This document shows, piece after piece, positions 1 to 64,000 of a stretch of DNA of 64,000 nt. Under the pieces are notes generated by a model. It saw only the letters and a program-made list of their open reading frames with translations. It searched no databases and was not told the DNA's origin. This DNA comes from Fibrobacteria bacterium. Its GTDB lineage: Bacteria > Fibrobacterota > Fibrobacteria > UBA5070. The stretch is taken from assembly GCA_035913415.1 (NCBI GenBank), contig JAMIIV010000207.1, positions 23,498 to 87,497 of the forward strand. The letters run 5' to 3'. A program made the translations under genes and the position numbers. How positions within the stretch are numbered: position 1 is the first letter of the stretch; the number at the start of each line of letters is the position of its first letter.

Positions 1-37
1 TCTGCCAGAGCGACTTCTGAAACGGGACTCCCGCGGA

Positions 38-2614
38 TTGGTGCTCGACACCCAGTGGATAGAGATCTCCGGCGATATGCGGCGGTGGTCGATTTACGGA
101 GACCACACGCTTTTCGGCCCCGTGGTGCTGGACACCCTCCCCGGCCAATTGCCCAGCATCCCCAACGGCACCCGATGGAGGCTGTATCGATCGTTCCCCC
201 CCCTTGTTCCGGATCTCGGCCTGGATCAGGGAGAGGATCGGATCCTGGAGTTCCGAGCCGGTCTGTTCTGCCTCCCGGCCCCTAAGCGAGTGACCCTGTC
301 GAACGCGGATGCGGCGCACTGGATCGAGGCATGCTTCGATCTCGGCAGATTGCGATCTGGAACCCTGGGAGCTCCCACGTACCAGGATCTTGTGCTCCCC
401 GGTCTGCGAATGCGCCGCGACAGCGGCGACCAGGTCCATGGGGGCCGTTTCACCCGGCCCCCGTCCCACTTGTTGCTTGGCAGATGGAATGACCTTCAGT
501 TTGAGGACAGCGCACATCCTCCCGAAGACGCCGGCCTGCATTCCGTGATGGAACCCACTTGGCGAGACGAATCGGGGCAACGGCTCGCTCCTGGCGACCA
601 GCTTCCCTGGCCCGATGCGGATTCCGTCATTCTGATCGAACGTGGGCTCTGGACGGAGATCGCATGGAGTCTTTTCGCCGATGGCACGGCGATCCCGATG
701 TGGCTGACCGTCCCGGGATCGGGCGACACCCTGTTCCGCTCGCAATCCGAAGCCCTCCAACTGTATCCCCACAAATCAAACCGGATGAACATGAGGCGCA
801 TCGGAAAGATCCACCTCCCTCGGGCTCTCCTTGGCGATGACTGGGAACGTCCGGCCCACGAAGCCATGCTGAGCGGTTACATGCTCGGATGGAGCGGCTT
901 CATGATCCCGATCCCCAGCGCTTCCTCCGGCATGTCCTGGCGGAGGGATGGTCGGTCCTGGTCCGTGGCTCCGAGGTCGGGCATCATTCCCACCCCGACA
1001 ACATCGCCCACCAATGTCCACGAGGGAACACGGTGGATCACCTCGCCACCCTACCTGCGCCCGGATTCCATCTCGCGGGTGGAAGGACTGGGGGCCGTGA
1101 CCTGGGACGGAACGTTCTCGAACAGCCACGGCACCTTGTTCGCGCACGGTCGATTGGCACCGCTTGCCAGGCATCGCAGAACGTTGGGCAGCCATTCTCT
1201 GCCCGTTGCCGTGGCCGTCGACTGGCTCCGCGGCCAGGGGCGCGACAGCATCGGCTTTCCGAGGAAGCCCATAGTCCGTTTCGACACCATTTCCGAGCAG
1301 CTTCCCCTCTGGCGCGGGGCCAAAGTGATCGGAGATGGAAGACCCTGGAATCTGGTTCTGCGGAGGGATTCCCTGGTCTTCGAAACCGCCCGCCCCTGGC
1401 AACCCGATCTTCCCCCACATGCGGACTCGTCGCCAAGTCTTCGCGCTCCCTCGCTGTTGTGGACTCGTGGTTCGAGCGCCCGCATCCTCCGGGCTCTCTC
1501 TCCCCTTCCCGAAGTCGCACCCATCTTCGATTCCTCCTCCACGAGGGCCGTTGCCGTCTCGGGCGGCGTTTCGTTTCCCGTCGCCGACGTAACCCCGGTC
1601 ACCACCCGACTTCCCCCGCTTTCCTTCGAGGATTTGTGGGGGAAGAAGCGGTACGAAGCACGCGACACCCTCTTCGAATGGGTCGCGGGGAATTCCGGTT
1701 CGGACAGCCTGGTGAAAGGTGGCCATGCCTTCCTGGGTGCGGCGGTGAAGGCCTGGAATGAACACCGTCCCTTGCGTCTGTCTCCCGATGCGGTATGGAT
1801 GGTGCTCCTGGAAGCCCTGGCCACCCGGATCGAAGGAAACCCCGAAGGCTGCCGCAGGGACATGGTCCGCCACCAGGGTCAGCTCGAGCTGCGCTTCGAG
1901 CTGGATCCTTCCCATCGAACCTTGCTCTCCGAGGACTCCACCTGGAATCGGATCGTCTCTCTGATCCTGGCCCAGATGGATGGCCACGTACTTGCCGGTG
2001 GAGGTTCGAATCTCGCCCCGGTGTTTTCCACCACCACCCCCACACGCTCCCTTGCCACACGTGGACGGCTCCTGCCCCTGTACAAGCACTACTTCACGTA
2101 CTTGGATTATCCGATCTGCGGCATTCCCCAAATCACGCTGGAGGGCACGCCGGAAGACTGGAAGCTGCTGCGCCGACGGGTGCGGCACCTCGGGGTCTGC
2201 GGCCTGCGAGGCTGGACCAGGCAGGTCGATCCTGTTCTGGCAGAATTCGTCCGCGCCTCGGAGGGTCACCCGTCGCGCGCCTTCTGGAAGGCTTTCGTAC
2301 GGTTCAGTCCAGCAAAGGGAGGATGTGGCTCCACCCCCACCGTCGACGGATGGATCTCGGCCCTGATGCCGGTCAGCGAGTCAGGAGGGATTCGCCCCTT
2401 CATGAGTGCCATGAACCCCGATGACGTTCCCGATTCCCATGGATCCGCGAACGTCAACATCCACAACGGCCACGGCTGGACTCCCTACAGCTTCCGCTCC
2501 GGCTTCTCCGGCGTCGCCCAACATGCCGACGGCTCGTTGTTCCCGGAACTGGGATGGAACGTCTGGAAGGCGACACCGGTTCCCGTGTCTCCCCCTCCCG
2601 CCCGGGAGCCATGA
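38..2614 (+). CDS. Large hypothetical protein (858 aa); the C-terminal third is aromatic-rich and globular-looking
   Basis: Longest ORF in the region, with a protein-like mix of W/Y/F/K/E residues. The competing antisense ORF (776..2269) is G/R/P-rich and looks spurious. The start is a GTG reported by the ORF track, and the true start may lie downstream. No domain motif was recognised with confidence. Confidence 0.45.
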   Translation: MVLDTQWIEISGDMRRWSIYGDHTLFGPVVLDTLPGQLPSIPNGTRWRLYRSFPPLVPDLGLDQGEDRILEFRAGLFCLPAPKRVTLSNADAAHWIEACFDLGRLRSGTLGAPTYQDLVLPGLRMRRDSGDQVHGGRFTRPPSHLLLGRWNDLQFEDSAHPPEDAGLHSVMEPTWRDESGQRLAPGDQLPWPDADSVILIERGLWTEIAWSLFADGTAIPMWLTVPGSGDTLFRSQSEALQLYPHKSNRMNMRRIGKIHLPRALLGDDWERPAHEAMLSGYMLGWSGFMIPIPSASSGMSWRRDGRSWSVAPRSGIIPTPTTSPTNVHEGTRWITSPPYLRPDSISRVEGLGAVTWDGTFSNSHGTLFAHGRLAPLARHRRTLGSHSLPVAVAVDWLRGQGRDSIGFPRKPIVRFDTISEQLPLWRGAKVIGDGRPWNLVLRRDSLVFETARPWQPDLPPHADSSPSLRAPSLLWTRGSSARILRALSPLPEVAPIFDSSSTRAVAVSGGVSFPVADVTPVTTRLPPLSFEDLWGKKRYEARDTLFEWVAGNSGSDSLVKGGHAFLGAAVKAWNEHRPLRLSPDAVWMVLLEALATRIEGNPEGCRRDMVRHQGQLELRFELDPSHRTLLSEDSTWNRIVSLILAQMDGHVLAGGGSNLAPVFSTTTPTRSLATRGRLLPLYKHYFTYLDYPICGIPQITLEGTPEDWKLLRRRVRHLGVCGLRGWTRQVDPVLAEFVRASEGHPSRAFWKAFVRFSPAKGGCGSTPTVDGWISALMPVSESGGIRPFMSAMNPDDVPDSHGSANVNIHNGHGWTPYSFRSGFSGVAQHADGSLFPELGWNVWKATPVPVSPPPAREP

Positions 2615-2685
2615 CGACGACGATGCGAAGGCCCTGCATTGGTCCATGATCCGACGGCTCGCGCCCAACCTCTCCCTCGCGGACC

Positions 2686-3672
2686 TCACCAGACGCTGAT
2701 GTACACCGAACCCCACGCGGACCGGCCCAGGGTGTCGGCCCCGACGACGGTGTAGGTTCCCGAGGAGTAGCGCCCCGGGGCGCAGCGATGGGTGGTTTGG
2801 ACGTAGAGCCCCGTGTTGGAGATCAACCCGCCCTCCGCCGCCGTGCAGGCGATCCCTTCGATGCTCACGGACACGGGTTCGTCGGAAAATCCCGGAACCA
2901 CGGCCGACACCACCAGCGGGACCATCGCCCCGGAACGCAGCGAGACCGTCCAGGTTCCTCCTCCACCCGAGGCCGACAGCACGTCCGGATGGCGCAGATC
3001 GGGCTGGACGGAAATCGTCGGCATGGGGAGGTGGCGCACCTGGAACGACGCACGGGACTCCGCCCCGTCCGAGTCGATCGCGCGCCAGTGGATTTCGCGC
3101 CGTCCGCCTCCCGGGACCGGATCGAGGCGCACGCGTTCGGTGCGGATGGAGTACCGGTCGGGGACGGTGTCCCAGGAGACCTCCGGATTCGGGCCGTCGG
3201 GATCGGAGGCCCGGAGGGTCAGGTCGGCGGTGGTGTACAGATCCTGTCGCATGGTGGCCACCGGCTCCAGGCGCGGCGGGAGGTTCCCGATCCAGACCTC
3301 CGCCTGCACGGTGGTTCCGGCGATCCCGAGTTCGTCGGTCGCCCGGGCCGTGACCCGGTGGGAACCCGGCCACCAGCCCGCGGTGGACAAGGCGGTGTCG
3401 CGCGACTCATGGAGCGCACCATCCAGGGTCCATTCCACCGAGGCGACGCGCCGGACGGGGCTGGAGGCACGGGCGAGCACCAAGCCCGATTCGGGATCGC
3501 GGATGACCGTATCGCGCAGGCCCACGGCCGGTGGGTGGTAGGCGGTGCCTTCGGGATCACGGGGATTGTCCCAATCGCCTTCCGGCACGTCGGTGGTGCA
3601 GCCCGTCAGCGCTGTCAGCACCAACGGGGCCAGCAGGGATGGAAAGGTCTTCGAGGCGCGTGGAAACTTCAT
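2686..3672 (-). CDS. Secreted lipoprotein with beta-rich (Ig-like) repeats
   Basis: N-terminus MKFPRASKTFPSLLAPLVLTALTGC is a signal peptide with an LTGC lipobox. The rest is T/S/V-rich and beta-strand-like. Confidence 0.55.
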   Translation of the reverse strand: MKFPRASKTFPSLLAPLVLTALTGCTTDVPEGDWDNPRDPEGTAYHPPAVGLRDTVIRDPESGLVLARASSPVRRVASVEWTLDGALHESRDTALSTAGWWPGSHRVTARATDELGIAGTTVQAEVWIGNLPPRLEPVATMRQDLYTTADLTLRASDPDGPNPEVSWDTVPDRYSIRTERVRLDPVPGGGRREIHWRAIDSDGAESRASFQVRHLPMPTISVQPDLRHPDVLSASGGGGTWTVSLRSGAMVPLVVSAVVPGFSDEPVSVSIEGIACTAAEGGLISNTGLYVQTTHRCAPGRYSSGTYTVVGADTLGRSAWGSVYISVW

Positions 3673-3684
3673 TCGGGTTCCCCT

Positions 3685-5592
3685 TCAGAACACCCAGGTG
3701 AGCGCGAACCCGGACGCCCCCAACACGGCGAGGGAGCCGGCCACCCAAGCGTTGCCGCGAGCGTCCCGTTCGTCGGCGCGCGCTTGGTCGTAGCGTGCCT
3801 TGGGCACGGCGAAGTCGGATTCCGCCGAACGGTAGGCGTCCTGGGCTCGTTGCGCCTCGTCGGAGGCTTCGGCGGCCTGCTGGACGTACCACCCCGCGGC
3901 GACGCCGGCCACCAGGGCGGCGCCTCCGCTGAAGACCCGGAAGAAGGTGCGCACCCGCTCCCGACGCCGGGCCTGGACTTCGGGAGACAGGGGGAGCGAG
4001 GCGTAGAAGCTCGTGGTCAGTCCGGCCGTCAGGGAGAGATCGCGCTCCCAGGGGACCCGATCCGGAGCCTGCACCACCAGACGGTGCGGCCCGGGCTCCA
4101 GTGAGTCGGAGGACCAGACCCAACTCACCACCTGCGACTCGACCCGATTTCCGTCGATCGTCCGATGCCGGGTGGCTTCCGGCATCATCGCACCCAGGGA
4201 GGTGCCGTCGAGGGTGATGCGGGCCTCGTTGCCCGTCCGCACGCGCAAGGACGAGAATCGACTTTCCAAACGGGCGTCGACCATGGTCTCGTCACCTTTG
4301 CGCAGGAAGATCTCCCGGCGCCAATCCTGTTTGCCGGGCGCACGCACCGTGACCACGCGGCGCCCCGGCGCAAGGGTGTCGATCCGCATCGGGACACGGC
4401 CTCGCGGTTGCTCGTCGATCCAGACCTCGGCCTCGGCGGAGGCGCTGAAGAACACGCCCGCGAAGCGGCGCAGGGGCTCCAGAGTTTCGGTGGCCCCCTG
4501 GCGGATCTCCACGTCCCGGTCCAGGGTGTCCCACATCGGGTGGTGCAACACCACCTTCCAGCGCCCCGGCGGCAGGGCGATGGGATCGACCCCCGCATGG
4601 GCCCGCAGGGTGTCGCGCCGGTGGATCAGGAGCAACGCGGCTTCGGGAGCCGGATCCAGGACCAGATACCCCGCCGGACGCAGACGGACCTTCAGGCTCG
4701 TGGGACGGTCGAGCACCAGGGAGGCCGTCACGACGGTGTCCAGCCAACCCGCCTTGCGCAGATGCACCTGGTGCGAACCCACCAGCAGGGAATCGAGTTT
4801 CAGGGGAGTGGTGCCCAACTCGCGACGGGTTCTGTCATCCGGGAAGACCGCGGCCCCCGACGGCTCCGAGAACACCTTGAGGGACGACATCCCGCTGTCC
4901 AGTTGGAGCTCGATCCGCTTCAGATCGTCGCGTTGCAGGTGCACCGATTGCGCCCCCCGCCGCGTGGCGGTGCGCGCTTCCAGGAGATGTACCCCGGCCG
5001 GCAAACCCTCCAGCAGGAACGGACTGCGCCCGAGCACGCGTTTCCCATCCAGGAACAGGACGGCGGTCGTGTCGGAGAGTTCCACCTGGAGGTCGCCGGC
5101 CCCCACCTCGGTGGATTCCCGCTGGCGCGCCACCAACGCGCCTTGCGCCAGCCGCTCCCCGAGCCGGGGCACCGAGACCGCGAGCAGTTCGTCCACCGAC
5201 AACGCCCCATCCTGGCTGGCGTCGAAGAGCACCTCGCCCGACTGCACATCCAGGATGCGGGCCGCCAGCACGTACTGGTCGCCGATCTTGCCCACGGTCC
5301 CCACCACCATGCGGTCGACGGCCAGCAACCGCCCGATCTCGACCGCGCACTCGCCCCGCTCGCAGGCGCCGCTGGCCTGGAAGGCCTGCTCCTTCAGGAT
5401 GCGATCCATCTCGGAACGCTCCAGGACCCGGACCTTCCCCGACTGCAACAGGACGGCCCGCAGCCGCTCGGAGAGGATCGCGGCTTCGTCGCGACCGAGC
5501 CCTCGCGGACGGAGGTCTTCCACCGCCAGCAAGGGCATCTGGGCCGCGCGGGCCAGGCCCACGAACATCAGGAACACGAACAGGAACTTCAT
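3685..5592 (-). CDS. PEGA-domain repeat protein with signal peptide and C-terminal transmembrane segment
   Basis: Start chosen at MKFLFVFLMFVGLARAAQ, a signal peptide. It has several PEGA-like repeats (for example FSEPSGAAVFPDDRTRRELGTTPL). A hydrophobic stretch AALVAGVAAGWYV lies near the C-terminus. Confidence 0.6.
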   Translation of the reverse strand: MKFLFVFLMFVGLARAAQMPLLAVEDLRPRGLGRDEAAILSERLRAVLLQSGKVRVLERSEMDRILKEQAFQASGACERGECAVEIGRLLAVDRMVVGTVGKIGDQYVLAARILDVQSGEVLFDASQDGALSVDELLAVSVPRLGERLAQGALVARQRESTEVGAGDLQVELSDTTAVLFLDGKRVLGRSPFLLEGLPAGVHLLEARTATRRGAQSVHLQRDDLKRIELQLDSGMSSLKVFSEPSGAAVFPDDRTRRELGTTPLKLDSLLVGSHQVHLRKAGWLDTVVTASLVLDRPTSLKVRLRPAGYLVLDPAPEAALLLIHRRDTLRAHAGVDPIALPPGRWKVVLHHPMWDTLDRDVEIRQGATETLEPLRRFAGVFFSASAEAEVWIDEQPRGRVPMRIDTLAPGRRVVTVRAPGKQDWRREIFLRKGDETMVDARLESRFSSLRVRTGNEARITLDGTSLGAMMPEATRHRTIDGNRVESQVVSWVWSSDSLEPGPHRLVVQAPDRVPWERDLSLTAGLTTSFYASLPLSPEVQARRRERVRTFFRVFSGGAALVAGVAAGWYVQQAAEASDEAQRAQDAYRSAESDFAVPKARYDQARADERDARGNAWVAGSLAVLGASGFALTWVF

Positions 5593-5748
5593 GGCAGCAG
5601 GGACCCGGGGGGACTGGGAAGGAAACAGGTCGAGGTGGACCTGAAAACCTACATGCCGCCGGAACGCGCAAACCGTGACGGCGCTCACATGCCCGCACCG
5701 TGCGGAATTTGTCCATTCGACACCCTGGAAGTCCCTTCCGCGCCGTGG

Positions 5749-8052
5749 TCAGAGTCCCGGGGCGAACACGGTGGACGAACCGGCCGCGCAGCGAATCCGC
5801 ACCACGGTCGAACCCTCCCGCCGTGGCAAGGGGATCCGGGTTTCCTGGGCCTCCAGGACGACCTCGCGACTCCAGAGGCGCCGACCACCGAGATCGAATT
5901 CCTCCAGGATCGCGGGTCCCGCCACGACCGAACGCACGCAGGCGACCCGACCTCGGAGGACGAGATGGATGGCCTCCGAACCCTGTGCCCCACCACCCCG
6001 GCTTCGGACGGGTTCCTGGATCGCGACCGCATACCCGAAACTGGCGTGTGTCGCCGAAGCCTGCAGGATCCAACCCTCCGCCGACCCCGCCGAGGGCAGG
6101 ACCGACAGCGAGAACGCAGTGATGGCCGACCCGAGGACCGGACTCTGCCAGAGAGGATCGGGGCTGTCCAGAGTCAGAATCCCCAACCGTCCTGCGGAGG
6201 TGGCGTACGCGTAGAGCGGCGCCGTCGAATCGCTGCCCGGCAGCAGGACGAGTTGTTCGATCGGAGCGCCCACCGCGTAGCGGCGAGTCCACACCCGCGC
6301 TCCGGTGCGGCGCGACCACGCGAAGAGGGTGGTGTCCAGGTCGGCGACCACCACGTCGGAAATTCCGCTGGGCGGGTTGGGCAGGAGCGCGAACGCACCA
6401 CTGGCCCTGGTCTGGCTGGGGAGTCGCACGGCCTTGGCGGCAGAGGAGTCGAACACCCAGACGCCACCGTTCTCCCACTGGGTGGGAGGCGAGCCGATCA
6501 CGAGATCGATCGAATCGATGTGGCGCAAACGGGCGATGGTTCCCGTGGTGAGCTGCCGATAGACCGAGGGCGACGAGCGTTTCCAGATCACGGAATCCAG
6601 CTCGTTGCGCAACTGGAGTTGGCCGTTGTGGGTCAGATGTGGCTCGCTGCGAGAGGCTCCCCCGTCCAGCAGGGTGGACCAGACCGCATAGGATTCCGGA
6701 GCGCGCCGCAGATCGGCCGTGACGAATTGCGAGGTATCGGACAGAAGCAGGGCCGTGCGCGCGTCAGATCCCGGTCGAACCTCCTTGCGCACGTAGCTGC
6801 CCGGCAGAAAACGAGCACCCCGGCTCGCCCCTGAACTGTCCAGGGACAACACGTAATCCTCGATGGCGACCAGGATCCTCCTTCGGCCTTCCTCGTCGAG
6901 GACCGAACTGGAGGGGAGAACGGGCAAACGGTGCCCCGGGCTGCGCCAGACCACTCGGCGACGGGAGGCGTCGGCCATCACCAACTGGTCGTCGGCGGTC
7001 GTGCCAACGTCGCCGGCCCAGACGACCTTCGCCTTCTTGCCCGTCCCGATCGGCCCCACCCACAACCCCCAAGCTCCCGAATTGGGGTTGGGGGTCTTCC
7101 AGTTTTCCGACGAATCCGGACCCAGGCGGTACAAATCACCCGATTGGTTGTCGACCACGAACAGGCGGTCCGGCCCACCCAGGCTCTCGGGCGCCACCGC
7201 GACCGCATCGAAATAGCCACCGTCGGCCTCCAAGGACCACAACCGCTCGCCGGTGGCGGCACGGAATCCGACCACCCTGCCGCTGTCGGCCACGATCTCG
7301 TCCAAGCCGTCCTGATCCAGGTCGCCCAGATGGACTCGGATGCCCCAGGGGAGTCGTCCAGGCCGTCTCCCCAGACTGTCGAAGCCCGTGCCGCGCCAGC
7401 GCCGAAGGATCCCGTTCGGCTCGACCAAGTCGATCGAATCGCGGTGGAGGGGGTGTCCCAGGGCGACCGCCGCGGCACTGGCCAACGACGCACGTCCCTT
7501 CTCGCGGAACTGGTGGTCGAGGAACAGAATCTGTCCCCGCGTCCGTTGGTCGTCCCCGCTCAGGCACACGATCTCCTCAGCCCCATCGTGGTCGATGTCG
7601 ACCAGATCGATCCTGCGGACGCCGTCCAGTGAATCCCCCCGGACGGACAGCGACCGAGGTACGAGGGAATCTCCCTCCAAGAGCAGCAGGCGTCCATCGG
7701 AGCGTCCCAGAAGGATGCGCAGACGGCCATTCTGCGGAGGCAGACTGCGCAGGGCACTGGCACCGATCTCTCCACCCGCCCCCCAGTACCGGGGCATCGG
7801 AACCAGCGTGGTATCCCCTTCTTCCGAACAAAAGATCTGAACGATGTTGCCACCCGTGGTCCATCCCCCGTAGATGCCGTCGTTGGACGCCACCGCAAGG
7901 CAATGTCTGCCATCGGAGAGCGTGACCGAGTCCATGCCTCCGACGCCGGGCATGGCACCGGTGAAGCCGATGTTCCAGAGCGGACGGACATCGAGCCGAG
8001 AAGGGGCCGAGGGAATGGCACAGGCAAGGACGAGGGCAACGAGGCTGATCAT
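5749..8052 (-). CDS. FG-GAP/beta-propeller repeat secreted protein with a putative T9SS C-terminal sorting domain
   Basis: Start at MISLVALVLACAIPSAPS, a signal peptide; the start position is frame-consistent. It carries repeated DxDxDG-like motifs (DLVDIDHDGAEEIV, LGDLDQDGLDEIV) typical of FG-GAP/VCBS repeats. The C-terminal approximately 60 aa resemble a Por-secretion tail (FDLGGRRLWSREV...TVVRIRCAAG). Confidence 0.6.
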   Translation of the reverse strand: MISLVALVLACAIPSAPSRLDVRPLWNIGFTGAMPGVGGMDSVTLSDGRHCLAVASNDGIYGGWTTGGNIVQIFCSEEGDTTLVPMPRYWGAGGEIGASALRSLPPQNGRLRILLGRSDGRLLLLEGDSLVPRSLSVRGDSLDGVRRIDLVDIDHDGAEEIVCLSGDDQRTRGQILFLDHQFREKGRASLASAAAVALGHPLHRDSIDLVEPNGILRRWRGTGFDSLGRRPGRLPWGIRVHLGDLDQDGLDEIVADSGRVVGFRAATGERLWSLEADGGYFDAVAVAPESLGGPDRLFVVDNQSGDLYRLGPDSSENWKTPNPNSGAWGLWVGPIGTGKKAKVVWAGDVGTTADDQLVMADASRRRVVWRSPGHRLPVLPSSSVLDEEGRRRILVAIEDYVLSLDSSGASRGARFLPGSYVRKEVRPGSDARTALLLSDTSQFVTADLRRAPESYAVWSTLLDGGASRSEPHLTHNGQLQLRNELDSVIWKRSSPSVYRQLTTGTIARLRHIDSIDLVIGSPPTQWENGGVWVFDSSAAKAVRLPSQTRASGAFALLPNPPSGISDVVVADLDTTLFAWSRRTGARVWTRRYAVGAPIEQLVLLPGSDSTAPLYAYATSAGRLGILTLDSPDPLWQSPVLGSAITAFSLSVLPSAGSAEGWILQASATHASFGYAVAIQEPVRSRGGGAQGSEAIHLVLRGRVACVRSVVAGPAILEEFDLGGRRLWSREVVLEAQETRIPLPRREGSTVVRIRCAAGSSTVFAPGL

Positions 8053-8117
8053 AAAAGCTCCGGGAATGGATCGATGATAGGAATCCGTTCCCCCGGTGCC
8101 AGCGTCCTCCGGTCTGA

Positions 8118-8744
8118 TCAGGCCAGCGCGCCGCGGGCGCCGCCCGCACCCCCCAGCAAGTGGAACTCCTCCCCCGGCGTCAGGACCGGGAGCAGATGCA
8201 GGATGTCGCCCCGCATGGCAAGCAGGATGCCCAGATAGGTGCGCAGATTGCGGGCGAACTCCGCGAAGATCCCGGCCGTACGCGAGACCGGGGGCGGCAT
8301 CCGTTCCGCCAAGTGCGCCGCGAAGCCGTAGTAGGCACTGGCGCGATCGGCGAGATTGTTCTCGGTGATCTGGTAATAACGCCCCACCTGCCGGCCCTGC
8401 AAGCCATCCCACAACCCCAGATGCAGCAGATAGCGGTCGGCCGCCGTGCGGTAGCCGTCCAGGCGTTCCCGTGGACTTCTCATCTTCGATGTCTTGTCGG
8501 CCACGTCCATGTCCAGACGCTCTCCTTGGCGATCCACCTCCAGGAGCCACGGCGCTTGCGCCATGTGCGCCAGAAGCGAGGCCAGGTAGATCGTCGCCGC
8601 CGGATCCTCTTCGAAAAGGACGTCCCGTTTTTCGCGTTCCTTCCGCGCGTCCAGGATTCGTTCCACGAACCACCCGAACAGGTTTTGTTGTCCGATGTCG
8701 ACCAAGTCCATGAGAGCCTCCTCCCGCGAACACTCCGCATCCAT
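8118..8744 (-). CDS. Hypothetical protein
   Basis: Protein-like composition with no recognised motif. It lies between the amylase and the FG-GAP gene on the same strand. Confidence 0.35.
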   Translation of the reverse strand: MDAECSREEALMDLVDIGQQNLFGWFVERILDARKEREKRDVLFEEDPAATIYLASLLAHMAQAPWLLEVDRQGERLDMDVADKTSKMRSPRERLDGYRTAADRYLLHLGLWDGLQGRQVGRYYQITENNLADRASAYYGFAAHLAERMPPPVSRTAGIFAEFARNLRTYLGILLAMRGDILHLLPVLTPGEEFHLLGGAGGARGALA

Positions 8745-9046
8745 TCACGCATCTTGCAGGAAGCGTGCCGTCGCATACGGGAGCTCGGGGACAAACGGAA
8801 CCCGGCAGGATCCGCCGCCTTCATGGACACAATCAGACAAACTTCGACAATGGAGTCAGACCCAGAGACAATGCATGGTTCCGCCAATATCGTTCCGGGC
8901 AAGAGACCGCCCCCCCGTTGCGTTCGCCGGAGCGGACAAATCGAGGCGGCTTGCTCCGGGGATCTCGACACGCTCGATCACCGGACGGACAAGCTCGACC
9001 ACCGGGCTGAAACGATCAAGCAGCTCGACCAGGGCCCCGCGAGGGA

Positions 9047-10363
9047 TCAGTCTTCCAGGAGCCACATCTGCGCTTGCCGTGGAGGCAAGGCCAGGTGGAG
9101 GTGTTCGTCGAGGATGGTCATGCGGTGCTGGTGGATCTGGCAACGGTAGGTTCCCCGGCGCAGGCACGAGGCGTCCAGGAAAGGACTGCTCCAGTGCCGG
9201 CCCTTGTTGACGGCGACCAGGCCGCGGTCGCCCCGCACGAAGACCAGGCAGTCGTCGTCCTCCCACAGCGTGCGCTGGGGGAGACCGTGTACCGCATTGT
9301 GGAATCCGACCATCTGCACGATGTCGTAGCGATCCCAGCACCCGTCCCAGCGACCGTTGTCTTCGGGGAATCGCACCACACTCTCGCCGTGGTCGGAATA
9401 GACCATGGGCACGCCTCCGTCGCGCCCCAGCACGTAGGCGTTGGCCAAAAACTCGTCGTGCCCCTCCAGGATCATGCCTCGGAATCCGTCGTTGTTGGGG
9501 ACGTCGTGGGTGATGGTGAACGTGACGGCCTGGTGCGGCGGCAGGGCCATCCCCACCGCGGCTGGATCGGAGAGGCAGCGCATGGAGCCGCCCGGAGAGA
9601 ACGCCCGCAGCAGCGATTGCTGGAGCGGGAAGTCGTAGCAGGGCAGGCCCGTGTCGCGTACGATGGGCCAGAGGAATTCGCGATTCTGCTGGTCGTCGAA
9701 GGTCAGGGTCTCGCCGAACAGGAACTTGCCCCGCAAGGGCTCGGAGTGGAAGACGGCCGTGATGTGGTCGGTGGGCAGATGCTTGACGGCGTCCACACGG
9801 AAGCCTTCGAAGCCGATGTCGACCAAAGCCTTGAGGCAGCGGATCTGTTCCTGGACCACAGCGATGGACAAGACCAGATCGGGCAAACCCGACAGGGCGC
9901 GATGGACGATCTCCTCGGAATCCGTCCAGTCGGCGATGTCGCGCGGCGGGTGGAAATCGCGCTCGGTGAACAGGCCTTCGTCGAGGTTGCCGTAGAGCCG
10001 GTCCTTCTCGAACTCCTCGCGTTCGGCGGCGTAGCGCGCCAATTCCGCACGGCCGGGGAACTGGAATCGGTCCGTGCGGTTCTCGTTGGCCATGTGGTTG
10101 AAGACGACATCGACGTACGATCGCACGCCCAGAGCCTTCAAAGCCTGGATGGCCGCGACAAGATCCGCCTTGCGCCCCGACCACGAGCGCACCACGCGGT
10201 AGTCCTTGGGCTGGTAGGCCTGCCACCATTCGGACCCCTCGGGATCGGAATAGAACGGCGGTGGGAACAACACCGCACCGTAGCCGGCGGCGGCGATCTC
10301 CTGGGCTTTGGCGGCGATCTCCTGGTAGGTCCAGTGGAAGGCGTGGAGGATGACATCGCGCAT
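9047..10363 (-). CDS. Alpha-amylase family glycoside hydrolase (GH13), likely cytoplasmic
   Basis: Start at MRDVILHAFHW. GH13 conserved regions are present: VDVVFNHM, GFRVDAVKH and FTITHD. There is no signal peptide. Confidence 0.8.
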   Translation of the reverse strand: MRDVILHAFHWTYQEIAAKAQEIAAAGYGAVLFPPPFYSDPEGSEWWQAYQPKDYRVVRSWSGRKADLVAAIQALKALGVRSYVDVVFNHMANENRTDRFQFPGRAELARYAAEREEFEKDRLYGNLDEGLFTERDFHPPRDIADWTDSEEIVHRALSGLPDLVLSIAVVQEQIRCLKALVDIGFEGFRVDAVKHLPTDHITAVFHSEPLRGKFLFGETLTFDDQQNREFLWPIVRDTGLPCYDFPLQQSLLRAFSPGGSMRCLSDPAAVGMALPPHQAVTFTITHDVPNNDGFRGMILEGHDEFLANAYVLGRDGGVPMVYSDHGESVVRFPEDNGRWDGCWDRYDIVQMVGFHNAVHGLPQRTLWEDDDCLVFVRGDRGLVAVNKGRHWSSPFLDASCLRRGTYRCQIHQHRMTILDEHLHLALPPRQAQMWLLED

Positions 10364-10485
10364 GGGGGGAACTCCTGCCGAAATCCCACCGAGGGAGGAT
10401 GAAGGGGATGCAAGGATCCGGCTTGATCGAGAAATGAAGGAAAACCGCCGAACTCCGAAGCTCCGGGAGTGAGCTCCGTCACGGA

Positions 10486-12177
10486 TCAATCGAGGGAGAC
10501 GCGTTCGAGCTCTTCCAACGTGGTGAGACCGCGCAGCACTTTCTTGAGGCCGTCCCAGCGCAGCGGTTTGTAACCCGTGCGCAAGGCGCACTCGGCGATT
10601 TCCACGGCCGTGGCCCGTTGCGAGATCTGCTGGCGCAGTTCGTCGGTGAACATGAGCGTCTCGTGGAGCGCGATACGGCCGTAGAACCCGGTGCCGCTGC
10701 AGGCGTTGCAACCGCGGCCGCGGTAGAACTTGACCTCGGTGGGCCCATCGCGTTCGAAGAGCTCCTCGATCAGATCTTCGGGGGTGTCGACAGGCTCGCG
10801 ACAGGCTTCGCAGATGCGACGCACCAGGCGCTGCCCCATGACCCCCACCAGGGCGGGCGCCACCAGGTAGGGCTCGATGCCGAAATCGATCAGGCGCGTC
10901 ACGGCGTGGATCGCGGAATTGGCATGCAGAGTGGTGAGCACGAAGTGGCCCGTGAGGGCCGCCTGCAGACCGATGCGCGCGGTTTCCTCGTCGCGGATCT
11001 CGCCCACCAGGATGATGTCGGGATCCTGGCGAAGGAAGCTTCGCAGCGCGTTGGCGAAGGTGAGGTCGACGGCGGGGTTGACCTGCACCTGGGTGATGCC
11101 GTCGAGACGGATTTCGACGGGATCCTCGATGGTCATGATGTTGACGCCCTCGCGATTGAGCTCGCGGAGCATGGCGTACAACGTGGTGGTCTTGCCCGAG
11201 CCCGTGGGGCCGGTCATGAGGAACACGCCATTGGGATGGCGGAGCGCCTTGTGCACGGCCTTGGAAGAGCCCACCGAGAGGGCGATGGCGTCCAACCCAG
11301 GGGTGGAGGCCTTCTTCATCTGGCTGAGCAGGCGCAACACCACCTTCTCGCCGTAGATGGTGGGAATGCACGAGAATCGGAAATCAAGGGAACGTCCCTC
11401 GAGGGGAAACTGGATGCGGCCGTCCTGCGGCTTGCGTTTTTCCACGATGTCGAGGTTGGCGATGACCTTCAGCCGCGACACCAGGGCCAGCATCACCCCG
11501 TGGGTGAGGGTGGTGCGTTCGTGCAACACGCCGTCGATGCGGAACCGCACGCGCACCTTGGTCTCACCTGGCTCGATGTGGATATCCGAGGCGCGATCCT
11601 TGGCCGCCCAGAGGAACAGGGCTTCGACGAACTCCACCACGCCCTGATCACCAGAGATCTGCTGTAGCATCTCGTGGGAGACGGGTTCCTCGTTGGAGAA
11701 GAAGTTCTTGGCCTGCAGGGCGCGGACCTTCTTCTCGACCTTGTCCTCCGACGAATAGTGCACCTCGATGGAGGAGGTGATGTCGTCGGGCCAAGCGAAC
11801 ACCGGGCTGACGGGCATGCGCAGCGCCGATGACAATTCCTGCAATCCCTGACGGTCGAGGGGGTCCTTGCAGGCCACGGTGACCGTGCCGCCCAGTTCGT
11901 AGAGCGGGATGGCCGAGACCTTCTCGGCCAAGGCCTTGGGAATGCGGCTCAGGAGGTCGGAGGCGAAGATGGTGGTGTCCAGATCGACCACGGCGACGGC
12001 GATGGAGTCGCCCCACACCCGGCAGAGGGGATTCTTGTCGTGGGGGCGCATGCGCACCAGGATCTGCAGCGCCCGGAACGGATCGCCTTCGGATTCGCGG
12101 AACACGCCTTCGAAGTCGGCTCGCTCCAGAAGCCGCGAAGCGATCAACCCCTTCCAGAAGTCAGGATTCGGGGTCAT
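10486..12177 (-). CDS. GspE/PilB-family type II secretion / type IV pilus assembly ATPase
   Basis: T2SSE_N-like N domain. Walker A GPTGSGKTTT, Asp box, Walker B DPDIILVGEIRD, His box TLHANSAIHAV, and the tetracysteine motif CEAC...CNAC are all present. Confidence 0.85.
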   Translation of the reverse strand: MTPNPDFWKGLIASRLLERADFEGVFRESEGDPFRALQILVRMRPHDKNPLCRVWGDSIAVAVVDLDTTIFASDLLSRIPKALAEKVSAIPLYELGGTVTVACKDPLDRQGLQELSSALRMPVSPVFAWPDDITSSIEVHYSSEDKVEKKVRALQAKNFFSNEEPVSHEMLQQISGDQGVVEFVEALFLWAAKDRASDIHIEPGETKVRVRFRIDGVLHERTTLTHGVMLALVSRLKVIANLDIVEKRKPQDGRIQFPLEGRSLDFRFSCIPTIYGEKVVLRLLSQMKKASTPGLDAIALSVGSSKAVHKALRHPNGVFLMTGPTGSGKTTTLYAMLRELNREGVNIMTIEDPVEIRLDGITQVQVNPAVDLTFANALRSFLRQDPDIILVGEIRDEETARIGLQAALTGHFVLTTLHANSAIHAVTRLIDFGIEPYLVAPALVGVMGQRLVRRICEACREPVDTPEDLIEELFERDGPTEVKFYRGRGCNACSGTGFYGRIALHETLMFTDELRQQISQRATAVEIAECALRTGYKPLRWDGLKKVLRGLTTLEELERVSLD

Positions 12178-12349
12178 GGCCGCCTCCCTTGGGCTTCTTG
12201 CGGCGCGACTTCATCAATTCGTTGATCTCCTCCTGGGAAACCCGCAGCGACTTGGCCGGGGCATCCATCATCTCGTCCTGCGCGATCTCCTCGAGCAGTT
12301 CGGAAAGCCGGAACCGCGGCTTCATTCCTGGACCTCGCCCTCGGTCCAT
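12161..12349 (-). CDS. Small charged hypothetical protein (about 54 to 62 aa)
   Basis: Short ORF overlapping both the RR stop and the PilB-like start, predicted helical and K/E-rich. It may be spurious. Confidence 0.25.
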   Translation of the reverse strand: MDRGRGPGMKPRFRLSELLEEIAQDEMMDAPAKSLRVSQEEINELMKSRRKKPKGGGHDPES

Positions 12350-12819
12350 TCCCTCCAGGTCTTGAGCACTTGGTGGCTGATTTCCTGGACGGGAGTGTCC
12401 TTGCGCAGGTAGTTGGCCGCTCCGATGTCGAAGCAGTTCTCGACCGTCATGCGGTCGGTGACCGAGGTGAGCATGATGACGGCGATTTCCGGACAGATCT
12501 CCAGGATGGCCGGCAGCGCTTCTTCCCCCGACATCTGGGGCATGTTGATGTCCAGCAGGATCACATCGGGCCGGTGTTCACGGACCGCCTCGATGGCTTC
12601 CTTGCCGTTTTTCGCTTCGGCGGCGATCTCGAACCCGGCCCGCGCCAACACGGCCTTCATGAGCATGCGGATGTGGGGCTCGTCGTCGGCCACCACCACC
12701 TTGGGCAGGAGCTGCTGGTCGGGGGGCTCCGGGGGGGCGACTGGTGCTGGCGTGGAGGGCGTCGGGGAGGCAACGGGCACCTGCACCTCCGCCGCCTTTT
12801 TGTCTCTTCCCCAGTTCAT
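12322..12819 (-). CDS. Response regulator, CheY-like receiver domain only
   Basis: Receiver motifs: VVVADDEPHIRMLMK, phospho-acceptor region ILLDINMP, and a conserved K in IMLTS...K. It has a P/A-rich N-terminal extension. ATGA overlap with the upstream kinase stop. Confidence 0.8.
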   Translation of the reverse strand: MNWGRDKKAAEVQVPVASPTPSTPAPVAPPEPPDQQLLPKVVVADDEPHIRMLMKAVLARAGFEIAAEAKNGKEAIEAVREHRPDVILLDINMPQMSGEEALPAILEICPEIAVIMLTSVTDRMTVENCFDIGAANYLRKDTPVQEISHQVLKTWREWTEGEVQE

Positions 12820-14021
12820 GCGTCACCCGCCTTCTTGCGCGGCTCAAGCGAACCTGCCAATGGGTAGACGGCGACGAACTCGGTGCCGCCCTCTTCGGTG
12901 GAGACGAACGAGATGTTTCCCCCGAGGTACTTCTCGGTGAGGTACTTCATGCTGTAGGTGCCCAATCCACGGCCATTGCCCTTGGTGGAAAAGGACCGAT
13001 TGAAGATCTGCAGCCGGATCTTCTCCGGCATGTACGCCGGGTTGCGCACCGCGAAGGCAACCTGGCCGTCCCGATCTTGGCAATCGATCACGACGGTCTC
13101 TCCCGGCAACGAGGCTTCCAAGGCGTTCTTCGTCATGTTCGACAACACGCGCAGCAACAACGTGGGATCGGAGGAAAACGAGATGTCGGCTGCATCGGGC
13201 GACACCACCAGGTGGCGCCCTTCGAGATAGTCGGGGCGATCGAAACTGTTCCGCACGGTCTCGATCGCCTCGGAAGAGCGTACGGAACGCACCTGGACCA
13301 GCAGTTCGTTGGCCTCGGCGGCCAGCAGGATGCGATGGGCGTTGATCTCGTCGACGATGCGTTCGGAGAGCACCCCCACTCGCTGGACGAGCTCGGATCG
13401 ATCGAGGATGCTGTCGCCTTCCATCCCCAGCAATGTCGAGAACCCCCGCAACGCGGAGGCGGTATTCATGATGTCGTGGAGGAAGATCTTCTCGAGGAAG
13501 TTCTTGCGTTTTTCCTCGGCGATGTCGACGGCTGTGAAGAGCGTGAAGGTCTCACCACCCATCTCGACCGGAGACGCCCAGATCCGCAGATCCATCGCTT
13601 CTTCCTGACCCTCGCGGCGGACCTTCAAGCGGCATTCTTCGGTGGCGGCACTGCCGGCCTGGCTTTGTTTGATGGCGTTGGCCGCACCGCAGTAACGACA
13701 CGACGCCGTGGTCCCGCACCCACCTGCACTTTCGTCGTGGTGCACACACCCCATGGCCTCTCCGGTCCGCATACCCACCAGGCATTCGAGATCTTCGGCC
13801 CCCAAAACCTTCAGCGCGGCCTGGTTGGCAAAGACGATCTGCCGGTGGGAATCCAGGACCACCACCAGGTTGGGCACCAGCTGGAGCGCCTCACGAAAAC
13901 TCTTTTCGGCGCGCACGATCCCGGCACCCCGCTGGAGATCTGCGGAGGTACTGCGTTCGGCAGGCAGAAATTCGGTCGGCTGCGGCGTGTTCACCAAGGA
14001 GCTCCCTCGGGTTCGAATCAT
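12816..14021 (-). CDS. Sensor histidine kinase (PAS sensor, HisKA and HATPase_c)
   Basis: H-box FLHDIMNTASAL, N-box SNMTKNALEA, G-boxes NRSFSTKGNGRGLG and GTEFV. A Cys-rich PAS-like N-terminal domain is present. Start chosen at MIRTRGS; the ORF could begin at 14069. Confidence 0.75.
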   Translation of the reverse strand: MIRTRGSSLVNTPQPTEFLPAERSTSADLQRGAGIVRAEKSFREALQLVPNLVVVLDSHRQIVFANQAALKVLGAEDLECLVGMRTGEAMGCVHHDESAGGCGTTASCRYCGAANAIKQSQAGSAATEECRLKVRREGQEEAMDLRIWASPVEMGGETFTLFTAVDIAEEKRKNFLEKIFLHDIMNTASALRGFSTLLGMEGDSILDRSELVQRVGVLSERIVDEINAHRILLAAEANELLVQVRSVRSSEAIETVRNSFDRPDYLEGRHLVVSPDAADISFSSDPTLLLRVLSNMTKNALEASLPGETVVIDCQDRDGQVAFAVRNPAYMPEKIRLQIFNRSFSTKGNGRGLGTYSMKYLTEKYLGGNISFVSTEEGGTEFVAVYPLAGSLEPRKKAGDA

Positions 14022-14120
14022 GACTCCCCACAGGAAACCATCCGGGAGTCCGAAAGTCAATGCTCGCAACGGGATAGCAGGTTTCCATCCACCCCCCGTG
14101 GCAGGCTATCTTGACCGGTC

Positions 14121-14993
14121 ATGGAGGAGTACATGGACATCGCTTTTCTGGGTCTGGGAATCATGGGATCCCGCATGGCCACCAACCTTTCCGCCGCGGG
14201 TCACACCGTACGGGTCTGGAACCGCTCATCCGACAAAGCCCAGGCCCTGGCCAGCGCCGGATGCATTCCTTGCCTCACTCCCGCGGAGGCTGTCCAAGGG
14301 GTACAGCTGGTCATCACCATGCTTGCCGATCCTCCCGCTTTGGAGTCGGTCGCCCACCAAGGCGGGCTCCTGGCCGCGATGCCCCAAAACTGCCTGTGGC
14401 TCGATTGCAGCACCGTCGACCCCGAGACCTCGCGGCGCCTGGGCGCCGAGGCCGCTTCGCGAGGCCTGCGCTTCCTGGACGCTCCCGTGTCGGGATCTCT
14501 GGGCGCCGCCGCCGCAGGCAAGCTGATCTTCCTGGTGGGAGGCGATGCCCAAGACCTGGACCAAGCACGTCCAGCCCTCGAGGCGATGGGCGTGCGCATC
14601 GTGCATGCCGGACCTGTCGGCGCCGGATCCGCCTTGAAGCTGATCAACAATCTGTTTCTCGCCCAAACCCAGGCGGCCTGGTCGGAATCGCTGGGACTGG
14701 CCACCAAGTTGGGACTGTCCATCGAGATGGTCCACGACGCCATCCTGCCGTCCCACGTCGCCCCGGGGTTCCTGACGTTCAAACGACCGAAGCTCGAGGC
14801 GAAGGAATGGAGCCCCGAATTCCCGCTGCGGCTGGCCTTGAAGGACGTCCGGCTGGCCCTGGCTTGCGCCCGGGAAGCCGGGCTGGAACTGGAGCAGGCC
14901 AACGCCTGTGAACACCTCTACACCAAAGCCTTCGAGCGATCCTTGGGCGACCTGGACATCAGCGCCATCCACGAGGTGGCATCGGGCCTCTGA
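14121..14993 (+). CDS. NAD(P)-dependent oxidoreductase, 3-hydroxyisobutyrate dehydrogenase (MmsB/GarR) family
   Basis: Rossmann motif IAFLGLGIMGSRMATNL. The family-typical catalytic region GAGSALKLINN is present. Confidence 0.8.
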   Translation: MEEYMDIAFLGLGIMGSRMATNLSAAGHTVRVWNRSSDKAQALASAGCIPCLTPAEAVQGVQLVITMLADPPALESVAHQGGLLAAMPQNCLWLDCSTVDPETSRRLGAEAASRGLRFLDAPVSGSLGAAAAGKLIFLVGGDAQDLDQARPALEAMGVRIVHAGPVGAGSALKLINNLFLAQTQAAWSESLGLATKLGLSIEMVHDAILPSHVAPGFLTFKRPKLEAKEWSPEFPLRLALKDVRLALACAREAGLELEQANACEHLYTKAFERSLGDLDISAIHEVASGL

Positions 14994-15507
14994 TTCGCCT
15001 ACGGCATCAGCAGCCGGCAGTCGACCCAACCCTCCATCGTACGGACCTGAACCCGCAGGTGGACTCCCATCCCCGTGGGCAAAAGCACCCCGTCCGTGCG
15101 ACGCCCCGACGAAAAGGATGCCCAGAGCAACTGCCCCAAAGAGTCCAGGACTCGCACAGGCGCCCCGATCAAATCGGGAGGAAGAACCAAGTGGCCGCTG
15201 GGCTCAACTCGCCCCTCAACCACATCCGAGCGAGTCCGGTTGTCGGGATGGGCAGGGGAATCGCCCTCCACTGAGGCGGACGCGGACGGTGCGGGTGGGA
15301 ACATTCCGGACATGGAGACCTCGCCGCCCGGTGCGCTGAAAGGGAATGACCGGGGCTTTGGAATATCACTTCCGCGCAGGGCGAAAGCAAAGCGAAAGTC
15401 CGCGGAAGTGTTGTCAGGCCGTCTCCACCCCTACCGCCGGAACGCCGTGTCTACCTTGGGTACTCCCCTGTTCCCGACCTCTCTTTCGCCAAGGAACCAA
15501 GACCCCC

Positions 15508-16980
15508 ATGCGCGACAACCCCACGAACGTGGCCATCTACTGGGATTTCGAAAACCTCCAGGCGAGCCTCGTCGAGAAGAAGGGCGGATCCGGCGCCTAC
15601 GGCCGCACGAAGTACCAGGCCCAGGAAGCGTTGATCGACATCGAATCCATCATGGACTACGCCGCCACCTTCGGTGTGGTGTCCATCAATCGCGCGTACT
15701 GCAACTGGCAGTGGTACGGCAAGTACCGCGAACAGCTTCTCCACAACGGTCTGGAGCTCATCCAGTTGTTCCATCCCGGTGCCTCGGGCAAAAACGGCGG
15801 CGACATCAAGCTGTGTCTGGACTGCACCGAAGACCTCATGCGTTTCCCGCACATCGACGTGGTGGTCGTCGTGGGTGGCGACAGCGATTTCCTGCCCGTG
15901 GCCCAGAAGATCAAGGCCCAGGGCAAGATGCTCGTGGGCATCGGCGCGGCGGCCAACACCAACCGCCACTGGGCCCACAGTTGCCACGAGTTCAAGTTCT
16001 ACGAAGCTCTCATCCTCGACGACGACTCCGCTCCCACCTCGGCGCCGGTGTTACCCGCCTCCGCGGTGCCCCAGCCACAGACCACCTCCCCGGTGGCGGC
16101 ACCCACCGACCCCGACAACTTCGTGATGTCGCGTCCGGAAGACCTGCTGCGCCGCGCGATCTTGCGCCTGTCGGGCAAGGGCGGTGATTCGTGGGTCCTG
16201 AAGGGATCCATCCGTCCGATGATGAAGCGTATGGACCCGACGTTCGAAGAGGAGCAGCACGGTTGTCGCAGTTTCTCGGCCTTCATGCGCAAGTTCGAGC
16301 ACCTGCTCGAAGTGCGCGCCGGGCGCAACGACCAGGAAGTCCGCATCCGCGGCAAAGGCGAGCGGCAGTCGGAACGCCCGATGGAGAACAACTCCGAGCG
16401 CGGGACGGAAACACGACCCGAGCGCAATGAACGCGGAGACCGTGGGGACAGGGGCGACCGCGGAGACCGTGGCGACCGGAACGATCGTCCCGAGCGCGGC
16501 GAACGTGGAGGACGTGACGAACGTCGCCGCGATCGCGATGGGCGACGGCAGGAGGCGCCGCAGGACCGCTCGCCGGGGCGAGTGGCCGAACGGATCGCCC
16601 AGGCTTTGGAGAAAGTCCCCGACCCGTTGGTCGATGGAGCCATCGCCGTCGAGGACGTTGCCGCCATCGAAGCCGCGTCCTTCACAACGGAGCCGCCCCC
16701 GTTCCTGGACGTGGCGCAGAACACTCCTGGAGACTCACGGGAACTGCCTCCCGCCAGCCTTGAAGCGGCACCGGACATCCCCGACTCGGCCCAGGAGACT
16801 GCGGACGAAGGCGACGTGAACGAAGGTGCACGCCCGTCGGGAACACCGGGTCGGCCCCGTGGCCCCAGGCGCCCGGCGGGCCGCAAACCAGCCACGGCCA
16901 CGGAGAAACCCGCTCCGCTCAAGGCCGCCCCCAAAGCGGCCGCGAAGCCTCGTCCTCGGGGAAAATCCAGCAAGGGATGA
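15508..16980 (+). CDS. NYN (LabA-like) nuclease-domain protein fused to an OST-HTH/LOTUS domain, with an Arg/Asp-rich low-complexity tail
   Basis: Start at MRDNPTNVAIYWDFEN. NYN features: VVVVVGGDSDFLPV. An OST-HTH-like segment LRRAILRLSGKGGDSWVLKGSIRPMMKRM follows, and then (RGD/RGE)n repeats. Confidence 0.7.
   Translation: MRDNPTNVAIYWDFENLQASLVEKKGGSGAYGRTKYQAQEALIDIESIMDYAATFGVVSINRAYCNWQWYGKYREQLLHNGLELIQLFHPGASGKNGGDIKLCLDCTEDLMRFPHIDVVVVVGGDSDFLPVAQKIKAQGKMLVGIGAAANTNRHWAHSCHEFKFYEALILDDDSAPTSAPVLPASAVPQPQTTSPVAAPTDPDNFVMSRPEDLLRRAILRLSGKGGDSWVLKGSIRPMMKRMDPTFEEEQHGCRSFSAFMRKFEHLLEVRAGRNDQEVRIRGKGERQSERPMENNSERGTETRPERNERGDRGDRGDRGDRGDRNDRPERGERGGRDERRRDRDGRRQEAPQDRSPGRVAERIAQALEKVPDPLVDGAIAVEDVAAIEAASFTTEPPPFLDVAQNTPGDSRELPPASLEAAPDIPDSAQETADEGDVNEGARPSGTPGRPRGPRRPAGRKPATATEKPAPLKAAPKAAAKPRPRGKSSKG
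16420..16530 (+). repeat. Codon-level tandem repeat (GAC-CGT-GGN) encoding DRGDRGDRGDRGDRNDR within the NYN/OST-HTH gene
   Basis: Directly visible as cgcggagaccgtggggacaggggcgaccgcggagaccgtggcgaccgg. Confidence 0.5.
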
Positions 16981-17025
16981 GACGATCCCTGCGGTACGAT
17001 CCTTTCGCGCCGCAGGGAGACCCGA

Positions 17026-17958
17026 CTACTCCGACGTACGTGGACGAGCGCGCCGCAGGCGCACGATCCCGTAGACCATGCCACCCAGCACCAGCAACAC
17101 CGTCCAGTGCGACACGAACCACAAGACGAACCCGACGAAGCCGTCCCATCCCTCCCGGGCGGCGGCACCGAAGCGGCTCCCGAGCGATTCGCGCCAGATC
17201 TGGTACAGAGGCTGCGCCAAGGTGTCCATGCGCGTTTCGGGATGCTGGTAGATCGAAACCGCCACGGCACTGAGTGCCACCTGGCCGAGCAGATCCTCTT
17301 CGCGGGACAGGGCCGCGTCGGCGCGATCCGCCCGGTCGTTGGCGTTGTCCAGAACGGAGGACAGGTCGCGGATCTTGCCGGTCCGCTCGTCGACCAAATT
17401 CTCCATCCGTTGGCTGGCTCGCTCCTGCCGCCGACGCTCGCGGTCGGCGCGTCGCAATTCCTGCCCCACGTCCTGGGCCGTCACCACCCGGCGATCGAGA
17501 GCCGCCACCAGCGGTGCCAGATGCGCCAGCACCGTATCCAGACGGTCGTTGGGCACCTGCAACTGCAGGTCGTTGACGATGTCGACGCGTTCGATGCGGA
17601 TGAGGGAATCGTCGCCGTGGGATTCTTCGTGGGCCTCCGCCATCCGGACCTGGAGATCGTTGCGCGCCACGTATCCACCCGCGTCGGCCACGATGCGCTC
17701 GATGGCCGTGGTGGTCTGCACCACCGATCGGCATCGGAAGCGCATCTCGGCGCTGCGCACGAACTTGCGATCGGCCACCACCGGGCTCGGGGCGGCGCTC
17801 ATTCCGACGGGAGGCGCCGGTGGCGCGGCTTCCTGCGGAGCGGACGAGACAGCATCGGCGTATCCCGACTCGACCATCGGGGCGGCTTCCTCCTTCTTCT
17901 GACAACCAAGCACCGCAAAACTGACCAGGCACAGGGGCAGGATCCAGCGACGACTCAT
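17026..17958 (-). CDS. DUF4349-like lipoprotein with C-terminal transmembrane anchor
   Basis: Start at MSRRWILPLCLVSFAVLGC (lipobox LGC). The central region is coiled-coil-rich. A C-terminal hydrophobic segment FVLWFVSHWTVLLVLGGMVYGIV is present. The architecture matches my recollection of DUF4349. Confidence 0.55.
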   Translation of the reverse strand: MSRRWILPLCLVSFAVLGCQKKEEAAPMVESGYADAVSSAPQEAAPPAPPVGMSAAPSPVVADRKFVRSAEMRFRCRSVVQTTTAIERIVADAGGYVARNDLQVRMAEAHEESHGDDSLIRIERVDIVNDLQLQVPNDRLDTVLAHLAPLVAALDRRVVTAQDVGQELRRADRERRRQERASQRMENLVDERTGKIRDLSSVLDNANDRADRADAALSREEDLLGQVALSAVAVSIYQHPETRMDTLAQPLYQIWRESLGSRFGAAAREGWDGFVGFVLWFVSHWTVLLVLGGMVYGIVRLRRARPRTSE

Positions 17959-18017
17959 GGTGCACTCCAGGGATACAGGGGAATGGGGGTTACGTGTTCC
18001 AACCAGGGATCGCGAGC

Positions 18018-19565
18018 TCACTCGCCTTCGCTTTCGCCGGACGCGGGTCGTCGGTTGATTTCGTCCAGAAGATGTTCGACCCGGCATCCCTGCGGGACGA
18101 AAAGAGCGATCAGAACGTCTTGTTCGAAGACGGCCACGAGCTGGATGCGATCGTCCTCGGCCCACACCAGATGGTTCGGTGCAGAGAGGAGCGCGCCCGG
18201 GATCGCTTCCTCGACGTCCATCCGGTTGTTGCCCGACGCGAGCCGCCCCAAGGCGCGGGATCCGAAGTCGCCGACGAGCACCAATCCCTCTTGCTCCGTC
18301 CAAGTCGCGAAGGGGCCTACCTCGTAGGCATCACCCTTGTAGTAGTCGCTGCGCATGCACGAAGACGTGCCAGGCACAACTCCACGCGCAACCAACCCCC
18401 GGATTTTGGAACGCTCCGGGAGCTGCTCTTCGGGGAACGGGGTCGATTTGTAGGCGAGCATGTCAGGGGTCCATTCCGACGAGGCCTCGAAGAAGAGGTC
18501 CACGACCCGGCGCGAGGCGGCCACAACCTCGGTCTCCTCGACGGTGAATCCCGGACCATCGAAGGAATCGACGGTCGCCGCGATCAGATCGATCTGACGG
18601 GGATCGACGATGGGAACATCGCGCAACACGACCCAATCCGGAGTGATCTTCTGGTCTTCGGCGCAATCCTCACCGCCCTCGAGGCAACGCGCGGGCAGAT
18701 CCAGCCAGGAGACGTTCCCGCCTAGAATTTCCAAACTGTCCACGTTCGGCATCGAGCGAAGATTCAACCGGGGCGCGAACACCTTGCGCAATACCAACGT
18801 TTGTACCGGCAACCACTGCAGCCGGTGTTGGCTCCTGGACCACGATCCGCCGTCCTGCTCCGTTGCGAGTCTGCACCCCCGCAGTTCCAGCCTGCGCAAC
18901 GAACGGAACATCGCCAGTCGGCCCACATTGATCTCTTCGGTACCGGAGCACGCCAGGACCAGCCCTTGGATGGGGCCTTTCCCGCCCGCCCGCAGCACCT
19001 GCTTGGCGACCACCTTGCCCGACTCGGCGGCCATCCACTGGCGCAGGCGCGCCGCTTCGGCCTCTCCCCCGCAGGTTTGACGGCTGCGCCATCCCGGCGC
19101 GGCGCGATCCAGCCACGGCCGGACACCCTCGGGGAGGTCGCCGCAGAGACTCGCACCGTCGATGCGGATGGAGTCGGGGAATGTGCGGCCCACCTGGAAG
19201 ACGCGGTCTTCTTCGGGCAGGGTCCAGAGGGGGAGGTTCGAGACGTCGACCACCCAACTCGAGCCGGAACGATGGATCACGTTGGAATCGACCAGATCGA
19301 GACCGTTGCGGGACTCCACTTCGTAGACCCACCACCGCAGCGATTCCTCGACCCCTTCCAAGGCTCCCGTCGCCGGAGGGAGAGTGGCAACGGAATCTGT
19401 CGCAACGGGCGCGGCGGCAGCGGGCGGCGCCTTGCGACATCCCGCGACCATCATCAGCAGGATCAGCGCCGCCGCGGAAGCCACACTGCCCGAGGACTGC
19501 AGGCCAACCGAAGGAGTCCATCGGAGGGCTGTGAACTTGACGCCTTCGGAACTGCGGTGGCTCAT
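18018..19565 (-). CDS. Hypothetical lipoprotein
   Basis: Start chosen at MSHRSSEG, which has an ATGA overlap with the rhodanese stop. A signal peptide with lipobox (LILLMMVAGC) follows. Confidence 0.5.
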   Translation of the reverse strand: MSHRSSEGVKFTALRWTPSVGLQSSGSVASAAALILLMMVAGCRKAPPAAAAPVATDSVATLPPATGALEGVEESLRWWVYEVESRNGLDLVDSNVIHRSGSSWVVDVSNLPLWTLPEEDRVFQVGRTFPDSIRIDGASLCGDLPEGVRPWLDRAAPGWRSRQTCGGEAEAARLRQWMAAESGKVVAKQVLRAGGKGPIQGLVLACSGTEEINVGRLAMFRSLRRLELRGCRLATEQDGGSWSRSQHRLQWLPVQTLVLRKVFAPRLNLRSMPNVDSLEILGGNVSWLDLPARCLEGGEDCAEDQKITPDWVVLRDVPIVDPRQIDLIAATVDSFDGPGFTVEETEVVAASRRVVDLFFEASSEWTPDMLAYKSTPFPEEQLPERSKIRGLVARGVVPGTSSCMRSDYYKGDAYEVGPFATWTEQEGLVLVGDFGSRALGRLASGNNRMDVEEAIPGALLSAPNHLVWAEDDRIQLVAVFEQDVLIALFVPQGCRVEHLLDEINRRPASGESEGE

Positions 19566-20407
19566 CGTTCGACGGGCCGACGCGGATCCACGCACCATTC
19601 ACTCCAGGAGCCGGGGTAGAGGGCGGCGCCGGAAAGACCCGCGACCTCCAGGGCCAGCAGGTTGTGGCAGGCCGTGACACCCGATCCGCACTGCATGACG
19701 GCTTCGGCGACGGAGCGACCTTCCAGGACACGTTCGAATTCCGCGCGCAGCGTCTCGGGGGTTTTGAAACGCTCGCCGTCGACGAGATTCTCGCGGAAGA
19801 AACGGTTGCACGCGCCGGGGATGTGGCCCCCCACGGGATCGAGGGATTCGCCTTCGCCCCGGAACCGCTCGGGCGAACGCGCATCGACCACCAGCAACGA
19901 CCGTCCACCCAGGCTGGCCAGAATCTGTTCGGCCGAGACCGTGGGCATCAAGGATTCCTTGGCGACCAGATCGCCGCGCCCACGAGGTGCGGGCACATCT
20001 TCCTCAAGGGCTCCACCGACGTCCCTCCAGGCGGCCACCCCACCGTCGAGCACGGCCACGGCCTCGTGGCCCAGCCAACGCAAAAGCCACCACAAGCGCG
20101 CCGCGAACATGCTGCCGGCGTCGTCGTAGACCACCACCTGCGAACAGGCCTTCACCCCTAGCCCCGCGAGGATCCCCGCCAGGACGCGTTTGTCGGGCAA
20201 GGGATGGCGCCCGTTGTGCCCCGTGCGCGCACCCGACAGCGCCTCGTCCAGCGGCAGGAACAAGGCACCGGGGATATGTCCCGCTCGCCAGGCGGCGATG
20301 CCGGCTCGGGGCAGCAGGAGATCGTGGCGGACATCGAAGACGATCCAATCGGGATCGTGCAGATGGGCCCGCAGGGTGGCAGCGTCGAGGAGGGTGTTGT
20401 GGGGCAT
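19562..20407 (-). CDS. sseA: Tandem-rhodanese sulfurtransferase (thiosulfate/3-mercaptopyruvate sulfurtransferase, SseA-like)
   Basis: Start at MPHNTLLD. Two rhodanese domains are present, and the catalytic Cys sits in CGSGVTACH. The start is frame-consistent. Confidence 0.8.
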   Translation of the reverse strand: MPHNTLLDAATLRAHLHDPDWIVFDVRHDLLLPRAGIAAWRAGHIPGALFLPLDEALSGARTGHNGRHPLPDKRVLAGILAGLGVKACSQVVVYDDAGSMFAARLWWLLRWLGHEAVAVLDGGVAAWRDVGGALEEDVPAPRGRGDLVAKESLMPTVSAEQILASLGGRSLLVVDARSPERFRGEGESLDPVGGHIPGACNRFFRENLVDGERFKTPETLRAEFERVLEGRSVAEAVMQCGSGVTACHNLLALEVAGLSGAALYPGSWSEWCVDPRRPVER

Positions 20408-20519
20408 CGGGATAGAAGGTACCTCCTGGGTGCCTGCCCGCAAACACGTTCCAGCAAAGGTCCAATGCCCCCCGCAAGCGGTCGCCTCGCGGGAATGGGT
20501 CCCAGGTTCCGCTCCGCTC

Positions 20520-21899
20520 TCAACACCGAATGCGGCCGCTTCCCAACGTCCAGCGCACCGCTCCCATCCGCTGGGCGAGGGTCTGGTCGTGGGTCGCCAG
20601 GACCAACCCTCCAGGCCAGCGCACGAGCGTTTCCTCCAACAGACGGATGCTCGCCGCATCGAGATGGTTGGTGGGCTCGTCCAGAAGCAGCACCTCGACC
20701 GGCGAGGCCAACGCCAGAGCCAGACGCAGCTTGCGCGCCTCGCCCGGAGACGGCGCTTCGGTCTCCCGAAGCGCATCGCCCCCGGCCCCCAACGCCGCCG
20801 CCAGCGTCAGAATCCGTCCGCATCGCTCCCGCCCACCCCCGCGGATCTCCCGGACCAGCAGGCGATCTTCTTCGGCCGTGGTCTCCTGGGGAAGGTGGAA
20901 GGCGAACCCTTCCGCCGCGTGCACCAACGCCTGCATCAGGGTCGATTTGCCCGTGCCGTTGGGACCCTCCAGAAGCACCCGCTCGCGAGCTTCCACCACC
21001 AATCCACCGTGTTCCAGAGCCCACCCCCCCGGGGTCGGAAGGCACCCCGCCGGCAAAGCAATGCGGCGTCCGCGGCCCACCCACGGGAACTCGACCTCGC
21101 GGAAGGTGTCGCGCCGCACCGCGGGGGCCTCCGTCGCGCGCAGACGCTCCCATTCGGCGCGCAGACGCCCCTGGTCCTGCCCCGTCCGGCCTTGGGCGCG
21201 CCGGAAGCGGAAGTCGGCCGCCAGGGATCGGGCGTCGGAATCGTGGGCGTCCTTCATGCGTCCTCCCGCCGTACGATCGCGATCGGCCCTCGAGGCGGCC
21301 TCCTTCGCCCGTTGCATCCGGTCTTGCACCGCCTCGAGGCGACCGTCGTACTCCTCCCTGCTGGCCAGGGAGGCCGCTTGACGCTCCTGGCGCGCCTGCC
21401 AGGCACGCGCGAATCCTCCCTCGGTCACCACGATGCCCCCCCTCTCGATCCACAGGGTCTGGCGCGCCAGGCGATCCAGCAGATTCCGATCGTGGCTCAC
21501 CAGCAGGGTGGGCCCACGCCGTCGGCGCAGCCGCGCCTCCAACTCGGTGGCCGCATCGATGTCCAGGTGGTTCGTCGGCTCGTCCAGCAGCAGCAGGTCC
21601 GGATCGTTCGCCAGCATCTCTCCCAGGCGCGCCCCCTGCTCCTGTCCCGGCGAAGACGCGGCGTCGCCGGTCCGTTGCCGACAGAATCCGACATCTCTCG
21701 CGCCCGAGACGATCCGCCCCGACGTCGGCGATCGCCGTCCCGCCACCAGCTCCAGGAGCGTGCTTTTGCCCGAGCCGTTCAGCCCGCACACGGCCACCAC
21801 CCCGTCCAGGCGGCAGCGCAACGACAGGTCCGCGAACAGGTCCCGACCTCCCGGCCAGCAGAATCCCACGCGATCCAACCACAGATCCAGATGAGCCAT
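20520..21899 (-). CDS. ABC-F family ATP-binding cassette protein (two NBDs, no transmembrane domain)
   Basis: Two Walker A motifs (GLNGSGKST and GPNGTGKST) and two signature/Walker B regions (LLLLDEPTNHLD, twice). The inter-domain linker is Arg-rich. Confidence 0.8.
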   Translation of the reverse strand: MAHLDLWLDRVGFCWPGGRDLFADLSLRCRLDGVVAVCGLNGSGKSTLLELVAGRRSPTSGRIVSGARDVGFCRQRTGDAASSPGQEQGARLGEMLANDPDLLLLDEPTNHLDIDAATELEARLRRRRGPTLLVSHDRNLLDRLARQTLWIERGGIVVTEGGFARAWQARQERQAASLASREEYDGRLEAVQDRMQRAKEAASRADRDRTAGGRMKDAHDSDARSLAADFRFRRAQGRTGQDQGRLRAEWERLRATEAPAVRRDTFREVEFPWVGRGRRIALPAGCLPTPGGWALEHGGLVVEARERVLLEGPNGTGKSTLMQALVHAAEGFAFHLPQETTAEEDRLLVREIRGGGRERCGRILTLAAALGAGGDALRETEAPSPGEARKLRLALALASPVEVLLLDEPTNHLDAASIRLLEETLVRWPGGLVLATHDQTLAQRMGAVRWTLGSGRIRC

Positions 21900-22104
21900 G
21901 CGCGGCTCCTTTCCACTCTCCCCCGACTCCGCGGAGCGGGGGCTGCACCGATCTCCCGCTTCGGACCCACGGGACCGAAACGCCCGAGACCTCCTCGGGA
22001 TTCGTCTCCGTCGCCGCCCAAGGGCACGAGCGCGGAGCGTGATGGTTGGTTGGTGTCAGTGTTTGCGCATGGTCGGGCGCCGCCGACGCGGGCCCGCAAC
22101 GAAT

Positions 22105-23028
22105 CTACGCCGGCGACGCTCCCTGCGCAAGAAGGAGGTCTTCAATTTCTTGCAAGCTCGGCGGAAACAGGCATCCCGGCGTGGTGGTGCAGATCCGCGC
22201 CGCCACCGCGGCGGCGAACCGCACCGTGCGGCGATCGTCCCATCCCTGCAAAACGCCCCACACCAGTCCCCCGCGGAAGCTGTCGCCGGCACCGGCCGAA
22301 TCGACCACGTCCACACGGAAGGGTTCGATCCAGCCGCTTTCGCCTCCGGCTCGGCCATAGCGCAACCGTCCCGCCCCAGAGGTGAACACCACCAGACCCG
22401 GGCAGGTCTGGAGATAGCGATGGAACAGCGCCTCGCGTGTGTCGCCTTCGAGCTCCGTGCCGGGGAATTCACGGCGCAAGAATTCATTCGAGATCGCCAG
22501 GATCGCGGCCGAGCGGGCAAGTTCGGTGTCGGGCCCGGCGTCGCAGGCCGCCAAGGGAATGCCCAGTTCGCGCGCGGCCCGCGCCACACGCAGCGTCGCT
22601 TCCCCGAAGGCGGGATCGACCACCGCGACACGCGCTCCGCGCAGGCGATCCACCGTCGGAAGGTCCCACTGGCGGGTGGTGAACAGAAGGTCGCAGTAGC
22701 GCCCGAAAACCGTACGCGAATGCCCATCGGCGATGACCAACTCCTGCACCCCCGCATACCCCGGCTCGACCCGCAGTCCCGAGACGTCCAGACCTCGCGA
22801 AGCCAAAAACGCCAGGGTCCGTCGACAGGACTCGTTGTCCCCGATCCAGTTGCCCTCCAGACGCACCTCCAGACCCAATCGGGCCAGCACCAGCGACGTG
22901 CCCGTCGCCTCGCCGGAATGGTTCTCCAGATCTTCCACCACCTCTCCGTACCCATCGGCCGAGGGGAAGGCATCCTTCAGGCGCAGCAGGCGCCCCGTAC
23001 TGACATGACCGAAGCAGTAGACGTCCAT
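22105..23028 (-). CDS. PfkB-family carbohydrate kinase (ribokinase-like)
   Basis: Start at MDVYCFGHV. The PfkB C-terminal signature DVVDSAGAGDSFRGG is present. The 5' extension of this ORF to 24186 is antisense to nnr and was rejected. Confidence 0.75.
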   Translation of the reverse strand: MDVYCFGHVSTGRLLRLKDAFPSADGYGEVVEDLENHSGEATGTSLVLARLGLEVRLEGNWIGDNESCRRTLAFLASRGLDVSGLRVEPGYAGVQELVIADGHSRTVFGRYCDLLFTTRQWDLPTVDRLRGARVAVVDPAFGEATLRVARAARELGIPLAACDAGPDTELARSAAILAISNEFLRREFPGTELEGDTREALFHRYLQTCPGLVVFTSGAGRLRYGRAGGESGWIEPFRVDVVDSAGAGDSFRGGLVWGVLQGWDDRRTVRFAAAVAARICTTTPGCLFPPSLQEIEDLLLAQGASPA

Positions 23029-23182
23029 GGCAAGCCTCCGGATCCGGGGAACGCCCCCCTTATTCCAGATTGGAGTATACCGAGTCGGAATAGAGCTCCG
23101 CAAGCCGTTTCGACACCACCGTTGCGGACACACTCCCCATTCCCACCTCGCGGCGCCGACCGGATGGGTTACACTCTGCCAC

Positions 23183-24733
23183 ATGCCCACCCCCGAGTCG
23201 TCTCCTTCGTTTCCCGCCGTCCTTCCCGCCGCCTGCCGGGTCGCCGAACGCCACGCCATGGCTACGTGGGGATTGCAGGAAGACGTCCTGATGGAGCGTG
23301 CGTCGCTGGGCGCCTGGCAGGTGTTCCGTGCCCACTTCCCCGAATCAAGGCATCTGGTCGTGGTCTGCGGGCCGGGCGCCAACGGGGGCGACGGCCTTGC
23401 CCTGGCGCGCCACGCGCTCGTCAACGGTTTTTGTCCTACCGTGGTGGGAATCGGCCCGAAGCCCGATCCCTCGACGGCCTCCGGGCGGCAATACGAGATC
23501 CTGCGCCGCCTGGGGGTGTCCGTCACCCCTTGGTCCGAATTCCACACCCGGCCGTCGGAAGCCCCGCCAGCACCCGCCGTCGACGCGATGTTCGGGACGG
23601 GGCTCTCGCGCTCCCTGGCAGGCGAGGCCGCCGAGGCCGCCGCCTGGCTCTCCCAACACCCCACCTTGGCCCTCGACCTGCCCTCGGGACTCGATGGCGC
23701 CACCGGCCAACCCCTGGGGCCCTGCGTTTCGGCGGTGGCCACCGCGACCTTCGGCCGCTCCAAACCCGGATTGTTTCTCCATCCGGGACGCGAGTTCGCC
23801 GGCGAGGTCCATGTGGTGCACCTCGGCCTGCCCAAGGCCTCGTGGGATTTCGCCGGAGGCGCCGTCGCGCTCCTGGACGAGGCGTGGTCCCATCGCCGGT
23901 TGGTCCCCCGCCCCCGCGGCACGCACAAAGGCGGAGCCGGGCGGGCGTTCCTGTTGTGCGGATCCGACGCGTATCTCGGGGCCGCCATTCTCTGCACCTC
24001 GGCCTGCCTGCGCTCCGGCGCCGGACTGGTTTCGGTGGGTACGACGGAATCCGTCAGATCCATCGTGGTGTCGGCCGTGCCGGAGGCCATGGCTTCCGTC
24101 GCCATCGGCAACATCTCCGACCCGACCGCGTTGCAGCGGCGCATCGAGACCGCCGACGCGCTTCTGGCGGGCCCCGGGTTGGGCACATCGCCCGAAGCGG
24201 CCCAGGCGCTGGAACTCCTGCTACGCCACGCCCATTCCCCCGTGGTGCTGGACGCCGACGGACTGAACCTGCTGGCCTCCCATTCGCACCTTCGCGCCTT
24301 GTTGGTCCTCGCTGCTCACGCCCACGGAGTCGTGCTCACCCCGCATCCTCTGGAGGCCTCGCGCCTGCTGGATACACCGATGGACAAACTCCTGGCCGAC
24401 CCTCTCCGTGCCGCACGAAGCCTGGCCGACCAGTTCGGCTGCGTGGCGGTATTCAAGACCTCGACCCCCGTGATCGCCTCGCCCACGGGCGATCTGGCCA
24501 TCGGGGTCGCGGGACATGCTGGGATGGCCGTTGGCGGGATGGGCGATGCGTTGGCCGGCGCCATCGCCGCGCGCCTGGCCGAAGGGGTGCAACCGTACGA
24601 AGCCGCCTGCCAAGCGGTGCGTGCCCACGCCCGAGCCGGAGACATCGCGGGTGCGAACGGACGACGAGGCATGTCGGTCACCGACCTGGTGAATGCCCTT
24701 CCGCAAGCCTGGGAGGAGATGGAAGCGTCCTGA
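23183..24733 (+). CDS. nnr: Bifunctional NAD(P)H-hydrate repair enzyme Nnr (YjeF_N epimerase plus YjeF_C ADP-dependent dehydratase)
   Basis: N-domain motif VVCGPGANGGDGLALAR. C-domain motifs HKGGAGRAFLLCGS and GMGDALAGAIAARLA. Confidence 0.8.
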   Translation: MPTPESSPSFPAVLPAACRVAERHAMATWGLQEDVLMERASLGAWQVFRAHFPESRHLVVVCGPGANGGDGLALARHALVNGFCPTVVGIGPKPDPSTASGRQYEILRRLGVSVTPWSEFHTRPSEAPPAPAVDAMFGTGLSRSLAGEAAEAAAWLSQHPTLALDLPSGLDGATGQPLGPCVSAVATATFGRSKPGLFLHPGREFAGEVHVVHLGLPKASWDFAGGAVALLDEAWSHRRLVPRPRGTHKGGAGRAFLLCGSDAYLGAAILCTSACLRSGAGLVSVGTTESVRSIVVSAVPEAMASVAIGNISDPTALQRRIETADALLAGPGLGTSPEAAQALELLLRHAHSPVVLDADGLNLLASHSHLRALLVLAAHAHGVVLTPHPLEASRLLDTPMDKLLADPLRAARSLADQFGCVAVFKTSTPVIASPTGDLAIGVAGHAGMAVGGMGDALAGAIAARLAEGVQPYEAACQAVRAHARAGDIAGANGRRGMSVTDLVNALPQAWEEMEAS

Positions 24734-25661
24734 GACTCCCTGCCACGGTCCAATCTGGATCCCGCAATGGAGATGAATCGGAAGGGGACAGATGGCGGTA
24801 GGCCGCCGCGACCACGTCGACGATCTCGACAAGGCGAGGAGGACTGTAGATGGTGTTCAGCACCTTTCGGGAGCGGGATCGCACGCGGGTGCGTTTCTCT
24901 CCGGGGCGGATGTCGGTGCGCACGCCGCCTTCATCGCCGCCAGCGGAGACGCGGAAGTCCTTCCTGCGGACGCGGACCTGAATGTCGAAGGTGCGAACCA
25001 CCTTGAATTTGACCTTGAGCCGGCTCTTGCCGCGGGGGTTGATCCGCATGCTGGTGCGGGTGCGCACCTGATCGGTGATTCCCCACCGCACCACCGCGTG
25101 GTCGGCAAAGGCGGCTTCGCCGGAAAACCATGTATCCAGATAGTACTGCGTGTCGGCGCCGTCCGGGTTCAACTGCTTGCGCTCCCTCTGCTCCTTGGCG
25201 GAGCAATTGCGCCCGCGCAGATCCAGTTCCACCAAAACGGGAGATCCGGAGGCCACGTCTTCGCGCAGCAGCGCCAGCCAGGGGAGCACAAACTCGTCCA
25301 GATCCGGCGGGAAGCGGTGCTTTTCCATTCTGCTGGAGTACACTCCCAGGAAGGCCCCCAGGGGAAGAGCCAGCAGGGGCCACCCGATGCGGAATGCGAA
25401 CACGCTGATGATCCCCCCCAGGACGCACAAGAACGCCCCGGGGACCAACCAACTTCGCACCGCGTCGACATCGCGCTCCACGACGGTCACCGGATACAGG
25501 AAGCGGATCCACGCATCGAGCGGGAGGCTCGCCCGAAGAACCTTGCTCTGCATGAAGTCCTTCTGGCGCTCATCCAGTTTGTGGTAGCGCACCCAGGCGG
25601 TCAAGAAACCCATGGGGTGCTTTCGGGGGGGAGAGAGGGTGAGGACAGGATGATGCGACAA
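24678..25661 (-). CDS. Hypothetical membrane protein, paralog A (two N-terminal TM helices plus a basic soluble domain)
   Basis: About 45% identical to the product of 29671..30537. Shared motifs: LTAWxRYxKLDxRQxDFM, LPWLALLREDV, FADHAVVxW and VAAAYRHLSP. Confidence 0.55.
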   Translation of the reverse strand: MSHHPVLTLSPPRKHPMGFLTAWVRYHKLDERQKDFMQSKVLRASLPLDAWIRFLYPVTVVERDVDAVRSWLVPGAFLCVLGGIISVFAFRIGWPLLALPLGAFLGVYSSRMEKHRFPPDLDEFVLPWLALLREDVASGSPVLVELDLRGRNCSAKEQRERKQLNPDGADTQYYLDTWFSGEAAFADHAVVRWGITDQVRTRTSMRINPRGKSRLKVKFKVVRTFDIQVRVRRKDFRVSAGGDEGGVRTDIRPGEKRTRVRSRSRKVLNTIYSPPRLVEIVDVVAAAYRHLSPSDSSPLRDPDWTVAGSLRTLPSPPRLAEGHSPGR

Positions 25662-25841
25662 AGATGACTTTCCATCAGATCCGTCTGCAACCCGAAGAGC
25701 GCCGCCACCGAACGCTGCCAGATCAGGTTTTGTCCAGGTGCGTTCGCCCCTCCCGGGCCACCGCCTGGGCTGCTTCGAGAAACTCCAGCACCAGGTGCAA
25801 GGCCCGGACCGGTGGCCTGGCAGGTGCCCGCGACCGCCGCC

Positions 25842-25912
25842 GCATGTCGGTCACCGATCTTGTGAACGCGTTGCCGCAAGCCTTGGACGAGATGGACGTG
25901 GACGGGGTTTCA
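25842..25912 (+). pseudogene. Degenerate duplicate of the 3' end of nnr (gene remnant)
   Basis: About 85% nucleotide identity to 24660..24730. In frame it encodes RRMSVTDLVNALPQALDEMD, compared with the Nnr C-terminus RRGMSVTDLVNALPQAWEEME. It has no own start codon or N-terminal domain. Confidence 0.5.
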
Positions 25913-25930
25913 CCGCCATGGCCCCGAAAT

Positions 25931-26419
25931 TCAGAGAATCGCTTCGATGGAACCCGAGAGATTCGCGGGCGTGACTCGGGGAGCGAACCGCCCCACGACG
26001 TTTCCCTGCCGGTCCACGAGGAACTTGGTGAAGTTCCACCGCACGTTCGAGTTCCCCAACCACCCCAACCATCCCGGTTTCGCCGCACGCAGGTGTTGCC
26101 AAAGGGGGTGGGCTCCGACTCCGTTGACGTCGATCTTGGCCGAAAGCGGAAAGGTCACCCCGTGATTGCGGCGACAGAATTCGGCAATCTGGGCCGGCCC
26201 TCCCGGTTCCTGCCCTCCGAACTGGTCGCAGGGAAAGCCGATCACCACCAATCCCTTGGCCGCGTATCTGCGGTGCAACTCTTCCAGTCCGTCGTACTGG
26301 GGCGTGTAGCCGCACTCGCTGGCGGTGTTCACCAGCAGCAACACCTTGCCGACATGGTCGCCCAGGCGGATCTCGCCGCCCCCCAGGGCCGGTACGGAAA
26401 ACTCGTGGATCTTGGCCAT
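25931..26419 (-). CDS. gpx: Glutathione peroxidase
   Basis: Start at MAKIHEFS. Gpx signature motifs LLLVNTASECGYT, VIGFPCDQFGGQEPG and WNFTKFLVDRQG are present. Confidence 0.85.
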   Translation of the reverse strand: MAKIHEFSVPALGGGEIRLGDHVGKVLLLVNTASECGYTPQYDGLEELHRRYAAKGLVVIGFPCDQFGGQEPGGPAQIAEFCRRNHGVTFPLSAKIDVNGVGAHPLWQHLRAAKPGWLGWLGNSNVRWNFTKFLVDRQGNVVGRFAPRVTPANLSGSIEAIL

Positions 26420-26518
26420 GTCGCGCTCCCTGAAGGGTGTCCAGGAGGCAGGATACCAAGGCCCGCGGGGAGCGACCAGCGAAGGGAGTCTCCCCGGGCA
26501 CCCCACCGACCTCGTCGG

Positions 26519-27412
26519 TCAGTCTCGCGGGCGCATTCCCAGGAAGGCCAAGCGCCGACGGGCGAACTGGTCATCGAGCGGGCGCGGGAACGGCAGGCAC
26601 AGGTGGCGCTCGCGCCAGGGCCGCGTCTCGCGCATGGTGTTCCACCCCGCCGCCGTGACCAGACGATCGACCAACGGGAACAGACCACGCACCGGGTGCA
26701 GGTCCAGGCACTCCACTTCGGGATCGTCCAAGGCCTCGGCCAAGGGACTGGCCACCACCAGGTAGGGATCCAACCCCTCCATCATGGCATGTTCCCTCGC
26801 CCAGGCCACCAGCTCGCGCACCTCGCCCAGCGGCCCCGAATGCACCACCAACCACACCGGACGCCCCACCGCGCGCCATCCCCGCACCTTTGCGCGCAGC
26901 GTTGTCCCGACGTCGACGGGCTCCATCGGGAGCTCCACGTCTTCCCACGTCCCGGCCTGAGGACGCAGCGCGTCGTGCTGCTCCTGACCCAGGGGTTCGA
27001 CGGCAAGGATGCGATCGTACCGGGGAAGCGGTCCCCGAAGGCGTTCGGCGTACCGTTGCCAGCGCACCAGACGAGCCACATGCACCGTATGGACTTCGCC
27101 GGGAAGAACCAGCCCGGAGAGCTCGCCCAGGATCCCCGCAGGGAACGCGTCGACGGAAAATGTCCGAGGTCGAAGATCCTGGAGAGTATCCCGCACCCAG
27201 GATCGGAGCCTGTCCGGATCGTTGCCCGAACCCTCGGGCGGCGATCGGGCCTCGAACCCTTCCACCACGCGGAGGTCGTCCGTGGAGGCGTTGGAGGTCA
27301 AGACTACGAAGCGATCACCCGCTGCCAGAAGGCGCTTCATCGCACGGGCCCGCACCAGATGTCCGAGCCCGCCGCCGAAGGCGTAATGCACCACGGGAGC
27401 GCCTCCTCCCAT
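26519..27412 (-). CDS. Hypothetical protein, possibly a glycosyltransferase (GT28/PseG-like fold)
   Basis: The N-terminal HYAFGGGLGHLVRARAM resembles the Gly-rich loop of MurG/PseG-type enzymes. It lies in the glycan cluster. Confidence 0.4.
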   Translation of the reverse strand: MGGGAPVVHYAFGGGLGHLVRARAMKRLLAAGDRFVVLTSNASTDDLRVVEGFEARSPPEGSGNDPDRLRSWVRDTLQDLRPRTFSVDAFPAGILGELSGLVLPGEVHTVHVARLVRWQRYAERLRGPLPRYDRILAVEPLGQEQHDALRPQAGTWEDVELPMEPVDVGTTLRAKVRGWRAVGRPVWLVVHSGPLGEVRELVAWAREHAMMEGLDPYLVVASPLAEALDDPEVECLDLHPVRGLFPLVDRLVTAAGWNTMRETRPWRERHLCLPFPRPLDDQFARRRLAFLGMRPRD

Positions 27413-27418
27413 GATCGG

Positions 27419-28072
27419 TCAGAGCCCGCGGGAAAGAAGCTCGAGTTGCAGCACGCAGCGCTCGGCTTCCGGGACGCGCGGCACCAGCAGAAGCGCCCAG
27501 CCCGCGGACAAACCTCGTGCCTTCACCACACCGACCTCGGCCCCGGTGGCATCCAGCACCCGTGCCAACCCCGTGGCGGCGTCGAAGCGCACCGAGCCGG
27601 CGGGCACCCCGTCGTTTTCAACCTCCAGGAATCCTTCGCGCACCTTCACGACCACAGGTCGCGCGTTCTCCTCGTTGTCGCTGATCTTGACTTTGCCGTC
27701 CTTGAGCTTGACTTTCCACAGCAGGCGGGAATCGGGGCTCTTGAGCTTGAAGCCCTCGTCGCCCGGCTTGACCTCGCCGAGCGCGGCCCCTCCCACCTGG
27801 GCGTAGGCGCGTTTGCCGTCGTCGCGCAACTGGCCGCGAAGGACGCGGGACCGATCGGCCGGGCCGAGCACGGCCTCCAAGACGGATCCTGTCTTCAAGG
27901 TGGCCAGAACCGCACCGGAAGGATCGCGGACCTCGGCCGAATCGGCCGCCAGCGGGGCCGAGCTCCGGGCCGGGGTCTCAGCGGAGTTGGTGGCCTCGGC
28001 GGGTTCGTCCTTCTTCTGGCAGGAAGACAGGACCAGGGGGACGACGAGCAAGAGCAGGAAGCGGGCGTTCAT
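27419..28072 (-). CDS. Hypothetical lipoprotein
   Basis: Start at MNARFLLLLVVPLVLSSC (lipobox). ATGA overlap with the upstream GT4 stop. Confidence 0.55.
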   Translation of the reverse strand: MNARFLLLLVVPLVLSSCQKKDEPAEATNSAETPARSSAPLAADSAEVRDPSGAVLATLKTGSVLEAVLGPADRSRVLRGQLRDDGKRAYAQVGGAALGEVKPGDEGFKLKSPDSRLLWKVKLKDGKVKISDNEENARPVVVKVREGFLEVENDGVPAGSVRFDAATGLARVLDATGAEVGVVKARGLSAGWALLLVPRVPEAERCVLQLELLSRGL

Positions 28073-29289
28073 GGGCGATTCTCCATTGGGGGGATGGCGG
28101 CACGGGGGCAGGACGAGAACGCCTCCAGGTAGGCGCGTGTCTCGCGCACGGGGGGGTACTCCGACGCGGTTTGGCGGCACGCCTCGCCCATGGCGGCGAG
28201 AGTGTCGTTGGAGGCCTCGGCCAGGCGCGCCAGCGCCAGACGGCAACCGTGGGGGTCTCCCGGGGCGAACAGGAATCCGTGCACGCCATCGCGCAGGACG
28301 TCGCCCATGCCACCGGCGGTGGAGGCCACCAGCGGCAGCCCCAGGCTCATGGCCTCCAGCAACACGTTGGGCATGCCGTCGTAGAAACTGGGGATCGCCA
28401 CCGCGTCGCAGGCGCAATAGTGGCGCAACAACGCGTAGCGGTCCGAGAAGGGATGGAGCGTGTGCGGTACCGGCGGTTCGCCGTAGGCCAGTCGCGAATG
28501 GATCTCTTCGTCCAGCTCACCGACGAGCAACAGGTGGAAGCGGTCGGTGCATCCCGAGCGCGCGAGGGAATCCACCAGTTGCAGCACGCCTTTCTTCGGT
28601 TTGAGCTGTCCGAAGACGCCCAGCACCCGCACCCCCGGTTCGATCCTCTCCGCGCGCCAGGCCCGGGCCTGCTCCAGGTCGGAGGGCAGGGGTCGCCAGT
28701 CGTCGGGATCGATCGCGTTGGGTGTCCACGACACCGCGGCGGAAGGCCACAGCGCCTCGATGCGCCGTTTCTTGTCGCCGCTCACCACGCAGATGCGCGC
28801 GGCACGTTCGATCGCCTCGCGCAGAAGCGGACGCCGGGACGGCGAGAACATCGCCGCGTCGAAGTCGTTGCCGCGCAACAGCAGCAGCAGGGGGAGATCC
28901 AACCAGGCGGCCAGGGTGGGCCCGGCGAGCACGGGAAGGTTCCCGCCGAACGCGACCAGATGCGTCCAGGTGGGGCGCCGTTCGTCGAGCACCAGACGTT
29001 CGTGGAGAAGGTTCAAGGCGTGGGCCGCGTCCTCGCCGACGGGAAACGACAGCAATGTGCCGCCCATCTGCGCCTCCAGGCGCGGCGCATGGCCCTGGCG
29101 CACCAGGTGCACCACGTCGATGTACACACCCTCCGCGCGCAAGCCCCGCACGATCCGATCGCACGAGACCGACATCCCTCCCGGGCCGGGCGGAAAGTTC
29201 TCGGTGACCCACAGCGCACGCACAGCAGTTTGGACGGATTCCGTCACAGCGTCAACTGTCCGAGAATCCGGCGGCTCCGTCCGGCCCAT
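28069..29289 (-). CDS. GT4-family glycosyltransferase
   Basis: N-terminal ENFPPGPGGMS. C-terminal GT4 motif region AIPSFYDGMPNVLLEAMSLGLPLVAS, with the E-x7-E-like motif. Start chosen at MGRTEPP; the alternative MNAPTW lies 27 nt upstream. Confidence 0.7.
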   Translation of the reverse strand: MGRTEPPDSRTVDAVTESVQTAVRALWVTENFPPGPGGMSVSCDRIVRGLRAEGVYIDVVHLVRQGHAPRLEAQMGGTLLSFPVGEDAAHALNLLHERLVLDERRPTWTHLVAFGGNLPVLAGPTLAAWLDLPLLLLLRGNDFDAAMFSPSRRPLLREAIERAARICVVSGDKKRRIEALWPSAAVSWTPNAIDPDDWRPLPSDLEQARAWRAERIEPGVRVLGVFGQLKPKKGVLQLVDSLARSGCTDRFHLLLVGELDEEIHSRLAYGEPPVPHTLHPFSDRYALLRHYCACDAVAIPSFYDGMPNVLLEAMSLGLPLVASTAGGMGDVLRDGVHGFLFAPGDPHGCRLALARLAEASNDTLAAMGEACRQTASEYPPVRETRAYLEAFSSCPRAAIPPMENRP

Positions 29290-29674
29290 CGTCCCCGCCC
29301 AGGTCGGCGCGTTCATTGAAGGAGCCGCGGTCGTAGCCGTCGTAGAAGACCACCGGATGGTAGGACGACGAGGCGTAGTAATTGGTGCGGTAGCGATCCG
29401 ACCATCCCGGGCGATCCCATTCGGGGACGTCGTCCCCCGTGGCACCAGTCGTACCGGTCCGACCGGTGCGCGCACCGGGGCGGGCGTTGTTCCCCTCCGA
29501 AGAGGAATCGTCCGTTCCTCCCTGGGCACCGCACTTCGAGCAGAACACCTGGGCGCTGCGATAGAGCACGTGCTCCTGGCAAAGGGCCTTGCCGCACGAG
29601 GTGCAGGTATCGGAGGATTCGGCGCCACACGGACGCAGGGAGAAGATGCCGCGCGGGGCGGTGCAGACGTTCAT
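29252..29674 (-). CDS. Zinc-ribbon small protein (Cys4)
   Basis: CTSCGKALCQEHVLYRSAQVFCSKCG. The start ATG overlaps the stop of the paralog B gene (ATGA), suggesting translational coupling. Confidence 0.45.
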   Translation of the reverse strand: MNVCTAPRGIFSLRPCGAESSDTCTSCGKALCQEHVLYRSAQVFCSKCGAQGGTDDSSSEGNNARPGARTGRTGTTGATGDDVPEWDRPGWSDRYRTNYYASSSYHPVVFYDGYDRGSFNERADLGGDDGPDGAAGFSDS

Positions 29675-30537
29675 CCGTTGGCTCCTCGGGAGTCGGCGGG
29701 GCTCAGGTGCCGGTAGGCGGCCGCGACGGAGTCGACCATCTCGACCAATCGGGGAGGTTGATCCACCCTCGAAAGCAGCACGCGGGATCGGGCCCGCACG
29801 CACGTCCGCTTCTCACCCGCCTTGATGTCGGTGCGGATCGCCTCGCCCCCTTCGGGCGCTGCCGCCGAGGCGTGGAAGTCCTTTCCTCGCACCCGCACCT
29901 GCACGTCGAAGGTCCGCAGCACCTTGTGCTTGATCTTCGTCTTGGTCTTGCCGCGGGGGTTGCGGCGCCTCCTGGTGCGCCGACGCACCAGGTCGGAGAC
30001 ATCCCACTTCACCACGGCATGGTCGGCGAAGGTGGCCTCGCCGGAAAACCAGGGATCGAGGAAGAAGTCCGTGGTCCAACCCGCGCCGTTCATCTCGCCG
30101 CTGCGGACGACCTGGCGCTTGGGGGGGCATTCGCTGCCGCGCAGATCGAGCGCCAAGTGCACCTGGGATCCGGGAACAACGTCTTCGCGCAGCAGGGCGA
30201 GCCAGGGAAGCACGGATTCCTCCAGGACGGGAGGAACATCGATTTTGCCCATCTTGCTGGCGAAGACGGTCAGCGCGATTCCCACAGGCCACAAGAGGAG
30301 CGGCCAGCCCGAACCGTACCCCATGGCAGCGAAGAAGCCCACCGGGAAACACGAGACTCCTCCCCAGAAGGCGAACTTGCGGACGACGTCGGTTTCACGA
30401 TCCACGAGACCCACTGGGTGCAGGAAGCGAATCCATTCGTCGAGTGTGAGGCTCGCCTTCAGGATCTTGGTGCGCATGAAGTCCCGTTGGCGGTCGTCCA
30501 GTTTCTGGTATCGCGACCAGGCGGTCAGGAGGCCCAT
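29671..30537 (-). CDS. Hypothetical membrane protein, paralog B
   Basis: Paralog of the product of 24678..25661. Confidence 0.55.
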   Translation of the reverse strand: MGLLTAWSRYQKLDDRQRDFMRTKILKASLTLDEWIRFLHPVGLVDRETDVVRKFAFWGGVSCFPVGFFAAMGYGSGWPLLLWPVGIALTVFASKMGKIDVPPVLEESVLPWLALLREDVVPGSQVHLALDLRGSECPPKRQVVRSGEMNGAGWTTDFFLDPWFSGEATFADHAVVKWDVSDLVRRRTRRRRNPRGKTKTKIKHKVLRTFDVQVRVRGKDFHASAAAPEGGEAIRTDIKAGEKRTCVRARSRVLLSRVDQPPRLVEMVDSVAAAYRHLSPADSRGANG

Positions 30538-31735
30538 GGAGTGCTTTCGGGGAGGTGGGGGATGACGGGCGGATGCCGCAAAGATGGTTTTCCGCCAGGC
30601 TCCCGTACAACGAAAGGAGTTGTTGAACCGATGTGGCCCAGGTCAGGGTCTGCTCCAGGTGGACCCGCCCTCGGGTCGCCATGTCCCGGGCGGCATCGGG
30701 GAACTCGAGCACCAGGCGCAATGCGCGGGCCAGTTCGGCCGGTCTTCCGGGGTGCACCAGACGCCCCGTTCCCTCCCCCAGAATCTCGCGGACCGCGGGG
30801 ATGTCGCTGGCCACCACGGGCGTCCCGAGGGCCATCGCCTCCAGGATCTTCAGGGGGCAGCAGCCTTGGTCGAGGTTGCGGGCGCACTCGACAAGGGGAG
30901 CCACACTCGCCATGGCATGGGCAACCCAGCCTCCAAGCTCGGAACGTCCCAGCGCCTGTTTCCACACCACGCGATCCTCCAGCCCCAGCCGCCGTGCGAG
31001 TCGGCGAGGGCCCTTCTCCTGGCGGGGATGCGACGACGAACACACCACGAGTTTCGTGTCGAGATCGGCCAGACGCGCGAAGGCCTGCAACAGCACGTCC
31101 AGTCCCTGCCAGGGCTGGAGCGCCCCGAAGTAGACGAAGTACGAAGCGGGAGCCTCGACCGGACGCGGCGGACGACCCACGACGGGATCCGCTCCGTTGG
31201 GGATCACGACGATCCGCCGCTGGTCGGCGCCCAGACGGACCAGGTTCCCGGCGATGGTCCGCGACGGCACCACAAGCGCATCCGCGTGTTCCCAGCAGAA
31301 CCGTTCTTGCTGACGAATCTTGTCCAGAGTGCGGGGCGAGAGCAGCGGGTAGGTGCCGGGCAGCTCGATCGAAGGCAGCCCGTTGATCTCGTACACGGTG
31401 CGATACTTCCGTGGGCGCGAGAGGATGGGAACACCGCTCCACGGATCGCGGAAGTGGCACAGTTCCAACGTCTCACCGGCGTCGTCCAGAACGCGCGCCA
31501 GCGACCGGCCGAAGGATTCGGCCCGATCCAGGAAGTTCGGCTCCCGCCCCGGATGGCGCACCACCTCGATGGCCCCTTCGACCTCGTGGGCCGCGAGGTC
31601 GCCCCCGCCCAGCACATGGAGCAGGCCGCCGCCGAAAGCCCCGAACAACGCCCCGGCGAAGCGCTCGATGTGGGTCGCGGCACCTTTGGGCGAGGGCACG
31701 CGATCGAACGACGCGTACAAGGCGCGATGCGGCAT
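30395..31735 (-). CDS. GT4-family glycosyltransferase
   Basis: Start at MPHRALYASF. Motifs include FGALQPWQGLDVLLQAF and CPLKILEAMALGTPVVASD. The C-terminal approximately 45 aa overlap paralog B, so the exact 3' end is uncertain. Confidence 0.65.
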   Translation of the reverse strand: MPHRALYASFDRVPSPKGAATHIERFAGALFGAFGGGLLHVLGGGDLAAHEVEGAIEVVRHPGREPNFLDRAESFGRSLARVLDDAGETLELCHFRDPWSGVPILSRPRKYRTVYEINGLPSIELPGTYPLLSPRTLDKIRQQERFCWEHADALVVPSRTIAGNLVRLGADQRRIVVIPNGADPVVGRPPRPVEAPASYFVYFGALQPWQGLDVLLQAFARLADLDTKLVVCSSSHPRQEKGPRRLARRLGLEDRVVWKQALGRSELGGWVAHAMASVAPLVECARNLDQGCCPLKILEAMALGTPVVASDIPAVREILGEGTGRLVHPGRPAELARALRLVLEFPDAARDMATRGRVHLEQTLTWATSVQQLLSLYGSLAENHLCGIRPSSPTSPKALHGPPDRLVAIPETGRPPTGLHAHQDPEGEPHTRRMDSLPAPSGSRGS

Positions 31736-31770
31736 TCCAGACAGAATCCGTCGATCGGGCACGCGGGCGC

Positions 31771-32910
31771 TCAGATCAGGCCGGAGAGCACCACCGCCCG
31801 CGGCGTCCAGCCGAAATCGGGATCCCAGTCCAGCGACGTGGGAAGCGTCCAGGCCATGGTGATGCCGCTGCCGACATCGAACCACATCGCGCAGCGACTG
31901 GCGCCCTCGTGGCCCCAGACCATTCCCGGTTGCACCAGCGGATGGCGGGCGGGCTCCAGGCCCAGCCCGTATCTCCAGTCGGAGAAATTGTCGCCCCAGT
32001 GGGGAGCGGGCACGTTCACGTGGACCCGCCGCATGGCCTCGACGGTGCGTCGCCCCAGGATGCGCACGCCGTCCAGCGATCCATCTTCGGCCAGAAGGCG
32101 CGCCAGGCGGTTCATGTCGCGGCAAGTGGACCAGGCGTGGCCCAGGGCCAGACGCGAATGGTGCAGGCAACTGGAGCGCCCCTCGATCATGGAACGTTCG
32201 AAGTCCGACACCCAGGCGAACTGGTCGAGCGGTCGCGAGCCGGGGTCGAAGAAGGTCTCGTGCAGGCCAGCAGGCCGGAGGATTTCGCGCTCCATCCAGA
32301 GAGCGTAAGGCTCGCCCACGGTGCGGGCGATCATCTCGCCGATCACGGCAAACCCCGCGCTGCTGTAGCGCCAGGTCTGACCAGGCGTGCCGTGCACCGG
32401 ACGCGCCGCCAGCGCATGAAGCCAGTCTTCGCGCTGGAGCAAGGTCCAGGCCGCCTGGAAGTCGGGCGCGGCTTCGCCGTCCGATCCGGGATCGGGCATC
32501 AGTCCGGAGGTGTGGGTGAGCAGGTGTTCCAACCGGAGGTTGCGCAGCTCGGGGGTGTCGAATTCCGGCAGGACCTTCGCGACCGGCCATTCCATCAGGA
32601 TGCGCCCGTCTTCCACCAGCTTGAGCACGCCGATGGCTGTGAGAACCTTGGTGACCGAGGCCATGCCGCGCCAGGTCGTGGGCTGCATGGGTGCCCCGCC
32701 TGCGGGATGGCGGGGCCCCAGGGCCTGATCGGCGAAGACCCGTCCGTGGCGCGCCAGACAGAAGGCCGCCGCCTGGACTTTCCCTTCGGAGACCAGGCGT
32801 TCGAAGATCTCCTCGAGGCGATCCAGACGAGTCGCATCAAATCCCACCTCGTCGGGGGAGGCTTCGAGGGGAGCGTGGATCCAGGACAGTCCGGCAGGAG
32901 AATCGGTCAT
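31771..32910 (-). CDS. Serine hydrolase, beta-lactamase (class C/PBP4-like) family
   Basis: Start at MTDSPAGLSW. S-x-x-K active site in MASVTKVLTAIG. A YSSAGF (Y-x-N-like) region is also present. Confidence 0.75.
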   Translation of the reverse strand: MTDSPAGLSWIHAPLEASPDEVGFDATRLDRLEEIFERLVSEGKVQAAAFCLARHGRVFADQALGPRHPAGGAPMQPTTWRGMASVTKVLTAIGVLKLVEDGRILMEWPVAKVLPEFDTPELRNLRLEHLLTHTSGLMPDPGSDGEAAPDFQAAWTLLQREDWLHALAARPVHGTPGQTWRYSSAGFAVIGEMIARTVGEPYALWMEREILRPAGLHETFFDPGSRPLDQFAWVSDFERSMIEGRSSCLHHSRLALGHAWSTCRDMNRLARLLAEDGSLDGVRILGRRTVEAMRRVHVNVPAPHWGDNFSDWRYGLGLEPARHPLVQPGMVWGHEGASRCAMWFDVGSGITMAWTLPTSLDWDPDFGWTPRAVVLSGLI

Positions 32911-33001
32911 GGACGGAAAACGTAGCCCCTTGTAAAGGTCGGCGAAGCGAAGATCGCGATGTCGTCCCGCACGGGGTGTTCCCGATCCGCCCTCGAGGAA
33001 A

Positions 33002-34447
33002 TCAGGTGTCCATGGCCTCGCGTTCGGCGCGAGCTGTCCGCAGGACGTAAGCCGACCATGCCGCGGCCAACACACCCCACAGCAGCAGGGCCGGAACGGT
33101 CCCGTGATCGTCCGGGCGATGCAGCAGGGCCAGCGGCAGGAACAGGGCGCCACCCGCCAGTGGCCGCAGGAAGCTCCTCCAGTCGAGCAGCCAGCGCTGC
33201 GCCACGCGATAGACCAGGAGGTAGTTGAGCAGGCCGGAGGCCAAGGTGGACAACCCCAGCGACAATCCCGCTCCGAGTGATCCGTGCACGGGAATGAGCC
33301 AGGCGTTGAGCCCGACGAACGAAACGAGGAACACGACCTGCGTGACGGGCAGCAGGTAGGTCTTGCCCATGCCCATCAGGGCCGTCCCGGCGAGGTTGCC
33401 CGGCAGACTGAGGGTGAACAGGATCGAGGTGGCGACCAGGGTCGCGTACCCGGAGGCGTAGGTCTGGTCCATCAACCCCAGACCCTGCGAGCCGAACAAT
33501 ACGATGCCCGCGAGGAGGGGCTGTTGGAACCCCGCCACCACCCAGGCCACGTAGCGCGCCCCCTGTCGTTTGGCCTTGCCCAGCAACTCGGGCTCGCGGC
33601 GACTGAAGAACGAGAGAGCCGTGCCGTCGTACGACTCGCGCACGGCCTGGACCGCCTTGGAGACCATGATCGCCACCGAGTAGATCTCGACTTCGCGAGC
33701 ACCGCCGAACTGGTAGAGCAGCGCATTGTCGGTGCGCAACGCGATGCTCTGCAGGATGTCGGTGACGGAAACCGGCAGCGAGTACCGAAGCAGCGACGCC
33801 CCCGGCCAGGGCACGAGGGACCAGGACCCCACGCTGGCACGGAAGCGCCAGGCGAAGACGGACAAGGCGGCCGCCGCGGCCAGAGCGCTGGCGGCGAGGT
33901 AGGCGGCAGGGAGGATCGAATCCCGAGCCTGGGGGAGGAAGGCGACCAGAGCCAGGGGCACGCCGAAGGTCCCCAACGGCAGCAGCACGTTGCGGATCAC
34001 GATGATCTCGCCGAGGTGCTGGCGCGAGACCAACGCCTGCAGGACCACCATCGCCAAAGCCTGGAAGGGCACGGCTGCGAGAATCCATCCCGTATGACCC
34101 GCCTGCCGGTAGAATCCCGCTCCATCGAGGAGGGAGAGACCCGTCCAGCCGACCGCGGCGACCAGCCCCGCGACCAGGAAGACGAACCCGAACGCACCGC
34201 TGGTCTGGCGCACGAAGGAGCGATCGTCGGATTCCGATCCGCCCAGCCACACAACCCCCTTTTCCAGTCCCAGCAACGCCAGGCGCATGAGCACCAACAC
34301 CAGCGATTCCTGGTAGGCGAAGGCGCCCCAGGCACCGCCCACGAAGGCCACGGCACAGGCCATCTTCACGATCGGCTCGAGCACCCTGGAGACATTGTCC
34401 AAGAGCATGAACACCGTCGCCCGGCGCAACACGGCATTGTCGGTCAT
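33002..34447 (-). CDS. wzx: Polysaccharide/oligosaccharide flippase (Wzx, MOP superfamily)
   Basis: About 12 predicted TM helices and a typical Wzx size. Start at MTDNAVLRRA. Confidence 0.7.
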   Translation of the reverse strand: MTDNAVLRRATVFMLLDNVSRVLEPIVKMACAVAFVGGAWGAFAYQESLVLVLMRLALLGLEKGVVWLGGSESDDRSFVRQTSGAFGFVFLVAGLVAAVGWTGLSLLDGAGFYRQAGHTGWILAAVPFQALAMVVLQALVSRQHLGEIIVIRNVLLPLGTFGVPLALVAFLPQARDSILPAAYLAASALAAAAALSVFAWRFRASVGSWSLVPWPGASLLRYSLPVSVTDILQSIALRTDNALLYQFGGAREVEIYSVAIMVSKAVQAVRESYDGTALSFFSRREPELLGKAKRQGARYVAWVVAGFQQPLLAGIVLFGSQGLGLMDQTYASGYATLVATSILFTLSLPGNLAGTALMGMGKTYLLPVTQVVFLVSFVGLNAWLIPVHGSLGAGLSLGLSTLASGLLNYLLVYRVAQRWLLDWRSFLRPLAGGALFLPLALLHRPDDHGTVPALLLWGVLAAAWSAYVLRTARAEREAMDT

Positions 34448-34690
34448 GAATTCCCGCGTACAGCCCACGGTTTGACGTGCGGGAAACCCCCGCACGACTT
34501 ACCCCCTCGACAAAAAGGGTGGGCTCCTCTCTCCAGAGAATCTCCTCTGCTTACCCCCATGAAAACAGAGGCAAAAGCCCCTATTCCTGGTCAATTTCGC
34601 TGACATTCCATTCTTATTGCACAATTATCGCCTATCGAATGGTCCATTTTTCCTGAACCATCTATCCGCTCCGACACCATTGACCGATGC

Positions 34691-35632
34691 GTGTCCTCCA
34701 TTCCACCACCCCCGGAGTCCCGCTTGGCACGCCCCCCGAAACGCGGTGTCCGCGTCCACGACATCGAGCATGCCAAGGCCGCCCTCCACCTGGAGAGCGA
34801 ACTCCCCGAATTCGGCTTCGGGCGTTTGTCGGAGGTCCTTCCCGACGGCCACGGCGACCCGGTTCGGATCGAAGCGTTTTCCGTGTGCATCTGCCTGGGC
34901 GGCAGCATGGAGCTGTCCATCGGACTGCAGACACATCGATTGGTCTCTGGGGAAGTGGTGTGCCTGCTTCCCAGCCACCTGCTGCAGATCCACGGCTGCT
35001 CCGAAGACTTCGACTGCCGCGTGTGGGTGTTGTCGCACACCTTCGTCCGCAGCCTCGAGAGCGGCCTGGAGCGCGATCTGGAAGGCTACCTCCAACTGGA
35101 GCGCAACCCCATCCTCCAACTGGACGCGCAAGAGATCCAGCTCTTCCGCAACCTCTGCGAGGCCATGTCCCTGACCCGCCGCTACGCGCACCAGCGCACC
35201 TACCCGTCGCTGGTGCGCAACCAGGTGCTGTCGCTGATCGGCCTGGTCGGCGCGATCCAGGAGCGGTCGGTCGCGAACGCGCCGCAGGCGCAGGAAGATC
35301 GCCTCCAGGCCGTCGTTAGACATTTTTTGACCTTGGCCACCCTGCACCAGAGGCAAGCCCGCGACGTCCGTTTCTACGCCGACCGCCTGGGCCTCACCCC
35401 CAAGTACCTGTCGGCCCTGGTCAAGGAAGCCACGGGCGTACCCGCTCGGGACTGGCTGATCCGCGGCACCATCCTGGAGGCCAAGGCGATGCTGCGCACC
35501 TCGGGCCAGAGCATCCAGCAGGTCGCCGCAGCCTTGCATTTTCCCGACCAGACCAGCTTCGGCAAGTACTTCCGCCGAGCCACGGGGCTCACGCCACGGG
35601 AATTCCGACTGGGGCGCGCCCACAAGGCCTGA
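34691..35632 (+). CDS. AraC/XylS-family transcriptional regulator
   Basis: C-terminal HTH: FYADRLGLTPKYLSALVKEATG...AAALHFPDQTSFGKYFRRATGLTPREFR. It is divergent from the flippase across a lower-GC intergenic region. Confidence 0.8.
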   Translation: MSSIPPPPESRLARPPKRGVRVHDIEHAKAALHLESELPEFGFGRLSEVLPDGHGDPVRIEAFSVCICLGGSMELSIGLQTHRLVSGEVVCLLPSHLLQIHGCSEDFDCRVWVLSHTFVRSLESGLERDLEGYLQLERNPILQLDAQEIQLFRNLCEAMSLTRRYAHQRTYPSLVRNQVLSLIGLVGAIQERSVANAPQAQEDRLQAVVRHFLTLATLHQRQARDVRFYADRLGLTPKYLSALVKEATGVPARDWLIRGTILEAKAMLRTSGQSIQQVAAALHFPDQTSFGKYFRRATGLTPREFRLGRAHKA

Positions 35633-35644
35633 TCCCGCGATTCT

Positions 35645-36685
35645 TCACTGCAAGGCGTTCCAGAGGCGTTCCAACTCGGCCGGATCCAACGGCACGCCAT
35701 CGACGCTGCGCATGCGAACGGTCCGTCGGCGGGCCTGGAGCCCGTTGAACACCAAAGCCTGGTATCGGGCGAACACAACTCCCCATCCGGGCACCACCAG
35801 CAAGGTCTCCCGACCATTGGTCATGATGCTGGAATATCCCCCTTCCACAAGCCAGATATGCCGAGGAGCCCCCGCGAGGACGGCCACCGTGTCGCGCCCG
35901 AACGCGGGATTCTCGAACCGGTTGGCGAGATTCGCGGTCCACCCGAGGGAGTCGACCTCCCAGGAGGAATCGGAGCGCACGGAATCCTGGAGGGACCCCT
36001 GATCGACCGACAGGCGCCTCAGGGTCCCCCGGCAGGAGTCGTAGGCTTCGGCCCGTACGACCTCCGCTTCGGTCGTGGCCATGACCAGCGAGGGCTGTTG
36101 GAGGGACGAGGAATCGAAGAGGGTGTACGTGTACCGTCCCAGTCGCCAGGGCCGGTACCAGGCGGCCGCCAGATCGAGGGAATCGCGCCGCGTGGACGTG
36201 TCGATCCGCACCGTTCCGAGGTCCCCCTGGTTCGCGGTCGCCAGGACCCGCCGCACGACCCAGGTGTAACCCCAGGTGACGACCAGGGTGTCCGGCACGG
36301 CACTCCGGACCCGGGCGGCGGAAGGCGCCGTGGGTCGCGGGCCGCCCACCGCCCTCTGCACTCCCGTCCCGAGCCGACCGGCCAGGCTTCGCCCTTCGAA
36401 TCGAAGTCCCAGACGACCGGATTCGAGCTCGAGATTGCCCTGTCGATCCACCCCGCCGATTGCCGCCTCGCGCCCGACACCTTCGATCTGGAGGTTCGAC
36501 ATGCGCCAAGCCCCCGCTGCGTCAGTCCTCGTGGACCAAGGCCCATCGGGACCGCGCAGCTCGACGAAAGCCCCGGCCAGGGGCGCCCCGGCCAGATCCT
36601 CCACCCGACCGTACAGGGACACCGCGTGGGCGGGAAGCCCCGAAAGGACGAGGGCCAGGATGGGGAGGAGAGTGCGGACGGCCAT
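35645..36685 (-). CDS. Secreted hypothetical protein with carboxypeptidase-regulatory-like N-domain
   Basis: Start at MAVRTLLPILALVLSGLPAHA, a signal peptide. SLYGRVEDLAGAPLAGAFVEL resembles a CarbopepD_reg beta-sandwich. Confidence 0.5.
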   Translation of the reverse strand: MAVRTLLPILALVLSGLPAHAVSLYGRVEDLAGAPLAGAFVELRGPDGPWSTRTDAAGAWRMSNLQIEGVGREAAIGGVDRQGNLELESGRLGLRFEGRSLAGRLGTGVQRAVGGPRPTAPSAARVRSAVPDTLVVTWGYTWVVRRVLATANQGDLGTVRIDTSTRRDSLDLAAAWYRPWRLGRYTYTLFDSSSLQQPSLVMATTEAEVVRAEAYDSCRGTLRRLSVDQGSLQDSVRSDSSWEVDSLGWTANLANRFENPAFGRDTVAVLAGAPRHIWLVEGGYSSIMTNGRETLLVVPGWGVVFARYQALVFNGLQARRRTVRMRSVDGVPLDPAELERLWNALQ

Positions 36686-36818
36686 GCAGCGCCTCGGCGG
36701 AGTAGGTTGGGAATCGAACGGGTACACGACGAATCTATCTCCCCGCCCCCCCGAGCCCTGGGCATCCCTCGTAGAACAACGATCGTCCCCTGGACCGGAA
36801 AACGCTACCATCCTGTCC

Positions 36819-37736
36819 ATGCTCATGCTGTCCGCGCTTCTGCTGGGTCTGGCCCAGGCGACGCCCTTTCCGGATTCCGCCCGGTTCGCCTGGGTGTACC
36901 GCATCCGCGACACCACCAACATCCGCGCAGCGGTGGGCGCCTGGAAATCGGCCCGCCTGGGTGGCCTTTACCTCTCGTTGGACCCTCTGCGCCTGGACGA
37001 TTCGGCGCGCGGAGGCTCTCCCCGCTACTCCCGCACGGTCGCCGAAATTCTCGACTCGTGCGCCGCCGCGGGCCTGGCCGTCCACGCCATGATCCTGCAG
37101 GAACACGAACTGGCCCTGGTGGAGCACCACGCCCGGGCCCTGGCGCGCATCGAATCGTTCGCGCGCTTCGTCGATCGCCATCCCCGGCTGCGCGGCAGCC
37201 CCCTGGTGGGTTTGCACTTCGACGTCGAGCCGCACGCCCTGCCGACCTGGTCGTCGCGGGATCCGGCGGCGTGCGAAACCCTGCTGCGCTCCTATCAAGA
37301 ACTGCTGCGCCGCATCGACTCCCTGACCCACGGGACAATTTCCGTTCCCGGGCGCCTACCCTGGGCCCGGCTCTCGGCGGCCATCGGACACTTCCACGAC
37401 CGGCAAGCGGTTTCCGGGAAGACTCCATCCGGAGCCCCCTCCATCTGGGCGAAGCATCTGGATGTGTTGGTCCCGATGGCCTACCTCGACGGCGATCGCT
37501 GGGAGGCGGCACCCCTGGATGCGAAGATCGCCACCACCTGGCGCTACGCGCGTGGCGAAGTCGAAGCCGCACCTACGGTGGTGGGGGTCCGCGGATCGCG
37601 GTTCCGCACCCCGGCCGAACGAGCCGCGCTGGAGCAGGGACTGGCCGATTCCGCGCGCGGGAACCCGAACTTCAGGGGAGTCGCCTGGTTCGGGCTCCCG
37701 GGATCGCACACCCTGGACATCGACCGAGGGGACTGA
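36819..37736 (+). CDS. Secreted hypothetical protein
   Basis: Start at MLMLSALLLGLAQA, a signal peptide. The 5' ORF extension to 36276 is G/R/P-rich and was rejected. Confidence 0.5.
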   Translation: MLMLSALLLGLAQATPFPDSARFAWVYRIRDTTNIRAAVGAWKSARLGGLYLSLDPLRLDDSARGGSPRYSRTVAEILDSCAAAGLAVHAMILQEHELALVEHHARALARIESFARFVDRHPRLRGSPLVGLHFDVEPHALPTWSSRDPAACETLLRSYQELLRRIDSLTHGTISVPGRLPWARLSAAIGHFHDRQAVSGKTPSGAPSIWAKHLDVLVPMAYLDGDRWEAAPLDAKIATTWRYARGEVEAAPTVVGVRGSRFRTPAERAALEQGLADSARGNPNFRGVAWFGLPGSHTLDIDRGD

Positions 37737-37922
37737 CTATGCCCGGCCGAACGACGGGGACGCCCTTCAAAGGGCGTTTGCGAAATGTCGACCAGAGCTC
37801 TCGGCTCGTCCATTCGACAAGCTCAGGACATGCCTGAGGAGCGCCAAAGGCGCGTCTCGAAGGGCGGGGTTGTAGGGCTATTTCCGAATTCGTAAAAACA
37901 ATCCGAGCGCCGCGCACCCAGG

Positions 37923-39122
37923 TCAGGCCGCGCGCGGCCTCACCTTCCCGGCGGCGGCTTTCGCCCGCTCCCGTGCCGTATCCACATCGTCGGCGGTCGC
38001 GAAAGCCACACCCATGCGCCGGCGCGCAAACGACTCGGGTTTGCCGAACAGGCGCAGGTCGGATTCCGGAACGGACAGGGCCTCGGCCACACCCTCGAAG
38101 ACCAAGGCCCCGGCTTCGACACCCCCGTAGATCACCGCGCTGGCGCCTGGACGCCGCAGCGACGTGTCCACGGGAAGCCCCAGGATCGCACGGGCGTGCA
38201 GATCGAACTCCGACAATCGCTGCGTCCCCAGGGTCACCAGACCGGTGTCGTGTGGCCGGGGGCTCACTTCGGAGAACCAGACCAGGTCGCCCTTCACGAA
38301 CAGCTCCACGCCGAACAATCCGCGGCCCCCCAGCGCCTCGACCACCGCCCCGGCGATGCGCCGCGCCTCGGCCAACGCCGTCGGCGACATGGCCTGGGGC
38401 TGCCAGCTTTCCACGTAGTCTCCCTGCACCTGGATGTGCCCCACCGGTTCGCAGAAGTGGGTTTCGACCTGACCCTCGGATCCGATCGCACGCACCGTCA
38501 GCATCGTGATCTCGTAGTCGAACTCCACGAACCCTTCCACGATCACGCGCCCCTGATCGACGCGCCCGCCCTTGGCGGCGTACTCCCATGCCGCGGCCAA
38601 CTCCGCCTCCGAGCGCACCACCGACTGTCCCTTGCCCGAGCTGGACATCACCGGCTTGACCACGCAGGGAAATCCGATGCCGCCCGAGGTCGCCGCCCGC
38701 ATCTCCTCCAGGCTGGACGCAAAGGCGTAGGGCGACGTGGGCAGGCCCAGCGTCTCGGCGGCCAGGCGCCGGATCCCTTCGCGGTTCATGGTGAGCCGCG
38801 CGGCCCGAGCCGTGGGGATCACCTCCGCCAGACCATCCGCCTCGATGCGCTCCAGCTCGTCGGTGGCGATCGCCTCGATCTCGGGGACCACCAGATGTGG
38901 ACGCTCCTTCTCCACCAGCGCCCGCACAGCGGCGGCGTCGGTCATGTCCAGGACGTGCGAACGGTGCGCGACCTGGTGCGCCGGTGCACCTGCGTAGCGG
39001 TCGGCCGCGATGGTCTCGCAGCCCAGGCGCTGGAGGGCGATCACGACCTCCTTGCCCAGCTCCCCGGAGCCCAGGAGCAGGACGCGCACGGCAGCGGGCG
39101 AGAGAGGGGTTCCAAGGTCCAC
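37923..39122 (-). CDS. purT: Formate-dependent phosphoribosylglycinamide formyltransferase (PurT)
   Basis: N-terminal [16 protein letters not shown]-grasp motifs are present. The sequence is clearly PurT/PurK-family, and the approximately 400 aa length fits PurT. Confidence 0.8.
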
Positions 39123-39193
39123 GGCGATCCTCCAGCGTTCGGTTGGGCAGGCAAACCTAGAAGTTCATGCCGTGCCTCGAACCCCAGAGGCGA

Positions 39194-39808
39194 TCAGAGG
39201 GTGTACCGCAACCCCACCATGGAGGTGATGGCCCAGGGGAAGCCAGGAATCATCGAGACACCCACCTCGAGACGGTCCCCCACGGTCTTCCAGGCGTCGA
39301 ATTCTCCGCCGTACCACAGGAACCGGTGTTGCCAGCCATGCCAGGTGTCGTCCGAGAAGAATCCGTTGCTCCTGTAGCCCGGCAAGCCTTGCCAATCCTC
39401 GCGCAACACGAGGGTGGGTCCCAGTCCTCCTTGGATGCCCCAGTCTTTTCCACGAAGGATCCAGCCCCGCAGGCCCAGATGGAGGAAAACCTGCTGTTTG
39501 TCAGCGCAATCGCGGTACCATGCCGTTTTGGCACGCAGACCGAAGCGTTCCCAGGGCTGGACATCCCAGGCCAGGGCGCCCCCCAGTTGCAGCACCCACC
39601 ATCCGTCGGGATCGAGCTTGCGCGGGTAGTAGGCGGGCTGGGTTCCCCCACCGGGATGGAAGGTCATCCCCACCACCTGCGCGGTCAGCGCCTGGGGGAC
39701 ACGCGGCGCGGAATCGTCGACCGAGGCCGAAAGCGGAAGGACCACTAGCAACAGGGCGGACAGCATGCGGCCAAGGTACCTCCCGCACACCCCGAAAATC
39801 GTCGTCAT
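39194..39808 (-). CDS. Outer-membrane beta-barrel protein (PagL/acyloxyacyl-hydrolase-like)
   Basis: Signal peptide. Alternating aromatic/hydrophilic strands and a C-terminal aromatic-rich strand. The PagL assignment is tentative. Confidence 0.4.
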   Translation of the reverse strand: MTTIFGVCGRYLGRMLSALLLVVLPLSASVDDSAPRVPQALTAQVVGMTFHPGGGTQPAYYPRKLDPDGWWVLQLGGALAWDVQPWERFGLRAKTAWYRDCADKQQVFLHLGLRGWILRGKDWGIQGGLGPTLVLREDWQGLPGYRSNGFFSDDTWHGWQHRFLWYGGEFDAWKTVGDRLEVGVSMIPGFPWAITSMVGLRYTL

Positions 39809-39856
39809 TTTTTGTCCGAATTGGCCGGCGCCAGAGTCCCTCCCGCCCCGAAGCCT

Positions 39857-40861
39857 TCAGGAGGCGGTAGCGTCCAGGCCCTGATACAAGCGCCGGACGG
39901 CGTCTTCCAGCGGCGGATCGACCAGCGTGAGGTCGTCGATGTGGCACGACGCGGCGAGCCGTTCGAGCACGTCGTGGAGGCTTCCCCGCTCCAGATCCAG
40001 CTCGAACTCGCGGCGGTCGCCGGTATCGCGCGAAAGCTGCAGCAGTCCGGGCATGAAAAAATCCGCCGGCAGGTCCTTGCTTCTCAGACGGATGCGCTTG
40101 CGCTCGCCCCAACGCGAGCGCAGATCGTCCAGGCCGCCGTCGAACCCGATTTTCCCCTTGTCGATGACCACCACTCGCCGCGCCAGATGTTCGATGTCGG
40201 AGAGGTCGTGGGTGGTGAGCAAAACCGTGGTCCCCTGGCGGTTGATCTCGGCCACAAAGGACCTGATGCGGTCCTTGGCCTCGATGTCCAACCCGATGGT
40301 GGGCTCGTCCAGGAACAGCAGCGGCGGCGCGTGCAGCATGGCCAAGGAGAACTCGCAGCGCATGCGCTCGCCCAGCGACAGGCTCCGCACCGGCTGCGTC
40401 ATGGTCCGGGAAATGTCGAGGAGCTCGACCAGCTCCCCCAGACGACGGTCGTAGTCGGTACGGGCGATGCCGTGGATGGCCCGCGCCATGCGGTAGGCGT
40501 CCTGGGCGGGCACGTCCCAGACCAGTTGCGATTTCTGTCCGAAGACCGCCCCCACGTGGCGCACGTACTCCTGACGGTCGTTCCACGGCACGAAACGCCC
40601 CAGGGCCGTCACGGTTCCTCCCGTGGGATGCAGGATTCCCGACAGGATCTTGAGGGTGGTGGACTTGCCGGCTCCGTTGGGCCCCAGAAACCCGACCAGC
40701 TCGCCCTGCTCCAGGTCGAGATCGATGCCCGAGACCGCCTCCACGGCGTCGAAACGGCGATGCACCAGGCTGGCGAGGGTCTCGCGCAATCCCGACCCGC
40801 GGCGGAACACCCTGTAGGTCTTCGCCAGTCCTCGGACTTCCAGGGCCTTGGGCATGTTCAT
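39857..40861 (-). CDS. ABC transporter ATP-binding protein (ABC-2 subfamily)
   Basis: Walker A GPNGAGKST, signature LSLGERMR, Walker B LLFLDEPTIGLD. ATGA overlap with the upstream permease. Confidence 0.8.
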   Translation of the reverse strand: MNMPKALEVRGLAKTYRVFRRGSGLRETLASLVHRRFDAVEAVSGIDLDLEQGELVGFLGPNGAGKSTTLKILSGILHPTGGTVTALGRFVPWNDRQEYVRHVGAVFGQKSQLVWDVPAQDAYRMARAIHGIARTDYDRRLGELVELLDISRTMTQPVRSLSLGERMRCEFSLAMLHAPPLLFLDEPTIGLDIEAKDRIRSFVAEINRQGTTVLLTTHDLSDIEHLARRVVVIDKGKIGFDGGLDDLRSRWGERKRIRLRSKDLPADFFMPGLLQLSRDTGDRREFELDLERGSLHDVLERLAASCHIDDLTLVDPPLEDAVRRLYQGLDATAS

Positions 40862-41658
40862 CCTCCCGCGCCGACCAAGCGGCGCAGCAAACGGTTCCAG
40901 GTCGTCAGGGCCAATGCCAGCAGCACCACCACGCTCACGACGGCCGTCCAGATTCCGTCGACCGAGCGTCCCAGGAGCGAGGACGCCGGAAGCACCGCGA
41001 AGGCCGCGAAGGGAAAGCCCGCGACCCCGAGGGCACGCAGCCGGGGAGGGAGGATCGTGGGCGGAAATTGCCCCAACGAAGCCATCGTCTCGAAGATCTC
41101 GTAGACGCGGAAGTTGCCCACCCACACGATCAGAAGCGACGACATCGCCACCGCCGAGGCGAGGAACAGCAGGACCGAAAGCGCGAACAGAAGCGCGAAT
41201 CCCGCCAGGGCGGCCGCTCCCGGCAGCTCCATCCCCTGCAGGCACCAGACCGCCAGGCCCACGCCCCCCATCAGCTTGCCGAGGTCCTCGGCGTCGAAGG
41301 CCCGCACCACGCTCGACTGGAGGGGATGGCGCGGCAGCAGGAGCAACAGTTCGAAAGTGCCCGCGCGGACCATCTCGGCGGTGTTCCACACCATGCCGCC
41401 GAACAGCGGGTAGGCCACACCCTTGGACATGAGGAACACGGCCTGCACCAGCAGGGCCTCGCGCACCGTCCAACCCGGAAAGGCCAGACCGTTGCCGTAG
41501 AGAAGTGCCGTGACCAGGGTGGGAACGAACTCGATTCCCATCATCACCAGGACGCTCGCCAGGAAATCGAATCGATCGGACAGGCGCACAGCCAACCCCA
41601 AGCGTATGCCTTCGAGATGGAGCGCCACATGCCCCTTCCAGCGTTCCAGGGGGTTCAT
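40858..41658 (-). CDS. ABC-2 family transporter permease
   Basis: Start at MNPLERW. Six predicted TM segments. ATGA overlaps on both sides. Confidence 0.65.
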   Translation of the reverse strand: MNPLERWKGHVALHLEGIRLGLAVRLSDRFDFLASVLVMMGIEFVPTLVTALLYGNGLAFPGWTVREALLVQAVFLMSKGVAYPLFGGMVWNTAEMVRAGTFELLLLLPRHPLQSSVVRAFDAEDLGKLMGGVGLAVWCLQGMELPGAAALAGFALLFALSVLLFLASAVAMSSLLIVWVGNFRVYEIFETMASLGQFPPTILPPRLRALGVAGFPFAAFAVLPASSLLGRSVDGIWTAVVSVVVLLALALTTWNRLLRRLVGAGG

Positions 41659-42470
41659 CCTCCCGCTGCCAGGAAACGACGGCGCGCCAGGGCATCCAGG
41701 ATGGTCAAGCCCGTGAGCGAAGCCGCCAGGACCAGCGCCTGCAACCCCACAGCCTGGGCGGGCTCGACGATCCGGCCGAGGATTTCGACGTGCCCCGTCC
41801 CCAGCCGCAGCGGGATGTACAGAGCCCACGGATAGGGCGTGAGGAACAACAATGGCTGGACCGCGGCGGGAAAGAACGAAAGCGGCAGCATGGCCCCGCC
41901 CAGCAGGTCGCGGACCAGCACCACGCAACGGCGCACGCCTTCGGCCCGCACCAACCAGAATCCGACCAGTCCCGAGGCGTAGTTCACCACGAACATCAGG
42001 AGGAAGCCCAGACCTGCCGACAGCAGGAACCAGACGGGATGGTGCGGCAACAGGGGACGACCGAGGAAGAGCGAGACGAGCACCCAGACGGGGACCGCCT
42101 CGACCAGCAGCGCCAGGGCGCGGTGCCCCAGCTTCTGCGAAAGGGCGTACCAGGCGTGGTGCATGGGCTGCAGCAGGTGGTTCGAATACGCCCCCGTACG
42201 CACCAGCATCTGCAGGTTCCAGTCGGCGAAATCGAAGACGGCGTAGCCGACCAGGATCGCCAGGCCCGAGTAGGTCACGAGGTCCACCACATCCATGCCG
42301 GCGGCGCGGCTCCCGGTTGAGGCCGTGGAGGTCCAAATCCAGGTCATGACGAGAAAGCGCAGAGGGCCCGTGAAGAGCGAGACCGCCATGTGCGAGCGAA
42401 AGGCGGCCCACTCCTTCCAGGTCACGGCGGCGATAGCCAGCATCGCGCCGCGTCGTGGCACGAGGCTCAC
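41655..42470 (-). CDS. ABC-2 family transporter permease (second subunit)
   Basis: Multiple TM segments. Overlaps the next permease start. Confidence 0.6.
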   Translation of the reverse strand: MSLVPRRGAMLAIAAVTWKEWAAFRSHMAVSLFTGPLRFLVMTWIWTSTASTGSRAAGMDVVDLVTYSGLAILVGYAVFDFADWNLQMLVRTGAYSNHLLQPMHHAWYALSQKLGHRALALLVEAVPVWVLVSLFLGRPLLPHHPVWFLLSAGLGFLLMFVVNYASGLVGFWLVRAEGVRRCVVLVRDLLGGAMLPLSFFPAAVQPLLFLTPYPWALYIPLRLGTGHVEILGRIVEPAQAVGLQALVLAASLTGLTILDALARRRFLAAGG

Positions 42471-42578
42471 GAAAAATCCTGAAGGGACGCGGTGGTCATG
42501 GCGGGAAACATAGGCTCCCGGGCCGGAGCCCGGACAGCTTCCCGCCCTCTAGGGACGGGAAGCGACGGAACCGGCGTT

Positions 42579-43106
42579 TCAGTTGTACAAGGCGGGAGGA
42601 ATCATGCGCAGGTCGCCCCCCATGATGATCGCGGCGAACAGCTTGTCCTGGGGCACACAACCTCCGGGCAGATCGTCCGGATCGATGTACTGCGACACCC
42701 AGCGCACTTCGACACCGTCGGTGAGCGACTTCGGAACCACACCCTCGATGCTCGACTCCTCGTCGTTGAGCAGGTTGGCCACGTGGCGCTCGTCGAGAGT
42801 CTCGGCCTTTTCGCGGCAGGCGACCAGGCGTTCGGCGACCGACTGCAGCCAGGCCTTGTCCTGGGAACGGGCGGAATCGACAGTCCACATCATCACGCCC
42901 TTGGCGAACTGCGCCTCTTCCTTGTCGTAGAGGCATTCGTGCGCCTGGACCACCGCCCCCAGTACCACCGGCCCGTGGGTCATTTCCTGCTCCCACTCGC
43001 GTACGGCCTTGCGCAGGAAGAAAAACGGACGTGAGCAGATCTTCTCGTGCTCCTTGGTGAGCGTTCGCGGGGTCTTCGAGAGGTCGCGGATCTTGTCGAG
43101 GTTCAT
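42579..43106 (-). CDS. Hypothetical protein
   Basis: Start at MNLDKIRDLSK. Protein-like composition with no recognised motif. Confidence 0.4.
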   Translation of the reverse strand: MNLDKIRDLSKTPRTLTKEHEKICSRPFFFLRKAVREWEQEMTHGPVVLGAVVQAHECLYDKEEAQFAKGVMMWTVDSARSQDKAWLQSVAERLVACREKAETLDERHVANLLNDEESSIEGVVPKSLTDGVEVRWVSQYIDPDDLPGGCVPQDKLFAAIIMGGDLRMIPPALYN

Positions 43107-43300
43107 GGAGTTCGACTTTCTGTTGGAAAGGGGGATGTGCGGGGGCCTTGGAACATAACCCACCACACGATCCGTCATCCTGGATTCGTGAGAGCGATCA
43201 CATTCCCCCTAACCCCGCCCGGGATCACGACCACGCCCTGCCGGCTCCGTGGCTTGACAGCAGCCGCACCGACGTCGCGACCTGAACCGACGCTCCCGGC

Positions 43301-43933
43301 TCAGCCGCCCCGCACCATGGTGGCGTTGTCGAGAATCCGCACACCCGACCAGGCGGGATCACCGACCACATCCACCAACGCGGACGCCACCTCACGATCG
43401 CGCACGGGACGCCAGGCGGCGGGCACCAGGCCTCGTACGGGGCCCAGGCAACGGCGCGCCAAGGCTTCGCCGAACCGGAACTCCGCGCGATCCCCCAGCA
43501 GCAACGACGGACGGGCGATAGCCACGCGCGGAAAGCCCAAGGCGACCACGGCCTCTTCAGCCCGCCCCTTCACACGGTTGTAGAAGATCACGGACCGGGA
43601 ATCGGCCCCCGTCGCCGAGACCAGAGCAAGCGTCGTGCAACCCATCCCCCGGGCCCGACGGGCGCACTCCACCACCAGCTCCAGATCGACCGCTTCGAAC
43701 GCCTCCCGGCTGCCGGCCTTGGTGATGGTCGTTCCCAGCGCGACGAAGAGCGCCTCCGAACGCCAGAATCCGTCATCTGGATCGGGGATCCGGGCGGAGA
43801 CCACGGTCTCGGCGCGCCCTGGAAGCGCCATGTCGCGACGCACCCAGGCCTGCACCGAACCGCGACGGCCCAGGGATTCCAGAATTCTCAAACCCACCAG
43901 GCCAGAGGCCCCCACGACCGAAGCATTGTGCAT
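43301..43933 (-). CDS. NAD(P)H-binding (atypical SDR/HTATIP2-like) protein
   Basis: N-terminal VVGASGLVGLRILESL is a Rossmann GxxGxxG motif. Confidence 0.6.
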   Translation of the reverse strand: MHNASVVGASGLVGLRILESLGRRGSVQAWVRRDMALPGRAETVVSARIPDPDDGFWRSEALFVALGTTITKAGSREAFEAVDLELVVECARRARGMGCTTLALVSATGADSRSVIFYNRVKGRAEEAVVALGFPRVAIARPSLLLGDRAEFRFGEALARRCLGPVRGLVPAAWRPVRDREVASALVDVVGDPAWSGVRILDNATMVRGG

Positions 43934-44008
43934 GGAGGGCAATATCCATTTTCGAGGGCGTTCTCGGCTGGGAAGGGCTTCCCATCGGCGGAAAGAAGGC
44001 CGCGGGAA

Positions 44009-44923
44009 TCAGCCTGGGTTCGGGGAGGAGGACATGGCGGAGCATCCCGCATCACTTGGCTTCCGCGGCCACGGAGAGGGTATGCGCTCGAGAATGCCCT
44101 CGCCGTAGAGCCCCGCCAACCCCAGGGACGGGACATGGACGTAGCCGATGTGGCAATGGCAGGTCTCGCGCGGGCAGGCCTCCTCGCGCAGCAGGCTTGC
44201 CAGATCCTGTCGGAAGATGTTCCCCATGGGCTCGCGCACGAAATGGCAGCGATGCAGATCGCCGTTGCCCTCGATGGCCACCACAGCCGAGCCCGCGGGA
44301 CAGGCCAGACCCCGTGACGGGTAGTGGTGGAGATTGTGCCGGAAGAACGGATCGATGGATTCGATCCAGGCGATCTCTTCGGCTGCGTAGTAGCCCGCAT
44401 CGCGTTTGAAGGCGTTCACCCAGAGGTAGGTGGACTCCGGCAGGGAGCTCCGCAAATTCCCGATCGCCGCGAAGTGCTCCCGCAGCCCCACCACCCCAAC
44501 GCTGTGGGAGATCCCACGGCGCGCCAGCTCTCCGCACCGGCGCAGGAACACGTCCTCACGGGCCTGCCCCGGATGGAAGGTGGCCCAGAACGCGGCTTTG
44601 GACGGCTCGAGGCCTTCGGTCCAGGCGGTGTCCCACGACAGGTTCGTCTGCGCAGCCACCTTCGCCACGTGGGGACGACGGGACAGTTCGACCATGGCCC
44701 TGCGGTACCAAGGATGGATCAGGGCCTCCCCGTAGGGGGTGAACAGGATGTCGAAGACCCAGCCCCGGGAGCCCTGTTCGTCGATCCAGGCCAGGAACCG
44801 ATCCACCGCGGCACGGTCGCGTGCGCGGTCGGCGGCGTCGTGGCGCGTCTTGGAGAACGGGCAGTAGGGACACTCGAGGTTGCAGTCGGAGACATGGCCC
44901 CGGTAGAGGATCTTCAGCCTCAT
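44009..44923 (-). CDS. Radical SAM protein, STM4011-family-like
   Basis: CNLECPYC radical-SAM cluster motif at residues 15 to 22. ATGA overlap with the upstream HemN-like gene. Confidence 0.7.
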   Translation of the reverse strand: MRLKILYRGHVSDCNLECPYCPFSKTRHDAADRARDRAAVDRFLAWIDEQGSRGWVFDILFTPYGEALIHPWYRRAMVELSRRPHVAKVAAQTNLSWDTAWTEGLEPSKAAFWATFHPGQAREDVFLRRCGELARRGISHSVGVVGLREHFAAIGNLRSSLPESTYLWVNAFKRDAGYYAAEEIAWIESIDPFFRHNLHHYPSRGLACPAGSAVVAIEGNGDLHRCHFVREPMGNIFRQDLASLLREEACPRETCHCHIGYVHVPSLGLAGLYGEGILERIPSPWPRKPSDAGCSAMSSSPNPG

Positions 44924-46251
44924 CGCGGCGGAAGCTCCCGCATCCGCTCGAGCACTCTCCGGGACACGAACCAGGCCCCCACACCGTCGGAGAGCGCCAT
45001 GCCGCGCCCGGTCAGCCGCAGGCGGTCGCCGTCGAGCACGGCAAGGTCCAGGCGGAGCAGTTCCGGAAGATCGGGGAAGTCCTGGAGAGCGTCCGTTCCG
45101 AACAGCCCGCGGTAGCGCGGCAGATCCAGGCCTGCGGACTTGAGGACGGACTTGATCAGGAATCGACGTTTTCTGTCATCGAGCGTCAGGCGGATCCCGT
45201 GGTCGGCCCGCGCGAAGTCCGCGGAGCCGCGCGCCAGGAAATCGCCCAGGATGACCTCGACCTCGTCCCGCCCCACGGCCCAATCCGTGGAGTAGTGCAC
45301 GTCGCGGGTATAGGATCGGGCCCCGGCCCCCAGGCCCACCATCCCGTCCTCCTGGCAGGAATACTCGGACGCCGCCGTCGGGGCGGTTCCCGGACGACAG
45401 AATCTGCGCAGCGAGTCCTGGACGTAGCCGGCTTCCAGCAGAACGCCACGCCCCGCCTCCAGCAAGGAGTCGATGCGCACCCCTTCCGGATCGTGCCGTC
45501 CTTCGCGCCTGTGGAGCGCGGTCAGGGGCCGCACGTACAGGGGATAGAGGAACAGTTCCGTGGGCGCATGGCGCAAGGCCGCGGCCACGCTGGCGCGGAA
45601 CGAGTCCTCGGTCTGTCCGCGCATGCCGTAGATGAGATCGATGTTGAACGCGGGAAACCCCTCCGCGGCCACCGCGTCCAGGAGGTTGTCCAGGGCGCGA
45701 TCGGGTCTCGGCCTGCCGAGCAGGCGGGCCTCGTCGGCGTCGAAGCTCTGGACCCCCAGGCTGAGTCGCTCCACTCCCGCCTGGCGCAGGAACCGGATCT
45801 TCCCGGGTGTGAGGGTGTCCGGCGACGCCTCGAAGGATCCCCCCCGGGCGGGATCGATCCCGAACACGGTACGGAGCATGCCCACCAAGCGCTCCAACTG
45901 GGCCGTATCCAGAAGGCTGGGGGTGCCGCCTCCGATCGCGTAGCCCGAGAAGGAGGCCCGACCGATGGACTCCCGCACCGCCGCCGCCTGCCTCTCCAGG
46001 GCCCCCAGATACCGATCGACCATTCCTTCGGAGGGCCGCGAGACGGACAGCAGGTTGCAGAAGGAGCATTTGCTGGCGCAGAAGGGGATGTGCGCGTAAA
46101 GGTACAGGGAGTCCTTCGGCTCGTCCCGCCACAGGCGCTCCAGCGGAACGCGTTCATCGAAAGGACGGTAGGCCGTCTTGTGGGGATAGGAGTAGAGGTA
46201 GGCCCAATCCGAACGGTCTCCGGACAGAAATTGCTCAAGCGACGGTGTCAC
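44920..46251 (-). CDS. Radical SAM protein, HemN/HemW-like (STM4012-family-like)
   Basis: YLYAHIPFCASKCSFCNL and GGGTPSLL motifs. Putative GTG start at 46249..46251, overlapping the sulfatase-like gene stop. The 5' part of the 752-aa ORF overlaps the upstream gene and was rejected. Confidence 0.65.
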   Translation of the reverse strand: MTPSLEQFLSGDRSDWAYLYSYPHKTAYRPFDERVPLERLWRDEPKDSLYLYAHIPFCASKCSFCNLLSVSRPSEGMVDRYLGALERQAAAVRESIGRASFSGYAIGGGTPSLLDTAQLERLVGMLRTVFGIDPARGGSFEASPDTLTPGKIRFLRQAGVERLSLGVQSFDADEARLLGRPRPDRALDNLLDAVAAEGFPAFNIDLIYGMRGQTEDSFRASVAAALRHAPTELFLYPLYVRPLTALHRREGRHDPEGVRIDSLLEAGRGVLLEAGYVQDSLRRFCRPGTAPTAASEYSCQEDGMVGLGAGARSYTRDVHYSTDWAVGRDEVEVILGDFLARGSADFARADHGIRLTLDDRKRRFLIKSVLKSAGLDLPRYRGLFGTDALQDFPDLPELLRLDLAVLDGDRLRLTGRGMALSDGVGAWFVSRRVLERMRELPPR

Positions 46252-47048
46252 GGCTGCTGGGCCCCATGGACAAATTCCGCGTAAGGCACGTTCCAGACGC
46301 ACTCGTGGGCGATCCGATGCCCCGTGTACCCCCCGTCGCCGTAGGCGGTGCCGTGGTCGGAGAGGAACAGGCACAAGGTGCGGCCTCGCGCCCGCAAGGC
46401 ATCCATGAGGGGAGGCAGGCAGCCATCGACATAACGCAGCGCGGCGGCATGGGATTCCATGGAATCTTCGGTGGCGCCTTCCAGGTGGTGCCGATTCGGC
46501 TGGTGCAGCGCCGAGACGTTCAGGAACAGGAAGACCTTGCGGTCGCGGCACCGTTCCAGGATTTCCAGAGCTTTGTCCACCTGGTACTCCGTCGAGCGGG
46601 GCTCCGTCACCCCGAAGCGCGGCTCCCAATGGCTTTCCTGGAACAGCCCGGGCAGGACCTGCGACAAGGCGTTTTCCTTCTTGAAGAACCCCACGCCCCC
46701 GATACATGCGGTGTGGTATCCCCGTTCGGCGAGGCCCGACACGATGTCGGGGGCGTCCAGGACCAGGGTGCGCGAGCCCGAAGTTTCGCTTCCGGAAAAG
46801 CGCAGGGCGAAAAGCCGCTCGTGGCGGCCCGGCGCGGCGGGCGTGGGGAGGAACCCCGCGAAGAAGGAACAGTGGGATGCCCACGTGAACGATCCCGGCG
46901 CATGGCGCCCTTCCCAGGCCTCCACCCACCTGTGCAGGTTCGGAGTCCGTCCGGCCTCCATCTCGGAGACCGCCACGTCCAGGCGCAGGGTGTCGAAGGT
47001 GACCATCAGGATGTCGTGGGTGCCCACGATCGCGTTCATGTCGAGCAA
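46248..47048 (-). CDS. Sulfatase/alkaline-phosphatase-superfamily hydrolase (STM4013/SEN3800-family-like)
   Basis: N-terminal LMVTFDTLRLD metal-binding region and the sulfatase-like fold motif FLSDHGTAYGDGGYTGH. Confidence 0.65.
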   Translation of the reverse strand: MLDMNAIVGTHDILMVTFDTLRLDVAVSEMEAGRTPNLHRWVEAWEGRHAPGSFTWASHCSFFAGFLPTPAAPGRHERLFALRFSGSETSGSRTLVLDAPDIVSGLAERGYHTACIGGVGFFKKENALSQVLPGLFQESHWEPRFGVTEPRSTEYQVDKALEILERCRDRKVFLFLNVSALHQPNRHHLEGATEDSMESHAAALRYVDGCLPPLMDALRARGRTLCLFLSDHGTAYGDGGYTGHRIAHECVWNVPYAEFVHGAQQP

Positions 47049-47701
47049 GGAAGGATCTCCTCGAGTTGGAGGATGCCGATGATGGCCGCATGGGGAAGCG
47101 GAAACACGCGGCGATGGAGGGGGTCCACGTGGACCGTTCCCATCCCCAGCGCCCGTGCCGGTTGGATGTCGCGCACAAGGTCGTCGCCCACCATGATCGC
47201 GGACGTCGGGTAGGCGCCTTCCAACGCGCGCAGGAACAACCGGGGATCGGGCTTCTCCATGCCCTGCTCGCCCGAGATCCAGACCGATTCGAACAGATCG
47301 TCCAGATCGGCGTAAGACATTTTCCGTCTCTGCGTGTCGCCCGCCCCGTTGCTGACCAGGCGCAACGTGTGGCGCGTCGAAAGTCTCTCGAGCATGGCGC
47401 GCACCCCAGGCAGAGGCCGCACCCGATCCGGGAGTGTCGTGTGGTGGCGTCGCAGGTCGGACATCGAACCTCCCAGCTCGGGTACCAGCTCCAATGCCCG
47501 CGTTAGGAAGGCGTCGCGATCGGTCCGCCCCCGGTCGTCGGCCCGCACCAGATCGGCCAAGGCGCGGCAGCCGCGAGGGGAATCGGGATCCGTCCCGGTC
47601 TGGACCAGGAGTTCCCGGAACAGATCATCGAAGGCGGCGTCGCGATCCAACAAGGTGTTGTCGAGGTCCAGCAGGAGCAGCGAAATCCCGGACTTTGTCA
47701 T
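47036..47701 (-). CDS. HAD-superfamily hydrolase (subfamily IA)
   Basis: Motif I LLLLDLDNTLLD. Motif III/IV region IMVGDDLVRD. ATGA overlap with the upstream gene. Confidence 0.75.
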   Translation of the reverse strand: MTKSGISLLLLDLDNTLLDRDAAFDDLFRELLVQTGTDPDSPRGCRALADLVRADDRGRTDRDAFLTRALELVPELGGSMSDLRRHHTTLPDRVRPLPGVRAMLERLSTRHTLRLVSNGAGDTQRRKMSYADLDDLFESVWISGEQGMEKPDPRLFLRALEGAYPTSAIMVGDDLVRDIQPARALGMGTVHVDPLHRRVFPLPHAAIIGILQLEEILPCST

Positions 47702-48819
47702 GGGAGGTCCGTCTTGGTGCCAAGCCGGCTAAGCTCCAGCTCCCAGGGATCCAGGCCTTCGTGTTTCAGGCCGGGGAGCAGATCGCCGAAAGCGTTGGCC
47801 TCCAGCACAAGAGGCCGCACCGGTGCTTCCGGAGAGCCGGCGGGAACGACGACGTCGAGCCCCGCGTACAGACTTCCAGGCAACCGCTCCAGGGTCTCTT
47901 CGACCACGCGCTCCACGGCCTCCCACACCCCCCGAGACAGACCGAGCCCCTCGGGGTCCAGGCGGTGGTTGCCCAGATGGAGGTTCGTCATGGGGCCACG
48001 GGAGAGTCGCGCGATCCGGTGCGCAGGTTTGCCCGCCACCCCGAGGACCCGCAGATCCCAGGCCATGCCTCGAAACGACGGCTTGGGGATCCAGGGTTCG
48101 ACGAACGCCCCTTCCGAGAAGAGGAAGTCCAGCACCTGCGTGATGCGATGCGGGTCGCGGTATTCCCGAAGCCGCAGGGAGTTGTAGAAGCGCGGTTGTC
48201 CGTCGGGGTCGGCCATCTCCAGAGTGGTGCGCAGCACCTGCCTGCCGGTGGAACGCTGCGCGCGCCAGGCGGCCACCCCGCTGGCCGACGAGGCCGCGGG
48301 CAGTTTCACGAAGACTCCGCACGCCCCCGATTCCTCGGCCCACCGCGAGAATTCCGCGGACGAGCCGAAAGTCCCCAGGGTGGGGGGCGCGAGATCGCCC
48401 AGGAGGCGCTTGAATCCGGGTTTGTCGAACATCGCGACGATGTCCGAGGGGGAATTGAACCAGGTCACCCCGCACACCTCCCCATCGCGTTCCAGCGACT
48501 CCATGTAGGCGCAAAAGCCACGAAACCAGGCCGAGGGATGCAACAGGCGCCCCCGCTCCTCGGGGATGCTCCCGGCCTCGGGAATCCCTCCGAGAGACAG
48601 AATCTGGCATTCCACGCCATGGTTCTCGCCCGTGGATTCGATCCGCACCACCGTCCCCGACCGCACGTGTTCCCGGAGGGTGGTCCGGCCCGCGAGCAGG
48701 TCGGAATGCGACACCACTCTGGCCGGATTCCATCCACGCCGGCACACCGCCCCCTGGAAGAGGGACAGCCGGCGGTTTTCCGGGTTGGCCAGGACCAGCA
48801 GGTCGGGAGATGCGCCCAA
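47698..48819 (-). CDS. ATP-grasp-like protein (STM4014-family-like)
   Basis: ATP-grasp fold features: GVFVKLPAASSASGV and LVLEANAFGDL. There is no in-frame ATG; a TTG at 48817..48819 just after the WGR-LRR stop is proposed. The start is uncertain. Confidence 0.5.
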   Translation of the reverse strand: MGASPDLLVLANPENRRLSLFQGAVCRRGWNPARVVSHSDLLAGRTTLREHVRSGTVVRIESTGENHGVECQILSLGGIPEAGSIPEERGRLLHPSAWFRGFCAYMESLERDGEVCGVTWFNSPSDIVAMFDKPGFKRLLGDLAPPTLGTFGSSAEFSRWAEESGACGVFVKLPAASSASGVAAWRAQRSTGRQVLRTTLEMADPDGQPRFYNSLRLREYRDPHRITQVLDFLFSEGAFVEPWIPKPSFRGMAWDLRVLGVAGKPAHRIARLSRGPMTNLHLGNHRLDPEGLGLSRGVWEAVERVVEETLERLPGSLYAGLDVVVPAGSPEAPVRPLVLEANAFGDLLPGLKHEGLDPWELELSRLGTKTDLP

Positions 48820-48824
48820 GAAGC

Positions 48825-49901
48825 CTATTCCGTGACGGCGGGGTAGCGCCAGGCGTCTTCGCCTTCGCCATCGGCCTCTTGTTGGTCGGAGACGTCGATG
48901 TTCCGCCCCGTGGCCTTGAACTCCTTGACCATGGCGTCCGAGAGGTAGTGGTAGTGCAGATCGAGCCGCTTCAAACGTTGGACACCGGGGGAATCCAGAA
49001 GGGCGCGACCTCCAACGTCGGTGAGCGTGCCCTGCGACAGGTCGAGCACGTCGAGCTGCCCGAGGACTTCGGCCCCGGCGATCGCCGCGGCGATTTCGTC
49101 GGCGATTTCGCTGTCGACCAGTCCCAGGCTCCGCAGCGAAGGAAACAAGCCCTTGCTGAAGAACGGGCGCAGGTCGTCGAGGGAGCCGTCGAAGCCGTAT
49201 TCGTCGACACCCAGATACAGCTCCAGATGCTGGAGCGCCGGCAGGCGCGCCGCCGCCAGCAGATGGAGAATGACCTTGGGCAATCCACCGCAGCGGATCA
49301 CGAGCTTGGTCAGCGAATCGTGGGCGATGGGGTCGCGGCTGAGCACCAAGCTGCTCGAACCCTGGATGCGCAAGGATTCCAGACCCGGGAAGGCCGCCAG
49401 GACCCCCGTGTAATCGGCCTGGATGATCCAGGAGATCTCGCATTCCTCCGAGTCCATGTCTCCGACGATGATTTCCTTGAGGCCCGGCAGGCGCGCCGCG
49501 TGACGGCAGAGCAGATCGAGAGCGGCCTGGGGGGAATTCTCCTGCGGCTCCTCCCACGAGGCGATCACCAGGGAATCGACGCCGCTGGCCCCATCGCTTT
49601 CCAGGAACGCTTCCATCTTCGACAGGAGGGTCTTGCCCTCTTCCGCTTCGTCGTAGCTTACCGCGAGGCGTCGCGAGATCTTCTTCTCGCTGGCCTGGGC
49701 CACCTCGACGTAACCCTTCTTGACCTTCTCGGCGACCAGCTTGTCGCGCTCCTTGGTCGCCTTTTCTGGCGATTCGCAGGTGGTGGTCTTGGCCTGCCCT
49801 GCGGTCCCGATCCGACCGAAGGTGACGGTGAACGCGGACCCTTCCAGTTCAATCTGCCAGAATTTGTGCGAGGTGCCGTCTTTGAATTCGAGGTAGGTCA
49901 T
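48825..49901 (-). CDS. WGR-domain plus leucine-rich-repeat protein (STM4015-family-like)
   Basis: Start at MTYLEFKDGTSHKFWQIELEGSAFTVTFGRIG, a WGR domain. C-terminal LRR-like repeats (LxxLxLxxN/D patterns such as LKRLDLHYHYLSD). Confidence 0.7.
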   Translation of the reverse strand: MTYLEFKDGTSHKFWQIELEGSAFTVTFGRIGTAGQAKTTTCESPEKATKERDKLVAEKVKKGYVEVAQASEKKISRRLAVSYDEAEEGKTLLSKMEAFLESDGASGVDSLVIASWEEPQENSPQAALDLLCRHAARLPGLKEIIVGDMDSEECEISWIIQADYTGVLAAFPGLESLRIQGSSSLVLSRDPIAHDSLTKLVIRCGGLPKVILHLLAAARLPALQHLELYLGVDEYGFDGSLDDLRPFFSKGLFPSLRSLGLVDSEIADEIAAAIAGAEVLGQLDVLDLSQGTLTDVGGRALLDSPGVQRLKRLDLHYHYLSDAMVKEFKATGRNIDVSDQQEADGEGEDAWRYPAVTE

Positions 49902-50102
49902 CGGGATCGGCCTTCCGGAGGGGGATAAGGAGGATCTGGCTGAGGCCGCCGCTGTCGAGAACGAGCGACTGTTGCAGCCGGGGTCAGGGACCTCGAATAT
50001 AGGCTCGCGCACACCCGCATCGAGAGCCCTGGTGCCCGCGGCCGAAAACGGGCTCACCGCGCCTGGAGGAGGGCCCGAGCCCTTGCCGAACCGAGGATGG
50101 AA

Positions 50103-50717
50103 TCAGGCGCTGCAGGGAGTGCAATGGTTGTCGACCCACGGGTGCCACCCGCCGTCGAACCAGACGAAGTACATGCGTAGCTGGTCCCACCCCTTGGCGA
50201 CAAAGACGACCTGCATCACCCGCCAAGGCTTGGGCACGGGAAGCCACGGCACCACGAACTCAAGGTCGCCATCCTTGCGCCAGTGGCCGAATTTCGGGAG
50301 ATCGCGGGGCTGGACCGGATCCCAGAAAAAGCCCTGGTGGCCGCGATACGGGCCGGCGTCGTCACAAGGATTCTTCACGGCGGGGATACCCCGACGGATG
50401 GTGATTCGGGTGTCCGGCGGTATGACCTCCGTTCCGTCCATGATATCCTTCCCCACCTGCGTCGACGGGTAATCCAGAACACAGCTCGCCCCCGGGTTGT
50501 CGGCCGTGCGGTAGGGAAGTTTGGGATGAATCCACCGACTGGCCTCCTTGCGGCTTCGGCGGTAGGTCTCCAGGTATTCCTTCAGAAACTGCGGGAAGAC
50601 CGAATCGGGGTCTCGCCCGATCGAGTCCCGCAGGACGATGCGTGGTTCGGGATCGCGCGGAGCCACGATCGCCGTGTCCGAGGCTCCCGCCAGCAACAGG
50701 AGAAGAGAGAGGATCAT
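50103..50717 (-). CDS. Small secreted hypothetical protein
   Basis: Start at MILSLLLLLAGASDTAIVA, a signal peptide. The ATG overlaps the rtcR stop (ATGA). Cys-containing. WHPW near the C-terminus. Confidence 0.45.
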   Translation of the reverse strand: MILSLLLLLAGASDTAIVAPRDPEPRIVLRDSIGRDPDSVFPQFLKEYLETYRRSRKEASRWIHPKLPYRTADNPGASCVLDYPSTQVGKDIMDGTEVIPPDTRITIRRGIPAVKNPCDDAGPYRGHQGFFWDPVQPRDLPKFGHWRKDGDLEFVVPWLPVPKPWRVMQVVFVAKGWDQLRMYFVWFDGGWHPWVDNHCTPCSA

Positions 50718-52327
50718 GGACGCCTCGGGGAGGAAGAGTCGTGCGCTTCGGACCAGGAAAGTCCGAAGCGGCCAAGGTACTTGCGCAGCCGATCGGAATC
50801 GTTGGGGCTTTCCTTGCGCTCGCGCGAAACGGAGAACAGGCATCGCCCCGCCTCTGCCATCGTGGCCGACGAACGGCAGACTCCCAGCACGTGCGCCAGC
50901 TGCACCCGATCGAACTCGTCCAGCCGTCCCACGCGGGACGGGACGACGGATTCCGTCACGGGATCGCCGGCGCGGATCCACGAGCGTTCCAGACGTTCGA
51001 TTTCTTCGTCCACGTTCGGCTTGGTGATGCGGCCGTCCGACAGCAGCGCCATGCGCGTCACCGCCGCGGCCAGGTCGCGGAAATTCCCCTTCCACGAAGC
51101 ACGCGCCGAGGTCCCCCACTCCAGGAAGCGCTCGCGCGCCTCGCGGGTGATCGAAACCTGGCGTCCTTCGCGTGCACGCAACCGTTCCAGCTCGTACTCC
51201 AGATTGGGCTCCAGGTCGGCCGGCCGGTCGGCCAGTCCGGGCAGGGCGAAGGTCCACAACTGGATGCGCGCCAGGAGGTCTTCGCGGAATCGCCCGCGCG
51301 CCACCTCGGCCCCCAGATCCTTGTGCGATCCGGCCAGAAGCAGGAAATCGCTCTCGACTTCCCGATCCGAACCCACGGGGCGAAAGCGTTTCTCTTCCAG
51401 GGCCACCAGAAGCATCGCCTGCTCTTCCAGCCCCAGCTCGCCGATCTCGTCCAGGAACAGGATCCCCCGGTCGGCCGCACGCAGATAACCGGCCCGATCC
51501 CCTACCGCCCCGGTGAAGGCTCCTTTCACGTGCCCGAAGAGGGCCGACATCGCCCCTTCGCCGGCCAGGGTGGCGCAATTCACCGCGACGAACTCGCCGG
51601 CCACCAGCCCCCGCTGGCGGCGCAGTTCGTGGATGCGCCGCGCCAGGCTCGATTTGCCCGATCCGGTGGGTCCACCCAGCAGGATCGGATCGCGCGACCG
51701 GGAGGCCACGACTTCGATGCGCTCGATCAGGCGGTTGAACGCCTTGTCGCGGGTGCGGATGCCGTCCTTGAGGAAGTCGCGCCGGTCGCGGATGTCTTCG
51801 CGGAAGCGCGAGGCGATGCGGTCGTACCTGGACAGATCGAGATCGATGAGGGAGATGCGGCCGGGCAGCGATTTGTCGTTGCCCTCGGGGGGACTGGTCT
51901 GCAGGAGACGCCCCGGCAGGAAACGCGCCTCGGTGAGCAGGAACAGGCAGATCTGGTGGACATGGCTGCCCGTGGTGATGTGCACCAGCAGGTCTTCCCG
52001 CGCAGGATCGAAGGCCAGGCGGCGCGACAGGTCCAGGAGCACCGAGTAGACCGCCTCGAAGTCCCACGGATCGTGGGCGGGCAGGATCTCGCAGACCACG
52101 TCCATCCCGGGGCGCAGTTGGCGCAGATCGGAGGCCACCACCTCACCCAGCTCGCGGAACTTCTCCTGGAACAGCAGATGGTAGCGATCGAAGGGAGGGT
52201 CGTCGTGCCGGGCCAGATCGACCGTGGGACGCCACCGATCCCAACGTTTACGCCCCATGCCCCCGTCGAGGACCGTGCCGAGGATACCGATGCCCACGAG
52301 GGGCCTGGAAGTCGTTTTGCGCGTCAT
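50714..52327 (-). CDS. rtcR: Sigma-54-dependent transcriptional regulator RtcR (CARF domain, AAA+ and HTH)
   Basis: Start at MTRKTTSRPLVGIGILGTVLDGG. Strong similarity throughout to E. coli RtcR as recalled, including Walker A GPTGSGKSSLARRI and the GAFTGA motif. Confidence 0.85.
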   Translation of the reverse strand: MTRKTTSRPLVGIGILGTVLDGGMGRKRWDRWRPTVDLARHDDPPFDRYHLLFQEKFRELGEVVASDLRQLRPGMDVVCEILPAHDPWDFEAVYSVLLDLSRRLAFDPAREDLLVHITTGSHVHQICLFLLTEARFLPGRLLQTSPPEGNDKSLPGRISLIDLDLSRYDRIASRFREDIRDRRDFLKDGIRTRDKAFNRLIERIEVVASRSRDPILLGGPTGSGKSSLARRIHELRRQRGLVAGEFVAVNCATLAGEGAMSALFGHVKGAFTGAVGDRAGYLRAADRGILFLDEIGELGLEEQAMLLVALEEKRFRPVGSDREVESDFLLLAGSHKDLGAEVARGRFREDLLARIQLWTFALPGLADRPADLEPNLEYELERLRAREGRQVSITREARERFLEWGTSARASWKGNFRDLAAAVTRMALLSDGRITKPNVDEEIERLERSWIRAGDPVTESVVPSRVGRLDEFDRVQLAHVLGVCRSSATMAEAGRCLFSVSRERKESPNDSDRLRKYLGRFGLSWSEAHDSSSPRRP

Positions 52328-52417
52328 TCTATCGCACAGGATAGATCCTATGCCTTGCGATATCAATGCACCCCGATCCGGGCACACGTTTCTCCGACGG
52401 ATCCGCGCGACAACGAT

Positions 52418-52433
52418 TGGCACGCCCTTCGCA
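52418..52433 (+). promoter_or_regulatory. Sigma-54 (-24/-12) promoter TGGCAC-N5-TCGCA
   Basis: ttGGCACgccctTCGCA differs from the consensus TGGCAC-N5-TTGCA at one position. It lies divergent from rtcR and about 20 nt upstream of the tRNA-like RNA, as expected for an RtcR-dependent promoter. Confidence 0.5.
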
Positions 52434-52453
52434 CTTGAAGTGGAATACCGAAA

Positions 52454-52671
52454 GGGGAGGTAGCTCAAACGGAAGAGCACCGGAAAAACGTTGGACAACG
52501 GCACTGTAACAGGCACCGCGAACCGCAAGGTCGCCGGGCAGGGTTGCGGAGGCACCTATAGCGGCCTCGAAGGGTCATCACTCCCCCGAGGTGGGTGAAG
52601 CAGCAAGGGAAGCGCGTTTCCCAAGAGCCTGGCTTGTCGCGGCGATGCGGGTTCGATCCCCGTCCTCTCCA
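52454..52671 (+). ncRNA. tRNA-like structured RNA (about 218 nt) at the 5' end of the rsr operon; candidate Y-RNA-like or processed leader
   Basis: The 5' end GGGGAGG-TA-GCTCAAACGGAAGAGC gives a 7-bp acceptor 5' strand and a canonical D-arm. The 3' end GCGGG-TTCGATC-CCCGT-CCTCTCC-A gives a T-arm and a complementary acceptor 3' strand. An approximately 165 nt insert sits where the anticodon arm should be. Confidence 0.4.
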
Positions 52672-52703
52672 CTTTCTCGAATTCCACAGCAAGGATCATC
52701 ACC

Positions 52704-54275
52704 ATGCCCAATCTCGAACTGTTCAAGACCATCGCGGGCAGACTCATCCCCGCCACCGATACCCGCAACGCAGCGGGCGGCGTTGCGTACACCCGCTCCC
52801 CCAAGTCGGAGCTGGCCCAGCTGGCGATGACCGGATGCCTCAACGGCACCTTCCATGCCCAGGCCGAAGTGCAACTGGAGGCCATCCTCAAGCGCACTGC
52901 GGAGATCGATCCCGCCTGGATCGCCAAGCTGGCCCTGGTGGCCCGCAAGAAGGGCCACATGAAAGACGTTCCCGCCCTGCTGCTGGCGACCCTCGCCGTC
53001 CGCGACCGGGACAGCGCGGCGACCGCGTTTCCCCTGGTGATCGACAACGCCCGGATGCTGCGGACCTTCGTACAGATCGTCCGCTCGGGAGCCGCGGGAC
53101 GCAAGTCCTTCGGCTCGGCGCCCCGGCGCTGGATCCGGCAGTGGCTGGAATCACGGACTCTCGAACAGCTCCTGGACGCTTCGGTAGGCAACCAGCCCTC
53201 GCTCGCCGACATCGTGAAGATGGTCCATCCCCGGCCCGACGGTCCCGAGCGCGAAGCCTTCTACGGCTGGCTCTTGGGCAAGGAGGTCGCGACGGACACG
53301 CTTCCCGAGCGGGTGCGGGCCCTGCTGGCCTGGCGCGACGGAGACCGGGAAACGGTCCCCGAAACCGCGTTCGAACTCCTGACCGATCGGCCCCTGTCCA
53401 CCGGATCCTGGGCGGCCATCGCCCGCCGCGCCGGCTGGCAGTGGACGCGCATGAACCTCGCCACCCTCGCGCGGCACGGCGTGTTCGCCGATCCGGCGAT
53501 GGTGGACCTGGTGGCCGCCCGGCTGCGGGATCCGTCTCTGATCGCCCGGTCGCGCGTCTTTCCCTACCAGATCCTGTCCGCCTGGAAGGCGGCCGGGACC
53601 GACCTCCCCTCTGTCGTCCGCGACGCCCTCCAGGACGCGCTGGAACATGCGGTAGAGAACGTTCCCGCCTTCGCGGGGAAGGTGGTCGTCCTGCCCGACG
53701 TCTCCGGCTCCATGCACAGCCCCGTCACCGGATTCCGTCCGGGTGCGAGCTCGGCCACGCGCTGCGTGGACGTCGCCGCCCTCTTCGCCGCCGCCATCCT
53801 GCGGCGCAACCCTTCCGCCACCGTCATCCCCTTCAAGGAAGACATCGTGAACCTCGTCCTGAATCCTCGCGATTCCATCAGCACCAACGCCGAGCGCATG
53901 GCTTCCGTGGGCCCCGGCGGGACCGATTGTTCGGCCCCGCTGCGGCACCTGAACCAGCGCAAGGCCAAGGCCGACCTGGTCGTATTCGTCTCCGACAACG
54001 AGTCGTGGATGGACCCCGCCCGGGGACGCTGCACCACCACCCTGCGGGAATGGGAAACCTTCCGCGCCCGCAATCCCGGCGCCCGGCTGGTGTGCATCGA
54101 CCTGGCCCCCAACACCACGGTGCAGGCGCCCGATCGGCCCGACATCCTCAACGTAGGAGGCTTCTCCGACCAGGTCTTCGGACTGGTGGGGGAATTCGCC
54201 TCCGGCGGTCTGGAAGCCGGCGCCTGGGAGACGCGCATCGAACGGGAGGGAGAACGCCTCTTGAACGCGGCGTAG
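52704..54275 (+). CDS. rsr: Ro60 ortholog Rsr (TROVE domain plus vWA domain)
   Basis: Protein-like composition across about 520 aa. The architecture recalls bacterial Ro (TROVE-like helical N-region, DVSGSM-type vWA MIDAS motif VVLPDVSGSMHSP). Confidence 0.8.
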   Translation: MPNLELFKTIAGRLIPATDTRNAAGGVAYTRSPKSELAQLAMTGCLNGTFHAQAEVQLEAILKRTAEIDPAWIAKLALVARKKGHMKDVPALLLATLAVRDRDSAATAFPLVIDNARMLRTFVQIVRSGAAGRKSFGSAPRRWIRQWLESRTLEQLLDASVGNQPSLADIVKMVHPRPDGPEREAFYGWLLGKEVATDTLPERVRALLAWRDGDRETVPETAFELLTDRPLSTGSWAAIARRAGWQWTRMNLATLARHGVFADPAMVDLVAARLRDPSLIARSRVFPYQILSAWKAAGTDLPSVVRDALQDALEHAVENVPAFAGKVVVLPDVSGSMHSPVTGFRPGASSATRCVDVAALFAAAILRRNPSATVIPFKEDIVNLVLNPRDSISTNAERMASVGPGGTDCSAPLRHLNQRKAKADLVVFVSDNESWMDPARGRCTTTLREWETFRARNPGARLVCIDLAPNTTVQAPDRPDILNVGGFSDQVFGLVGEFASGGLEAGAWETRIEREGERLLNAA

Positions 54276-54597
54276 GGCGGAGTGGAAAGGCGCGACGAAT
54301 ACCGCGGCGGTCTACACTTGGACCTGGCATCCATTCCGGAGCGCGGGGGAAGATCCCGCAGGAGCCGCAAGGCTCCCGAGGCGTCGCCAGAGGACGCACC
54401 AGGCGGCGAAAGCCGGCAGACCACGCAATCCTTGTCGCCGCGCCCCCTCCATCCTCCCAACGCCCCTGACCGGGGGCGCCCGAGACGAATACCGGACGGG
54501 AGTCCATCCTCCACCTCCGCCGCGCCGCCCCGGGAGGGGCGGCACCCCGACTCCGGGGCAGGCACCTCCCCCCACCCTTGTCGTCCTGGGCGCTCCT

Positions 54598-54705
54598 TCT
54601 TTGGCGCGGAAGAATGCTGGACGGGAATCCATTGGTCAACACCTCCGTTTGCAAGAACGGTGGTGTGGGTTCAAGTCCCAAATCCCTCCACACCTTGTCT
54701 TCCGC
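54598..54705 (+). ncRNA. Candidate small structured RNA (second Y-RNA-like element)
   Basis: Terminal helix GGCGCGGAAGA / TCTTCCGCGC enclosing about 88 nt. The enclosed region has a T-loop-like GGTTCAAGTCC hairpin (GGTGTGG...CCACACC) and a CCGTTtgcaagaAACGG hairpin. CTTTTTCC follows. Confidence 0.25.
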
Positions 54706-54750
54706 GCTTTTTCCCTTTCCCGGGGCCCTCGAGGGGGCCCCACCCCTGTG

Positions 54751-54900
54751 CCCCCCCTTATGTCGAATGCCGGACAGGTGTACATCACACGTGTCGGTGC
54801 CGGGTTCGATTCCCGGCGCGGCCACTCTTCGGCCGCGTAGCTCAGTGGTAGAGCAACCCCGCTTCGCGGGCCACTTGTCCACCCTTGTCGACATTCGGGG
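54751..54900 (+). ncRNA. Candidate Y RNA (YrlA-like) with permuted tRNA-like module
   Basis: Terminal stem CCCCttATGTCGA / TCGACATtcGGGG with a 2x2 internal loop. The interior holds a T-arm (CCGGG-TTCGATT-CCCGG), an acceptor-like stem CGCGGCC-ctcttcg-GCCGCG capped by a loop, and a D-arm (GCTC-AGTGGTAGA-GAGC). Confidence 0.5.
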
Positions 54901-54924
54901 ATACTTCCTTTGGAGACACATCCC

Positions 54925-56148
54925 ATGAACCATCCCGAAATCTTCCAGCCCTCCCGTGGCGGCCTCGTGAAGGCCTGGACCCGCGGCGTCTTGTTCGAGG
55001 ACGAAGCCCGCCGCCAGGTGGAAAACGCCGCGAGCCTCCCCTTCATCCACAAGTGGGTCGCCATCATGCCCGACGTGCACGCCGGGAAGGGCGCCACGGT
55101 CGGATCCGTGATCCCCACCCTCGACGCCATCGTTCCCGCGGCCGTGGGTGTCGACATCGGTTGCGGCATGATGGCCGTGCGCACCTCGCTGAATGCCCGC
55201 GACCTTCCCGACAATCTGGCCTCCCTCCGGTCGGCCATCGAACGCGCCGTCCCCCATGGGCGCACCGACAACGGGGGCCGCAACGACCGCGGCGCCTGGA
55301 ACACACCTCCCGAGGCCGTCCGTTCCGCATGGGACTCCATGAGCCCCATCTTCGACCAGATCCGCGAGAAGCACCCGAAGATCGGGGCCTCCAACTCCTG
55401 GAACCACCTGGGAACCCTCGGGACGGGCAACCACTTCATCGAAGTCTGCCTGGACACGACGGATTCCGTCTGGGTGATGCTGCACTCCGGATCGCGCGGC
55501 GTGGGCAACCGGATCGGGTCGTACTTCATCGAGAAGGCCAAGCGCGAGATGGAACGCTGGCACATCCACCTTCCCGACGCCGACCTCGCCTACCTGCCGG
55601 AAGGCTCGCAGCATTTCGGCGACTACGTGAAGGCCCTGAAGTGGGCGCAAGGCTTCGCGATGAAGAACCGGGAACTGATGATGGACGCCACCCTGGCGGC
55701 CCTGGCGTCGCTGCCCGGGATCCCGCCCTTCGAACGCACCCTGGACGCGGTGAACTGCCACCACAACTACGTCGACCGCGAGCACCACTTCGGCAAGGAC
55801 GTGTGGGTCACCCGCAAGGGTGCCGTGCGCGCCCGCGATGGCGAAATGGGGATCATCCCCGGCTCCATGGGAACCCGTTCGTACATCGTGCGCGGCAAGG
55901 GCAACCCGGACAGTTTCTGTTCGTGCTCGCACGGCGCGGGTCGGGCGATGAGCCGTACCGAAGCCAGACGCCGCTTCACCCTGGCAGACCATGAACGCTG
56001 GACCGCGGGAATCGAATGCCGCAAGGACGCCGAGGTGATCGACGAGACCCCCGGCGCCTACAAGGACATCGACGCCGTGATGGAGGCGCAGAAGGACCTC
56101 GTGGAGGTCGTGCACACGCTCCGGCAGGTGGTCTGCGTGAAGGGCTGA
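54925..56148 (+). CDS. rtcB: RNA-splicing ligase RtcB
   Basis: Start at MNHPEIF. Matches E. coli RtcB as recalled (MPDVHAGKGATVGSVIPT, GVDIGCGM, GTLGTGNHFIE, NCHHNY, SCSHGAGR). Confidence 0.9.
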   Translation: MNHPEIFQPSRGGLVKAWTRGVLFEDEARRQVENAASLPFIHKWVAIMPDVHAGKGATVGSVIPTLDAIVPAAVGVDIGCGMMAVRTSLNARDLPDNLASLRSAIERAVPHGRTDNGGRNDRGAWNTPPEAVRSAWDSMSPIFDQIREKHPKIGASNSWNHLGTLGTGNHFIEVCLDTTDSVWVMLHSGSRGVGNRIGSYFIEKAKREMERWHIHLPDADLAYLPEGSQHFGDYVKALKWAQGFAMKNRELMMDATLAALASLPGIPPFERTLDAVNCHHNYVDREHHFGKDVWVTRKGAVRARDGEMGIIPGSMGTRSYIVRGKGNPDSFCSCSHGAGRAMSRTEARRRFTLADHERWTAGIECRKDAEVIDETPGAYKDIDAVMEAQKDLVEVVHTLRQVVCVKG

Positions 56149-56173
56149 GGGGGTTCCGGGACTCGAAAGGTAG

Positions 56174-56743
56174 GTGGCCAGGACTACCTTCGAGAGACCG
56201 ATGCAGACTCCGCACCCTTCCCGAACTCGCGTCACGATCGTCGCCACCGCGGCGATGCTGGTGTGCGTCGGCTGCGCCCCCGCCCCCATCCTGGTTCGGA
56301 CCTCGGTCACCCAACCCGATGTATTCTTGCGCCCGGACTCTTCCTGCCCGATCCCCGCGATCCGGTTTCGCGCCGACGGCTCGATCTCCCCCGTGCAGGG
56401 GACGGACGGCCATCTCGATCGTTGCCTGATCTCGTTCCCGCAGCCCGATCGACGAGGCGTGGTGGTCGAGCTTTCGGGCGTGAGTGATCCCTGCCGCACG
56501 GGAACGCTGCGCCGCGCGTGGATGGTGGCCCGATCCGACTCTGATTCCCTGATCCTCGGCACGCCCACGCCATCCTCCCGCGCCGAGATCCGAACCGAGC
56601 CCGACGTTCCGGACGATCCCGAGCTGCGCTGCCGGGTTCTCGATTCGAGCCTGGCCTTGGTCGAGGTCGTGATGTCGGATTCCGTCGTGGCACGCACCTG
56701 TTTCGCCGACGACAAAACGGGATTCCGAAGGTGCCTTCCGTGA
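56174..56743 (+). CDS. Hypothetical lipoprotein
   Basis: Signal peptide/lipobox TIVATAAMLVCVGC. The start may be at MQTPHPS (56201). Confidence 0.45.
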   Translation: MARTTFERPMQTPHPSRTRVTIVATAAMLVCVGCAPAPILVRTSVTQPDVFLRPDSSCPIPAIRFRADGSISPVQGTDGHLDRCLISFPQPDRRGVVVELSGVSDPCRTGTLRRAWMVARSDSDSLILGTPTPSSRAEIRTEPDVPDDPELRCRVLDSSLALVEVVMSDSVVARTCFADDKTGFRRCLP

Positions 56744-57447
56744 AGCCCTCCCACCTTCTCGCGGCGGGGATCGTCGCGGCCTTCGTGCTGCAGGGTTGCG
56801 CGACCCTCGTCGCCCTGTCCACGGCCGAGCGCATCCCGTTGCGGGAGGAGCGGATCCATCGTTGGGACTCGACCGGATCACAAGACCGAATGCTCCGCGC
56901 GACGCTGGAGGGGCGGACCGCGGACAGTGCCGGGCCGTCGCTGTGGAAATTCGAAGGTGCCGACATCTGGCTTCTGTGGCCGTCGTCGGGCAACCCCGTT
57001 GTGTTGTCGGACTCCCGCGATTCGCTGGACCACCACCTCAAGACGCGCCCGGGATGGGACACGACGGGAGTCGACACGATCGATGTCTACCTGATGTCCG
57101 ACACCACCGCCCGCGTCCCACCCGCCCTGCTGTCCGGCGCCGGTCGCCAAGCCATCGCGCTTTGGAGTCGGCCACGCTCCTCCGTGGACTGGAAGCCCGC
57201 CTGGGCCCTGCGCCTTCGGGACCGGACCCCGGTGATGGAGCCCCTGGTCTGGATCGGGCACCCGCGATTCAACCCTCTCGTGTGGGGGTGGGTGGTCGTG
57301 CCTGGTGGCGTCGCGGTCGACGTCGCGGCCTGGCCCCTGTACGTGGCAGCCTGGCATGTGGCGCAACCCGCGCTTCTTCCCGTGGCGGGCGGCATTCTCG
57401 CACTCGGATTCCTCGTCGCCTACCTCATGCGGGACTGGCACTTCTAG
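56731..57447 (+). CDS. Hypothetical lipoprotein with C-terminal hydrophobic segment
   Basis: N-terminal LAAGIVAAFVLQGC lipobox. C-terminal PVAGGILALGFLVAYLM. Confidence 0.45.
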   Translation: MPSVKPSHLLAAGIVAAFVLQGCATLVALSTAERIPLREERIHRWDSTGSQDRMLRATLEGRTADSAGPSLWKFEGADIWLLWPSSGNPVVLSDSRDSLDHHLKTRPGWDTTGVDTIDVYLMSDTTARVPPALLSGAGRQAIALWSRPRSSVDWKPAWALRLRDRTPVMEPLVWIGHPRFNPLVWGWVVVPGGVAVDVAAWPLYVAAWHVAQPALLPVAGGILALGFLVAYLMRDWHF

Positions 57448-57505
57448 GCGGCTTCCCACGGACAATCCGCTGGCCCAGCGCACCCGCGACGAGCCTCCGC
57501 TCGGC

Positions 57506-58156
57506 TCACTCCGCCAGGTTTCGGCGATTCCGGGCCCGCCACCACCCGTGCAACCCATCCACCAGGCCCCACAGAACAGATCCCGCCACGGCCAGGGCCA
57601 TGTCCTTGTGGGCGTCCCAGGGATCGCCCTGCTGCCCGTTGTATCCCTCGGCGGCATCGGCCGAAAGGAGCAGCGTCAACGCCCATTCGAACAGTTCGTA
57701 GGCCAGGCTCGCGGCGGCCACCCATTGCACCACCAGGAGTCTGGCCGTGCGGGGCCGCGTCACCACGCGACGGAATCCGTCCATCAGGCGCGGCGACACC
57801 AGCACGCCGAACAGAAGATGTACCAGCCGGTCGAAATGGTTGCGCTCCCACCCGAACACCTCCGACAAGGTGTGCCCCGCGAGACTCCGGGCCCAGGTGT
57901 CGTAGGGCACGTACGAGTAGATCCAGCGCGCCGCGAACGCGTGCAGGAACATGAACCCCATCAGACAGCGGGAACTGGCCGTCGAGGCCGCACCTCGCGC
58001 GATTCCCGAAGCGATCCAGGCCGCGACCACGAGGGTCCCCGCGTGCTGCAGCGGCATCATCTCCGGATAGGGACTACCGATCGCCAGCGCCAGGCTTCCG
58101 GCCGACGCCACACCCAACTCGATCCAGGACTTCCGAAGCGAGGGCTTGGTGCTCAT
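57506..58156 (-). CDS. DUF2238-family (YjdF-like) inner-membrane protein
   Basis: Multi-TM protein. The FGWERNHFDRLVHLLFG region matches my recollection of DUF2238. Confidence 0.55.
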   Translation of the reverse strand: MSTKPSLRKSWIELGVASAGSLALAIGSPYPEMMPLQHAGTLVVAAWIASGIARGAASTASSRCLMGFMFLHAFAARWIYSYVPYDTWARSLAGHTLSEVFGWERNHFDRLVHLLFGVLVSPRLMDGFRRVVTRPRTARLLVVQWVAAASLAYELFEWALTLLLSADAAEGYNGQQGDPWDAHKDMALAVAGSVLWGLVDGLHGWWRARNRRNLAE

Positions 58157-58635
58157 GGAGCGTCGGGCATCTCGAAGACCTTCAGCGACTTGGCCATGCG
58201 CCCGATTTTGCCGTCGAAGAGCGGCCGATCCTTGTCCTGGTACTCGAGCTGGAAGACCACCCAGCGCCCTTGGGCGAGCTGCCGTCGTTCATAGACGATG
58301 CGCCCCTTGCGAAAGCCCGACACCACGCACCAGTCCTTCTTGGTCGTGCGCAGCACGACGGAATCGATTTCGGACGCATCGAAATCGCACGCCTCACCGA
58401 GGGTTTCCTCGGCGGCGTTCCACATTCCCCAGACGCGGATCTCCGCTCCCGTCGAACCCCGCCACGTCCGCCCATCGTCGTTTTCCGGCGGAGGCATTTC
58501 CTTCAATCCCGCCGGCACGTCCAGGCAGAAGGCGAAGCGCGCGTTGCAGTGGTTCACGTAGTCCTCGCGGGCGCCGGACGCCGAGGCAAGCAATGCGAGG
58601 GACAACAGGAATGCGGACAAGGCAGGAACAGACAT
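58153..58635 (-). CDS. Secreted hypothetical protein
   Basis: Start at MSVPALSAFLLSLALLASASG, a signal peptide. The upstream 5' part of the ORF is low-complexity and was rejected. Confidence 0.45.
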   Translation of the reverse strand: MSVPALSAFLLSLALLASASGAREDYVNHCNARFAFCLDVPAGLKEMPPPENDDGRTWRGSTGAEIRVWGMWNAAEETLGEACDFDASEIDSVVLRTTKKDWCVVSGFRKGRIVYERRQLAQGRWVVFQLEYQDKDRPLFDGKIGRMAKSLKVFEMPDAP

Positions 58636-58924
58636 GGGAAGAATCTCCGCTGGAGGATTCGCCGGCCGGGCCATTTCCGGGAGCGCCGAAAGATAGGCCC
58701 GCCCTGCAGGCCTGCTGCGGGGGGGCGGAAAGCGTAGGTCGCCCCAATCTCGCTCTTGGAAGACAATGACCGAAGTGAACCTCGCCCAGGTCCAGCCGCC
58801 GGATTCGACGGGACCTCCGTCGGGGGAATGCGATCGCTCAAGCGGCATTCCGCGCGGGGCACCACCGACGATGGCGCATATGAGAATGTATCTCATTTGC
58901 GCTGTCACGCAGAACGGAGCGCCC

Positions 58925-59332
58925 ATGAAGATCACCATCGAAACCCTCGTCGCCGCATCCATCGAACGCGTATGGGAGGCGTGGAACTCTCCCACCGACA
59001 TCGTGTCGTGGAACTTCGCCTCCGACGACTGGCGTTGCCCCTCGGCCCATGTGGACTTGCGCGTGGGCGGCACATTCGGAGCCAGGATGGAAGCCAAGGA
59101 CGGCTCCTTCGGCTTCGACTTCGAAGGCACCTATACCGTAGTGGACCACCTGCGGCGCCTGGAATACCGCATGGCAGATGACCGGACCGTGCAAGTAACC
59201 TTCGAGCCCGAGGCCGAAGGCGTCCGCGTCCGCGAGAGTTTCGATACCGAGGACACCAACGCCGCCGAGATGCAACGGGCCGGTTGGCAGGCCATCCTCG
59301 ACAATTTCCGCAAATACGTGGAAGCGGGCTGA
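58925..59332 (+). CDS. SRPBCC-superfamily protein (AHSA1/activator-of-Hsp90-ATPase-like)
   Basis: Start at MKITIETLVAASIERVWEAW. Typical SRPBCC N-terminus. Length 135 aa. Confidence 0.6.
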   Translation: MKITIETLVAASIERVWEAWNSPTDIVSWNFASDDWRCPSAHVDLRVGGTFGARMEAKDGSFGFDFEGTYTVVDHLRRLEYRMADDRTVQVTFEPEAEGVRVRESFDTEDTNAAEMQRAGWQAILDNFRKYVEAG

Positions 59333-59378
59333 CAGGCGGAACGAGGGCGTGCATCGAAGTCCTCGAGGCCGCTCTCCC

Positions 59379-59966
59379 TCACCACCGAACCCCCATCATC
59401 ACGCCCATGCGGAAATCGGGGTCCCACTCGTAGCGGAAATCGGAATGTTTCAGGTCGTCGGACGCACGCCCGGTCAACGACCAATCGTGGTGCGCCAATC
59501 CCCACCGAGCGTAGGGCTCCATGGTGGCGTGTTCGAAAAGTCCCCAGGTCAGGCCGCCCTCGATGCCTGCCGCCCAGGTCTCCACGTGCTGGCGGAAATC
59601 GTCCGAACCCCAGTCCCGGCGATCCTGGTAGGCGAAGGTGATGCGCCGCCAGCGACCATAGGCACCCAACTTCAGAGACCGCCATCCTGGTTCGTCGAAA
59701 GGGCGCATCCAGGCACTGGCCCAGAGGCCGCCCCCTCGCACCTGGACATCACCGGTTTCTTCGTCCACCCAACCGTTGAAGTTGGCGTACTCGCGATCCA
59801 TCCATTCCGGAGCAAGCCCCACACCCCATCCGTCGAACTCGTGGCCCACCTGCACGATGTGCGACTTCGTCTTTTCCAGCACCGGTCCCAGCAGGTCGTA
59901 CTGCACCTGCCACGCGCCACAGGTGCCGACCACGACCAGTGCCAGTGCAATTGCCCTGCAGTTCAT
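59379..59966 (-). CDS. Putative outer-membrane beta-barrel protein
   Basis: Signal peptide MNCRAIALALVVVGTCGA. W/Y-rich amphipathic strands and a terminal aromatic residue. Confidence 0.45.
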   Translation of the reverse strand: MNCRAIALALVVVGTCGAWQVQYDLLGPVLEKTKSHIVQVGHEFDGWGVGLAPEWMDREYANFNGWVDEETGDVQVRGGGLWASAWMRPFDEPGWRSLKLGAYGRWRRITFAYQDRRDWGSDDFRQHVETWAAGIEGGLTWGLFEHATMEPYARWGLAHHDWSLTGRASDDLKHSDFRYEWDPDFRMGVMMGVRW

Positions 59967-60305
59967 TTGGTTGTTCTTTCGCATCCCGAAAGTCCTAAGC
60001 ATTTTCCGGGCCATCCATCTGCATTCGCTTCACGGAAGAGGAACCTGCCGAAGTGAAGCCCTGTTCCTGCACCGTCTTCCGGCTCGAGCACATTTGCTCG
60101 ACACAACCTCGATCACCGCGAGGTCCGGTCGCCAGGACACAAGATTCGGAGGCTCCAGAGTCCTACAATCCATGCACTTTCCGCATGCATAAGACCACCA
60201 TTTCGCATCACGGCGCATGAAATCGAGGAAATATCTTCCTCCCTCGACACCCCTGGGCGACAGATGGCAACCATGCCCTCTCGCACCAGGCACAGAGGAT
60301 CCCCC

Positions 60306-61076
60306 ATGAGCGCCGTGATCTTCCTGGCCGTTGGCGTTGGCGCCGGCATCCTTTCCGGGCTCTTCGGGATCGGCGGGGGCAGCCTCATCGTGCCGTGCCT
60401 GATCGCCCTGGCCGGCATGGATGTGCTGCACGCCAGCGCCACGTCGCTGGCCGCGTTGCTGCTGCCCGTCGGCGCCCTGGGGGTGTGGCAGTACCACAAG
60501 GCCGGTCTGGTGCAGTGGAAGGTGGCGGGATGGCTTTCCGCCGGTCTGTTGCTGGGCTCGGCGCTGGGCGCACAGTTCGCGCTCTCGCTGCCCTCAGTCT
60601 GGCTGGAGCGTGCGTACGCGTGTTTCCTGCTCTACATCGCCCAAGGGTATCTGGGACTCGGGAAGATCCTGCGCGGCGAGTCCCTCGCCGAAGTCGAACC
60701 CGGGCCACGCCAGGAAGGGCACATCCCTGTTTGGCTGGCCACAGGCTTCGCCGCGGGCATCGTGGCGGGTCTGTTCGGCAAGGGCGGAGGCGTCGTCGTC
60801 GTCCCCATTCTGATGGCCTTCTACGCCTACCGCGCCAAGGAGGCGACAGGCACATCGCTGGCCGCCCTGCAACTGCCCGTCGGGCTTCCGGGAGTGCTGC
60901 TCTACGCGCGCAACGGCGTGCTCGACGTCCGTCTCGCCGGGTGGGTCGCTCTGGGCTTGGTCGCCGGCACGTTCTTTGGAACCCGCATCGCCATCGGCTT
61001 GAAACCCGCCCTGTTCAAGAAGCTCTTCGGAACCTTCCTGCTGGGCGTCTCGCTGTTTCTCTTCCTGCGGACCTGA
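60306..61076 (+). CDS. TauE/SafE-family (DUF81) sulfite/anion exporter
   Basis: Two internal repeats each with the GxGGG motif (GLFGIGGGSLIVP and GLFGKGGGVVVVP). Confidence 0.75.
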   Translation: MSAVIFLAVGVGAGILSGLFGIGGGSLIVPCLIALAGMDVLHASATSLAALLLPVGALGVWQYHKAGLVQWKVAGWLSAGLLLGSALGAQFALSLPSVWLERAYACFLLYIAQGYLGLGKILRGESLAEVEPGPRQEGHIPVWLATGFAAGIVAGLFGKGGGVVVVPILMAFYAYRAKEATGTSLAALQLPVGLPGVLLYARNGVLDVRLAGWVALGLVAGTFFGTRIAIGLKPALFKKLFGTFLLGVSLFLFLRT

Positions 61077-61085
61077 GGCCACACG

Positions 61086-61994
61086 ATGGCGAAACGATCC
61101 GACGGCGACCAACTGCTCCAGGAGCTTTGGGGAGGCTACGGGCGACTGGTGCGCCGGAGCACCCCCGAGGGGACGGAAATCGTCAAGGATGTCCGCTGGC
61201 CTCCGGGGAAGACCGACCTCTCGCACCGGCGCAAGCTGCGCTCCTACCAGGTGGAAGCGCACTGGTACCGGCACTGGGGTGCCAGGGTTCCCGCGGTGTG
61301 CCGGATTCCGTCGTGTCGCGAGGTGCGGACGCGACCCGACGGCATGGTCCTGCTGCTGGAGGATCTCGATGCGGCGGGGTACACCAGACGCAGCTCGCAC
61401 CTGGGGAGGGAAGACCTGCAAGGCGCCATCGACTGGTTGGCGCGCTTCCACGCGACCTTCCTGGGGATCCCGCCCGAGGGATTGTGGAAGGAAGGCTCGT
61501 ACTGGCATCTGGACACGCGTCCGGACGAATGGAAGGGCATGCCCGCGGGGCCGCTGCGGGACGCCGCGGCGGAGATCCATCGGAGGCTTTCCGGGGCGCG
61601 GTTCCGCACCATCGTCCACGGGGACGCCAAACCTGACAATTTCTGTCTCGGATCTCCGGGGAGCGTCGCGGCGGTGGATTTCCAGTACGTGGGAGGGGGG
61701 TGCGGCATGCGCGACCTGGCCTACCTGCTGGACGACTTTCGCGGCGGCGCCCTCGAGGAGGCTTCCACGCGTCCGGCGCTGGACCGGTACTTCCGCACTT
61801 TCCGGGAGGCCCTGGCCGGCAATCCCGCGCACGCCCCGTTCGCCGAAGAGATCGAGGCGGAATGGCGCGCGTTGTTCCCGGTGGCATGGCTGGATTTCCA
61901 GCGCTTCCTGCAAGGCTGGAGCTCCGCCTGCCGCCGTCCCTCGCCCGGCCTGGAACGAGCCATCCGCGCCGAGCTGGAGCGCCTGGGTCGCTGA
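61086..61994 (+). CDS. Protein-kinase-like phosphotransferase (APH/choline-kinase family)
   Basis: Brenner-type catalytic motif IVHGDAKPDNF and a DFQY-like metal-binding D. Confidence 0.6.
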   Translation: MAKRSDGDQLLQELWGGYGRLVRRSTPEGTEIVKDVRWPPGKTDLSHRRKLRSYQVEAHWYRHWGARVPAVCRIPSCREVRTRPDGMVLLLEDLDAAGYTRRSSHLGREDLQGAIDWLARFHATFLGIPPEGLWKEGSYWHLDTRPDEWKGMPAGPLRDAAAEIHRRLSGARFRTIVHGDAKPDNFCLGSPGSVAAVDFQYVGGGCGMRDLAYLLDDFRGGALEEASTRPALDRYFRTFREALAGNPAHAPFAEEIEAEWRALFPVAWLDFQRFLQGWSSACRRPSPGLERAIRAELERLGR

Positions 61995-62229
61995 ATCCGG
62001 GGCGGTGGGGCGATCCTGATCACGCATCGAGACCGTGCGCGTCCTGTCCGGAACAGCGGTGGTGAAGCGCTTGCTTTTTCCTGCTTCCAGGGTATGTTAG
62101 AGGAATGGTCAACCTGAAGATCCTTCTGCAGCCGGACATGAACCGGTTCCTCGCCGTCCCGGCCGCTGGTCGGGAGGGGTATTCCCGACGCGGAGGACTT
62201 CGGTAGGATCGACGCAGGTTGACCTTCCC

Positions 62230-62260
62230 AAAGCCCTCCCGCACCGGGAGGGCTTTTTTG
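62230..62260 (+). terminator. Rho-independent terminator
   Basis: AAAGCCCTCCCG-cacc-GGGAGGGCTTTTTTG: a perfect 11-bp stem and a T6 run. It lies about 235 nt downstream of the phosphotransferase stop. Confidence 0.5.
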
Positions 62261-62289
62261 TTGCATCCGAAACAGCGCAAGGAGACATC

Positions 62290-62577
62290 ATGCATTCGAC
62301 CGACAACTACACGGAACCCATCCGCCTCGGGTCCGTCGTGGACGTACTGTATCTGGACAAGGGGCTCCGCCGCGAACTTGCCGTCGTGGCGCCGCAGGAA
62401 GCCAATCCATTCAAAGGGAAGATGAGCGTGCGCTCTCCACTGTGCAGAGCGATCCTTGGGCAGAAGAGCGGCGACATCGTGGACCTGTCCGCACCAGGTG
62501 GGCGATTCAGAATCCAGATCATGGGAGTCCAGAACTCCGAGCCCGCCTGCGACGGAGACCAGCGCGAGGGTCCGTGA
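62290..62577 (+). CDS. GreA/GreB C-terminal-domain-like small protein (Rnk-like)
   Basis: The pattern LGSVVDVLYLDKG...VRSPLCRAILGQKSGDIVDL...G resembles the FKBP-like GreA C-terminal domain. Confidence 0.45.
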   Translation: MHSTDNYTEPIRLGSVVDVLYLDKGLRRELAVVAPQEANPFKGKMSVRSPLCRAILGQKSGDIVDLSAPGGRFRIQIMGVQNSEPACDGDQREGP

Positions 62578-62679
62578 GGGATTCGACGAGAAGCGGATGA
62601 CCACCCTGTCGGCGCACCTCCATCGCCACGGCCATCGCCGCGACCGAGTTGCCAGTGCCCGACAGGCTCGGGGGAATTC

Positions 62680-63993
62680 CTACCGCGATGGAACCACGAT
62701 TCGCACGGCCACGTCTTTGGCCGCATCGGGGGTGGCTATGTACACCCCCGGGCGGATCCCTGCCCGGGAGATCGTCGCCATCAGGCTTCGGCCTGCCGGG
62801 ACTTCCACCGATCCCGCATCGCGGCCCTGGAGATCCACGATCCGATAGGTCTCGGTGCGCGCGGCGATCCCTGTGCTCCGGGGTTCCACTCCCGTGGTTG
62901 CCGGGGTGATGGACAAACGATACCCGTAGAATTCGCTGGTCACGTTGACGGGCACGGTGAAGGATCCGTTCGTCACGGCAACTTTGGTGGATGACAGCGT
63001 GGTGGGCCCGTTGACCGGCGTGTCCTTGTTGGCCCAGGTGACCTGCTCGACCTTCACGTTCACGCTGGAGCCCATCCACGAGGGCACCCCGGTGACGTTC
63101 ACGTTCACGGTCCCGATGCTCTTGCCTCCCAGCACGATGCTCGCGAACTGCTGCGACTTGTCGACGTTGGCGAACGCATCGACACCATCGCTCTTGTCGT
63201 TGGGAGGAACGGTCTTGGCCATGTAGCCCGACATGTCGCCGTACCACTTGTAGAGATGCCAGCCTCCGCCCTTCTGGTTCCCGGAAGTCAGGAGGCTTCC
63301 CAGCCGCCCCGGCAAGGCCGTGAACCACCACGAAATCATGGCGCTCTCCACGCCGTGACGCTCGAACTTGGAAATGAACGGGACCGAGTATCCCGGCGAC
63401 CCTTCATAAGGGTCGCTGATCTTGGAGGAGTATTCGTTGATGCTGATCGCACGCGGGGTGATGCCCAGACTCTTCTCCAGGGCACGGTAATTTTCCAGAG
63501 CGCCGACAAATCCTGCCGAGCCCCACTGGTGCCAACTGATCACGTCCGGAAGACAGTTGTTGGCCTTGGCGAACTTGAGGAAGTCCGACATGCGCGTGCT
63601 GTTGTAGAACGAGAACGAGGGTCCGATGACCCGCATCCCGGGATCCTGGGACTTGATCAGGTCGTAGGTGGGTTTCCAACAGAGGGTATTGAAATCGCCA
63701 TTGGCGGCAGGCCAGGTGTCGGGGGGTTCGTTCCAGATCTCGTAGCCGTCCCAGTTGGTCAGACCCGAGGCCTTCTTGGCGGCGATGACGTTCTTCACTT
63801 CATTGAGCCAGGTGGTTTGGCCGGGCCACTTGTAGGGCCATCCCGGCAGGACGTCGGGCAGGCGGATCTGGACCTTGGTTCCCACGGACGCGACACGACG
63901 GGCCACCGGGATCGCGGCGCCGATGGGCTGTTGCCTCCCGGTGCCCGACAACGCCGGATTGGTGAGCGAACGGGGTTTCAGGGGAGCGACCAT
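62680..63993 (-). CDS. Clan GH-A glycoside hydrolase with T9SS-like C-terminal sorting domain (N-terminus may extend beyond the window)
   Basis: YEIWNEPP carries the catalytic acid/base NEP motif. ISWHQWG. The C-terminal tail is YRIVDLQGRDAGSVEV...GVYIATPDAAKDVAVRIVVPSR. The ORF reaches the window edge. Confidence 0.6.
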   Translation of the reverse strand: MVAPLKPRSLTNPALSGTGRQQPIGAAIPVARRVASVGTKVQIRLPDVLPGWPYKWPGQTTWLNEVKNVIAAKKASGLTNWDGYEIWNEPPDTWPAANGDFNTLCWKPTYDLIKSQDPGMRVIGPSFSFYNSTRMSDFLKFAKANNCLPDVISWHQWGSAGFVGALENYRALEKSLGITPRAISINEYSSKISDPYEGSPGYSVPFISKFERHGVESAMISWWFTALPGRLGSLLTSGNQKGGGWHLYKWYGDMSGYMAKTVPPNDKSDGVDAFANVDKSQQFASIVLGGKSIGTVNVNVTGVPSWMGSSVNVKVEQVTWANKDTPVNGPTTLSSTKVAVTNGSFTVPVNVTSEFYGYRLSITPATTGVEPRSTGIAARTETYRIVDLQGRDAGSVEVPAGRSLMATISRAGIRPGVYIATPDAAKDVAVRIVVPSR

Positions 63994-64000
63994 CCCATTG

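Follow-up and report, generated by a model that had tools for sequence, protein, structure and literature searches.

[quoted passage not shown] A second point of reference is the STM4011–STM4015 cassette of Salmonella, a family for which curated models and a crystal structure already exist, although no function has been assigned to it. Indeed, the five NCBIfam models are of the 'hypothetical equivalog' type without a stated function and, as the original prediction had stated, no function is found in the searchable literature (ATP-grasp amidoligase surveys outside its reach may treat the family).

The window (the whole stretch of 64,000 nt analysed here) contains the STM4015–STM4014–(HAD)–STM4013–STM4012–STM4011 cassette in full. 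The original prediction had attributed the genes to these families, and this proved right: in an NCBIfam search all five models score above their curated cut-offs, namely NF038073 for STM4011 (362 bits; cut-off 200), NF006067 for STM4012 (493 bits; cut-off 380), NF038075 for STM4013 (393 bits; cut-off 250), NF038074 for STM4014 (299 bits; cut-off 175) and NF038076 for STM4015 (323 bits; cut-off 275; residues 77–358). Pfam matches comprise WGR, HAD_2, Sulfatase and Radical_SAM plus HemN_C, and both search sets agree with the earlier identification of a HAD-IA phosphatase and two radical-SAM enzymes. The predicted multi-step modification pathway of the ATP-grasp/radical-SAM kind is a reasonable reading. 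The features of the locus are the following:

48825..49901, minus strand: STM4015-family protein with WGR domain, LRR body and conserved C-terminal tail (358 aa, ATG start)
49695..49898, minus strand: WGR domain, residues 2–69 of STM4015 (Pfam PF05406, E = 2.2e-19)
48828..48866, minus strand: C-terminal tail of STM4015, EGEDAWRYPAVTE-COOH (acidic run, W-R-Y-x-x-x-x-E, stop codon next)
47698..48819, minus strand: predicted STM4014 ATP-grasp ligase (373 aa, TTG start 5 nt past the STM4015 stop)
47036..47701, minus strand: HAD-IA phosphatase, accessory (221 aa, ATGA overlap with STM4014)
46248..47039, minus strand: STM4013 hydrolase of the alkaline-phosphatase superfamily (263 aa, ATGA overlap with the HAD gene)
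44920..46251, minus strand: STM4012 HemN-like radical SAM (443 aa, GTG start, GTGA overlap)
44009..44923, minus strand: STM4011 radical SAM with Cys-rich, putative auxiliary-cluster domain (304 aa, CNLECPYC, ATGA overlap)

The six consecutive minus-strand genes that had been predicted (44009..49901) are all present in the ORF calls on the window. Their divergence from a 96% identical contig is biased towards the third codon position in all six, which marks them as real protein-coding genes subject to purifying selection, and the catalytic motifs are intact in every cassette enzyme. Start–stop overlaps, claimed for the operon throughout, are found at four of the five junctions (4 nt each; ATGA three times, GTGA once), but STM4015 and STM4014 are separated by a 5-nt gap. 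The TTG start that follows this gap is backed by homologue alignment and agrees with the description of the ATP-grasp-like gene as lacking an ATG. The placement immediately downstream of rtcR has to be corrected, as the two are separated by a 204-aa ORF (50103..50717), which begins with an ATG overlapping the TGA of rtcR, and by a 200-nt gap (49902–50102).

For comparison we used 160 loci from many phyla, 80 from genomes and 80 from metagenomes. Most of them contain the five-gene core in the same order, and the gene order in the window is that of Salmonella (STM4015-4014-4013-4012-4011). Thus, of the predicted co-occurrence of six genes, the neighbourhood check bears out the five-gene core, but the HAD gene is present in only 24/80 genome loci and in 6/80 loci from metagenomes. 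The WGR domain is found in 16/80 and 4/80 loci, respectively (~12% overall); the HAD gene and the WGR fusion are accessories, the latter marking a subclade. STM4015 adjoins STM4014 in 78 of the 80 genome loci, and the two stay together even in loci whose remaining three core genes run on the other strand or are missing within 10 kb. Bearers of the cassette include Salmonella, Bacteroides fragilis, Paenibacillus, Nostoc and planctomycetes; the family comprises ~900 sequence clusters at 50% identity, and the STM4014 family is set apart from RimK in sequence, with only 1558 matches at E ≤ 1e-3 among 1.84 billion representatives. The cassette is self-contained and horizontally spread.

The STM4015 proteins end in a conserved tail, [RK][YFW]xxxxE$, which is found in 109 of 135 LRR-cluster ORFs from the 80 genome loci and in 116 of 120 independent database homologues, 119 of which have the exact terminal Glu; in the window protein the conserved tail residues are R352, Y353 and E358. 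STM4015 paralogues without a downstream STM4014 still carry the tail, so it does not reflect a nucleotide-level constraint from the ribosome-binding site of the following gene. Each locus has one ligase for up to eight tail-bearing LRR paralogues, a pattern that suggests one enzyme serving many substrates. These tandem paralogues carry WGR, HEAT-like or TIGR02996-like N-termini. The WGR-LRR protein had been regarded as a sensor or scaffold, but is probably more than that: because its invariant Glu-terminated tail adjoins a RimK/LysX-clade ligase, it may well be a substrate or carrier of the pathway.

Structure prediction places STM4014 among the ATP-grasp ligases of the RimK/LysX/glutathione-synthetase clade. 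A Foldseek search with its AF2 model (pLDDT 93.9) gave ArgX-LysW, PsnB, LysX/ArgX-LysW-AAA and RimK as top matches, and the sequence search with STM4014 gave no match to a LysX model, RimK or a PDB entry. Five Arg residues are invariant in the STM4014 alignment (R17, R59, R257, R271 and R286). The window protein is ~30–40 aa longer than that of Salmonella and belongs to a diverged subfamily.

We propose that the cassette chemically modifies the Glu-ended tail of its own LRR protein by means of STM4014, the radical-SAM enzymes and the phospho-hydrolases, and we put the probability of this reading at roughly 0.5; that the tail is the substrate of the ligase, and all of the chemistry, we infer. 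STM4014 would activate a carboxylate of the terminal Glu of STM4015 as an acyl-phosphate and would join an amine to it (e.g. an amino acid or a phosphorylated amine). The SPASM/twitch-like STM4011 and the HemN-like, class-C-type STM4012 would then act by radical chemistry, either on the tail itself or on the group tethered to it, STM4013 and the HAD phosphatase would catalyse phosphoryl transfer or hydrolysis on a phosphorylated intermediate, and the LRR body with its variable N-terminal domain (WGR here) would carry or present the modified tail. Only tentatively would we extend this to a form of protein-templated chemistry unrecognised before, with LRR proteins as carriers or substrates whose tail is loaded by a LysX/RimK-clade ligase and elaborated by radical-SAM enzymes and phospho-hydrolases. 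So understood, the cassette may represent either a new C-terminal modification that arms LRR proteins or a pathway resembling the amino-group-carrier type with large, diversifiable carriers.

The partner enzymes can be described more closely. The PDB relatives of STM4012 are HemN (1olt, 1e-31) and the class C methyltransferase NocN (4e-30), with C58, C62, C65 and GGGTP (107–111) conserved. STM4011 contains C14-x3-C18-x2-C21 plus conserved C130, C208, C226, C250, C255 and C257; compared with the SPASM/twitch auxiliary motif (C-x9-15-G-x4-C ... CxxCx5Cx3C), the first half is present (C208-x12-G221-x4-C226) and the second half is non-canonical (C250-x4-C255-x-C257). The scored matches are weak: Pfam SPASM at E = 0.0018, below the gathering score, SkfB at E = 0.045, and CteB weakly. 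This resemblance of the radical-SAM partners to peptide-modifying enzymes (NocN/HemN, weakly SkfB/CteB) speaks for the tail proposal. STM4013 had been described as a hydrolase of the sulfatase/alkaline-phosphatase fold, and the fold is borne out (Pfam Sulfatase, NF038075), but not the sulfatase site. A formylglycine sulfatase was rejected, since there is no C/S-x-P-x-R and the nucleophile position is held by an invariant T52 with H56 (F-T-x-x-x-H), of the NPP type; in alignments T52/H56 coincide with the catalytic T-x-x-N-H of nucleotide pyrophosphatases and with the position that is formylglycine in choline sulfatase, and D16, D228, H229 and H241 are likewise invariant. The HAD protein scores above cut-off for TIGR01549 and TIGR01509. 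In the Salmonella locus, a Cof-type HAD after STM4011 replaces the HAD-IA, and in another locus (L086) a Cof-type HAD is fused to STM4011; together with the HAD-IA at the STM4014/STM4013 position, the phosphatase step thus recurs independently. Two phospho-hydrolases are hard to place in a protein-tail pathway, which counts against the tail proposal.

Among the alternatives, a small-molecule (nucleotide or cofactor) pathway, in which the WGR-LRR protein would serve as no more than a sensor or scaffold and which is tied to RNA damage via RtcR/Rsr, survives best, although we consider it unlikely. It would agree with the best sub-threshold matches of the HAD protein (CTE7 and pyrimidine nucleotidases such as YjjG), with the active site of STM4013, which resembles that of nucleotide pyrophosphatases, and with the WGR domain, as WGR domains in PARPs bind nucleic-acid ends. 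Also, rtcR precedes the cassette in the window, and in an unrelated gammaproteobacterium (L042) the cassette lies in an RNA-repair island, between RtcB/Thg1-like/RNA ligase/11 tRNAs on the one side and WYL/Rsr/YrlA on the other (roughly estimated, chance alone would yield about 0.03 loci of this kind among some 122 long ones). However, L042 is the only one of the 160 loci with Rsr/RtcB near the cassette, rtcR is found in none of them, and the WGR domain is restricted to the minority of loci given above. Furthermore, a contig 96–99% identical to the window (L082) lacks rtcR–rsr–YrlA–rtcB and keeps the cassette intact and under selection, and no sigma-54 promoter is present upstream of the operon in 49902–50102, the only good sigma-54 site (52418–52433) facing rsr. 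This alternative also leaves the invariant Glu-terminated tail unaccounted for. The link to nucleic-acid stress at which the original prediction hinted is not backed by a recurrent rtcR/rsr linkage: the adjacency is mostly incidental, the cassette stands outside the RtcR RNA-repair regulon as a rule, and rtcR is a poor starting point for studying the function of this family in general. In some lineages there may still be a link to RNA damage, given the WGR fusion and the contexts of the window and L042.

It is improbable that the pathway is RiPP- or cofactor-like, i.e. that the radical-SAM enzymes act on the tail residues Tyr and Glu, by cross-linking them or modifying them in another way, and a small product is excised, the LRR proteins being oversized precursors. 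Such a scheme would have analogies in PQQ (Glu-Tyr) and mycofactocin (C-terminal Val-Tyr), and the conserved Tyr/Phe at −5 and Glu at 0, the SPASM/twitch-like motif in STM4011, the several tandem 'precursor' paralogues per locus and the likeness of the STM4014 fold to the graspetide ligases PsnB, MdnC and CdnC are all consistent with it, but neither the conserved core nor its recurrent neighbours include a peptidase, no RRE or PqqD-like domain was detected in the cassette, and the 'precursors' are folded proteins of 280–440 aa with conserved LRR bodies. To much the same degree we doubt that the tail is a structural C-terminal cap, with STM4014 ligating small molecules like glutathione synthetase and STM4015 as a regulatory or accessory subunit. 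In the AF2 model of STM4015 (overall pLDDT 94.2) the tail has a pLDDT of 84–89 and may pack on the LRR instead of being free; a cap, however, needs no exact Glu terminus such as nearly all homologues have, and the pattern of acidic run, aromatic residue and terminal Glu parallels the tails of LysW, S6 and tubulin. Least probable is an anti-phage or conflict system with LRR proteins as diversified sensors and enzymes making an effector molecule, since its patchy spread over many phyla, the varied N-termini of the tandem paralogues, the likeness of the LRR fold to NLR and F-box LRRs in a structure search and the L042 island are opposed by heterogeneous nearest neighbours without defence enrichment (no more than 4/122 loci sharing a family), only partial domain-level matches in PADLOC-DB 2.0 (WGR_XIII 2e-6, PDC-M51A 1.5e-6), a single match in viral contigs and only 13 plasmid records, 11 of them typed as non-mobilizable.

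Modification of the tail thus remains our preferred reading. The Glu-ended tail together with a LysX/RimK-clade ligase gives this 'conserved hypothetical' operon a hypothesis that can be tested directly; if it is true, carrier-protein or C-terminal-ligation chemistry reaches a new class of proteins, and two orphan radical-SAM families gain substrates.

With the Salmonella cassette the window shares the five models, the gene order and an associated HAD phosphatase; the differences lie in the N-terminal WGR domain of STM4015, which is missing in Salmonella, in the HAD protein (type IA between STM4014 and STM4013 in the window, Cof-type IIB after STM4011 in Salmonella) and in the tail (WRYPAVTE compared with YMNAMYTE, the terminal Glu being kept). 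The closest solved structure to STM4015, PDB 2RA8 (Bacteroides fragilis Q64V53, from structural genomics; 37% identity, TM 0.78), covers a full-length WGR + LRR protein whose native sequence ends in DDDYSYPMITE and so keeps the terminal Glu, but it represents an Arg-less tail subfamily and was crystallised with a C-terminal His-tag masking the terminal carboxylate. RiPP maturation (graspetides with PsnB/MdnC; the SPASM maturases PqqE, MftC, SkfB and CteB; the class C methyltransferases NocN/TbtI) is alike in enzyme classes and multi-'precursor' genetics, whereas the cassette lacks a short precursor peptide, a conserved small ORF, an RRE and a peptidase, and its conserved site lies at the very C-terminus of a folded protein. 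Compared with the C-terminal glutamylation of ribosomal protein S6 by RimK, and with TTL/tubulin, the proposed substrate is a dedicated, co-encoded LRR protein, and four additional enzymes are present. Unlike the 54-aa zinc ribbon LysW, which ends in EDWGE and is the amino-group carrier for making lysine and arginine in Thermus and archaea, the putative carrier is an LRR protein of 280–440 aa (358 aa here) with a different tail motif, and STM4014 matches ArgX/LysX at the level of the fold, not of sequence models. The further enzymes are two radical SAMs, an AP-fold hydrolase and a HAD protein, in place of kinase, reductase and aminotransferase; there are no LysZ/Y/J/K-type enzymes, including the LysK-type release hydrolase, and as neither a release hydrolase nor a peptidase belongs to the cassette, it would make an incomplete 'carrier' system by the standard of LysW, a point against the tail proposal. 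What the cassette and LysW/LysX have in common is a partner protein encoded next door, an acidic tail that contains an aromatic residue and ends in Glu, and further enzymes of the same operon that would act on the tethered group.

The six consecutive minus-strand genes described in the original prediction are recovered by the ORF map and the minus-strand sequence, and are arranged as follows:

48825–49901, minus strand: WGR-LRR protein (STM4015), ATG start
47698–48819, minus strand: ATP-grasp-like protein (STM4014), TTG start, 5 nt past the preceding stop
47036–47701, minus strand: HAD phosphatase, ATGA overlap
46248–47039, minus strand: AP-fold hydrolase (STM4013), ATGA overlap
44920–46251, minus strand: HemN-like radical SAM protein (STM4012), GTGA overlap
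44009–44923, minus strand: short radical SAM protein (STM4011), ATGA overlap

Start-stop overlaps had been claimed for every junction; a 4-nt overlap is present at four of the five, but a 5-nt gap separates the WGR-LRR from the ATP-grasp-like gene, which indeed lacks an ATG. Against a contig of 96% identity, substitutions in each of the six genes fall mostly on third codon positions (in WGR-LRR, 22 codon changes are synonymous and 5 non-synonymous), which on sequence grounds indicates that the genes are real and under purifying selection.

In NCBIfam profile searches, all five models STM4011–STM4015 were matched above their curated cut-offs, so the proposed family assignment was right; the HAD protein exceeded the cut-off for generic HAD-IA models only. 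Pfam returned WGR, HAD_2, Sulfatase and Radical_SAM with HemN_C, and weakly Radical_SAM/SPASM on STM4011. Searching by family name or domain combination, with the comparative-genomics literature partly covered, we found no functional study of STM4011–STM4015, consistent with the earlier statement that no biochemical function is assigned to these families; the single mention found is of a sigma-54 site lying antisense within the Salmonella gene STM4013 (PMC3844500). The window copy is a further member of a known family lacking functional characterisation.

Scanning one genome per species for STM4014 gave at least 584 matches, and we analysed 80 loci from about ten phyla, scoring gene presence by tblastn with the window proteins.

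Occurrence of cassette genes and rtcR in the 80 genome loci
STM4014: 80/80
STM4015: 78/80
STM4013: 70/80
STM4012: 62/80
STM4011: 60/80
HAD: 24/80
WGR: 16/80
rtcR: 0/80

Core genes absent from some loci are mostly missing due to contig ends, and the gene order is near-constant. The pattern repeats in 80 further loci taken from metagenomes, with no rtcR, rsr or rtcB. The expected co-occurrence is thus found for a five-gene core; of the six genes predicted to form a unit, the HAD gene is accessory, as is the WGR fusion. The planctomycete core consists of two divergently oriented modules, [4015–4014] and [4013–4012–4011], and about ten loci contain [4015–4014] alone within 10 kb. Only 1,558 STM4014 matches at E≤1e-3 exist among 1.84 billion representatives, and therefore the ATP-grasp family, with about 900 clusters at 50% identity (E≤1e-30), is sharply bounded. 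In 16–17 of the 80 genome loci (e.g. L012 7455-8757 and L076 14232-15589), from planctomycetes, Chloroflexi, Deinococcus, an actinomycete and a cyanobacterium, the cassette is adjoined by an accessory gene pair not found in the window: one gene for a ~98-aa protein (MLYRHGDVLV...GEVTGHSHR) lacking any Pfam match and one for a ~340-aa LRR + DUF6745 protein.

Assignment as a defence system was rejected as unlikely: a PADLOC search of the cassette proteins gave no meaningful match, only 1 of 2.9 million viral contigs bears the cassette, and the closest flanking genes are diverse (at most 4 of 122 in one Pfam family). The cassette is also rare on plasmids.

A link to RNA repair had been suggested by the neighbouring rtcR gene, and the surroundings of the cassette in the window are those of a typical RNA-repair locus. 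The features on either side of the cassette are:

43301–43933: flanking gene, 210 aa, weak NAD-binding match
50103–50717, minus strand: 204-aa ORF, ATG overlapping the rtcR stop (ATGA), signal-peptide-like N-terminus MILSLLLLLAGAS...
50714–52555, minus strand: rtcR, RtcR model 710 bits versus a cut-off of 650
52418–52433, plus strand: sigma-54-type site TGGCACGCCCTTCGCA, best site, facing rsr
54760–54897, plus strand: YrlA-like Y RNA candidate between rsr and rtcB, 47 bits (below the Rfam gathering score of 69), E 1.8e-8

A TROVE/Rsr-like gene lies next to rtcR and is divergently transcribed, and an RtcB gene lies beyond the YrlA-like candidate, which is probably a divergent Y RNA of a poorly sampled phylum. 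As the RtcR model match begins only at residue 86 of the listed ORF (GTG at 52555; region 52300-52703), this ORF is probably over-extended; given a shorter rtcR, the sigma-54-type site would fall in the rtcR/rsr intergenic region, as a putative rsr promoter. The cassette itself does not follow rtcR immediately, as had been proposed, since the 204-aa ORF and a 200-nt gap intervene. No sigma-54-type site was found in this gap (49902-50102), which speaks against co-regulation by RtcR via a sigma-54 promoter of the cassette's own; read-through from rtcR may occur. In Salmonella, rtcBA is known to be induced under tRNA damage (PMC7790460). The 204-aa ORF has no match in Pfam, NCBIfam or PADLOC, and both it and the 210-aa gene were rejected as cassette members, being conserved only in L082, a near-identical contig. 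An ABC-2-type transporter downstream (39857-42470, minus strand; ATP-binding subunit and two ABC2_membrane_6 permeases) is likewise kept beside the cassette only there.

L082 matches window positions 38644–64000 at 96–99% identity but lacks 50910–56154, i.e. most of rtcR together with rsr, YrlA and rtcB; the 204-aa ORF, the complete cassette and ~195 nt from the 3' end of rtcR are still present. The two contigs hence differ by an indel of the rtcR–rsr–YrlA–rtcB module, the rtcR remnant looks like the trace of a recent deletion in the L082 lineage, and the cassette can stay intact without rtcR beside it. Together with the complete absence of rtcR from both 80-locus samples, this rules out a conserved rtcR/rsr linkage as a general feature, and the rtcR link of the cassette is largely incidental. 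The sole exception among ~122 long loci is L042, from a Hydrocarboniphaga MAG, where an island (1-21125) that also encodes a Band-7 protein holds the cassette between two RNA-related groups:

Side one: RtcB, AAA–M41 protease, Thg1-like protein, RNA ligase and a tRNA array
Side two: WYL (WYL-WCX) regulator, Rsr, two YrlA-like RNAs (both below gathering score) and two tRNA-Lys

Nine tandem tRNAs lie directly upstream of STM4015; tRNA arrays beside the cassette were found in this locus only. Assuming rsr in ~7% of genomes and a 20-kb window in 5 Mb, a rough estimate gives ~0.03 such loci expected by chance. The coincidence is thus noteworthy, though a single case, and may reflect shared residence in an accessory island or a lineage-specific functional link.

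Turning to the enzymes, STM4013 has the invariant residues D16, T52, H56, D228, H229 and H241. In the alignment, T52/H56 coincide with the catalytic T-x-x-N-H of nucleotide pyrophosphatase/phosphodiesterase and also fall where choline sulfatase has its formylglycine, which points to a predicted Thr-nucleophile phosphoryl-transfer enzyme and not a sulfatase: the alkaline-phosphatase fold originally proposed stands, the sulfatase active site does not. The idea that STM4011 might, like an anaerobic sulfatase maturase, make formylglycine on STM4013 is thereby removed, the nucleophile being an invariant Thr instead of C/S-x-P-x-R. STM4011 itself combines the radical SAM CxxxCxxC with six further conserved Cys (including C-x12-G-x4-C) and weakly matches the auxiliary domains of SkfB and CteB; STM4012 is equally near to HemN and the class C methyltransferase NocN. 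In L086, another cassette locus, a fusion protein of 539 aa (12886-14505) joins STM4011 to a Cof-type HAD-IIB phosphatase, and in Salmonella (L081), with the order STM4015–4014–4013–4012–4011, a Cof-type HAD-IIB gene (11760-12494) overlaps the end of STM4011. HAD phosphatases have been recruited at least twice (types IA and IIB) and fused once, which argues that a phosphorylated intermediate belongs to the cassette chemistry.

STM4015 and its LRR paralogues share a C-terminal tail. Of the 135 LRR-cluster ORFs across the 80 genome loci, 115 have Glu as their last residue and 109 fit the motif [RK][YFW]xxxxE-COOH, the exceptions being truncated ORFs or WD40 proteins with just an N-terminal domain in common. 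In 120 independent database homologues, the terminal Glu is present in 119 and the motif in 116 (consensus [DE]3-5-[WY]-R-[YF]-[PVI]-x-[VLI]-[TSG]-E), and the Glu is kept even in the distant Salmonella protein (…IYMNAMYTE) and in the protein of the solved structure 2RA8 (…SYPMITE, ahead of the tag). In about 23 loci a single STM4014 accompanies 2–8 tail-bearing paralogues arranged in tandem, and the tail is kept in paralogues not followed by STM4014. Tandem arrays of up to 8 occur in L032, L036, L037, L040, L043, L047, L056 (Nostoc/Aliinostoc), L016 and L035, with the Glu-terminated tail in all true members; the Nostoc paralogues have an N-terminal HEAT-like domain in common with neighbouring tail-less WD40 proteins, and one paralogue sits between STM4012 and STM4011. 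In the AF2 model the tail has a pLDDT of 84–89, so it may pack on the LRR body.

STM4014 had no Pfam match and a sequence-level PDB search gave only noise, and therefore we turned to structure prediction (pLDDT 93.9). The top Foldseek ranks were ArgX–LysW, the graspetide ligase PsnB, LysX/ArgX–LysW-AAA and RimK. The invariant residues K133, K172, D322, E340 and N342 fit the positions that ATP-grasp enzymes commonly use to bind ATP and Mg. In the simplest reading, STM4014 would attach an amine to the Glu that ends STM4015 (E358 in the window, where the tail reads …WRYPAVTE). We give this well-motivated mechanism about an even chance (roughly 0.5), because of the tail pLDDT, because the cassette contains no peptidase or release hydrolase and because a covariation test, pairing tail-Arg loss with STM4014 changes, isolated no contact: the Arg-less variants make up a deeply diverged subfamily in which 25 of the 55 positions invariant elsewhere are altered. 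The window copy thus offers a testable hypothesis, namely that the family as a whole serves to modify a C-terminal tail or works as a carrier system. Acidic C-terminal tails are bound, and their terminal Glu acted on, by RimK, LysX/ArgX and TTL (PMC10375531; PMC4490483).

Follow-up and report, generated by a model that had tools for sequence, protein, structure and literature searches.

An RtcR-controlled RNA-repair operon with a tRNA-Ala-like leader RNA and four Y RNA modules

Genes and promoters of the locus

The window, the whole 64-kb stretch of DNA analysed here, contains a genuine operon for RNA repair, of a type already known, with an RtcR regulator, a Ro60-like protein, Y RNAs and an RtcB ligase (Table 1). 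The gene rtcR is divergent from a sigma-54 promoter, which is followed by a tRNA-like RNA of 219 nt, hereafter referred to as TL-X, by rsr, by a spacer of 649 nt and by rtcB. Every element named in an earlier note on this DNA was found where that note had placed it. Its core reading, an operon of the Salmonella rsr-yrlBA-rtcBA type under RtcR and sigma-54 and lacking rtcA, is right, as judged by the protein matches, the promoter and the gene order. The order of rtcR, then divergent rsr, spacer and rtcB, is common to the related loci L001 to L009.

Table 1 Features of the locus (positions in the window).
Feature	Coordinates	Strand	Evidence
Neighbouring 204-aa ORF with an N-terminal hydrophobic stretch	50103..50717	-	ATG overlaps the rtcR stop codon (ATGA)
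rtcR, CARF + AAA+ sigma-54 enhancer-binding protein, 537 aa	50714..52327	-	NF038308, Pfam, E. coli identity
Candidate sigma-70 promoter of rtcR, TTGATA-17-TATCCT	52338..52366	-	promoter scan
Sigma-54 -24/-12 promoter TGGCACG-N4-TCGCA, TGGCACGCCCTTCGCA	52418..52433	+	motif scan, conservation
TL-X leader RNA, 219 nt	52454..52672	+	helix map, model R1, covariation
rsr, Ro60 ortholog (TROVE ring + vWA), 523 aa	52704..54275	+	Pfam, 2NVO match
Y RNA module a	54289..54445	+	z = -2.49; stem covaries with L007; Ro-site motif
Y RNA module b	54475..54595	+	z = -2.23; Ro-site motif; covariation
Y RNA module c	54604..54708	+	z = -4.78; terminal stem covaries in 6 loci; Ro-site motif
Y RNA module d, YrlA-type	54760..54897	+	Rfam YrlA, covariation, z = -4.22
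rtcB, 3'-phosphate/5'-OH RNA ligase, 407 aa	54925..56148	+	PF01139, E. coli identity

RtcR is 54% identical to E. coli RtcR, matches Pfam RtcR (CARF) and Sigma54_activat, and scores 710.7 bits against NCBIfam NF038308 (cut-off 650), which confirms it as the CARF-AAA+ sigma-54 activator that had been proposed. Its length and position are unchanged in L001. The sigma-54 promoter is one of only 2 matches with at most 1 mismatch in the 64 kb (0.51 expected), and it is invariant as TTGGCACG-N4-T[CG]GCA in seven related loci (the window, L001, L006, L002, L003, L005 and L008); scan and invariance together bear out the divergent -24/-12 promoter of the earlier note. From the usual -12 spacing, the transcription start of the operon is predicted at about 52443-52446. 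The candidate sigma-70 promoter ends 11 nt before the rtcR ATG, so that the rtcR mRNA would be nearly leaderless. It is overlapped by a conserved palindromic block, ATCnnnCAGGATAGnnCTAT (52331-52351), which is kept in 7 loci and could also be the binding site of RtcR.

Rsr matches Pfam TROVE and vWA_Ro60, as well as the full length of D. radiodurans Rsr (2NVO, E = 3.8e-30), and can thus be accepted as the Ro60 ortholog. It is a remote relative of the enterobacterial and Deinococcus type, and its score against the NCBIfam Rsr model is 122 bits (cut-off 900). There are 7971 homologs at E <= 1e-20, many of them labelled '60 kDa SS-A/Ro ribonucleoprotein' by JGI. The assignment of RtcB also holds, with 441.7 bits against PF01139 and 60% identity to E. 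coli RtcB; NCBI contains the exact 407-aa product. The true start of rtcB is probably the ATG at 54925, rather than the TTG at 54910, and a Shine-Dalgarno sequence, GGAGA, is located 9 nt upstream of the gene. A tblastn search with E. coli RtcA did not find rtcA in the window (best E = 1.9), as the note had claimed, and gave no match at E <= 0.001 in L001-L020, which include every rsr-rtcB relative.

The sequence scan found no intrinsic-terminator-like site between the sigma-54 promoter and rtcB, so a single transcript would carry TL-X, rsr, four Y RNAs and rtcB. On the other side of rtcR, the small ORF has no match in Pfam or NCBIfam. The ATGA overlap (50714-50717) by which it had been described as coupled to rtcR is present, and is identical in L001, where the ORF is conserved, but membership in the system does not stand. 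In locus L028, with flanks 95-98% identical in DNA, positions 50910-56154 of the window have been lost, while the ORF is retained, as are the final 196 nt of rtcR. The ORF is a bystander, outside the RNA-repair system, because L028 lost the cassette yet kept the ORF.

Structure and distribution of the TL-X leader RNA

TL-X can be described as a tRNA-Ala-like body carrying a large insert. The body has a 7-bp acceptor stem with G3.U70, U8, A14, G18G19 and A73, a 4-bp D stem and a canonical T arm, GCGGGUUCGAUCCCCGU; CCA is not encoded. The anticodon position is taken by a stem of 4 bp and its A-rich loop (GAAAAACG), and the variable-arm position by a conserved multi-helix insert of about 130 nt. 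The RNA scores 231 bits against model R1 and is the sole copy in the window. Among true tRNAs, tRNA-Ala scores highest with the TL-X model, and the acceptor-stem G.U is present in 10 of 15 family members. Across 17 members, in an alignment that had been fitted to the model, 91.7% of cells are paired, compared with 73.8% for shuffled sequences, and 37 of 56 pairs are compensatory. Its folding is no better than that of shuffled sequence (z = -0.42), so the support for TL-X is comparative only.

The description of the leader as tRNA-like is therefore right for the body, but with its insert and its wider family TL-X is neither a tRNA nor a simple mimic of one. A tRNA can be rejected: the 5-bp anticodon stem, the 7-nt loop and U33 are missing, with a 4-bp stem and a loop of 10-20 nt in the family, the length is outside about 75-95 nt, and both ARAGORN and the Rfam tRNA model miss it. 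Rfam gave no match on the TL-X stretch at E <= 10, the tRNA model included, and ARAGORN reported no tRNA or tmRNA in the window or its close relatives. As in class II tRNAs, the extra domain exits at the variable-arm position and the elbow nucleotides are intact, but the insert exceeds every natural variable arm tenfold in length and has an invariant core of its own. TL-X also has the alanine-type ends of a tmRNA (G3.U70, A73). However, unlike tmRNA it has a real D arm, the aligned sequences have no conserved frame that could serve as a tag, and the variable position in GGANGC is non-synonymous. The relatives that encode CCA give weak end-to-end tmRNA matches in Rfam of 20-26 bits (threshold 47), and the window copy gives none.

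The family is absent from Rfam 15 and apparently undescribed so far. To judge from its sequences, it seems to be an RNA family still without annotation, with good structural support and an identity element of AlaRS. Further members are found in three Deinococcus genomes, two Pseudomonas megaplasmids, the tRNA arrays of huge phages and seven metagenome contigs, never with rsr or rtcB beside them. Elsewhere TL-X is either a stand-alone gene or part of a tRNA array; phages and megaplasmids carry it within their tRNA arrays. In Deinococcus-like contigs, inspection by eye shows a -10-like box upstream of TL-X, and an encoded CCA followed by a hairpin and a U-run, the mark of a trans-acting RNA. Among the relatives of the operon, the more distant L002, L003, L005 and L008 (Rsr 68-76% identical) lack TL-X, which is therefore dispensable for operon function.

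A cis-acting leader, that is, a 5' UTR riboswitch or attenuator for the translation of rsr in place of a separate RNA, would suit the position of TL-X, which lies after the promoter and 32 nt ahead of the ATG of rsr. We regard this as very unlikely, given the stand-alone copies with flanking promoter- and terminator-like sequences, the tRNA arrays where no ORF follows, the full set of tRNA processing signals in TL-X, and the relatives in which the same operon works without this leader.

Y RNA modules in the rsr-rtcB spacer

The spacer contains four tandem composite Ro-site modules on the coding strand (expected 0.02 per shuffled window), each with the signature 5' GNCGAAU and 3' CUUGUC. The earlier note had counted two structured RNA candidates here; structured RNAs are indeed present, but there are four. 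They represent four structural classes, in all of which the terminal stems covary, and relatives of the locus carry 1 to 6 modules. The YrlA match in Rfam, the covariation and the scan for the Ro-site motif place these Y RNAs on the same strand as rsr and within a few kb of it.

Module a has a terminal stem GGCGCGACGA/UCGCCGCGCC with GAAUAC and CCUUGUC, and its distal part consists of several GC hairpins, with no T arm. Module b is made of a long terminal stem, GACGAAUAC / CCUUGUCGUC, and two distal hairpins; 11 of its 34 pairs are compensatory across 5 loci. In the window both modules have GAAUAC, without the G that closes GNCGAAN0-1G and is found in L001 and L006. Module c comprises a terminal stem, a second stem, a variable hairpin and a T-arm-like hairpin (GUGGGUUCAAGUCCCAA), which is the layout of YrlA without the acceptor and D arms, and it has a weak match to tRNA-Sec (18.6 bits, Rfam in E-value mode). 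Modules a to c share the 5' half of the YrlA layout (RF02553; Chen 2014, PMC4201824), but tRNA-like parts are missing from modules a and b, and in module c are reduced to the T arm.

Module d is, by its sequence, a YrlA-type permuted tRNA mimic. The GNCGAAN0-1G motif near its 5' end (GUCGAAUG, or GNCGAAUG in the comparison with YrlA) and the terminal stem are accompanied by a T arm, a closed acceptor-like hairpin of 7 bp, as in M. smegmatis YrlA, and a D arm, in this permuted order. Neither Rfam at gathering thresholds nor ARAGORN found an RNA in the window. In E-value mode, module d matches positions 1-114 of the Rfam YrlA model with 47.1 bits (E = 9e-9), below the gathering score of 69 for the family. 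Homologs in 5 relatives score 42-52 bits, the model matches the last spacer module in every relative, and 16 of 28 pairs are compensatory in 10 sequences.

The weakest reading, marginally less probable than a cis-acting leader, would make TL-X the decaying pseudogene of a tRNA or tmRNA, interrupted by junk, and modules a to c GC-rich spacer hairpins without meaning; it agrees with the silence of ARAGORN and of the Rfam gathering thresholds and with the modest z-scores of modules a and b, but covariation in TL-X and the Y modules largely refutes it, since no part of TL-X is as conserved as the insert over a GC range of 39-69%, with compensatory changes, no conserved frame or stop codon suits a tmRNA tag, and modules a to c have covarying terminal stems and keep the Ro-site motif in relatives with Rsr only 70-81% identical.

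A possible mode of action and its meaning

The closest known system is the rsr-yrlBA-rtcBA operon of Salmonella Typhimurium with its divergent rtcR (Chen 2013; Hughes 2020, PMC7790460). Both have a divergent RtcR with CARF and AAA+ parts, a sigma-54 promoter, rsr as the first gene, and Y RNAs, one of them YrlA-type, on the same strand between rsr and rtcB. Unlike the Salmonella operon, that of the window lacks rtcA, has four Y RNAs instead of two, and has the additional TL-X upstream of rsr. This architecture is already known, and the new variants in it are the captured tRNA-like RNA and a Y array of four classes.

Overall, this is quite probably an accessory, RtcR-gated RNA damage-response operon of an uncultivated bacterium with high GC, probably a member of the Fibrobacterota. 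By analogy with Salmonella and E. coli, the CARF domain of RtcR would sense 5' tRNA halves ending in 2',3'-cyclic phosphate, and RtcR would then oligomerise and open the sigma-54 promoter. One transcript would follow, with TL-X, rsr, the four Y RNAs and rtcB in that order. The Y RNAs would be excised and presumably bound by Rsr at the shared terminal helix (5' GNCGAAU / 3' CUUGUCG), and their four differing distal modules would offer Rsr four different partners or targets. RtcB would reseal the broken RNAs. In Salmonella RtcA contributes to activation; in this operon, which has no rtcA, metal-independent nucleases would directly generate the cyclic-phosphate ends that bring about activation, and RtcA would be unnecessary for ligation. 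TL-X has every tRNA core feature and should therefore be processed like a tRNA, with its 5' end cut by RNase P and its 3' end by tRNA 3'-end enzymes, followed by CCA addition; the YrlA of M. smegmatis is likewise cleaved by RNase P and receives CCA (PMC4201824). Through the G3.U70/A73 acceptor stem, TL-X is a candidate substrate of AlaRS.

The function of the leader, which we can only infer, is the least-supported step. Our best guess is that TL-X is induced as a tRNA mimic and works together with the YrlA-type Y RNA; it could be a decoy or sentinel substrate for a tRNA-cutting nuclease. Alternatively, by analogy with tRNA bodies used to carry other RNAs, the body of TL-X may act as a stable scaffold and display the conserved insert to a protein. 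A different role, as a fifth Rsr ligand, would put a site for Ro binding into the closing helix of the insert (5' CACCGCGAA ... CUUGUCGCGGCG 3'), as a YrlA turned inside out. In the copies of the window, L006 and L007 this helix is flanked by CGCGAA and (C/U)UUGUCGCG, which match the motif pair of the four Y RNAs; the copies from Deinococcus, phage and plasmid, which are unlinked to rsr, differ in sequence at this place and lack CUUG. However, L001 has CGCGGG in place of CGCGAA, the motif departs from GNCGAAN0-1G, the close kinship of the four rsr-linked copies reduces them to one evolutionary observation, and CUUG in other TL-X members sits at a lost extra hairpin, so that the match may be an accident. 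We consider this role unlikely.

Tentatively, TL-X may be a new class of alanine-type tRNA-like RNA with the insert as its working part, acting in the tRNA-damage response through capture by RtcR and sigma-54. If this is true, it could serve as a decoy or a sentinel substrate for tRNA-cutting nucleases or, once alanylated, as an adaptor for Rsr or RtcB, and one RNA would link phage tRNA arrays, Ro/Y-RNA biology and RNA repair. The role of Rsr and of the tRNA-like parts of Y RNAs in Rtc operons was left as speculation by Hughes 2020 (PMC7790460). Here a single damage-sensing promoter would drive two kinds of tRNA mimic, one permuted (YrlA-type) and one non-permuted (TL-X), and three further classes of Y RNA. 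The variants without TL-X (L002, L003), with 1 to 6 Y RNAs, and without the cassette (L028) make a ready comparative series. Whatever its role in this operon, TL-X merits a family description of its own.

The rtcR-rsr-rtcB locus and its promoters

The locus truly belongs to the known RtcR/Ro/RtcB type of operon, though without RtcA, and the overall operon reading of the earlier note was largely right. Its assignments of RtcR, Rsr and RtcB are upheld by profile searches (NF038308, Pfam TROVE/vWA_Ro60 and PF01139, respectively). RtcR and RtcB have sequence identities of 54% and 60% to the E. coli proteins, and Rsr aligns over its full length to Rsr from D. radiodurans (2NVO; E = 3.8e-30). As the earlier note had said, rtcA is absent from the 64-kb window (tblastn, best E = 1.9); tblastn also found no RtcA around the related rsr-rtcB loci, within the flanks that were fetched.

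Positions and main characteristics of the features in and beside the locus (window coordinates; TL-X, tRNA-like leader RNA; YrlA, tRNA-mimic Y RNA family).
Feature	Position	Strand	Characteristics
WGR-domain protein gene	48825-50057	-	
Small ORF	50103-50717	-	start codon overlaps rtcR stop codon
rtcR	50714-52327	-	NF038308 710.7 bits (cut-off 650); Pfam RtcR and Sigma54_activat
Sigma-54 promoter	52418-52433		
TL-X	52454-52672	+	7-bp acceptor stem with G3.U70; U8, A14, G18G19; 4-bp D stem; canonical T arm
rsr	52704-54275	+	Pfam TROVE and vWA_Ro60
Y RNA unit a	54289-54445	+	first half of unit c/d layout, then unrelated GC hairpins
Y RNA unit b	54475-54595	+	first half of unit c/d layout, then unrelated GC hairpins
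Y RNA unit c	54604-54708	+	terminal stem, second stem, variable hairpin, T-arm-like hairpin; no acceptor or D arm
Y RNA unit d	54760-54897	+	Rfam YrlA end to end, 47.1 bits, E = 9e-9
rtcB	54925-56148	+	PF01139 441.7 bits

A sigma-54 promoter divergent from rtcR had been proposed, and the site, TGGCACGCCCTTCGCA, was borne out. The pattern TGGCACG-N4-TTGCW, with at most one mismatch, has two matches in the high-GC window (GC 0.663) where 0.51 are expected, this site being one of them. It is invariant as TTGGCACG-N4-T[CG]GCA across seven loci, among which Rsr identity is 68-94%. From the usual spacing, transcription is predicted to start near 52444. The opposite strand carries a sigma-70-like sequence, TTGATA-17-TATCCT, which is probably the rtcR promoter; 11 nt separate the end of its -10 box from the rtcR ATG, which would leave the rtcR mRNA almost without a leader. 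Within 52331-52366 this sequence is overlapped by a palindromic block, ATCnnnCAGGATAGnnCTAT, which is conserved and is possibly a binding site of RtcR. Terminator-like sites are lacking all the way from the sigma-54 promoter to the 3' end of rtcB, and a single operon would thus carry TL-X, rsr, the four Y RNAs and rtcB.

The cassette is a presence/absence polymorphism. A near-identical strain from another sample (L028; Logan SRR22387946_307946) is 98% identical to window positions 56155-59888 and 95% identical to 46103-50909, and lacks 50910-56154, which comprises most of rtcR, TL-X, rsr, the Y RNAs and rtcB. It has a scrambled 69-nt filler that includes an 18-nt rtcR fragment. Since the cassette is lost in this strain, it is dispensable. 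Its GC content, 0.669, equals that of the flanks and so gives no sign of recent foreign origin. The ATGA overlap (50714-50717), on which the coupling of a small protein to rtcR had been proposed, is confirmed and recurs in the related locus L001. However, L028 keeps the small ORF, with the last 196 nt of rtcR, and the ORF is therefore a neighbour and not a component of the system. The small ORF is directly followed by a gene for a WGR-domain protein, a pair that recurs in L028. The GspE ATPase encoded in the window has its closest named relative, at 73% identity, in a Fibrobacteria MAG, and Fib_succ_major genes adjoin relatives of the locus; the host thus probably belongs to an uncultivated lineage of Fibrobacterota. 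Other parts of the window hold several very large ORFs with no Pfam match (e.g. 5749-8748, 21898-24801 and 25664-28132).

The Y RNA array

The rsr-rtcB spacer holds four tandem units, a to d. Each begins with xxGAAU[AG]C and closes with CCUUGUCxx, and these flanks are mutually paired. Together the two motifs make up the Ro-site signature of bacteria, whose 5'-strand motif was defined as GNCGAAN0-1G by Chen 2014 (PMC4201824). A composite motif search gave five plus-strand matches in the window, of which four follow one another head to tail within the spacer, and no minus-strand match, with 0.02 expected per shuffled window. The Y RNA candidates of the earlier note are thus present, but they number four and not two.

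Unit d, at 47.1 bits, scores below the YrlA gathering score of 69, and the corresponding units of five relatives reach 42-52 bits. In a ten-unit alignment of the YrlA type, 16 of the 28 pairs are compensatory, and such changes are found in the terminal stem, the T arm, the closed 7-bp acceptor-like hairpin and the D arm alike. Covarying terminal stems are found in all four unit classes; for example, the window, L007 and L003 have GCGCGGAAGA, GGUUGGAAAA and GUCCGUGAAA, respectively, as the 5' strand of the unit c stem.

The number of units varies among relatives: six in L007, four in L002 (two of YrlA type), two each in L003 and L008, and one with a remnant in L005. The array therefore looks like the outcome of tandem duplication and loss. 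The L005 remnant, 30 nt long (UCCGUGGAUGCCCCCUUGUUCACGGA, L005:5591-5620), stands at the position of the full module c in L003 and L008; it is the terminal stem only, with the distal part cleanly deleted. Modules a (54297) and b (54487) have GAAUAC in the window versus GAAUGC in L001 and L006, the same substitution, G to A, in both paralogs. The sequence GAAUACC is found again at 52443, in the 5' leader immediately ahead of TL-X. The stretch between modules c and d (54709-54759) holds a strong GC hairpin, GGGGCCCUCGAGGGGGCCCC, which L001 and L006 do not conserve and which no U-run follows.

The tRNA-like leader RNA

The tRNA-like leader of the earlier note has a tRNA-like body, but it is not an ordinary tRNA by ARAGORN or Rfam. 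Over the whole window, ARAGORN and Rfam at gathering thresholds found nothing, the Y RNA signal needing E-value mode; TL-X was not detected by ARAGORN and matched no Rfam model at E <= 10. Its discriminator is A73 and CCA is not encoded. The anticodon-arm position is taken by a 4-bp stem with an A-rich loop, and the variable-arm position by a multi-helix insert of about 130 nt.

A covariance model, R1, was built from six members. It finds a single copy in the window at 231 bits; other members score 52-237 bits, and true tRNAs reach at most 37 bits, with tRNA-Ala the best among them. In a 17-member alignment, which was fitted to model R1, 91.7% of the cells are paired versus 73.8% in shuffles, and both sides have changed in 37 of 56 pairs. 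The covariation score is 0.419 versus at most 0.124 with partners slid by 1-3 columns. Against shuffled sequence, the window copy has no folding advantage (z = -0.42), and the support for the structure is therefore comparative. RNAalifold on a plain MAFFT alignment gave a poor structure, and a hand-built structure with model-based realignment was used instead. G3.U70 is present in 10 of the 15 members that have both ends. By this comparison the family is well supported, and TL-X apparently represents an undescribed, alanine-type tRNA-like RNA family; our literature search, whose coverage did not include Burroughs and Aravind 2016, gave no description of it.

Three other proposals were set aside. 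CCA-encoding copies give weak end-to-end matches to tmRNA (20-26 bits versus a gathering score of 47), and a tmRNA was rejected for want of a conserved tag frame, with only weak matches to the tRNA-like ends. A group I intron in a tRNA gene was rejected, as the insert is too short, lies outside the anticodon loop and has no Rfam intron match. An outer stem, GUGGAAU/AUUCCAC, was dropped since its register is not conserved in L001 or L006.

Within the lineage, TL-X is near-identical in the window, L001 and L006, and in L007 it is more conserved than the Y RNAs. L002, L003, L005 and L008 lack it, and the promoter leads straight to the rsr ribosome-binding site. The 5' UTR of such relatives (AGUGGACAGAAAGGAGCC..AUG, L003:3965-4000) seems continuous with the TL-X 5' end (AGUGGAAUACCGAAAGGGGAGG, window 52440-52460). 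Possibly the original ribosome-binding site is where TL-X was inserted, the new one (AAGGA) being downstream.

Beyond the lineage, the distribution was obtained by exact-pattern scans with the invariant core and by blastn. The scans found TL-X in three Deinococcus genomes, seven metagenome contigs and six IMG/VR contigs (48-424 kb), and blastn found it on two Pseudomonas megaplasmids, with no match among phage GenBank records. The phage, plasmid and several metagenome copies sit within arrays of 3-29 tRNA genes. On the 910-kb megaplasmid of Pseudomonas sp. FeN3W (CP136011.1; L020), TL-X (859079-859314) ends a 21-tRNA array, which is followed by a tyrosine integrase; in L021-L026 (IMG/VR) it lies inside the tRNA arrays of phage contigs of up to 424 kb. 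The copies in Deinococcus and Deinococcus-like contigs (L010, L011, L013 and L019) look like stand-alone genes near purF; by eye, those of the Deinococcus-like contigs have a -10-like box ahead of them and, behind the encoded CCA, a hairpin and U-run. The Deinococcus neighbours (purF, a short-chain dehydrogenase, an epimerase and an AadA-like gene) give no functional hint. Most copies outside the lineage have G3.U70, A73 and an encoded CCA, and tblastn found no rsr, rtcB or rtcR in their fetched flanks. The copy of Deinococcus yunweiensis (L012:2164-2445) has a 70-nt D-loop insertion relative to D. rufus, which marks either a gene in decay or a second site of insertion.

Proposed working of the operon

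RtcR would oligomerise and activate the sigma-54 promoter. tRNA-processing enzymes would release TL-X, which may also be alanylated. Rsr would bind the helix shared by the four Y RNAs, whose differing distal modules could diversify its tethering partners, and RtcB would religate broken RNA. RtcA would be dispensable because nucleases that leave cyclic phosphates would supply both signal and substrate.

The least secure step of this mechanism is what TL-X does. We favour an inducible tRNA mimic, acting as decoy or sentinel for a tRNA-cutting nuclease, or a tRNA-scaffolded effector RNA. That Rsr binds TL-X directly is improbable: a Ro-site-like pair, CGCGAA ... CUUGUCGCG, flanks the insert and is peculiar to rsr-linked copies, but L001 has CGCGGG at the CGCGAA position.

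What goes beyond the known system is the four-class Y RNA array and an alanine-type tRNA-like RNA family captured under RtcR control. The novelty lies above all in the capture of the TL-X family, the operon architecture being already known. The support for the family makes specific experiments possible.

What the first reader, a model, noticed from the sequence alone, without database searches (positions are those of the whole stretch)
52454..52671. tRNA-like RNA with a 165-nt insertion in place of the anticodon arm, right at the predicted sigma-54 transcription start upstream of rsr
The two ends of this 218-nt segment form a 7-bp acceptor stem (GGGGAGG / CCTCTCC, one G·U pair). The discriminator is A.

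A canonical D-arm (GCTC-AAACGGAA-GAGC) follows the 5' strand. A canonical T-arm (GCGGG-TTCGATC-CCCGT) precedes the 3' strand.

Between D-arm and T-arm there is about 165 nt instead of an anticodon arm and variable loop. That is too long for a class II tRNA and too short for a group I intron. It does not resemble tmRNA: there is no tag ORF ending in Ala-Ala-stop and no tmRNA 5' motifs.

It begins about 20 nt after the sigma-54 -12 element and ends 33 nt before the rsr ATG. It therefore probably forms the 5' leader of the rsr operon transcript. Its acceptor-like end could be cut by RNase P.

It may be a Y-RNA-like partner for Ro, or a tRNA-mimic decoy or sensor linked to RtcR. The RtcR CARF domain is reported to respond to tRNA fragments.
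Basis: seen in the sequence. Interest (0 to 1): 0.7.

Follow-up and report, generated by a model that had tools for sequence, protein, structure and literature searches.

The report
tRNA-shaped RNA with giant variable arm
A 218-base gene for a transfer-RNA-shaped RNA carrying a large conserved extra domain sits at the start of a bacterial RNA-repair operon, and it belongs to a widespread, apparently uncatalogued RNA family otherwise found mainly in the tRNA gene clusters of large bacteriophages.

Summary
Window 52454-52671 (+) has a 7-bp acceptor stem (G3.U70, A73), U8/A9, and canonical D and T arms. It lies 20 nt after a conserved sigma-54 promoter and 33 nt before rsr.

It is not a tRNA with an intron, a tmRNA or a YrlA. 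ARAGORN and Rfam find nothing there at normal thresholds.

It belongs to a family of about 45 tRNA-like RNAs that I assembled from viral contigs, metagenomes and cultured Streptomyces phages, where they are unannotated. A covariance model built from six phage copies alone finds the window element end to end (68 bits, E 2e-16). Ordinary tRNAs reach at most 39 bits.

Across 34 members, 94.5% of cells pair and 31 of 41 pairs show changes on both sides. The tertiary 15:48 pair covaries. The roughly 150-nt insertion is therefore a giant structured variable arm, and a short non-decoding anticodon-like arm is retained.

In this bacterial clade the element was inserted between promoter and rsr. It is far better conserved than rsr synonymous sites.

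Function is inferred, not shown: a tRNA-processed stable RNA acting in the tRNA-damage response, possibly with Rsr. I found no prior description.

The parts
52418..52433 (+). Sigma-54-type promoter TGGCAC-N5-TCGCA. The inferred transcription start is about 52443-52445.
   Evidence: Only match to the pattern in the window. Conserved in L028, L029 and L031-L035 upstream of rsr. The start site is inferred from standard -24/-12 geometry.
52444..52453 (+). Short 5' leader (..AUACCGAAAG), expected to be removed by RNase P. ACCGAAAG is conserved in the three loci that hold it.
   Evidence: Alignment A1. Processing is inferred.
52454..52460 (+). Acceptor stem, 5' strand GGGGAGG (G3 of the G3.U70 pair).
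   Evidence: All 7 acceptor pairs covary across the family.
52461..52478 (+). U8 A9 plus the D arm GCTC-AAACGGAA-GAGC (A14, A15, G18, G19, A21).
   Evidence: A15 pairs with U48 (52646), the covarying Levitt pair.
52480..52494 (+). Anticodon-like arm CCGG-AAAAACG-TTGG. The A-rich loop lacks U33, so it is non-decoding. The AAAACG core is nearly invariant in the family.
   Evidence: helix 3.
52501..52514 (+). Small hairpin GC(A)CUG-UAA-CAGGC. It corresponds to the GUAAA-loop hairpin of the phage copies.
52516..52521 (+). Helix P0, 5' strand CCGCGA, followed by A52522. Together with 52634-52642 it reads CGAA / CUUGUCG, like the Ro-binding helix of Y RNAs.
   Evidence: Compensatory changes in L030. 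An equivalent P0 helix is present in all long family members. For comparison, the Rfam YrlA consensus and the four downstream Y RNAs.
52522..52531 (+). GNRA-capped mini-hairpin ACC-GCAA-GGU at the three-way junction.
   Evidence: GCAA changes to GAAA in L029 and L030. Analogous hairpins occur in other members.
52533..52539 (+). Helix P1, 5' strand GCCGGGC. It pairs with 52627-52633.
   Evidence: Aligned to model helix P1. All 6 model pairs covary (helix 4). G-C changes to A-U in L030.
52542..52556 (+). Hairpin P2, GGU(U)GC-GGAG-GCACC. This is the nearly invariant family motif GGUUGCGGANGCACC.
   Evidence: helices 5 and 6.
52557..52606 (+). Variable module P3, subtype iii: UAUAGCGG, then the hairpin GGCCUCG..CGAGGU with a pyrimidine-rich loop, then GGGUGAAGCAGCAA.
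   Evidence: Compensatory changes in L030. The same subtype occurs in L193, L337/L348, L338, L340-L342 and L344.
52607..52622 (+). Hairpin P4, GGGAA-GCGCGU-UUCCC. This is the invariant family motif GGGAAGCGCGUU.
   Evidence: helix 8.
52627..52642 (+). 3' strands of P1 (GCCUGGC) and P0 (UCGCGG), joined by UUG.
52643..52646 (+). CGAU linker. U52646 is position 48, the Levitt partner of A15.
52647..52663 (+). T arm GCGGG-TTCGATC-CCCGT.
   Evidence: helix 9, 100% paired.
52664..52671 (+). Acceptor stem 3' strand CCTCTCC plus discriminator A73. No CCA is encoded (CUU follows).
   Evidence: At least eight other family members encode CCA right after the discriminator.
52704..54275 (+). rsr, the Ro60 homologue (TROVE and vWA domains).
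54289..54897 (+). Array of four Y-RNA-like units. The last one (54760-54897) is a canonical permuted YrlA.
   Evidence: Read by eye. Rfam YrlA scores 47.1 bits, E 2e-9, below the gathering score of 69.
54910..56148 (+). rtcB, an RNA ligase.
50714..52328 (-). rtcR, the sigma-54 activator with a CARF-type RtcR domain, transcribed divergently.
   Evidence: The start codon is inferred from homologue lengths.

Best explanation
The segment is a gene for a stable, tRNA-shaped non-coding RNA. It belongs to a distinct family defined by these features.

- A complete tRNA body: 7-bp acceptor stem, U8, D arm, T arm, the R15:Y48 tertiary pair and A73, with CCA encoded in several members.
- A short anticodon-like hairpin with an invariant A-rich loop that cannot decode.
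- A 75-200-nt structured domain in the variable-arm position. Its core is two nearly invariant hairpins (GGUUGCGGAUGCACC and GGGAAGCGCGUUUCC), closed by covarying helices.

Most members lie in tRNA gene clusters of large phages. In this bacterial clade a copy was inserted between the RtcR/sigma-54 promoter and rsr.

Inferred steps: the RNA is made only when the operon is induced by damaged tRNAs. It is cut from the front of the rsr-Y RNA-rtcB transcript by RNase P at 52453/52454 and by a 3' tRNA-processing nuclease after A52671, and it then receives CCA.

Likely role, also inferred: a tRNA mimic that works with the RNA repair and quality-control machinery. The conserved domain would be a docking platform. 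Rsr is the leading candidate partner.

What is shown: family membership, fold, selection and operon position. What is inferred: processing, partner and role.
For: Fold and family:
- A covariance model built from six phage sequences only finds window 52454-52671 full length, at 68.2 bits and E 2e-16. tRNAs in the same searches score at most 39 bits.
- On 34 members, 94.5% of cells pair, against 72% in shuffles and 39-53% in slid controls. Of 41 pairs, 31 change on both sides. The covariation score is 0.537 against 0.16.
- The 15:48 pair is A:U in 19 members, G:C in 10 and other in 5.
- At least eight members encode CCA after the discriminator.

Selection in the bacterial clade:
- Against L029 the element is 97.7% identical. 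rsr third-codon positions are 78.8% identical and the flanking spacers 72-76%.
- Against L030 the element is 86.2% identical, against 51.5% and 48.5%.
- L030 carries compensatory changes in four internal helices.

Operon position:
- The promoter is conserved. In the closest relatives that lack the element, the promoter abuts rsr.

Link to RNA repair and Ro60:
- Rsr homologues lie within the fetched locus of 4 of about 25 member viral contigs, and of none of about 275 non-member viral loci. YrlA-like RNAs lie beside them.
- Cultured carriers Gilson, Comrade, Moab, Alone3 and pSt2308 all encode Ro60, although only 395 of 50,697 phage records do.
- RNA ligase and polynucleotide kinase genes lie nearby in Gilsonviruses.

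Precedents:
- Operon induction by tRNA fragments (PMC7790460).
Against: - No expression or processing data exist for any member.
- Ro60-encoding regions of five other phages (Mx1, Catera, phiKT1024, Atu_ph07, LukeCage) have no member within 9 kb.
- Phage Kela carries the RNA, but no Ro-like gene is annotated in 120-160 kb of its genome.
- The association with Ro60 is confounded. Both features occur in large phages with tRNA clusters.
- Canonical Y RNAs are already present in this operon, so another Rsr partner is not needed.
- No Ro-binding motif is conserved across the family.
- Minimum-free-energy folding of the single sequence is no better than shuffles (z = -0.42).
- Acceptor-stem identity varies between members, so no single aminoacylation identity defines the family.
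Confidence: 0.6

Rival explanations
1. It is specifically a new-topology Y RNA. Helix P0 (5'-CCGCGAA / CUUGUCGCGG-3', with a bulged G) is an Rsr-binding site like that of YrlA, grafted onto a non-permuted tRNA body. The RNA would tether Rsr to tRNA-binding factors.
For: - P0 plus its junction reads CGAA...CUUGUCG. The four downstream Y RNAs have the same motif, and so does the Rfam YrlA consensus cggCgaA...CUuGucGccg.
- The motif is kept in L030 through compensatory changes.
- It is found only in the rsr-linked clade, as expected for an adaptation to Rsr.
- The gene is immediately upstream of rsr.
Against: - P0, a hairpin and P1 form a three-way junction in all long family members, with unrelated sequences: CACGUG/CGCGUG, CACCUA/UAGGUG and CAUGUUGA/UUAACAUG. 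The helix is therefore inherited from the family, not a grafted Y stem.
- The sequence resemblance was noticed after the fact.
- The polarity relative to the tRNA body is opposite to that expected from a circular permutation of YrlA.
- Rfam YrlA gives no match on the element even at E up to 10.
Confidence: 0.25
2. It is a sacrificial tRNA mimic for signalling or decoy purposes. A tRNA-targeting nuclease would cleave it, or be competitively inhibited by it. A 5' fragment ending in a 2',3'-cyclic phosphate would bind the RtcR CARF domain and amplify induction. In phages it would act as a decoy against host tRNA nucleases.
For: - RtcR binds 5' tRNA halves that end in a cyclic phosphate. YrlA has been proposed as a competitive inhibitor of an anticodon nuclease (PMC7790460).
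- The element is the first RNA made from the induced promoter.
- Phage copies sit among tRNA genes and near RNA ligase and kinase genes.
Against: - The anticodon-like loop (AAAACGGA, or AAAAACG in the window) lacks U33 and resembles no known nuclease target.
- This idea does not explain the large invariant core.
- Phages have no RtcR.
- No data on cleavage exist.
Confidence: 0.12
3. It is a cis-acting 5' leader, such as a riboswitch, a T-box-like sensor or a processing and stability element, that controls rsr expression rather than a separate RNA.
For: - It lies between the promoter and the rsr ribosome-binding site.
- The invariant core with swappable P3 modules resembles the layout of riboswitch aptamers.
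Against: - Most family members are free-standing genes in phage tRNA clusters. They have acceptor ends, and often an encoded CCA, and are not upstream of any consistent gene.
- There is no terminator or anti-Shine-Dalgarno pairing after the element.
- Close relatives express rsr from the same promoter without the element.
Confidence: 0.07
4. It is a real decoding tRNA with an intron, a reduced tmRNA, or a decaying remnant of a phage or tRNA integration event.
For: - ARAGORN at a lowered threshold calls 'tRNA-Ala' with an intron.
- G3.U70 and A73 match the tRNA-Ala and tmRNA identity elements.
- One phage member has a weak Rfam tmRNA match (22.6 bits).
- The family is phage-borne.
Against: - No tool calls a tRNA or tmRNA at normal thresholds.
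- The called anticodon arm conflicts with conserved hairpin P4.
- There is no conserved tag reading frame: L030 has an early stop in the only frame that closes.
- There is no group I intron match.
- The strong purifying selection and compensatory changes rule out a relic.
Confidence: 0.03

Closest known systems
YrlA (Rfam RF02553) and other bacterial Y RNAs
   Same: - A non-coding RNA with a tRNA-like module: the same D-stem GCUC/GAGC and a similar T arm.
- Encoded next to rsr, inside RtcR-controlled operons and in Ro60-encoding phages.
- M. smegmatis YrlA is cut by RNase P and gains CCA (PMC4201824).
   Different: - YrlA is circularly permuted. Its 5' and 3' ends form the Ro-binding stem at the anticodon position, and its acceptor stem is closed by a loop.
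- This RNA has normal tRNA topology with open acceptor ends, keeps an anticodon-like arm, and carries a large conserved variable-arm domain that YrlA lacks.
- The Rfam YrlA model does not match it.
- A true YrlA lies downstream in the same operon.
tmRNA (SsrA)
   Same: - tRNA-like ends separated by a long structured insert.
- G3.U70 and A73 in this copy and in about a quarter of the family.
- Encoded in the same large phages.
   Different: - This RNA has a full D arm and an anticodon-like arm.
- The insert is much shorter.
- It has no tag ORF or resume codon.
- There is no Rfam or ARAGORN tmRNA call.
- Carriers have a separate genuine tmRNA.
Class II tRNAs (Leu, Ser, Tyr, Sec) with long variable arms
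   Same: The extra structure emerges from the variable region, between the anticodon arm and position 48. The tRNA core and the 15:48 pair are kept.
   Different: - Class II variable arms are single hairpins of about 10-25 nt. Here the domain is 75-200 nt with several helices and invariant motifs.
- The anticodon loop here is non-canonical and invariant, so the RNA cannot decode.
D. radiodurans Yrn1
   Same: A Ro-bound Y RNA in which the D-like and T arms are in normal tRNA order (PMC4201824).
   Different: In Yrn1 the Ro-binding stem occupies the acceptor position, and the D arm is doubtful. There is no conserved variable-arm domain and no sequence relation.
Stable RNAs of unknown function in the phage T4 tRNA cluster (species 1 and 2 RNAs). 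Recalled from memory, not tested.
   Same: Non-tRNA stable RNAs encoded within a phage tRNA gene cluster and matured by tRNA-processing enzymes.
   Different: I could not compare sequences. blastn with family members found only Streptomyces phages.

Membership tests
Canonical tRNA (Rfam RF00005 / ARAGORN) | 7-bp acceptor stem, D arm, T arm with a TPsiC-type loop, and tertiary pairs U8-A14, R15-Y48, G18/G19-U55/C56. | tested here: met
   Sequence, geometry scan, and 15:48 covariation across the family.
Canonical tRNA (Rfam RF00005 / ARAGORN) | 5-bp anticodon stem with a 7-nt loop carrying U33 and a usable anticodon, and a variable region of at most about 25 nt. | tested here: not met
   The stem is 4 bp and the loop is AAAAACG, without U33. 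About 150 nt separate this arm from position 48.
Canonical tRNA (Rfam RF00005 / ARAGORN) | Detected by dedicated tools at their normal thresholds. | tested here: not met
   ARAGORN finds 0 genes, also with the intron option. Rfam gives no match at the gathering score or at E up to 10. The shortest phage member, L239, does pass Rfam tRNA at 38.9 bits.
tRNA gene with a group I intron | Intron inserted in the anticodon loop with a group I core (P3-P9). | tested here: not met
   No Intron_gpI match at E up to 10. The insertion is in the variable region, and the insert is too short.
tmRNA | tRNA-Ala-like acceptor end (G3.U70, A73). | tested here: met
   G56.T68 of the window corresponds to 3:70, and A52671 to A73. 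Only 8 of 33 family members have G3.U70.
tmRNA | Internal tag reading frame with a resume codon and stop, pseudoknots, and detection by ARAGORN or Rfam. | tested here: not met
   No conserved ORF. No tmRNA call.
YrlA / Y RNA | 5' and 3' ends pair to form the Ro-binding stem carrying GNCGAAN0-1G, and the tRNA-like module is permuted (T arm, closed acceptor stem-loop, D arm). | tested here: not met
   The order here is acceptor 5' strand, D arm, insert, T arm, acceptor 3' strand. There is no Rfam YrlA match on the element. A CGAA/CUUGUCG helix exists internally, but it is the generic family helix P0.
YrlA / Y RNA | Bound by Ro60/Rsr. | not testable with these tools
   Only genomic linkage is available: it lies upstream of rsr here, and Rsr is in 4 of about 25 member viral loci.
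   68.2 bits, E 2e-16, model positions 1-152, using a model that contains no sequence of the window clade. The tRNA background is at most 39 bits.

The most novel reading that the evidence does not exclude
This is a previously unrecognised class of tRNA-shaped RNAs. Its giant, nearly invariant variable-arm domain would be a functional module, either a binding site for a protein or a small molecule, or a catalytic centre, used in phage-host conflicts over tRNA integrity. One bacterial lineage has captured it and wired it to the RtcR damage sensor, as a new RNA component of the Ro60/RtcB repair system. Some members (G3.U70, A73, CCA) may even be charged with alanine.
Probability: 0.45. Interest if true: 0.85.

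Novelty: new variant of a known kind. Interest (0 to 1): 0.75.

Why it matters
tRNA mimics such as tmRNA, YrlA and viral tRNA-like structures are few, and each has revealed new biology.

This is a well-supported structured RNA family with about 45 members in hand, strong covariation and invariant motifs. It is absent from Rfam 15 and unannotated in cultured, tractable Streptomyces phages.

Its placement directly behind the RtcR/sigma-54 promoter and in front of rsr ties it to the still unclear function of bacterial Ro60, Y RNAs and RtcB.

That gives concrete experiments: RNase P processing, CCA addition, alanylation, Rsr binding, and phage deletion on hosts with tRNA-targeting defences.

It also exposes a gap in annotation. 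tRNA finders miss these genes.

Tried and rejected
1. tRNA with an intron, or tmRNA. ARAGORN in default and intron modes and Rfam at gathering and E-value thresholds gave nothing. The only call, at a lowered threshold, forces an anticodon arm out of hairpin P4.

2. Single-sequence folding. The z-score is -0.42, which is uninformative in 63% G+C sequence.

3. Orthologue search through Rsr in 185,579 species genomes. The best hits were only 55% identical (Pseudomonas and alphaproteobacteria), and they lack the element.

4. 'A Y RNA nested in a tRNA scaffold'. This looked attractive because of CGAA/CUUGUCG. I downgraded it once P0 proved to be a generic family helix.

5. Weak R1 hits downstream of rsr in Pseudomonas. 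They are junctions of tandem permuted YrlA units, not members.

6. Looking for the RNA next to Ro60 in Mx1, Catera, phiKT1024, Atu_ph07 and LukeCage. None was found.

7. blastn of the window element against GenBank phages, and of the family core against E. coli genomes and plasmids. No match.

8. MAFFT plus RNAalifold on subtype-iii members. The alignment of the variable parts was too poor to use.

9. Literature. Papers on Y RNA, Ro60 and RtcR, a jumbo-phage survey and a 10,006-motif viral RNA catalogue were searched. None describes this RNA, although it could be hidden among unnamed catalogue entries.

10. Taxon of the source organism. Not resolved. The nearest named Rsr homologues, at 57-59% identity, come from Verrucomicrobia, Acidobacteria and Variovorax.

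Full report
**The observation**

The sequence at 52454-52671 (+) is as described.
- GGGGAGG (52454-60) pairs with CCTCTCC (52664-70). The single G.U falls at tRNA positions 3:70.
- U8 and A9 follow.
- The D arm is GCTC-AAACGGAA-GAGC, with A14, G18, G19 and A21.
- The T arm is GCGGG-TTCGATC-CCCGT, and the discriminator is A.

A scan written for this geometry, allowing any insertion up to 400 nt, finds this one site on both strands of the window. One of 100 shuffles gave a hit.

ARAGORN finds no tRNA or tmRNA in the window, nor in the region with introns allowed. At 90% threshold it reports the same ends as 'tRNA-Ala' with a 125-nt intron, but the anticodon arm it builds conflicts with a conserved hairpin. 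Rfam 15 has no match at gathering scores in the window. It has none at E up to 10 on the element. The minimum free energy of the single sequence is no better than shuffles.

**Genomic setting**

- rtcR lies on the minus strand, about 50714-52328.
- rsr lies at 52704-54275 and rtcB at 54910-56148.
- TGGCACGCCCTTCGCA at 52418-33 is the only match to a sigma-54 pattern in the window. It is conserved upstream of rsr in seven related loci.
- By the usual -24/-12 geometry, transcription starts near 52444. That leaves a leader of about 10 nt before G+1 of the tRNA-like RNA.
- Between rsr and rtcB lie four tandem Y-RNA-like units. The last (54760-54897) matches Rfam YrlA at 47 bits, E 2e-9.

The operon therefore already has canonical, circularly permuted Y RNAs as described by Chen et al. 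2014 (PMC4201824).

**Relatives of the locus**

Species genomes hold only Rsr homologues of at most 56% identity, and these lack the element. In the large protein collection, seven Rsr homologues have 68-94% identity. I read their contigs.
- The element is present upstream of rsr in the three closest: L028 (94%), L029 (91%) and L030 (81%, cut by the contig end).
- It is absent in L031-L035 (76-68%), where the same promoter sits 14-30 nt before rsr.

It is therefore a clade-specific insertion between promoter and gene.

It is under strong selection.
- Against L029 it is 97.7% identical. rsr third-codon positions are 78.8% identical and neighbouring spacers 72-76%.
- Against L030 it is 86.2% identical, against 51.5% and 48.5%.

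L030 carries compensatory changes in four internal helices.

**A wider family**

I scanned viral contigs with short conserved strings from the element. This returned mostly chance hits, but also clear homologues inside the tRNA clusters of large phages. They share the following parts.
- A tRNA body.
- An arm with the loop AAAACGGA.
- A covarying closing helix, P1.
- The hairpin GGUUGC-GGAU-GCACC.
- A variable module, P3, in three subtypes.
- The hairpin GGGAA-GCGCGU-UUUCC.
- A T arm, an acceptor 3' strand and A73. In at least eight members, an encoded CCA follows.

One metagenome scan added 12 loci of the window's subtype.

blastn against GenBank phages found the RNA, unannotated, in Streptomyces phages of three lineages: Gilsonvirus, the pSt2308/Alone3 group and the Kela/Satis group. 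There it lies among tRNA genes and near tmRNA, RNA ligase, polynucleotide kinase or Ro-like genes. There are no matches in E. coli genomes or plasmids.

**Tests of homology and structure**

I built a covariance model from six short phage members only, with a hand-derived structure that 40-41 of 41 pairs satisfy in each sequence.
- It finds the window element from the first to the last model position, at 68.2 bits and E 2e-16.
- It finds all other members at 33-176 bits.
- Ordinary tRNAs reach at most 39 bits.

On 34 aligned members:
- 94.5% of cells form standard pairs, against 72% in shuffles and 39-53% when partners are slid.
- 31 of 41 pairs show changes on both sides.
- The covariation score is 0.537, against 0.16.
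- The acceptor stem, D stem, anticodon-like stem, P1 and T stem all covary.
- P2 and P4 are almost invariant.

This alignment was fitted to the model, which favours the structure. The slid controls argue that the signal is real.

The nucleotide just 5' of the T stem covaries with D-loop position 15: A:U in 19 members, G:C in 10 and other in 5. This is the tRNA Levitt pair. It places the whole insertion in the variable-arm position.

Longer members, including the window, add an outer helix P0 and a small hairpin, forming a three-way junction with P1.

**What it is not**

- It is not a decoding tRNA. The loop has no U33, and the loop sequence is invariant across the family.
- It is not a tmRNA. 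There is no conserved reading frame, and carriers have separate tmRNAs.
- It is not a YrlA. The topology is not permuted, and the Rfam model does not match.
- Weak model hits downstream of rsr in Pseudomonas are junctions between tandem YrlA units.

**Link to Ro60**

The window's P0 reads CCGCGAA / CUUGUCGCGG. This is the same motif as the Ro-binding helix of the downstream Y RNAs and of the YrlA consensus. It appears only in the rsr-linked clade. However, P0 exists with unrelated sequences in other members, so this may be adaptation or coincidence.

Evidence for a link:
- Rsr homologues lie within the fetched locus of four member viral contigs (L167, L190, L239, L319), next to YrlA-like RNAs. 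They lie in none of about 275 non-member viral loci.
- Five cultured carriers encode Ro60, although only 395 of 50,697 phage records do.

Evidence against:
- Five other Ro60 phage regions lack the RNA.
- No Ro-like gene is annotated in 120-160 kb of phage Kela.
- Large phages with tRNA clusters tend to have both features, which confounds the association.
- Some members lie beside purF-like or EF-Tu genes of uncertain origin, phage or bacterial.

**Mechanism**

What is shown:
- A conserved, structured, tRNA-shaped RNA gene at the head of the RtcR-controlled operon.

What is inferred:
- It is induced together with rsr and rtcB by damaged tRNAs (PMC7790460).
- It is excised by RNase P and a 3' nuclease, and CCA is added. 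The precedent is M. smegmatis YrlA (PMC4201824).
- It acts as a tRNA mimic whose conserved domain docks a partner. Rsr is the leading candidate.

Alternatives are a decoy or signal for tRNA nucleases and RtcR, or a cis-acting leader. G3.U70 with A73 in this copy suggests possible recognition by AlaRS, but only about a quarter of members share it.

**Novelty**

I found no description of this RNA in Rfam 15, in GenBank annotation of carrier phages, or in the papers searched. It could be an unnamed entry in bulk catalogues of viral RNA motifs (PMC10690425). I rate it a new variant of a known kind, tRNA-mimicking non-coding RNAs, with high interest.

Noticed in passing
window 54289-54897 (+): Four tandem Y-RNA-like units lie between rsr and rtcB. 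Each starts with (G)NCGAAU(A/G)CCG-like sequence and ends with CCUUGUCG. Only the last (54760-54897) is found by Rfam YrlA, and it scores below the gathering score (47.1 against 69). Relatives that carry the upstream element have long rsr-rtcB spacers (620-820 nt). Those without it have 150-300 nt.
   Followed up: partly
L008 4771-5301 (Ectopseudomonas guguanensis) and other Pseudomonas rsr loci: In tandem arrays of permuted YrlA genes, the D arm of one unit and the T arm of the next are read as a 'tRNA'. Rfam tRNA scores 32.6 bits at 4846-4963, above its gathering score of 29. This is an annotation artefact.
   Followed up: yes
L336 3001-3155 (Streptomyces phage Comrade NC_048728.1 80573-80727); L349 2501-2690 (MeganTheeKilla): Closely related Gilsonviruses carry family members with an almost identical tRNA body but different central modules: the short subtype i against the GGGGAACCUUAACCCC-containing subtype ii. 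The P3 module is therefore exchangeable. All copies are unannotated in GenBank.
   Followed up: partly
L239 2562-5204 (viral contig IMGVR_UViG_3300042934_000619): A phage locus is arranged as YrlA-like RNA (2562-2671), a second weak YrlA-like match (2829-2895), the new tRNA-like RNA (3065-3216), an rsr homologue (3795-5204) and then tRNAs. This parallels the bacterial operon. Here the Rfam tRNA model passes its threshold on the element (38.9 bits).
   Followed up: partly
family alignment; in the window, 52484-52490 and 52615-52620: The invariant anticodon-like loop AAAACG is complementary to CGUUU(U) at the 3' side of hairpin P4. In L303 an extra U in the loop is matched by an extra G in P4. 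This may be a pseudoknot or loop contact, and it would compete with the inner A-U pairs of P4.
   Followed up: partly
L198 8554-9813 (viral contig IMGVR_UViG_3300022562_000333, 83 kb): A contig classed as viral carries a family member (6285-6548). It also carries a full EF-Tu gene that is 82% identical to the two named homologues, both Polyangia (a Polyangiaceae bacterium and Labilithrix), and up to 88% identical to unnamed sequences. It is either a misclassified bacterial fragment or a large phage that encodes EF-Tu. L337 and L348 have the RNA next to a purF-like gene.
   Followed up: partly
window 56174-57701 (+): No RtcA cyclase is recognisable after rtcB. The next two ORFs (56174-56743 and 56796-57701) have no Pfam match, unlike the rsr-yrlBA-rtcBA operon of Salmonella.
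   Followed up: no
window 48825-50057 (-): A WGR-domain protein gene lies just beyond rtcR. Its relation to the operon is unknown.
   Followed up: no
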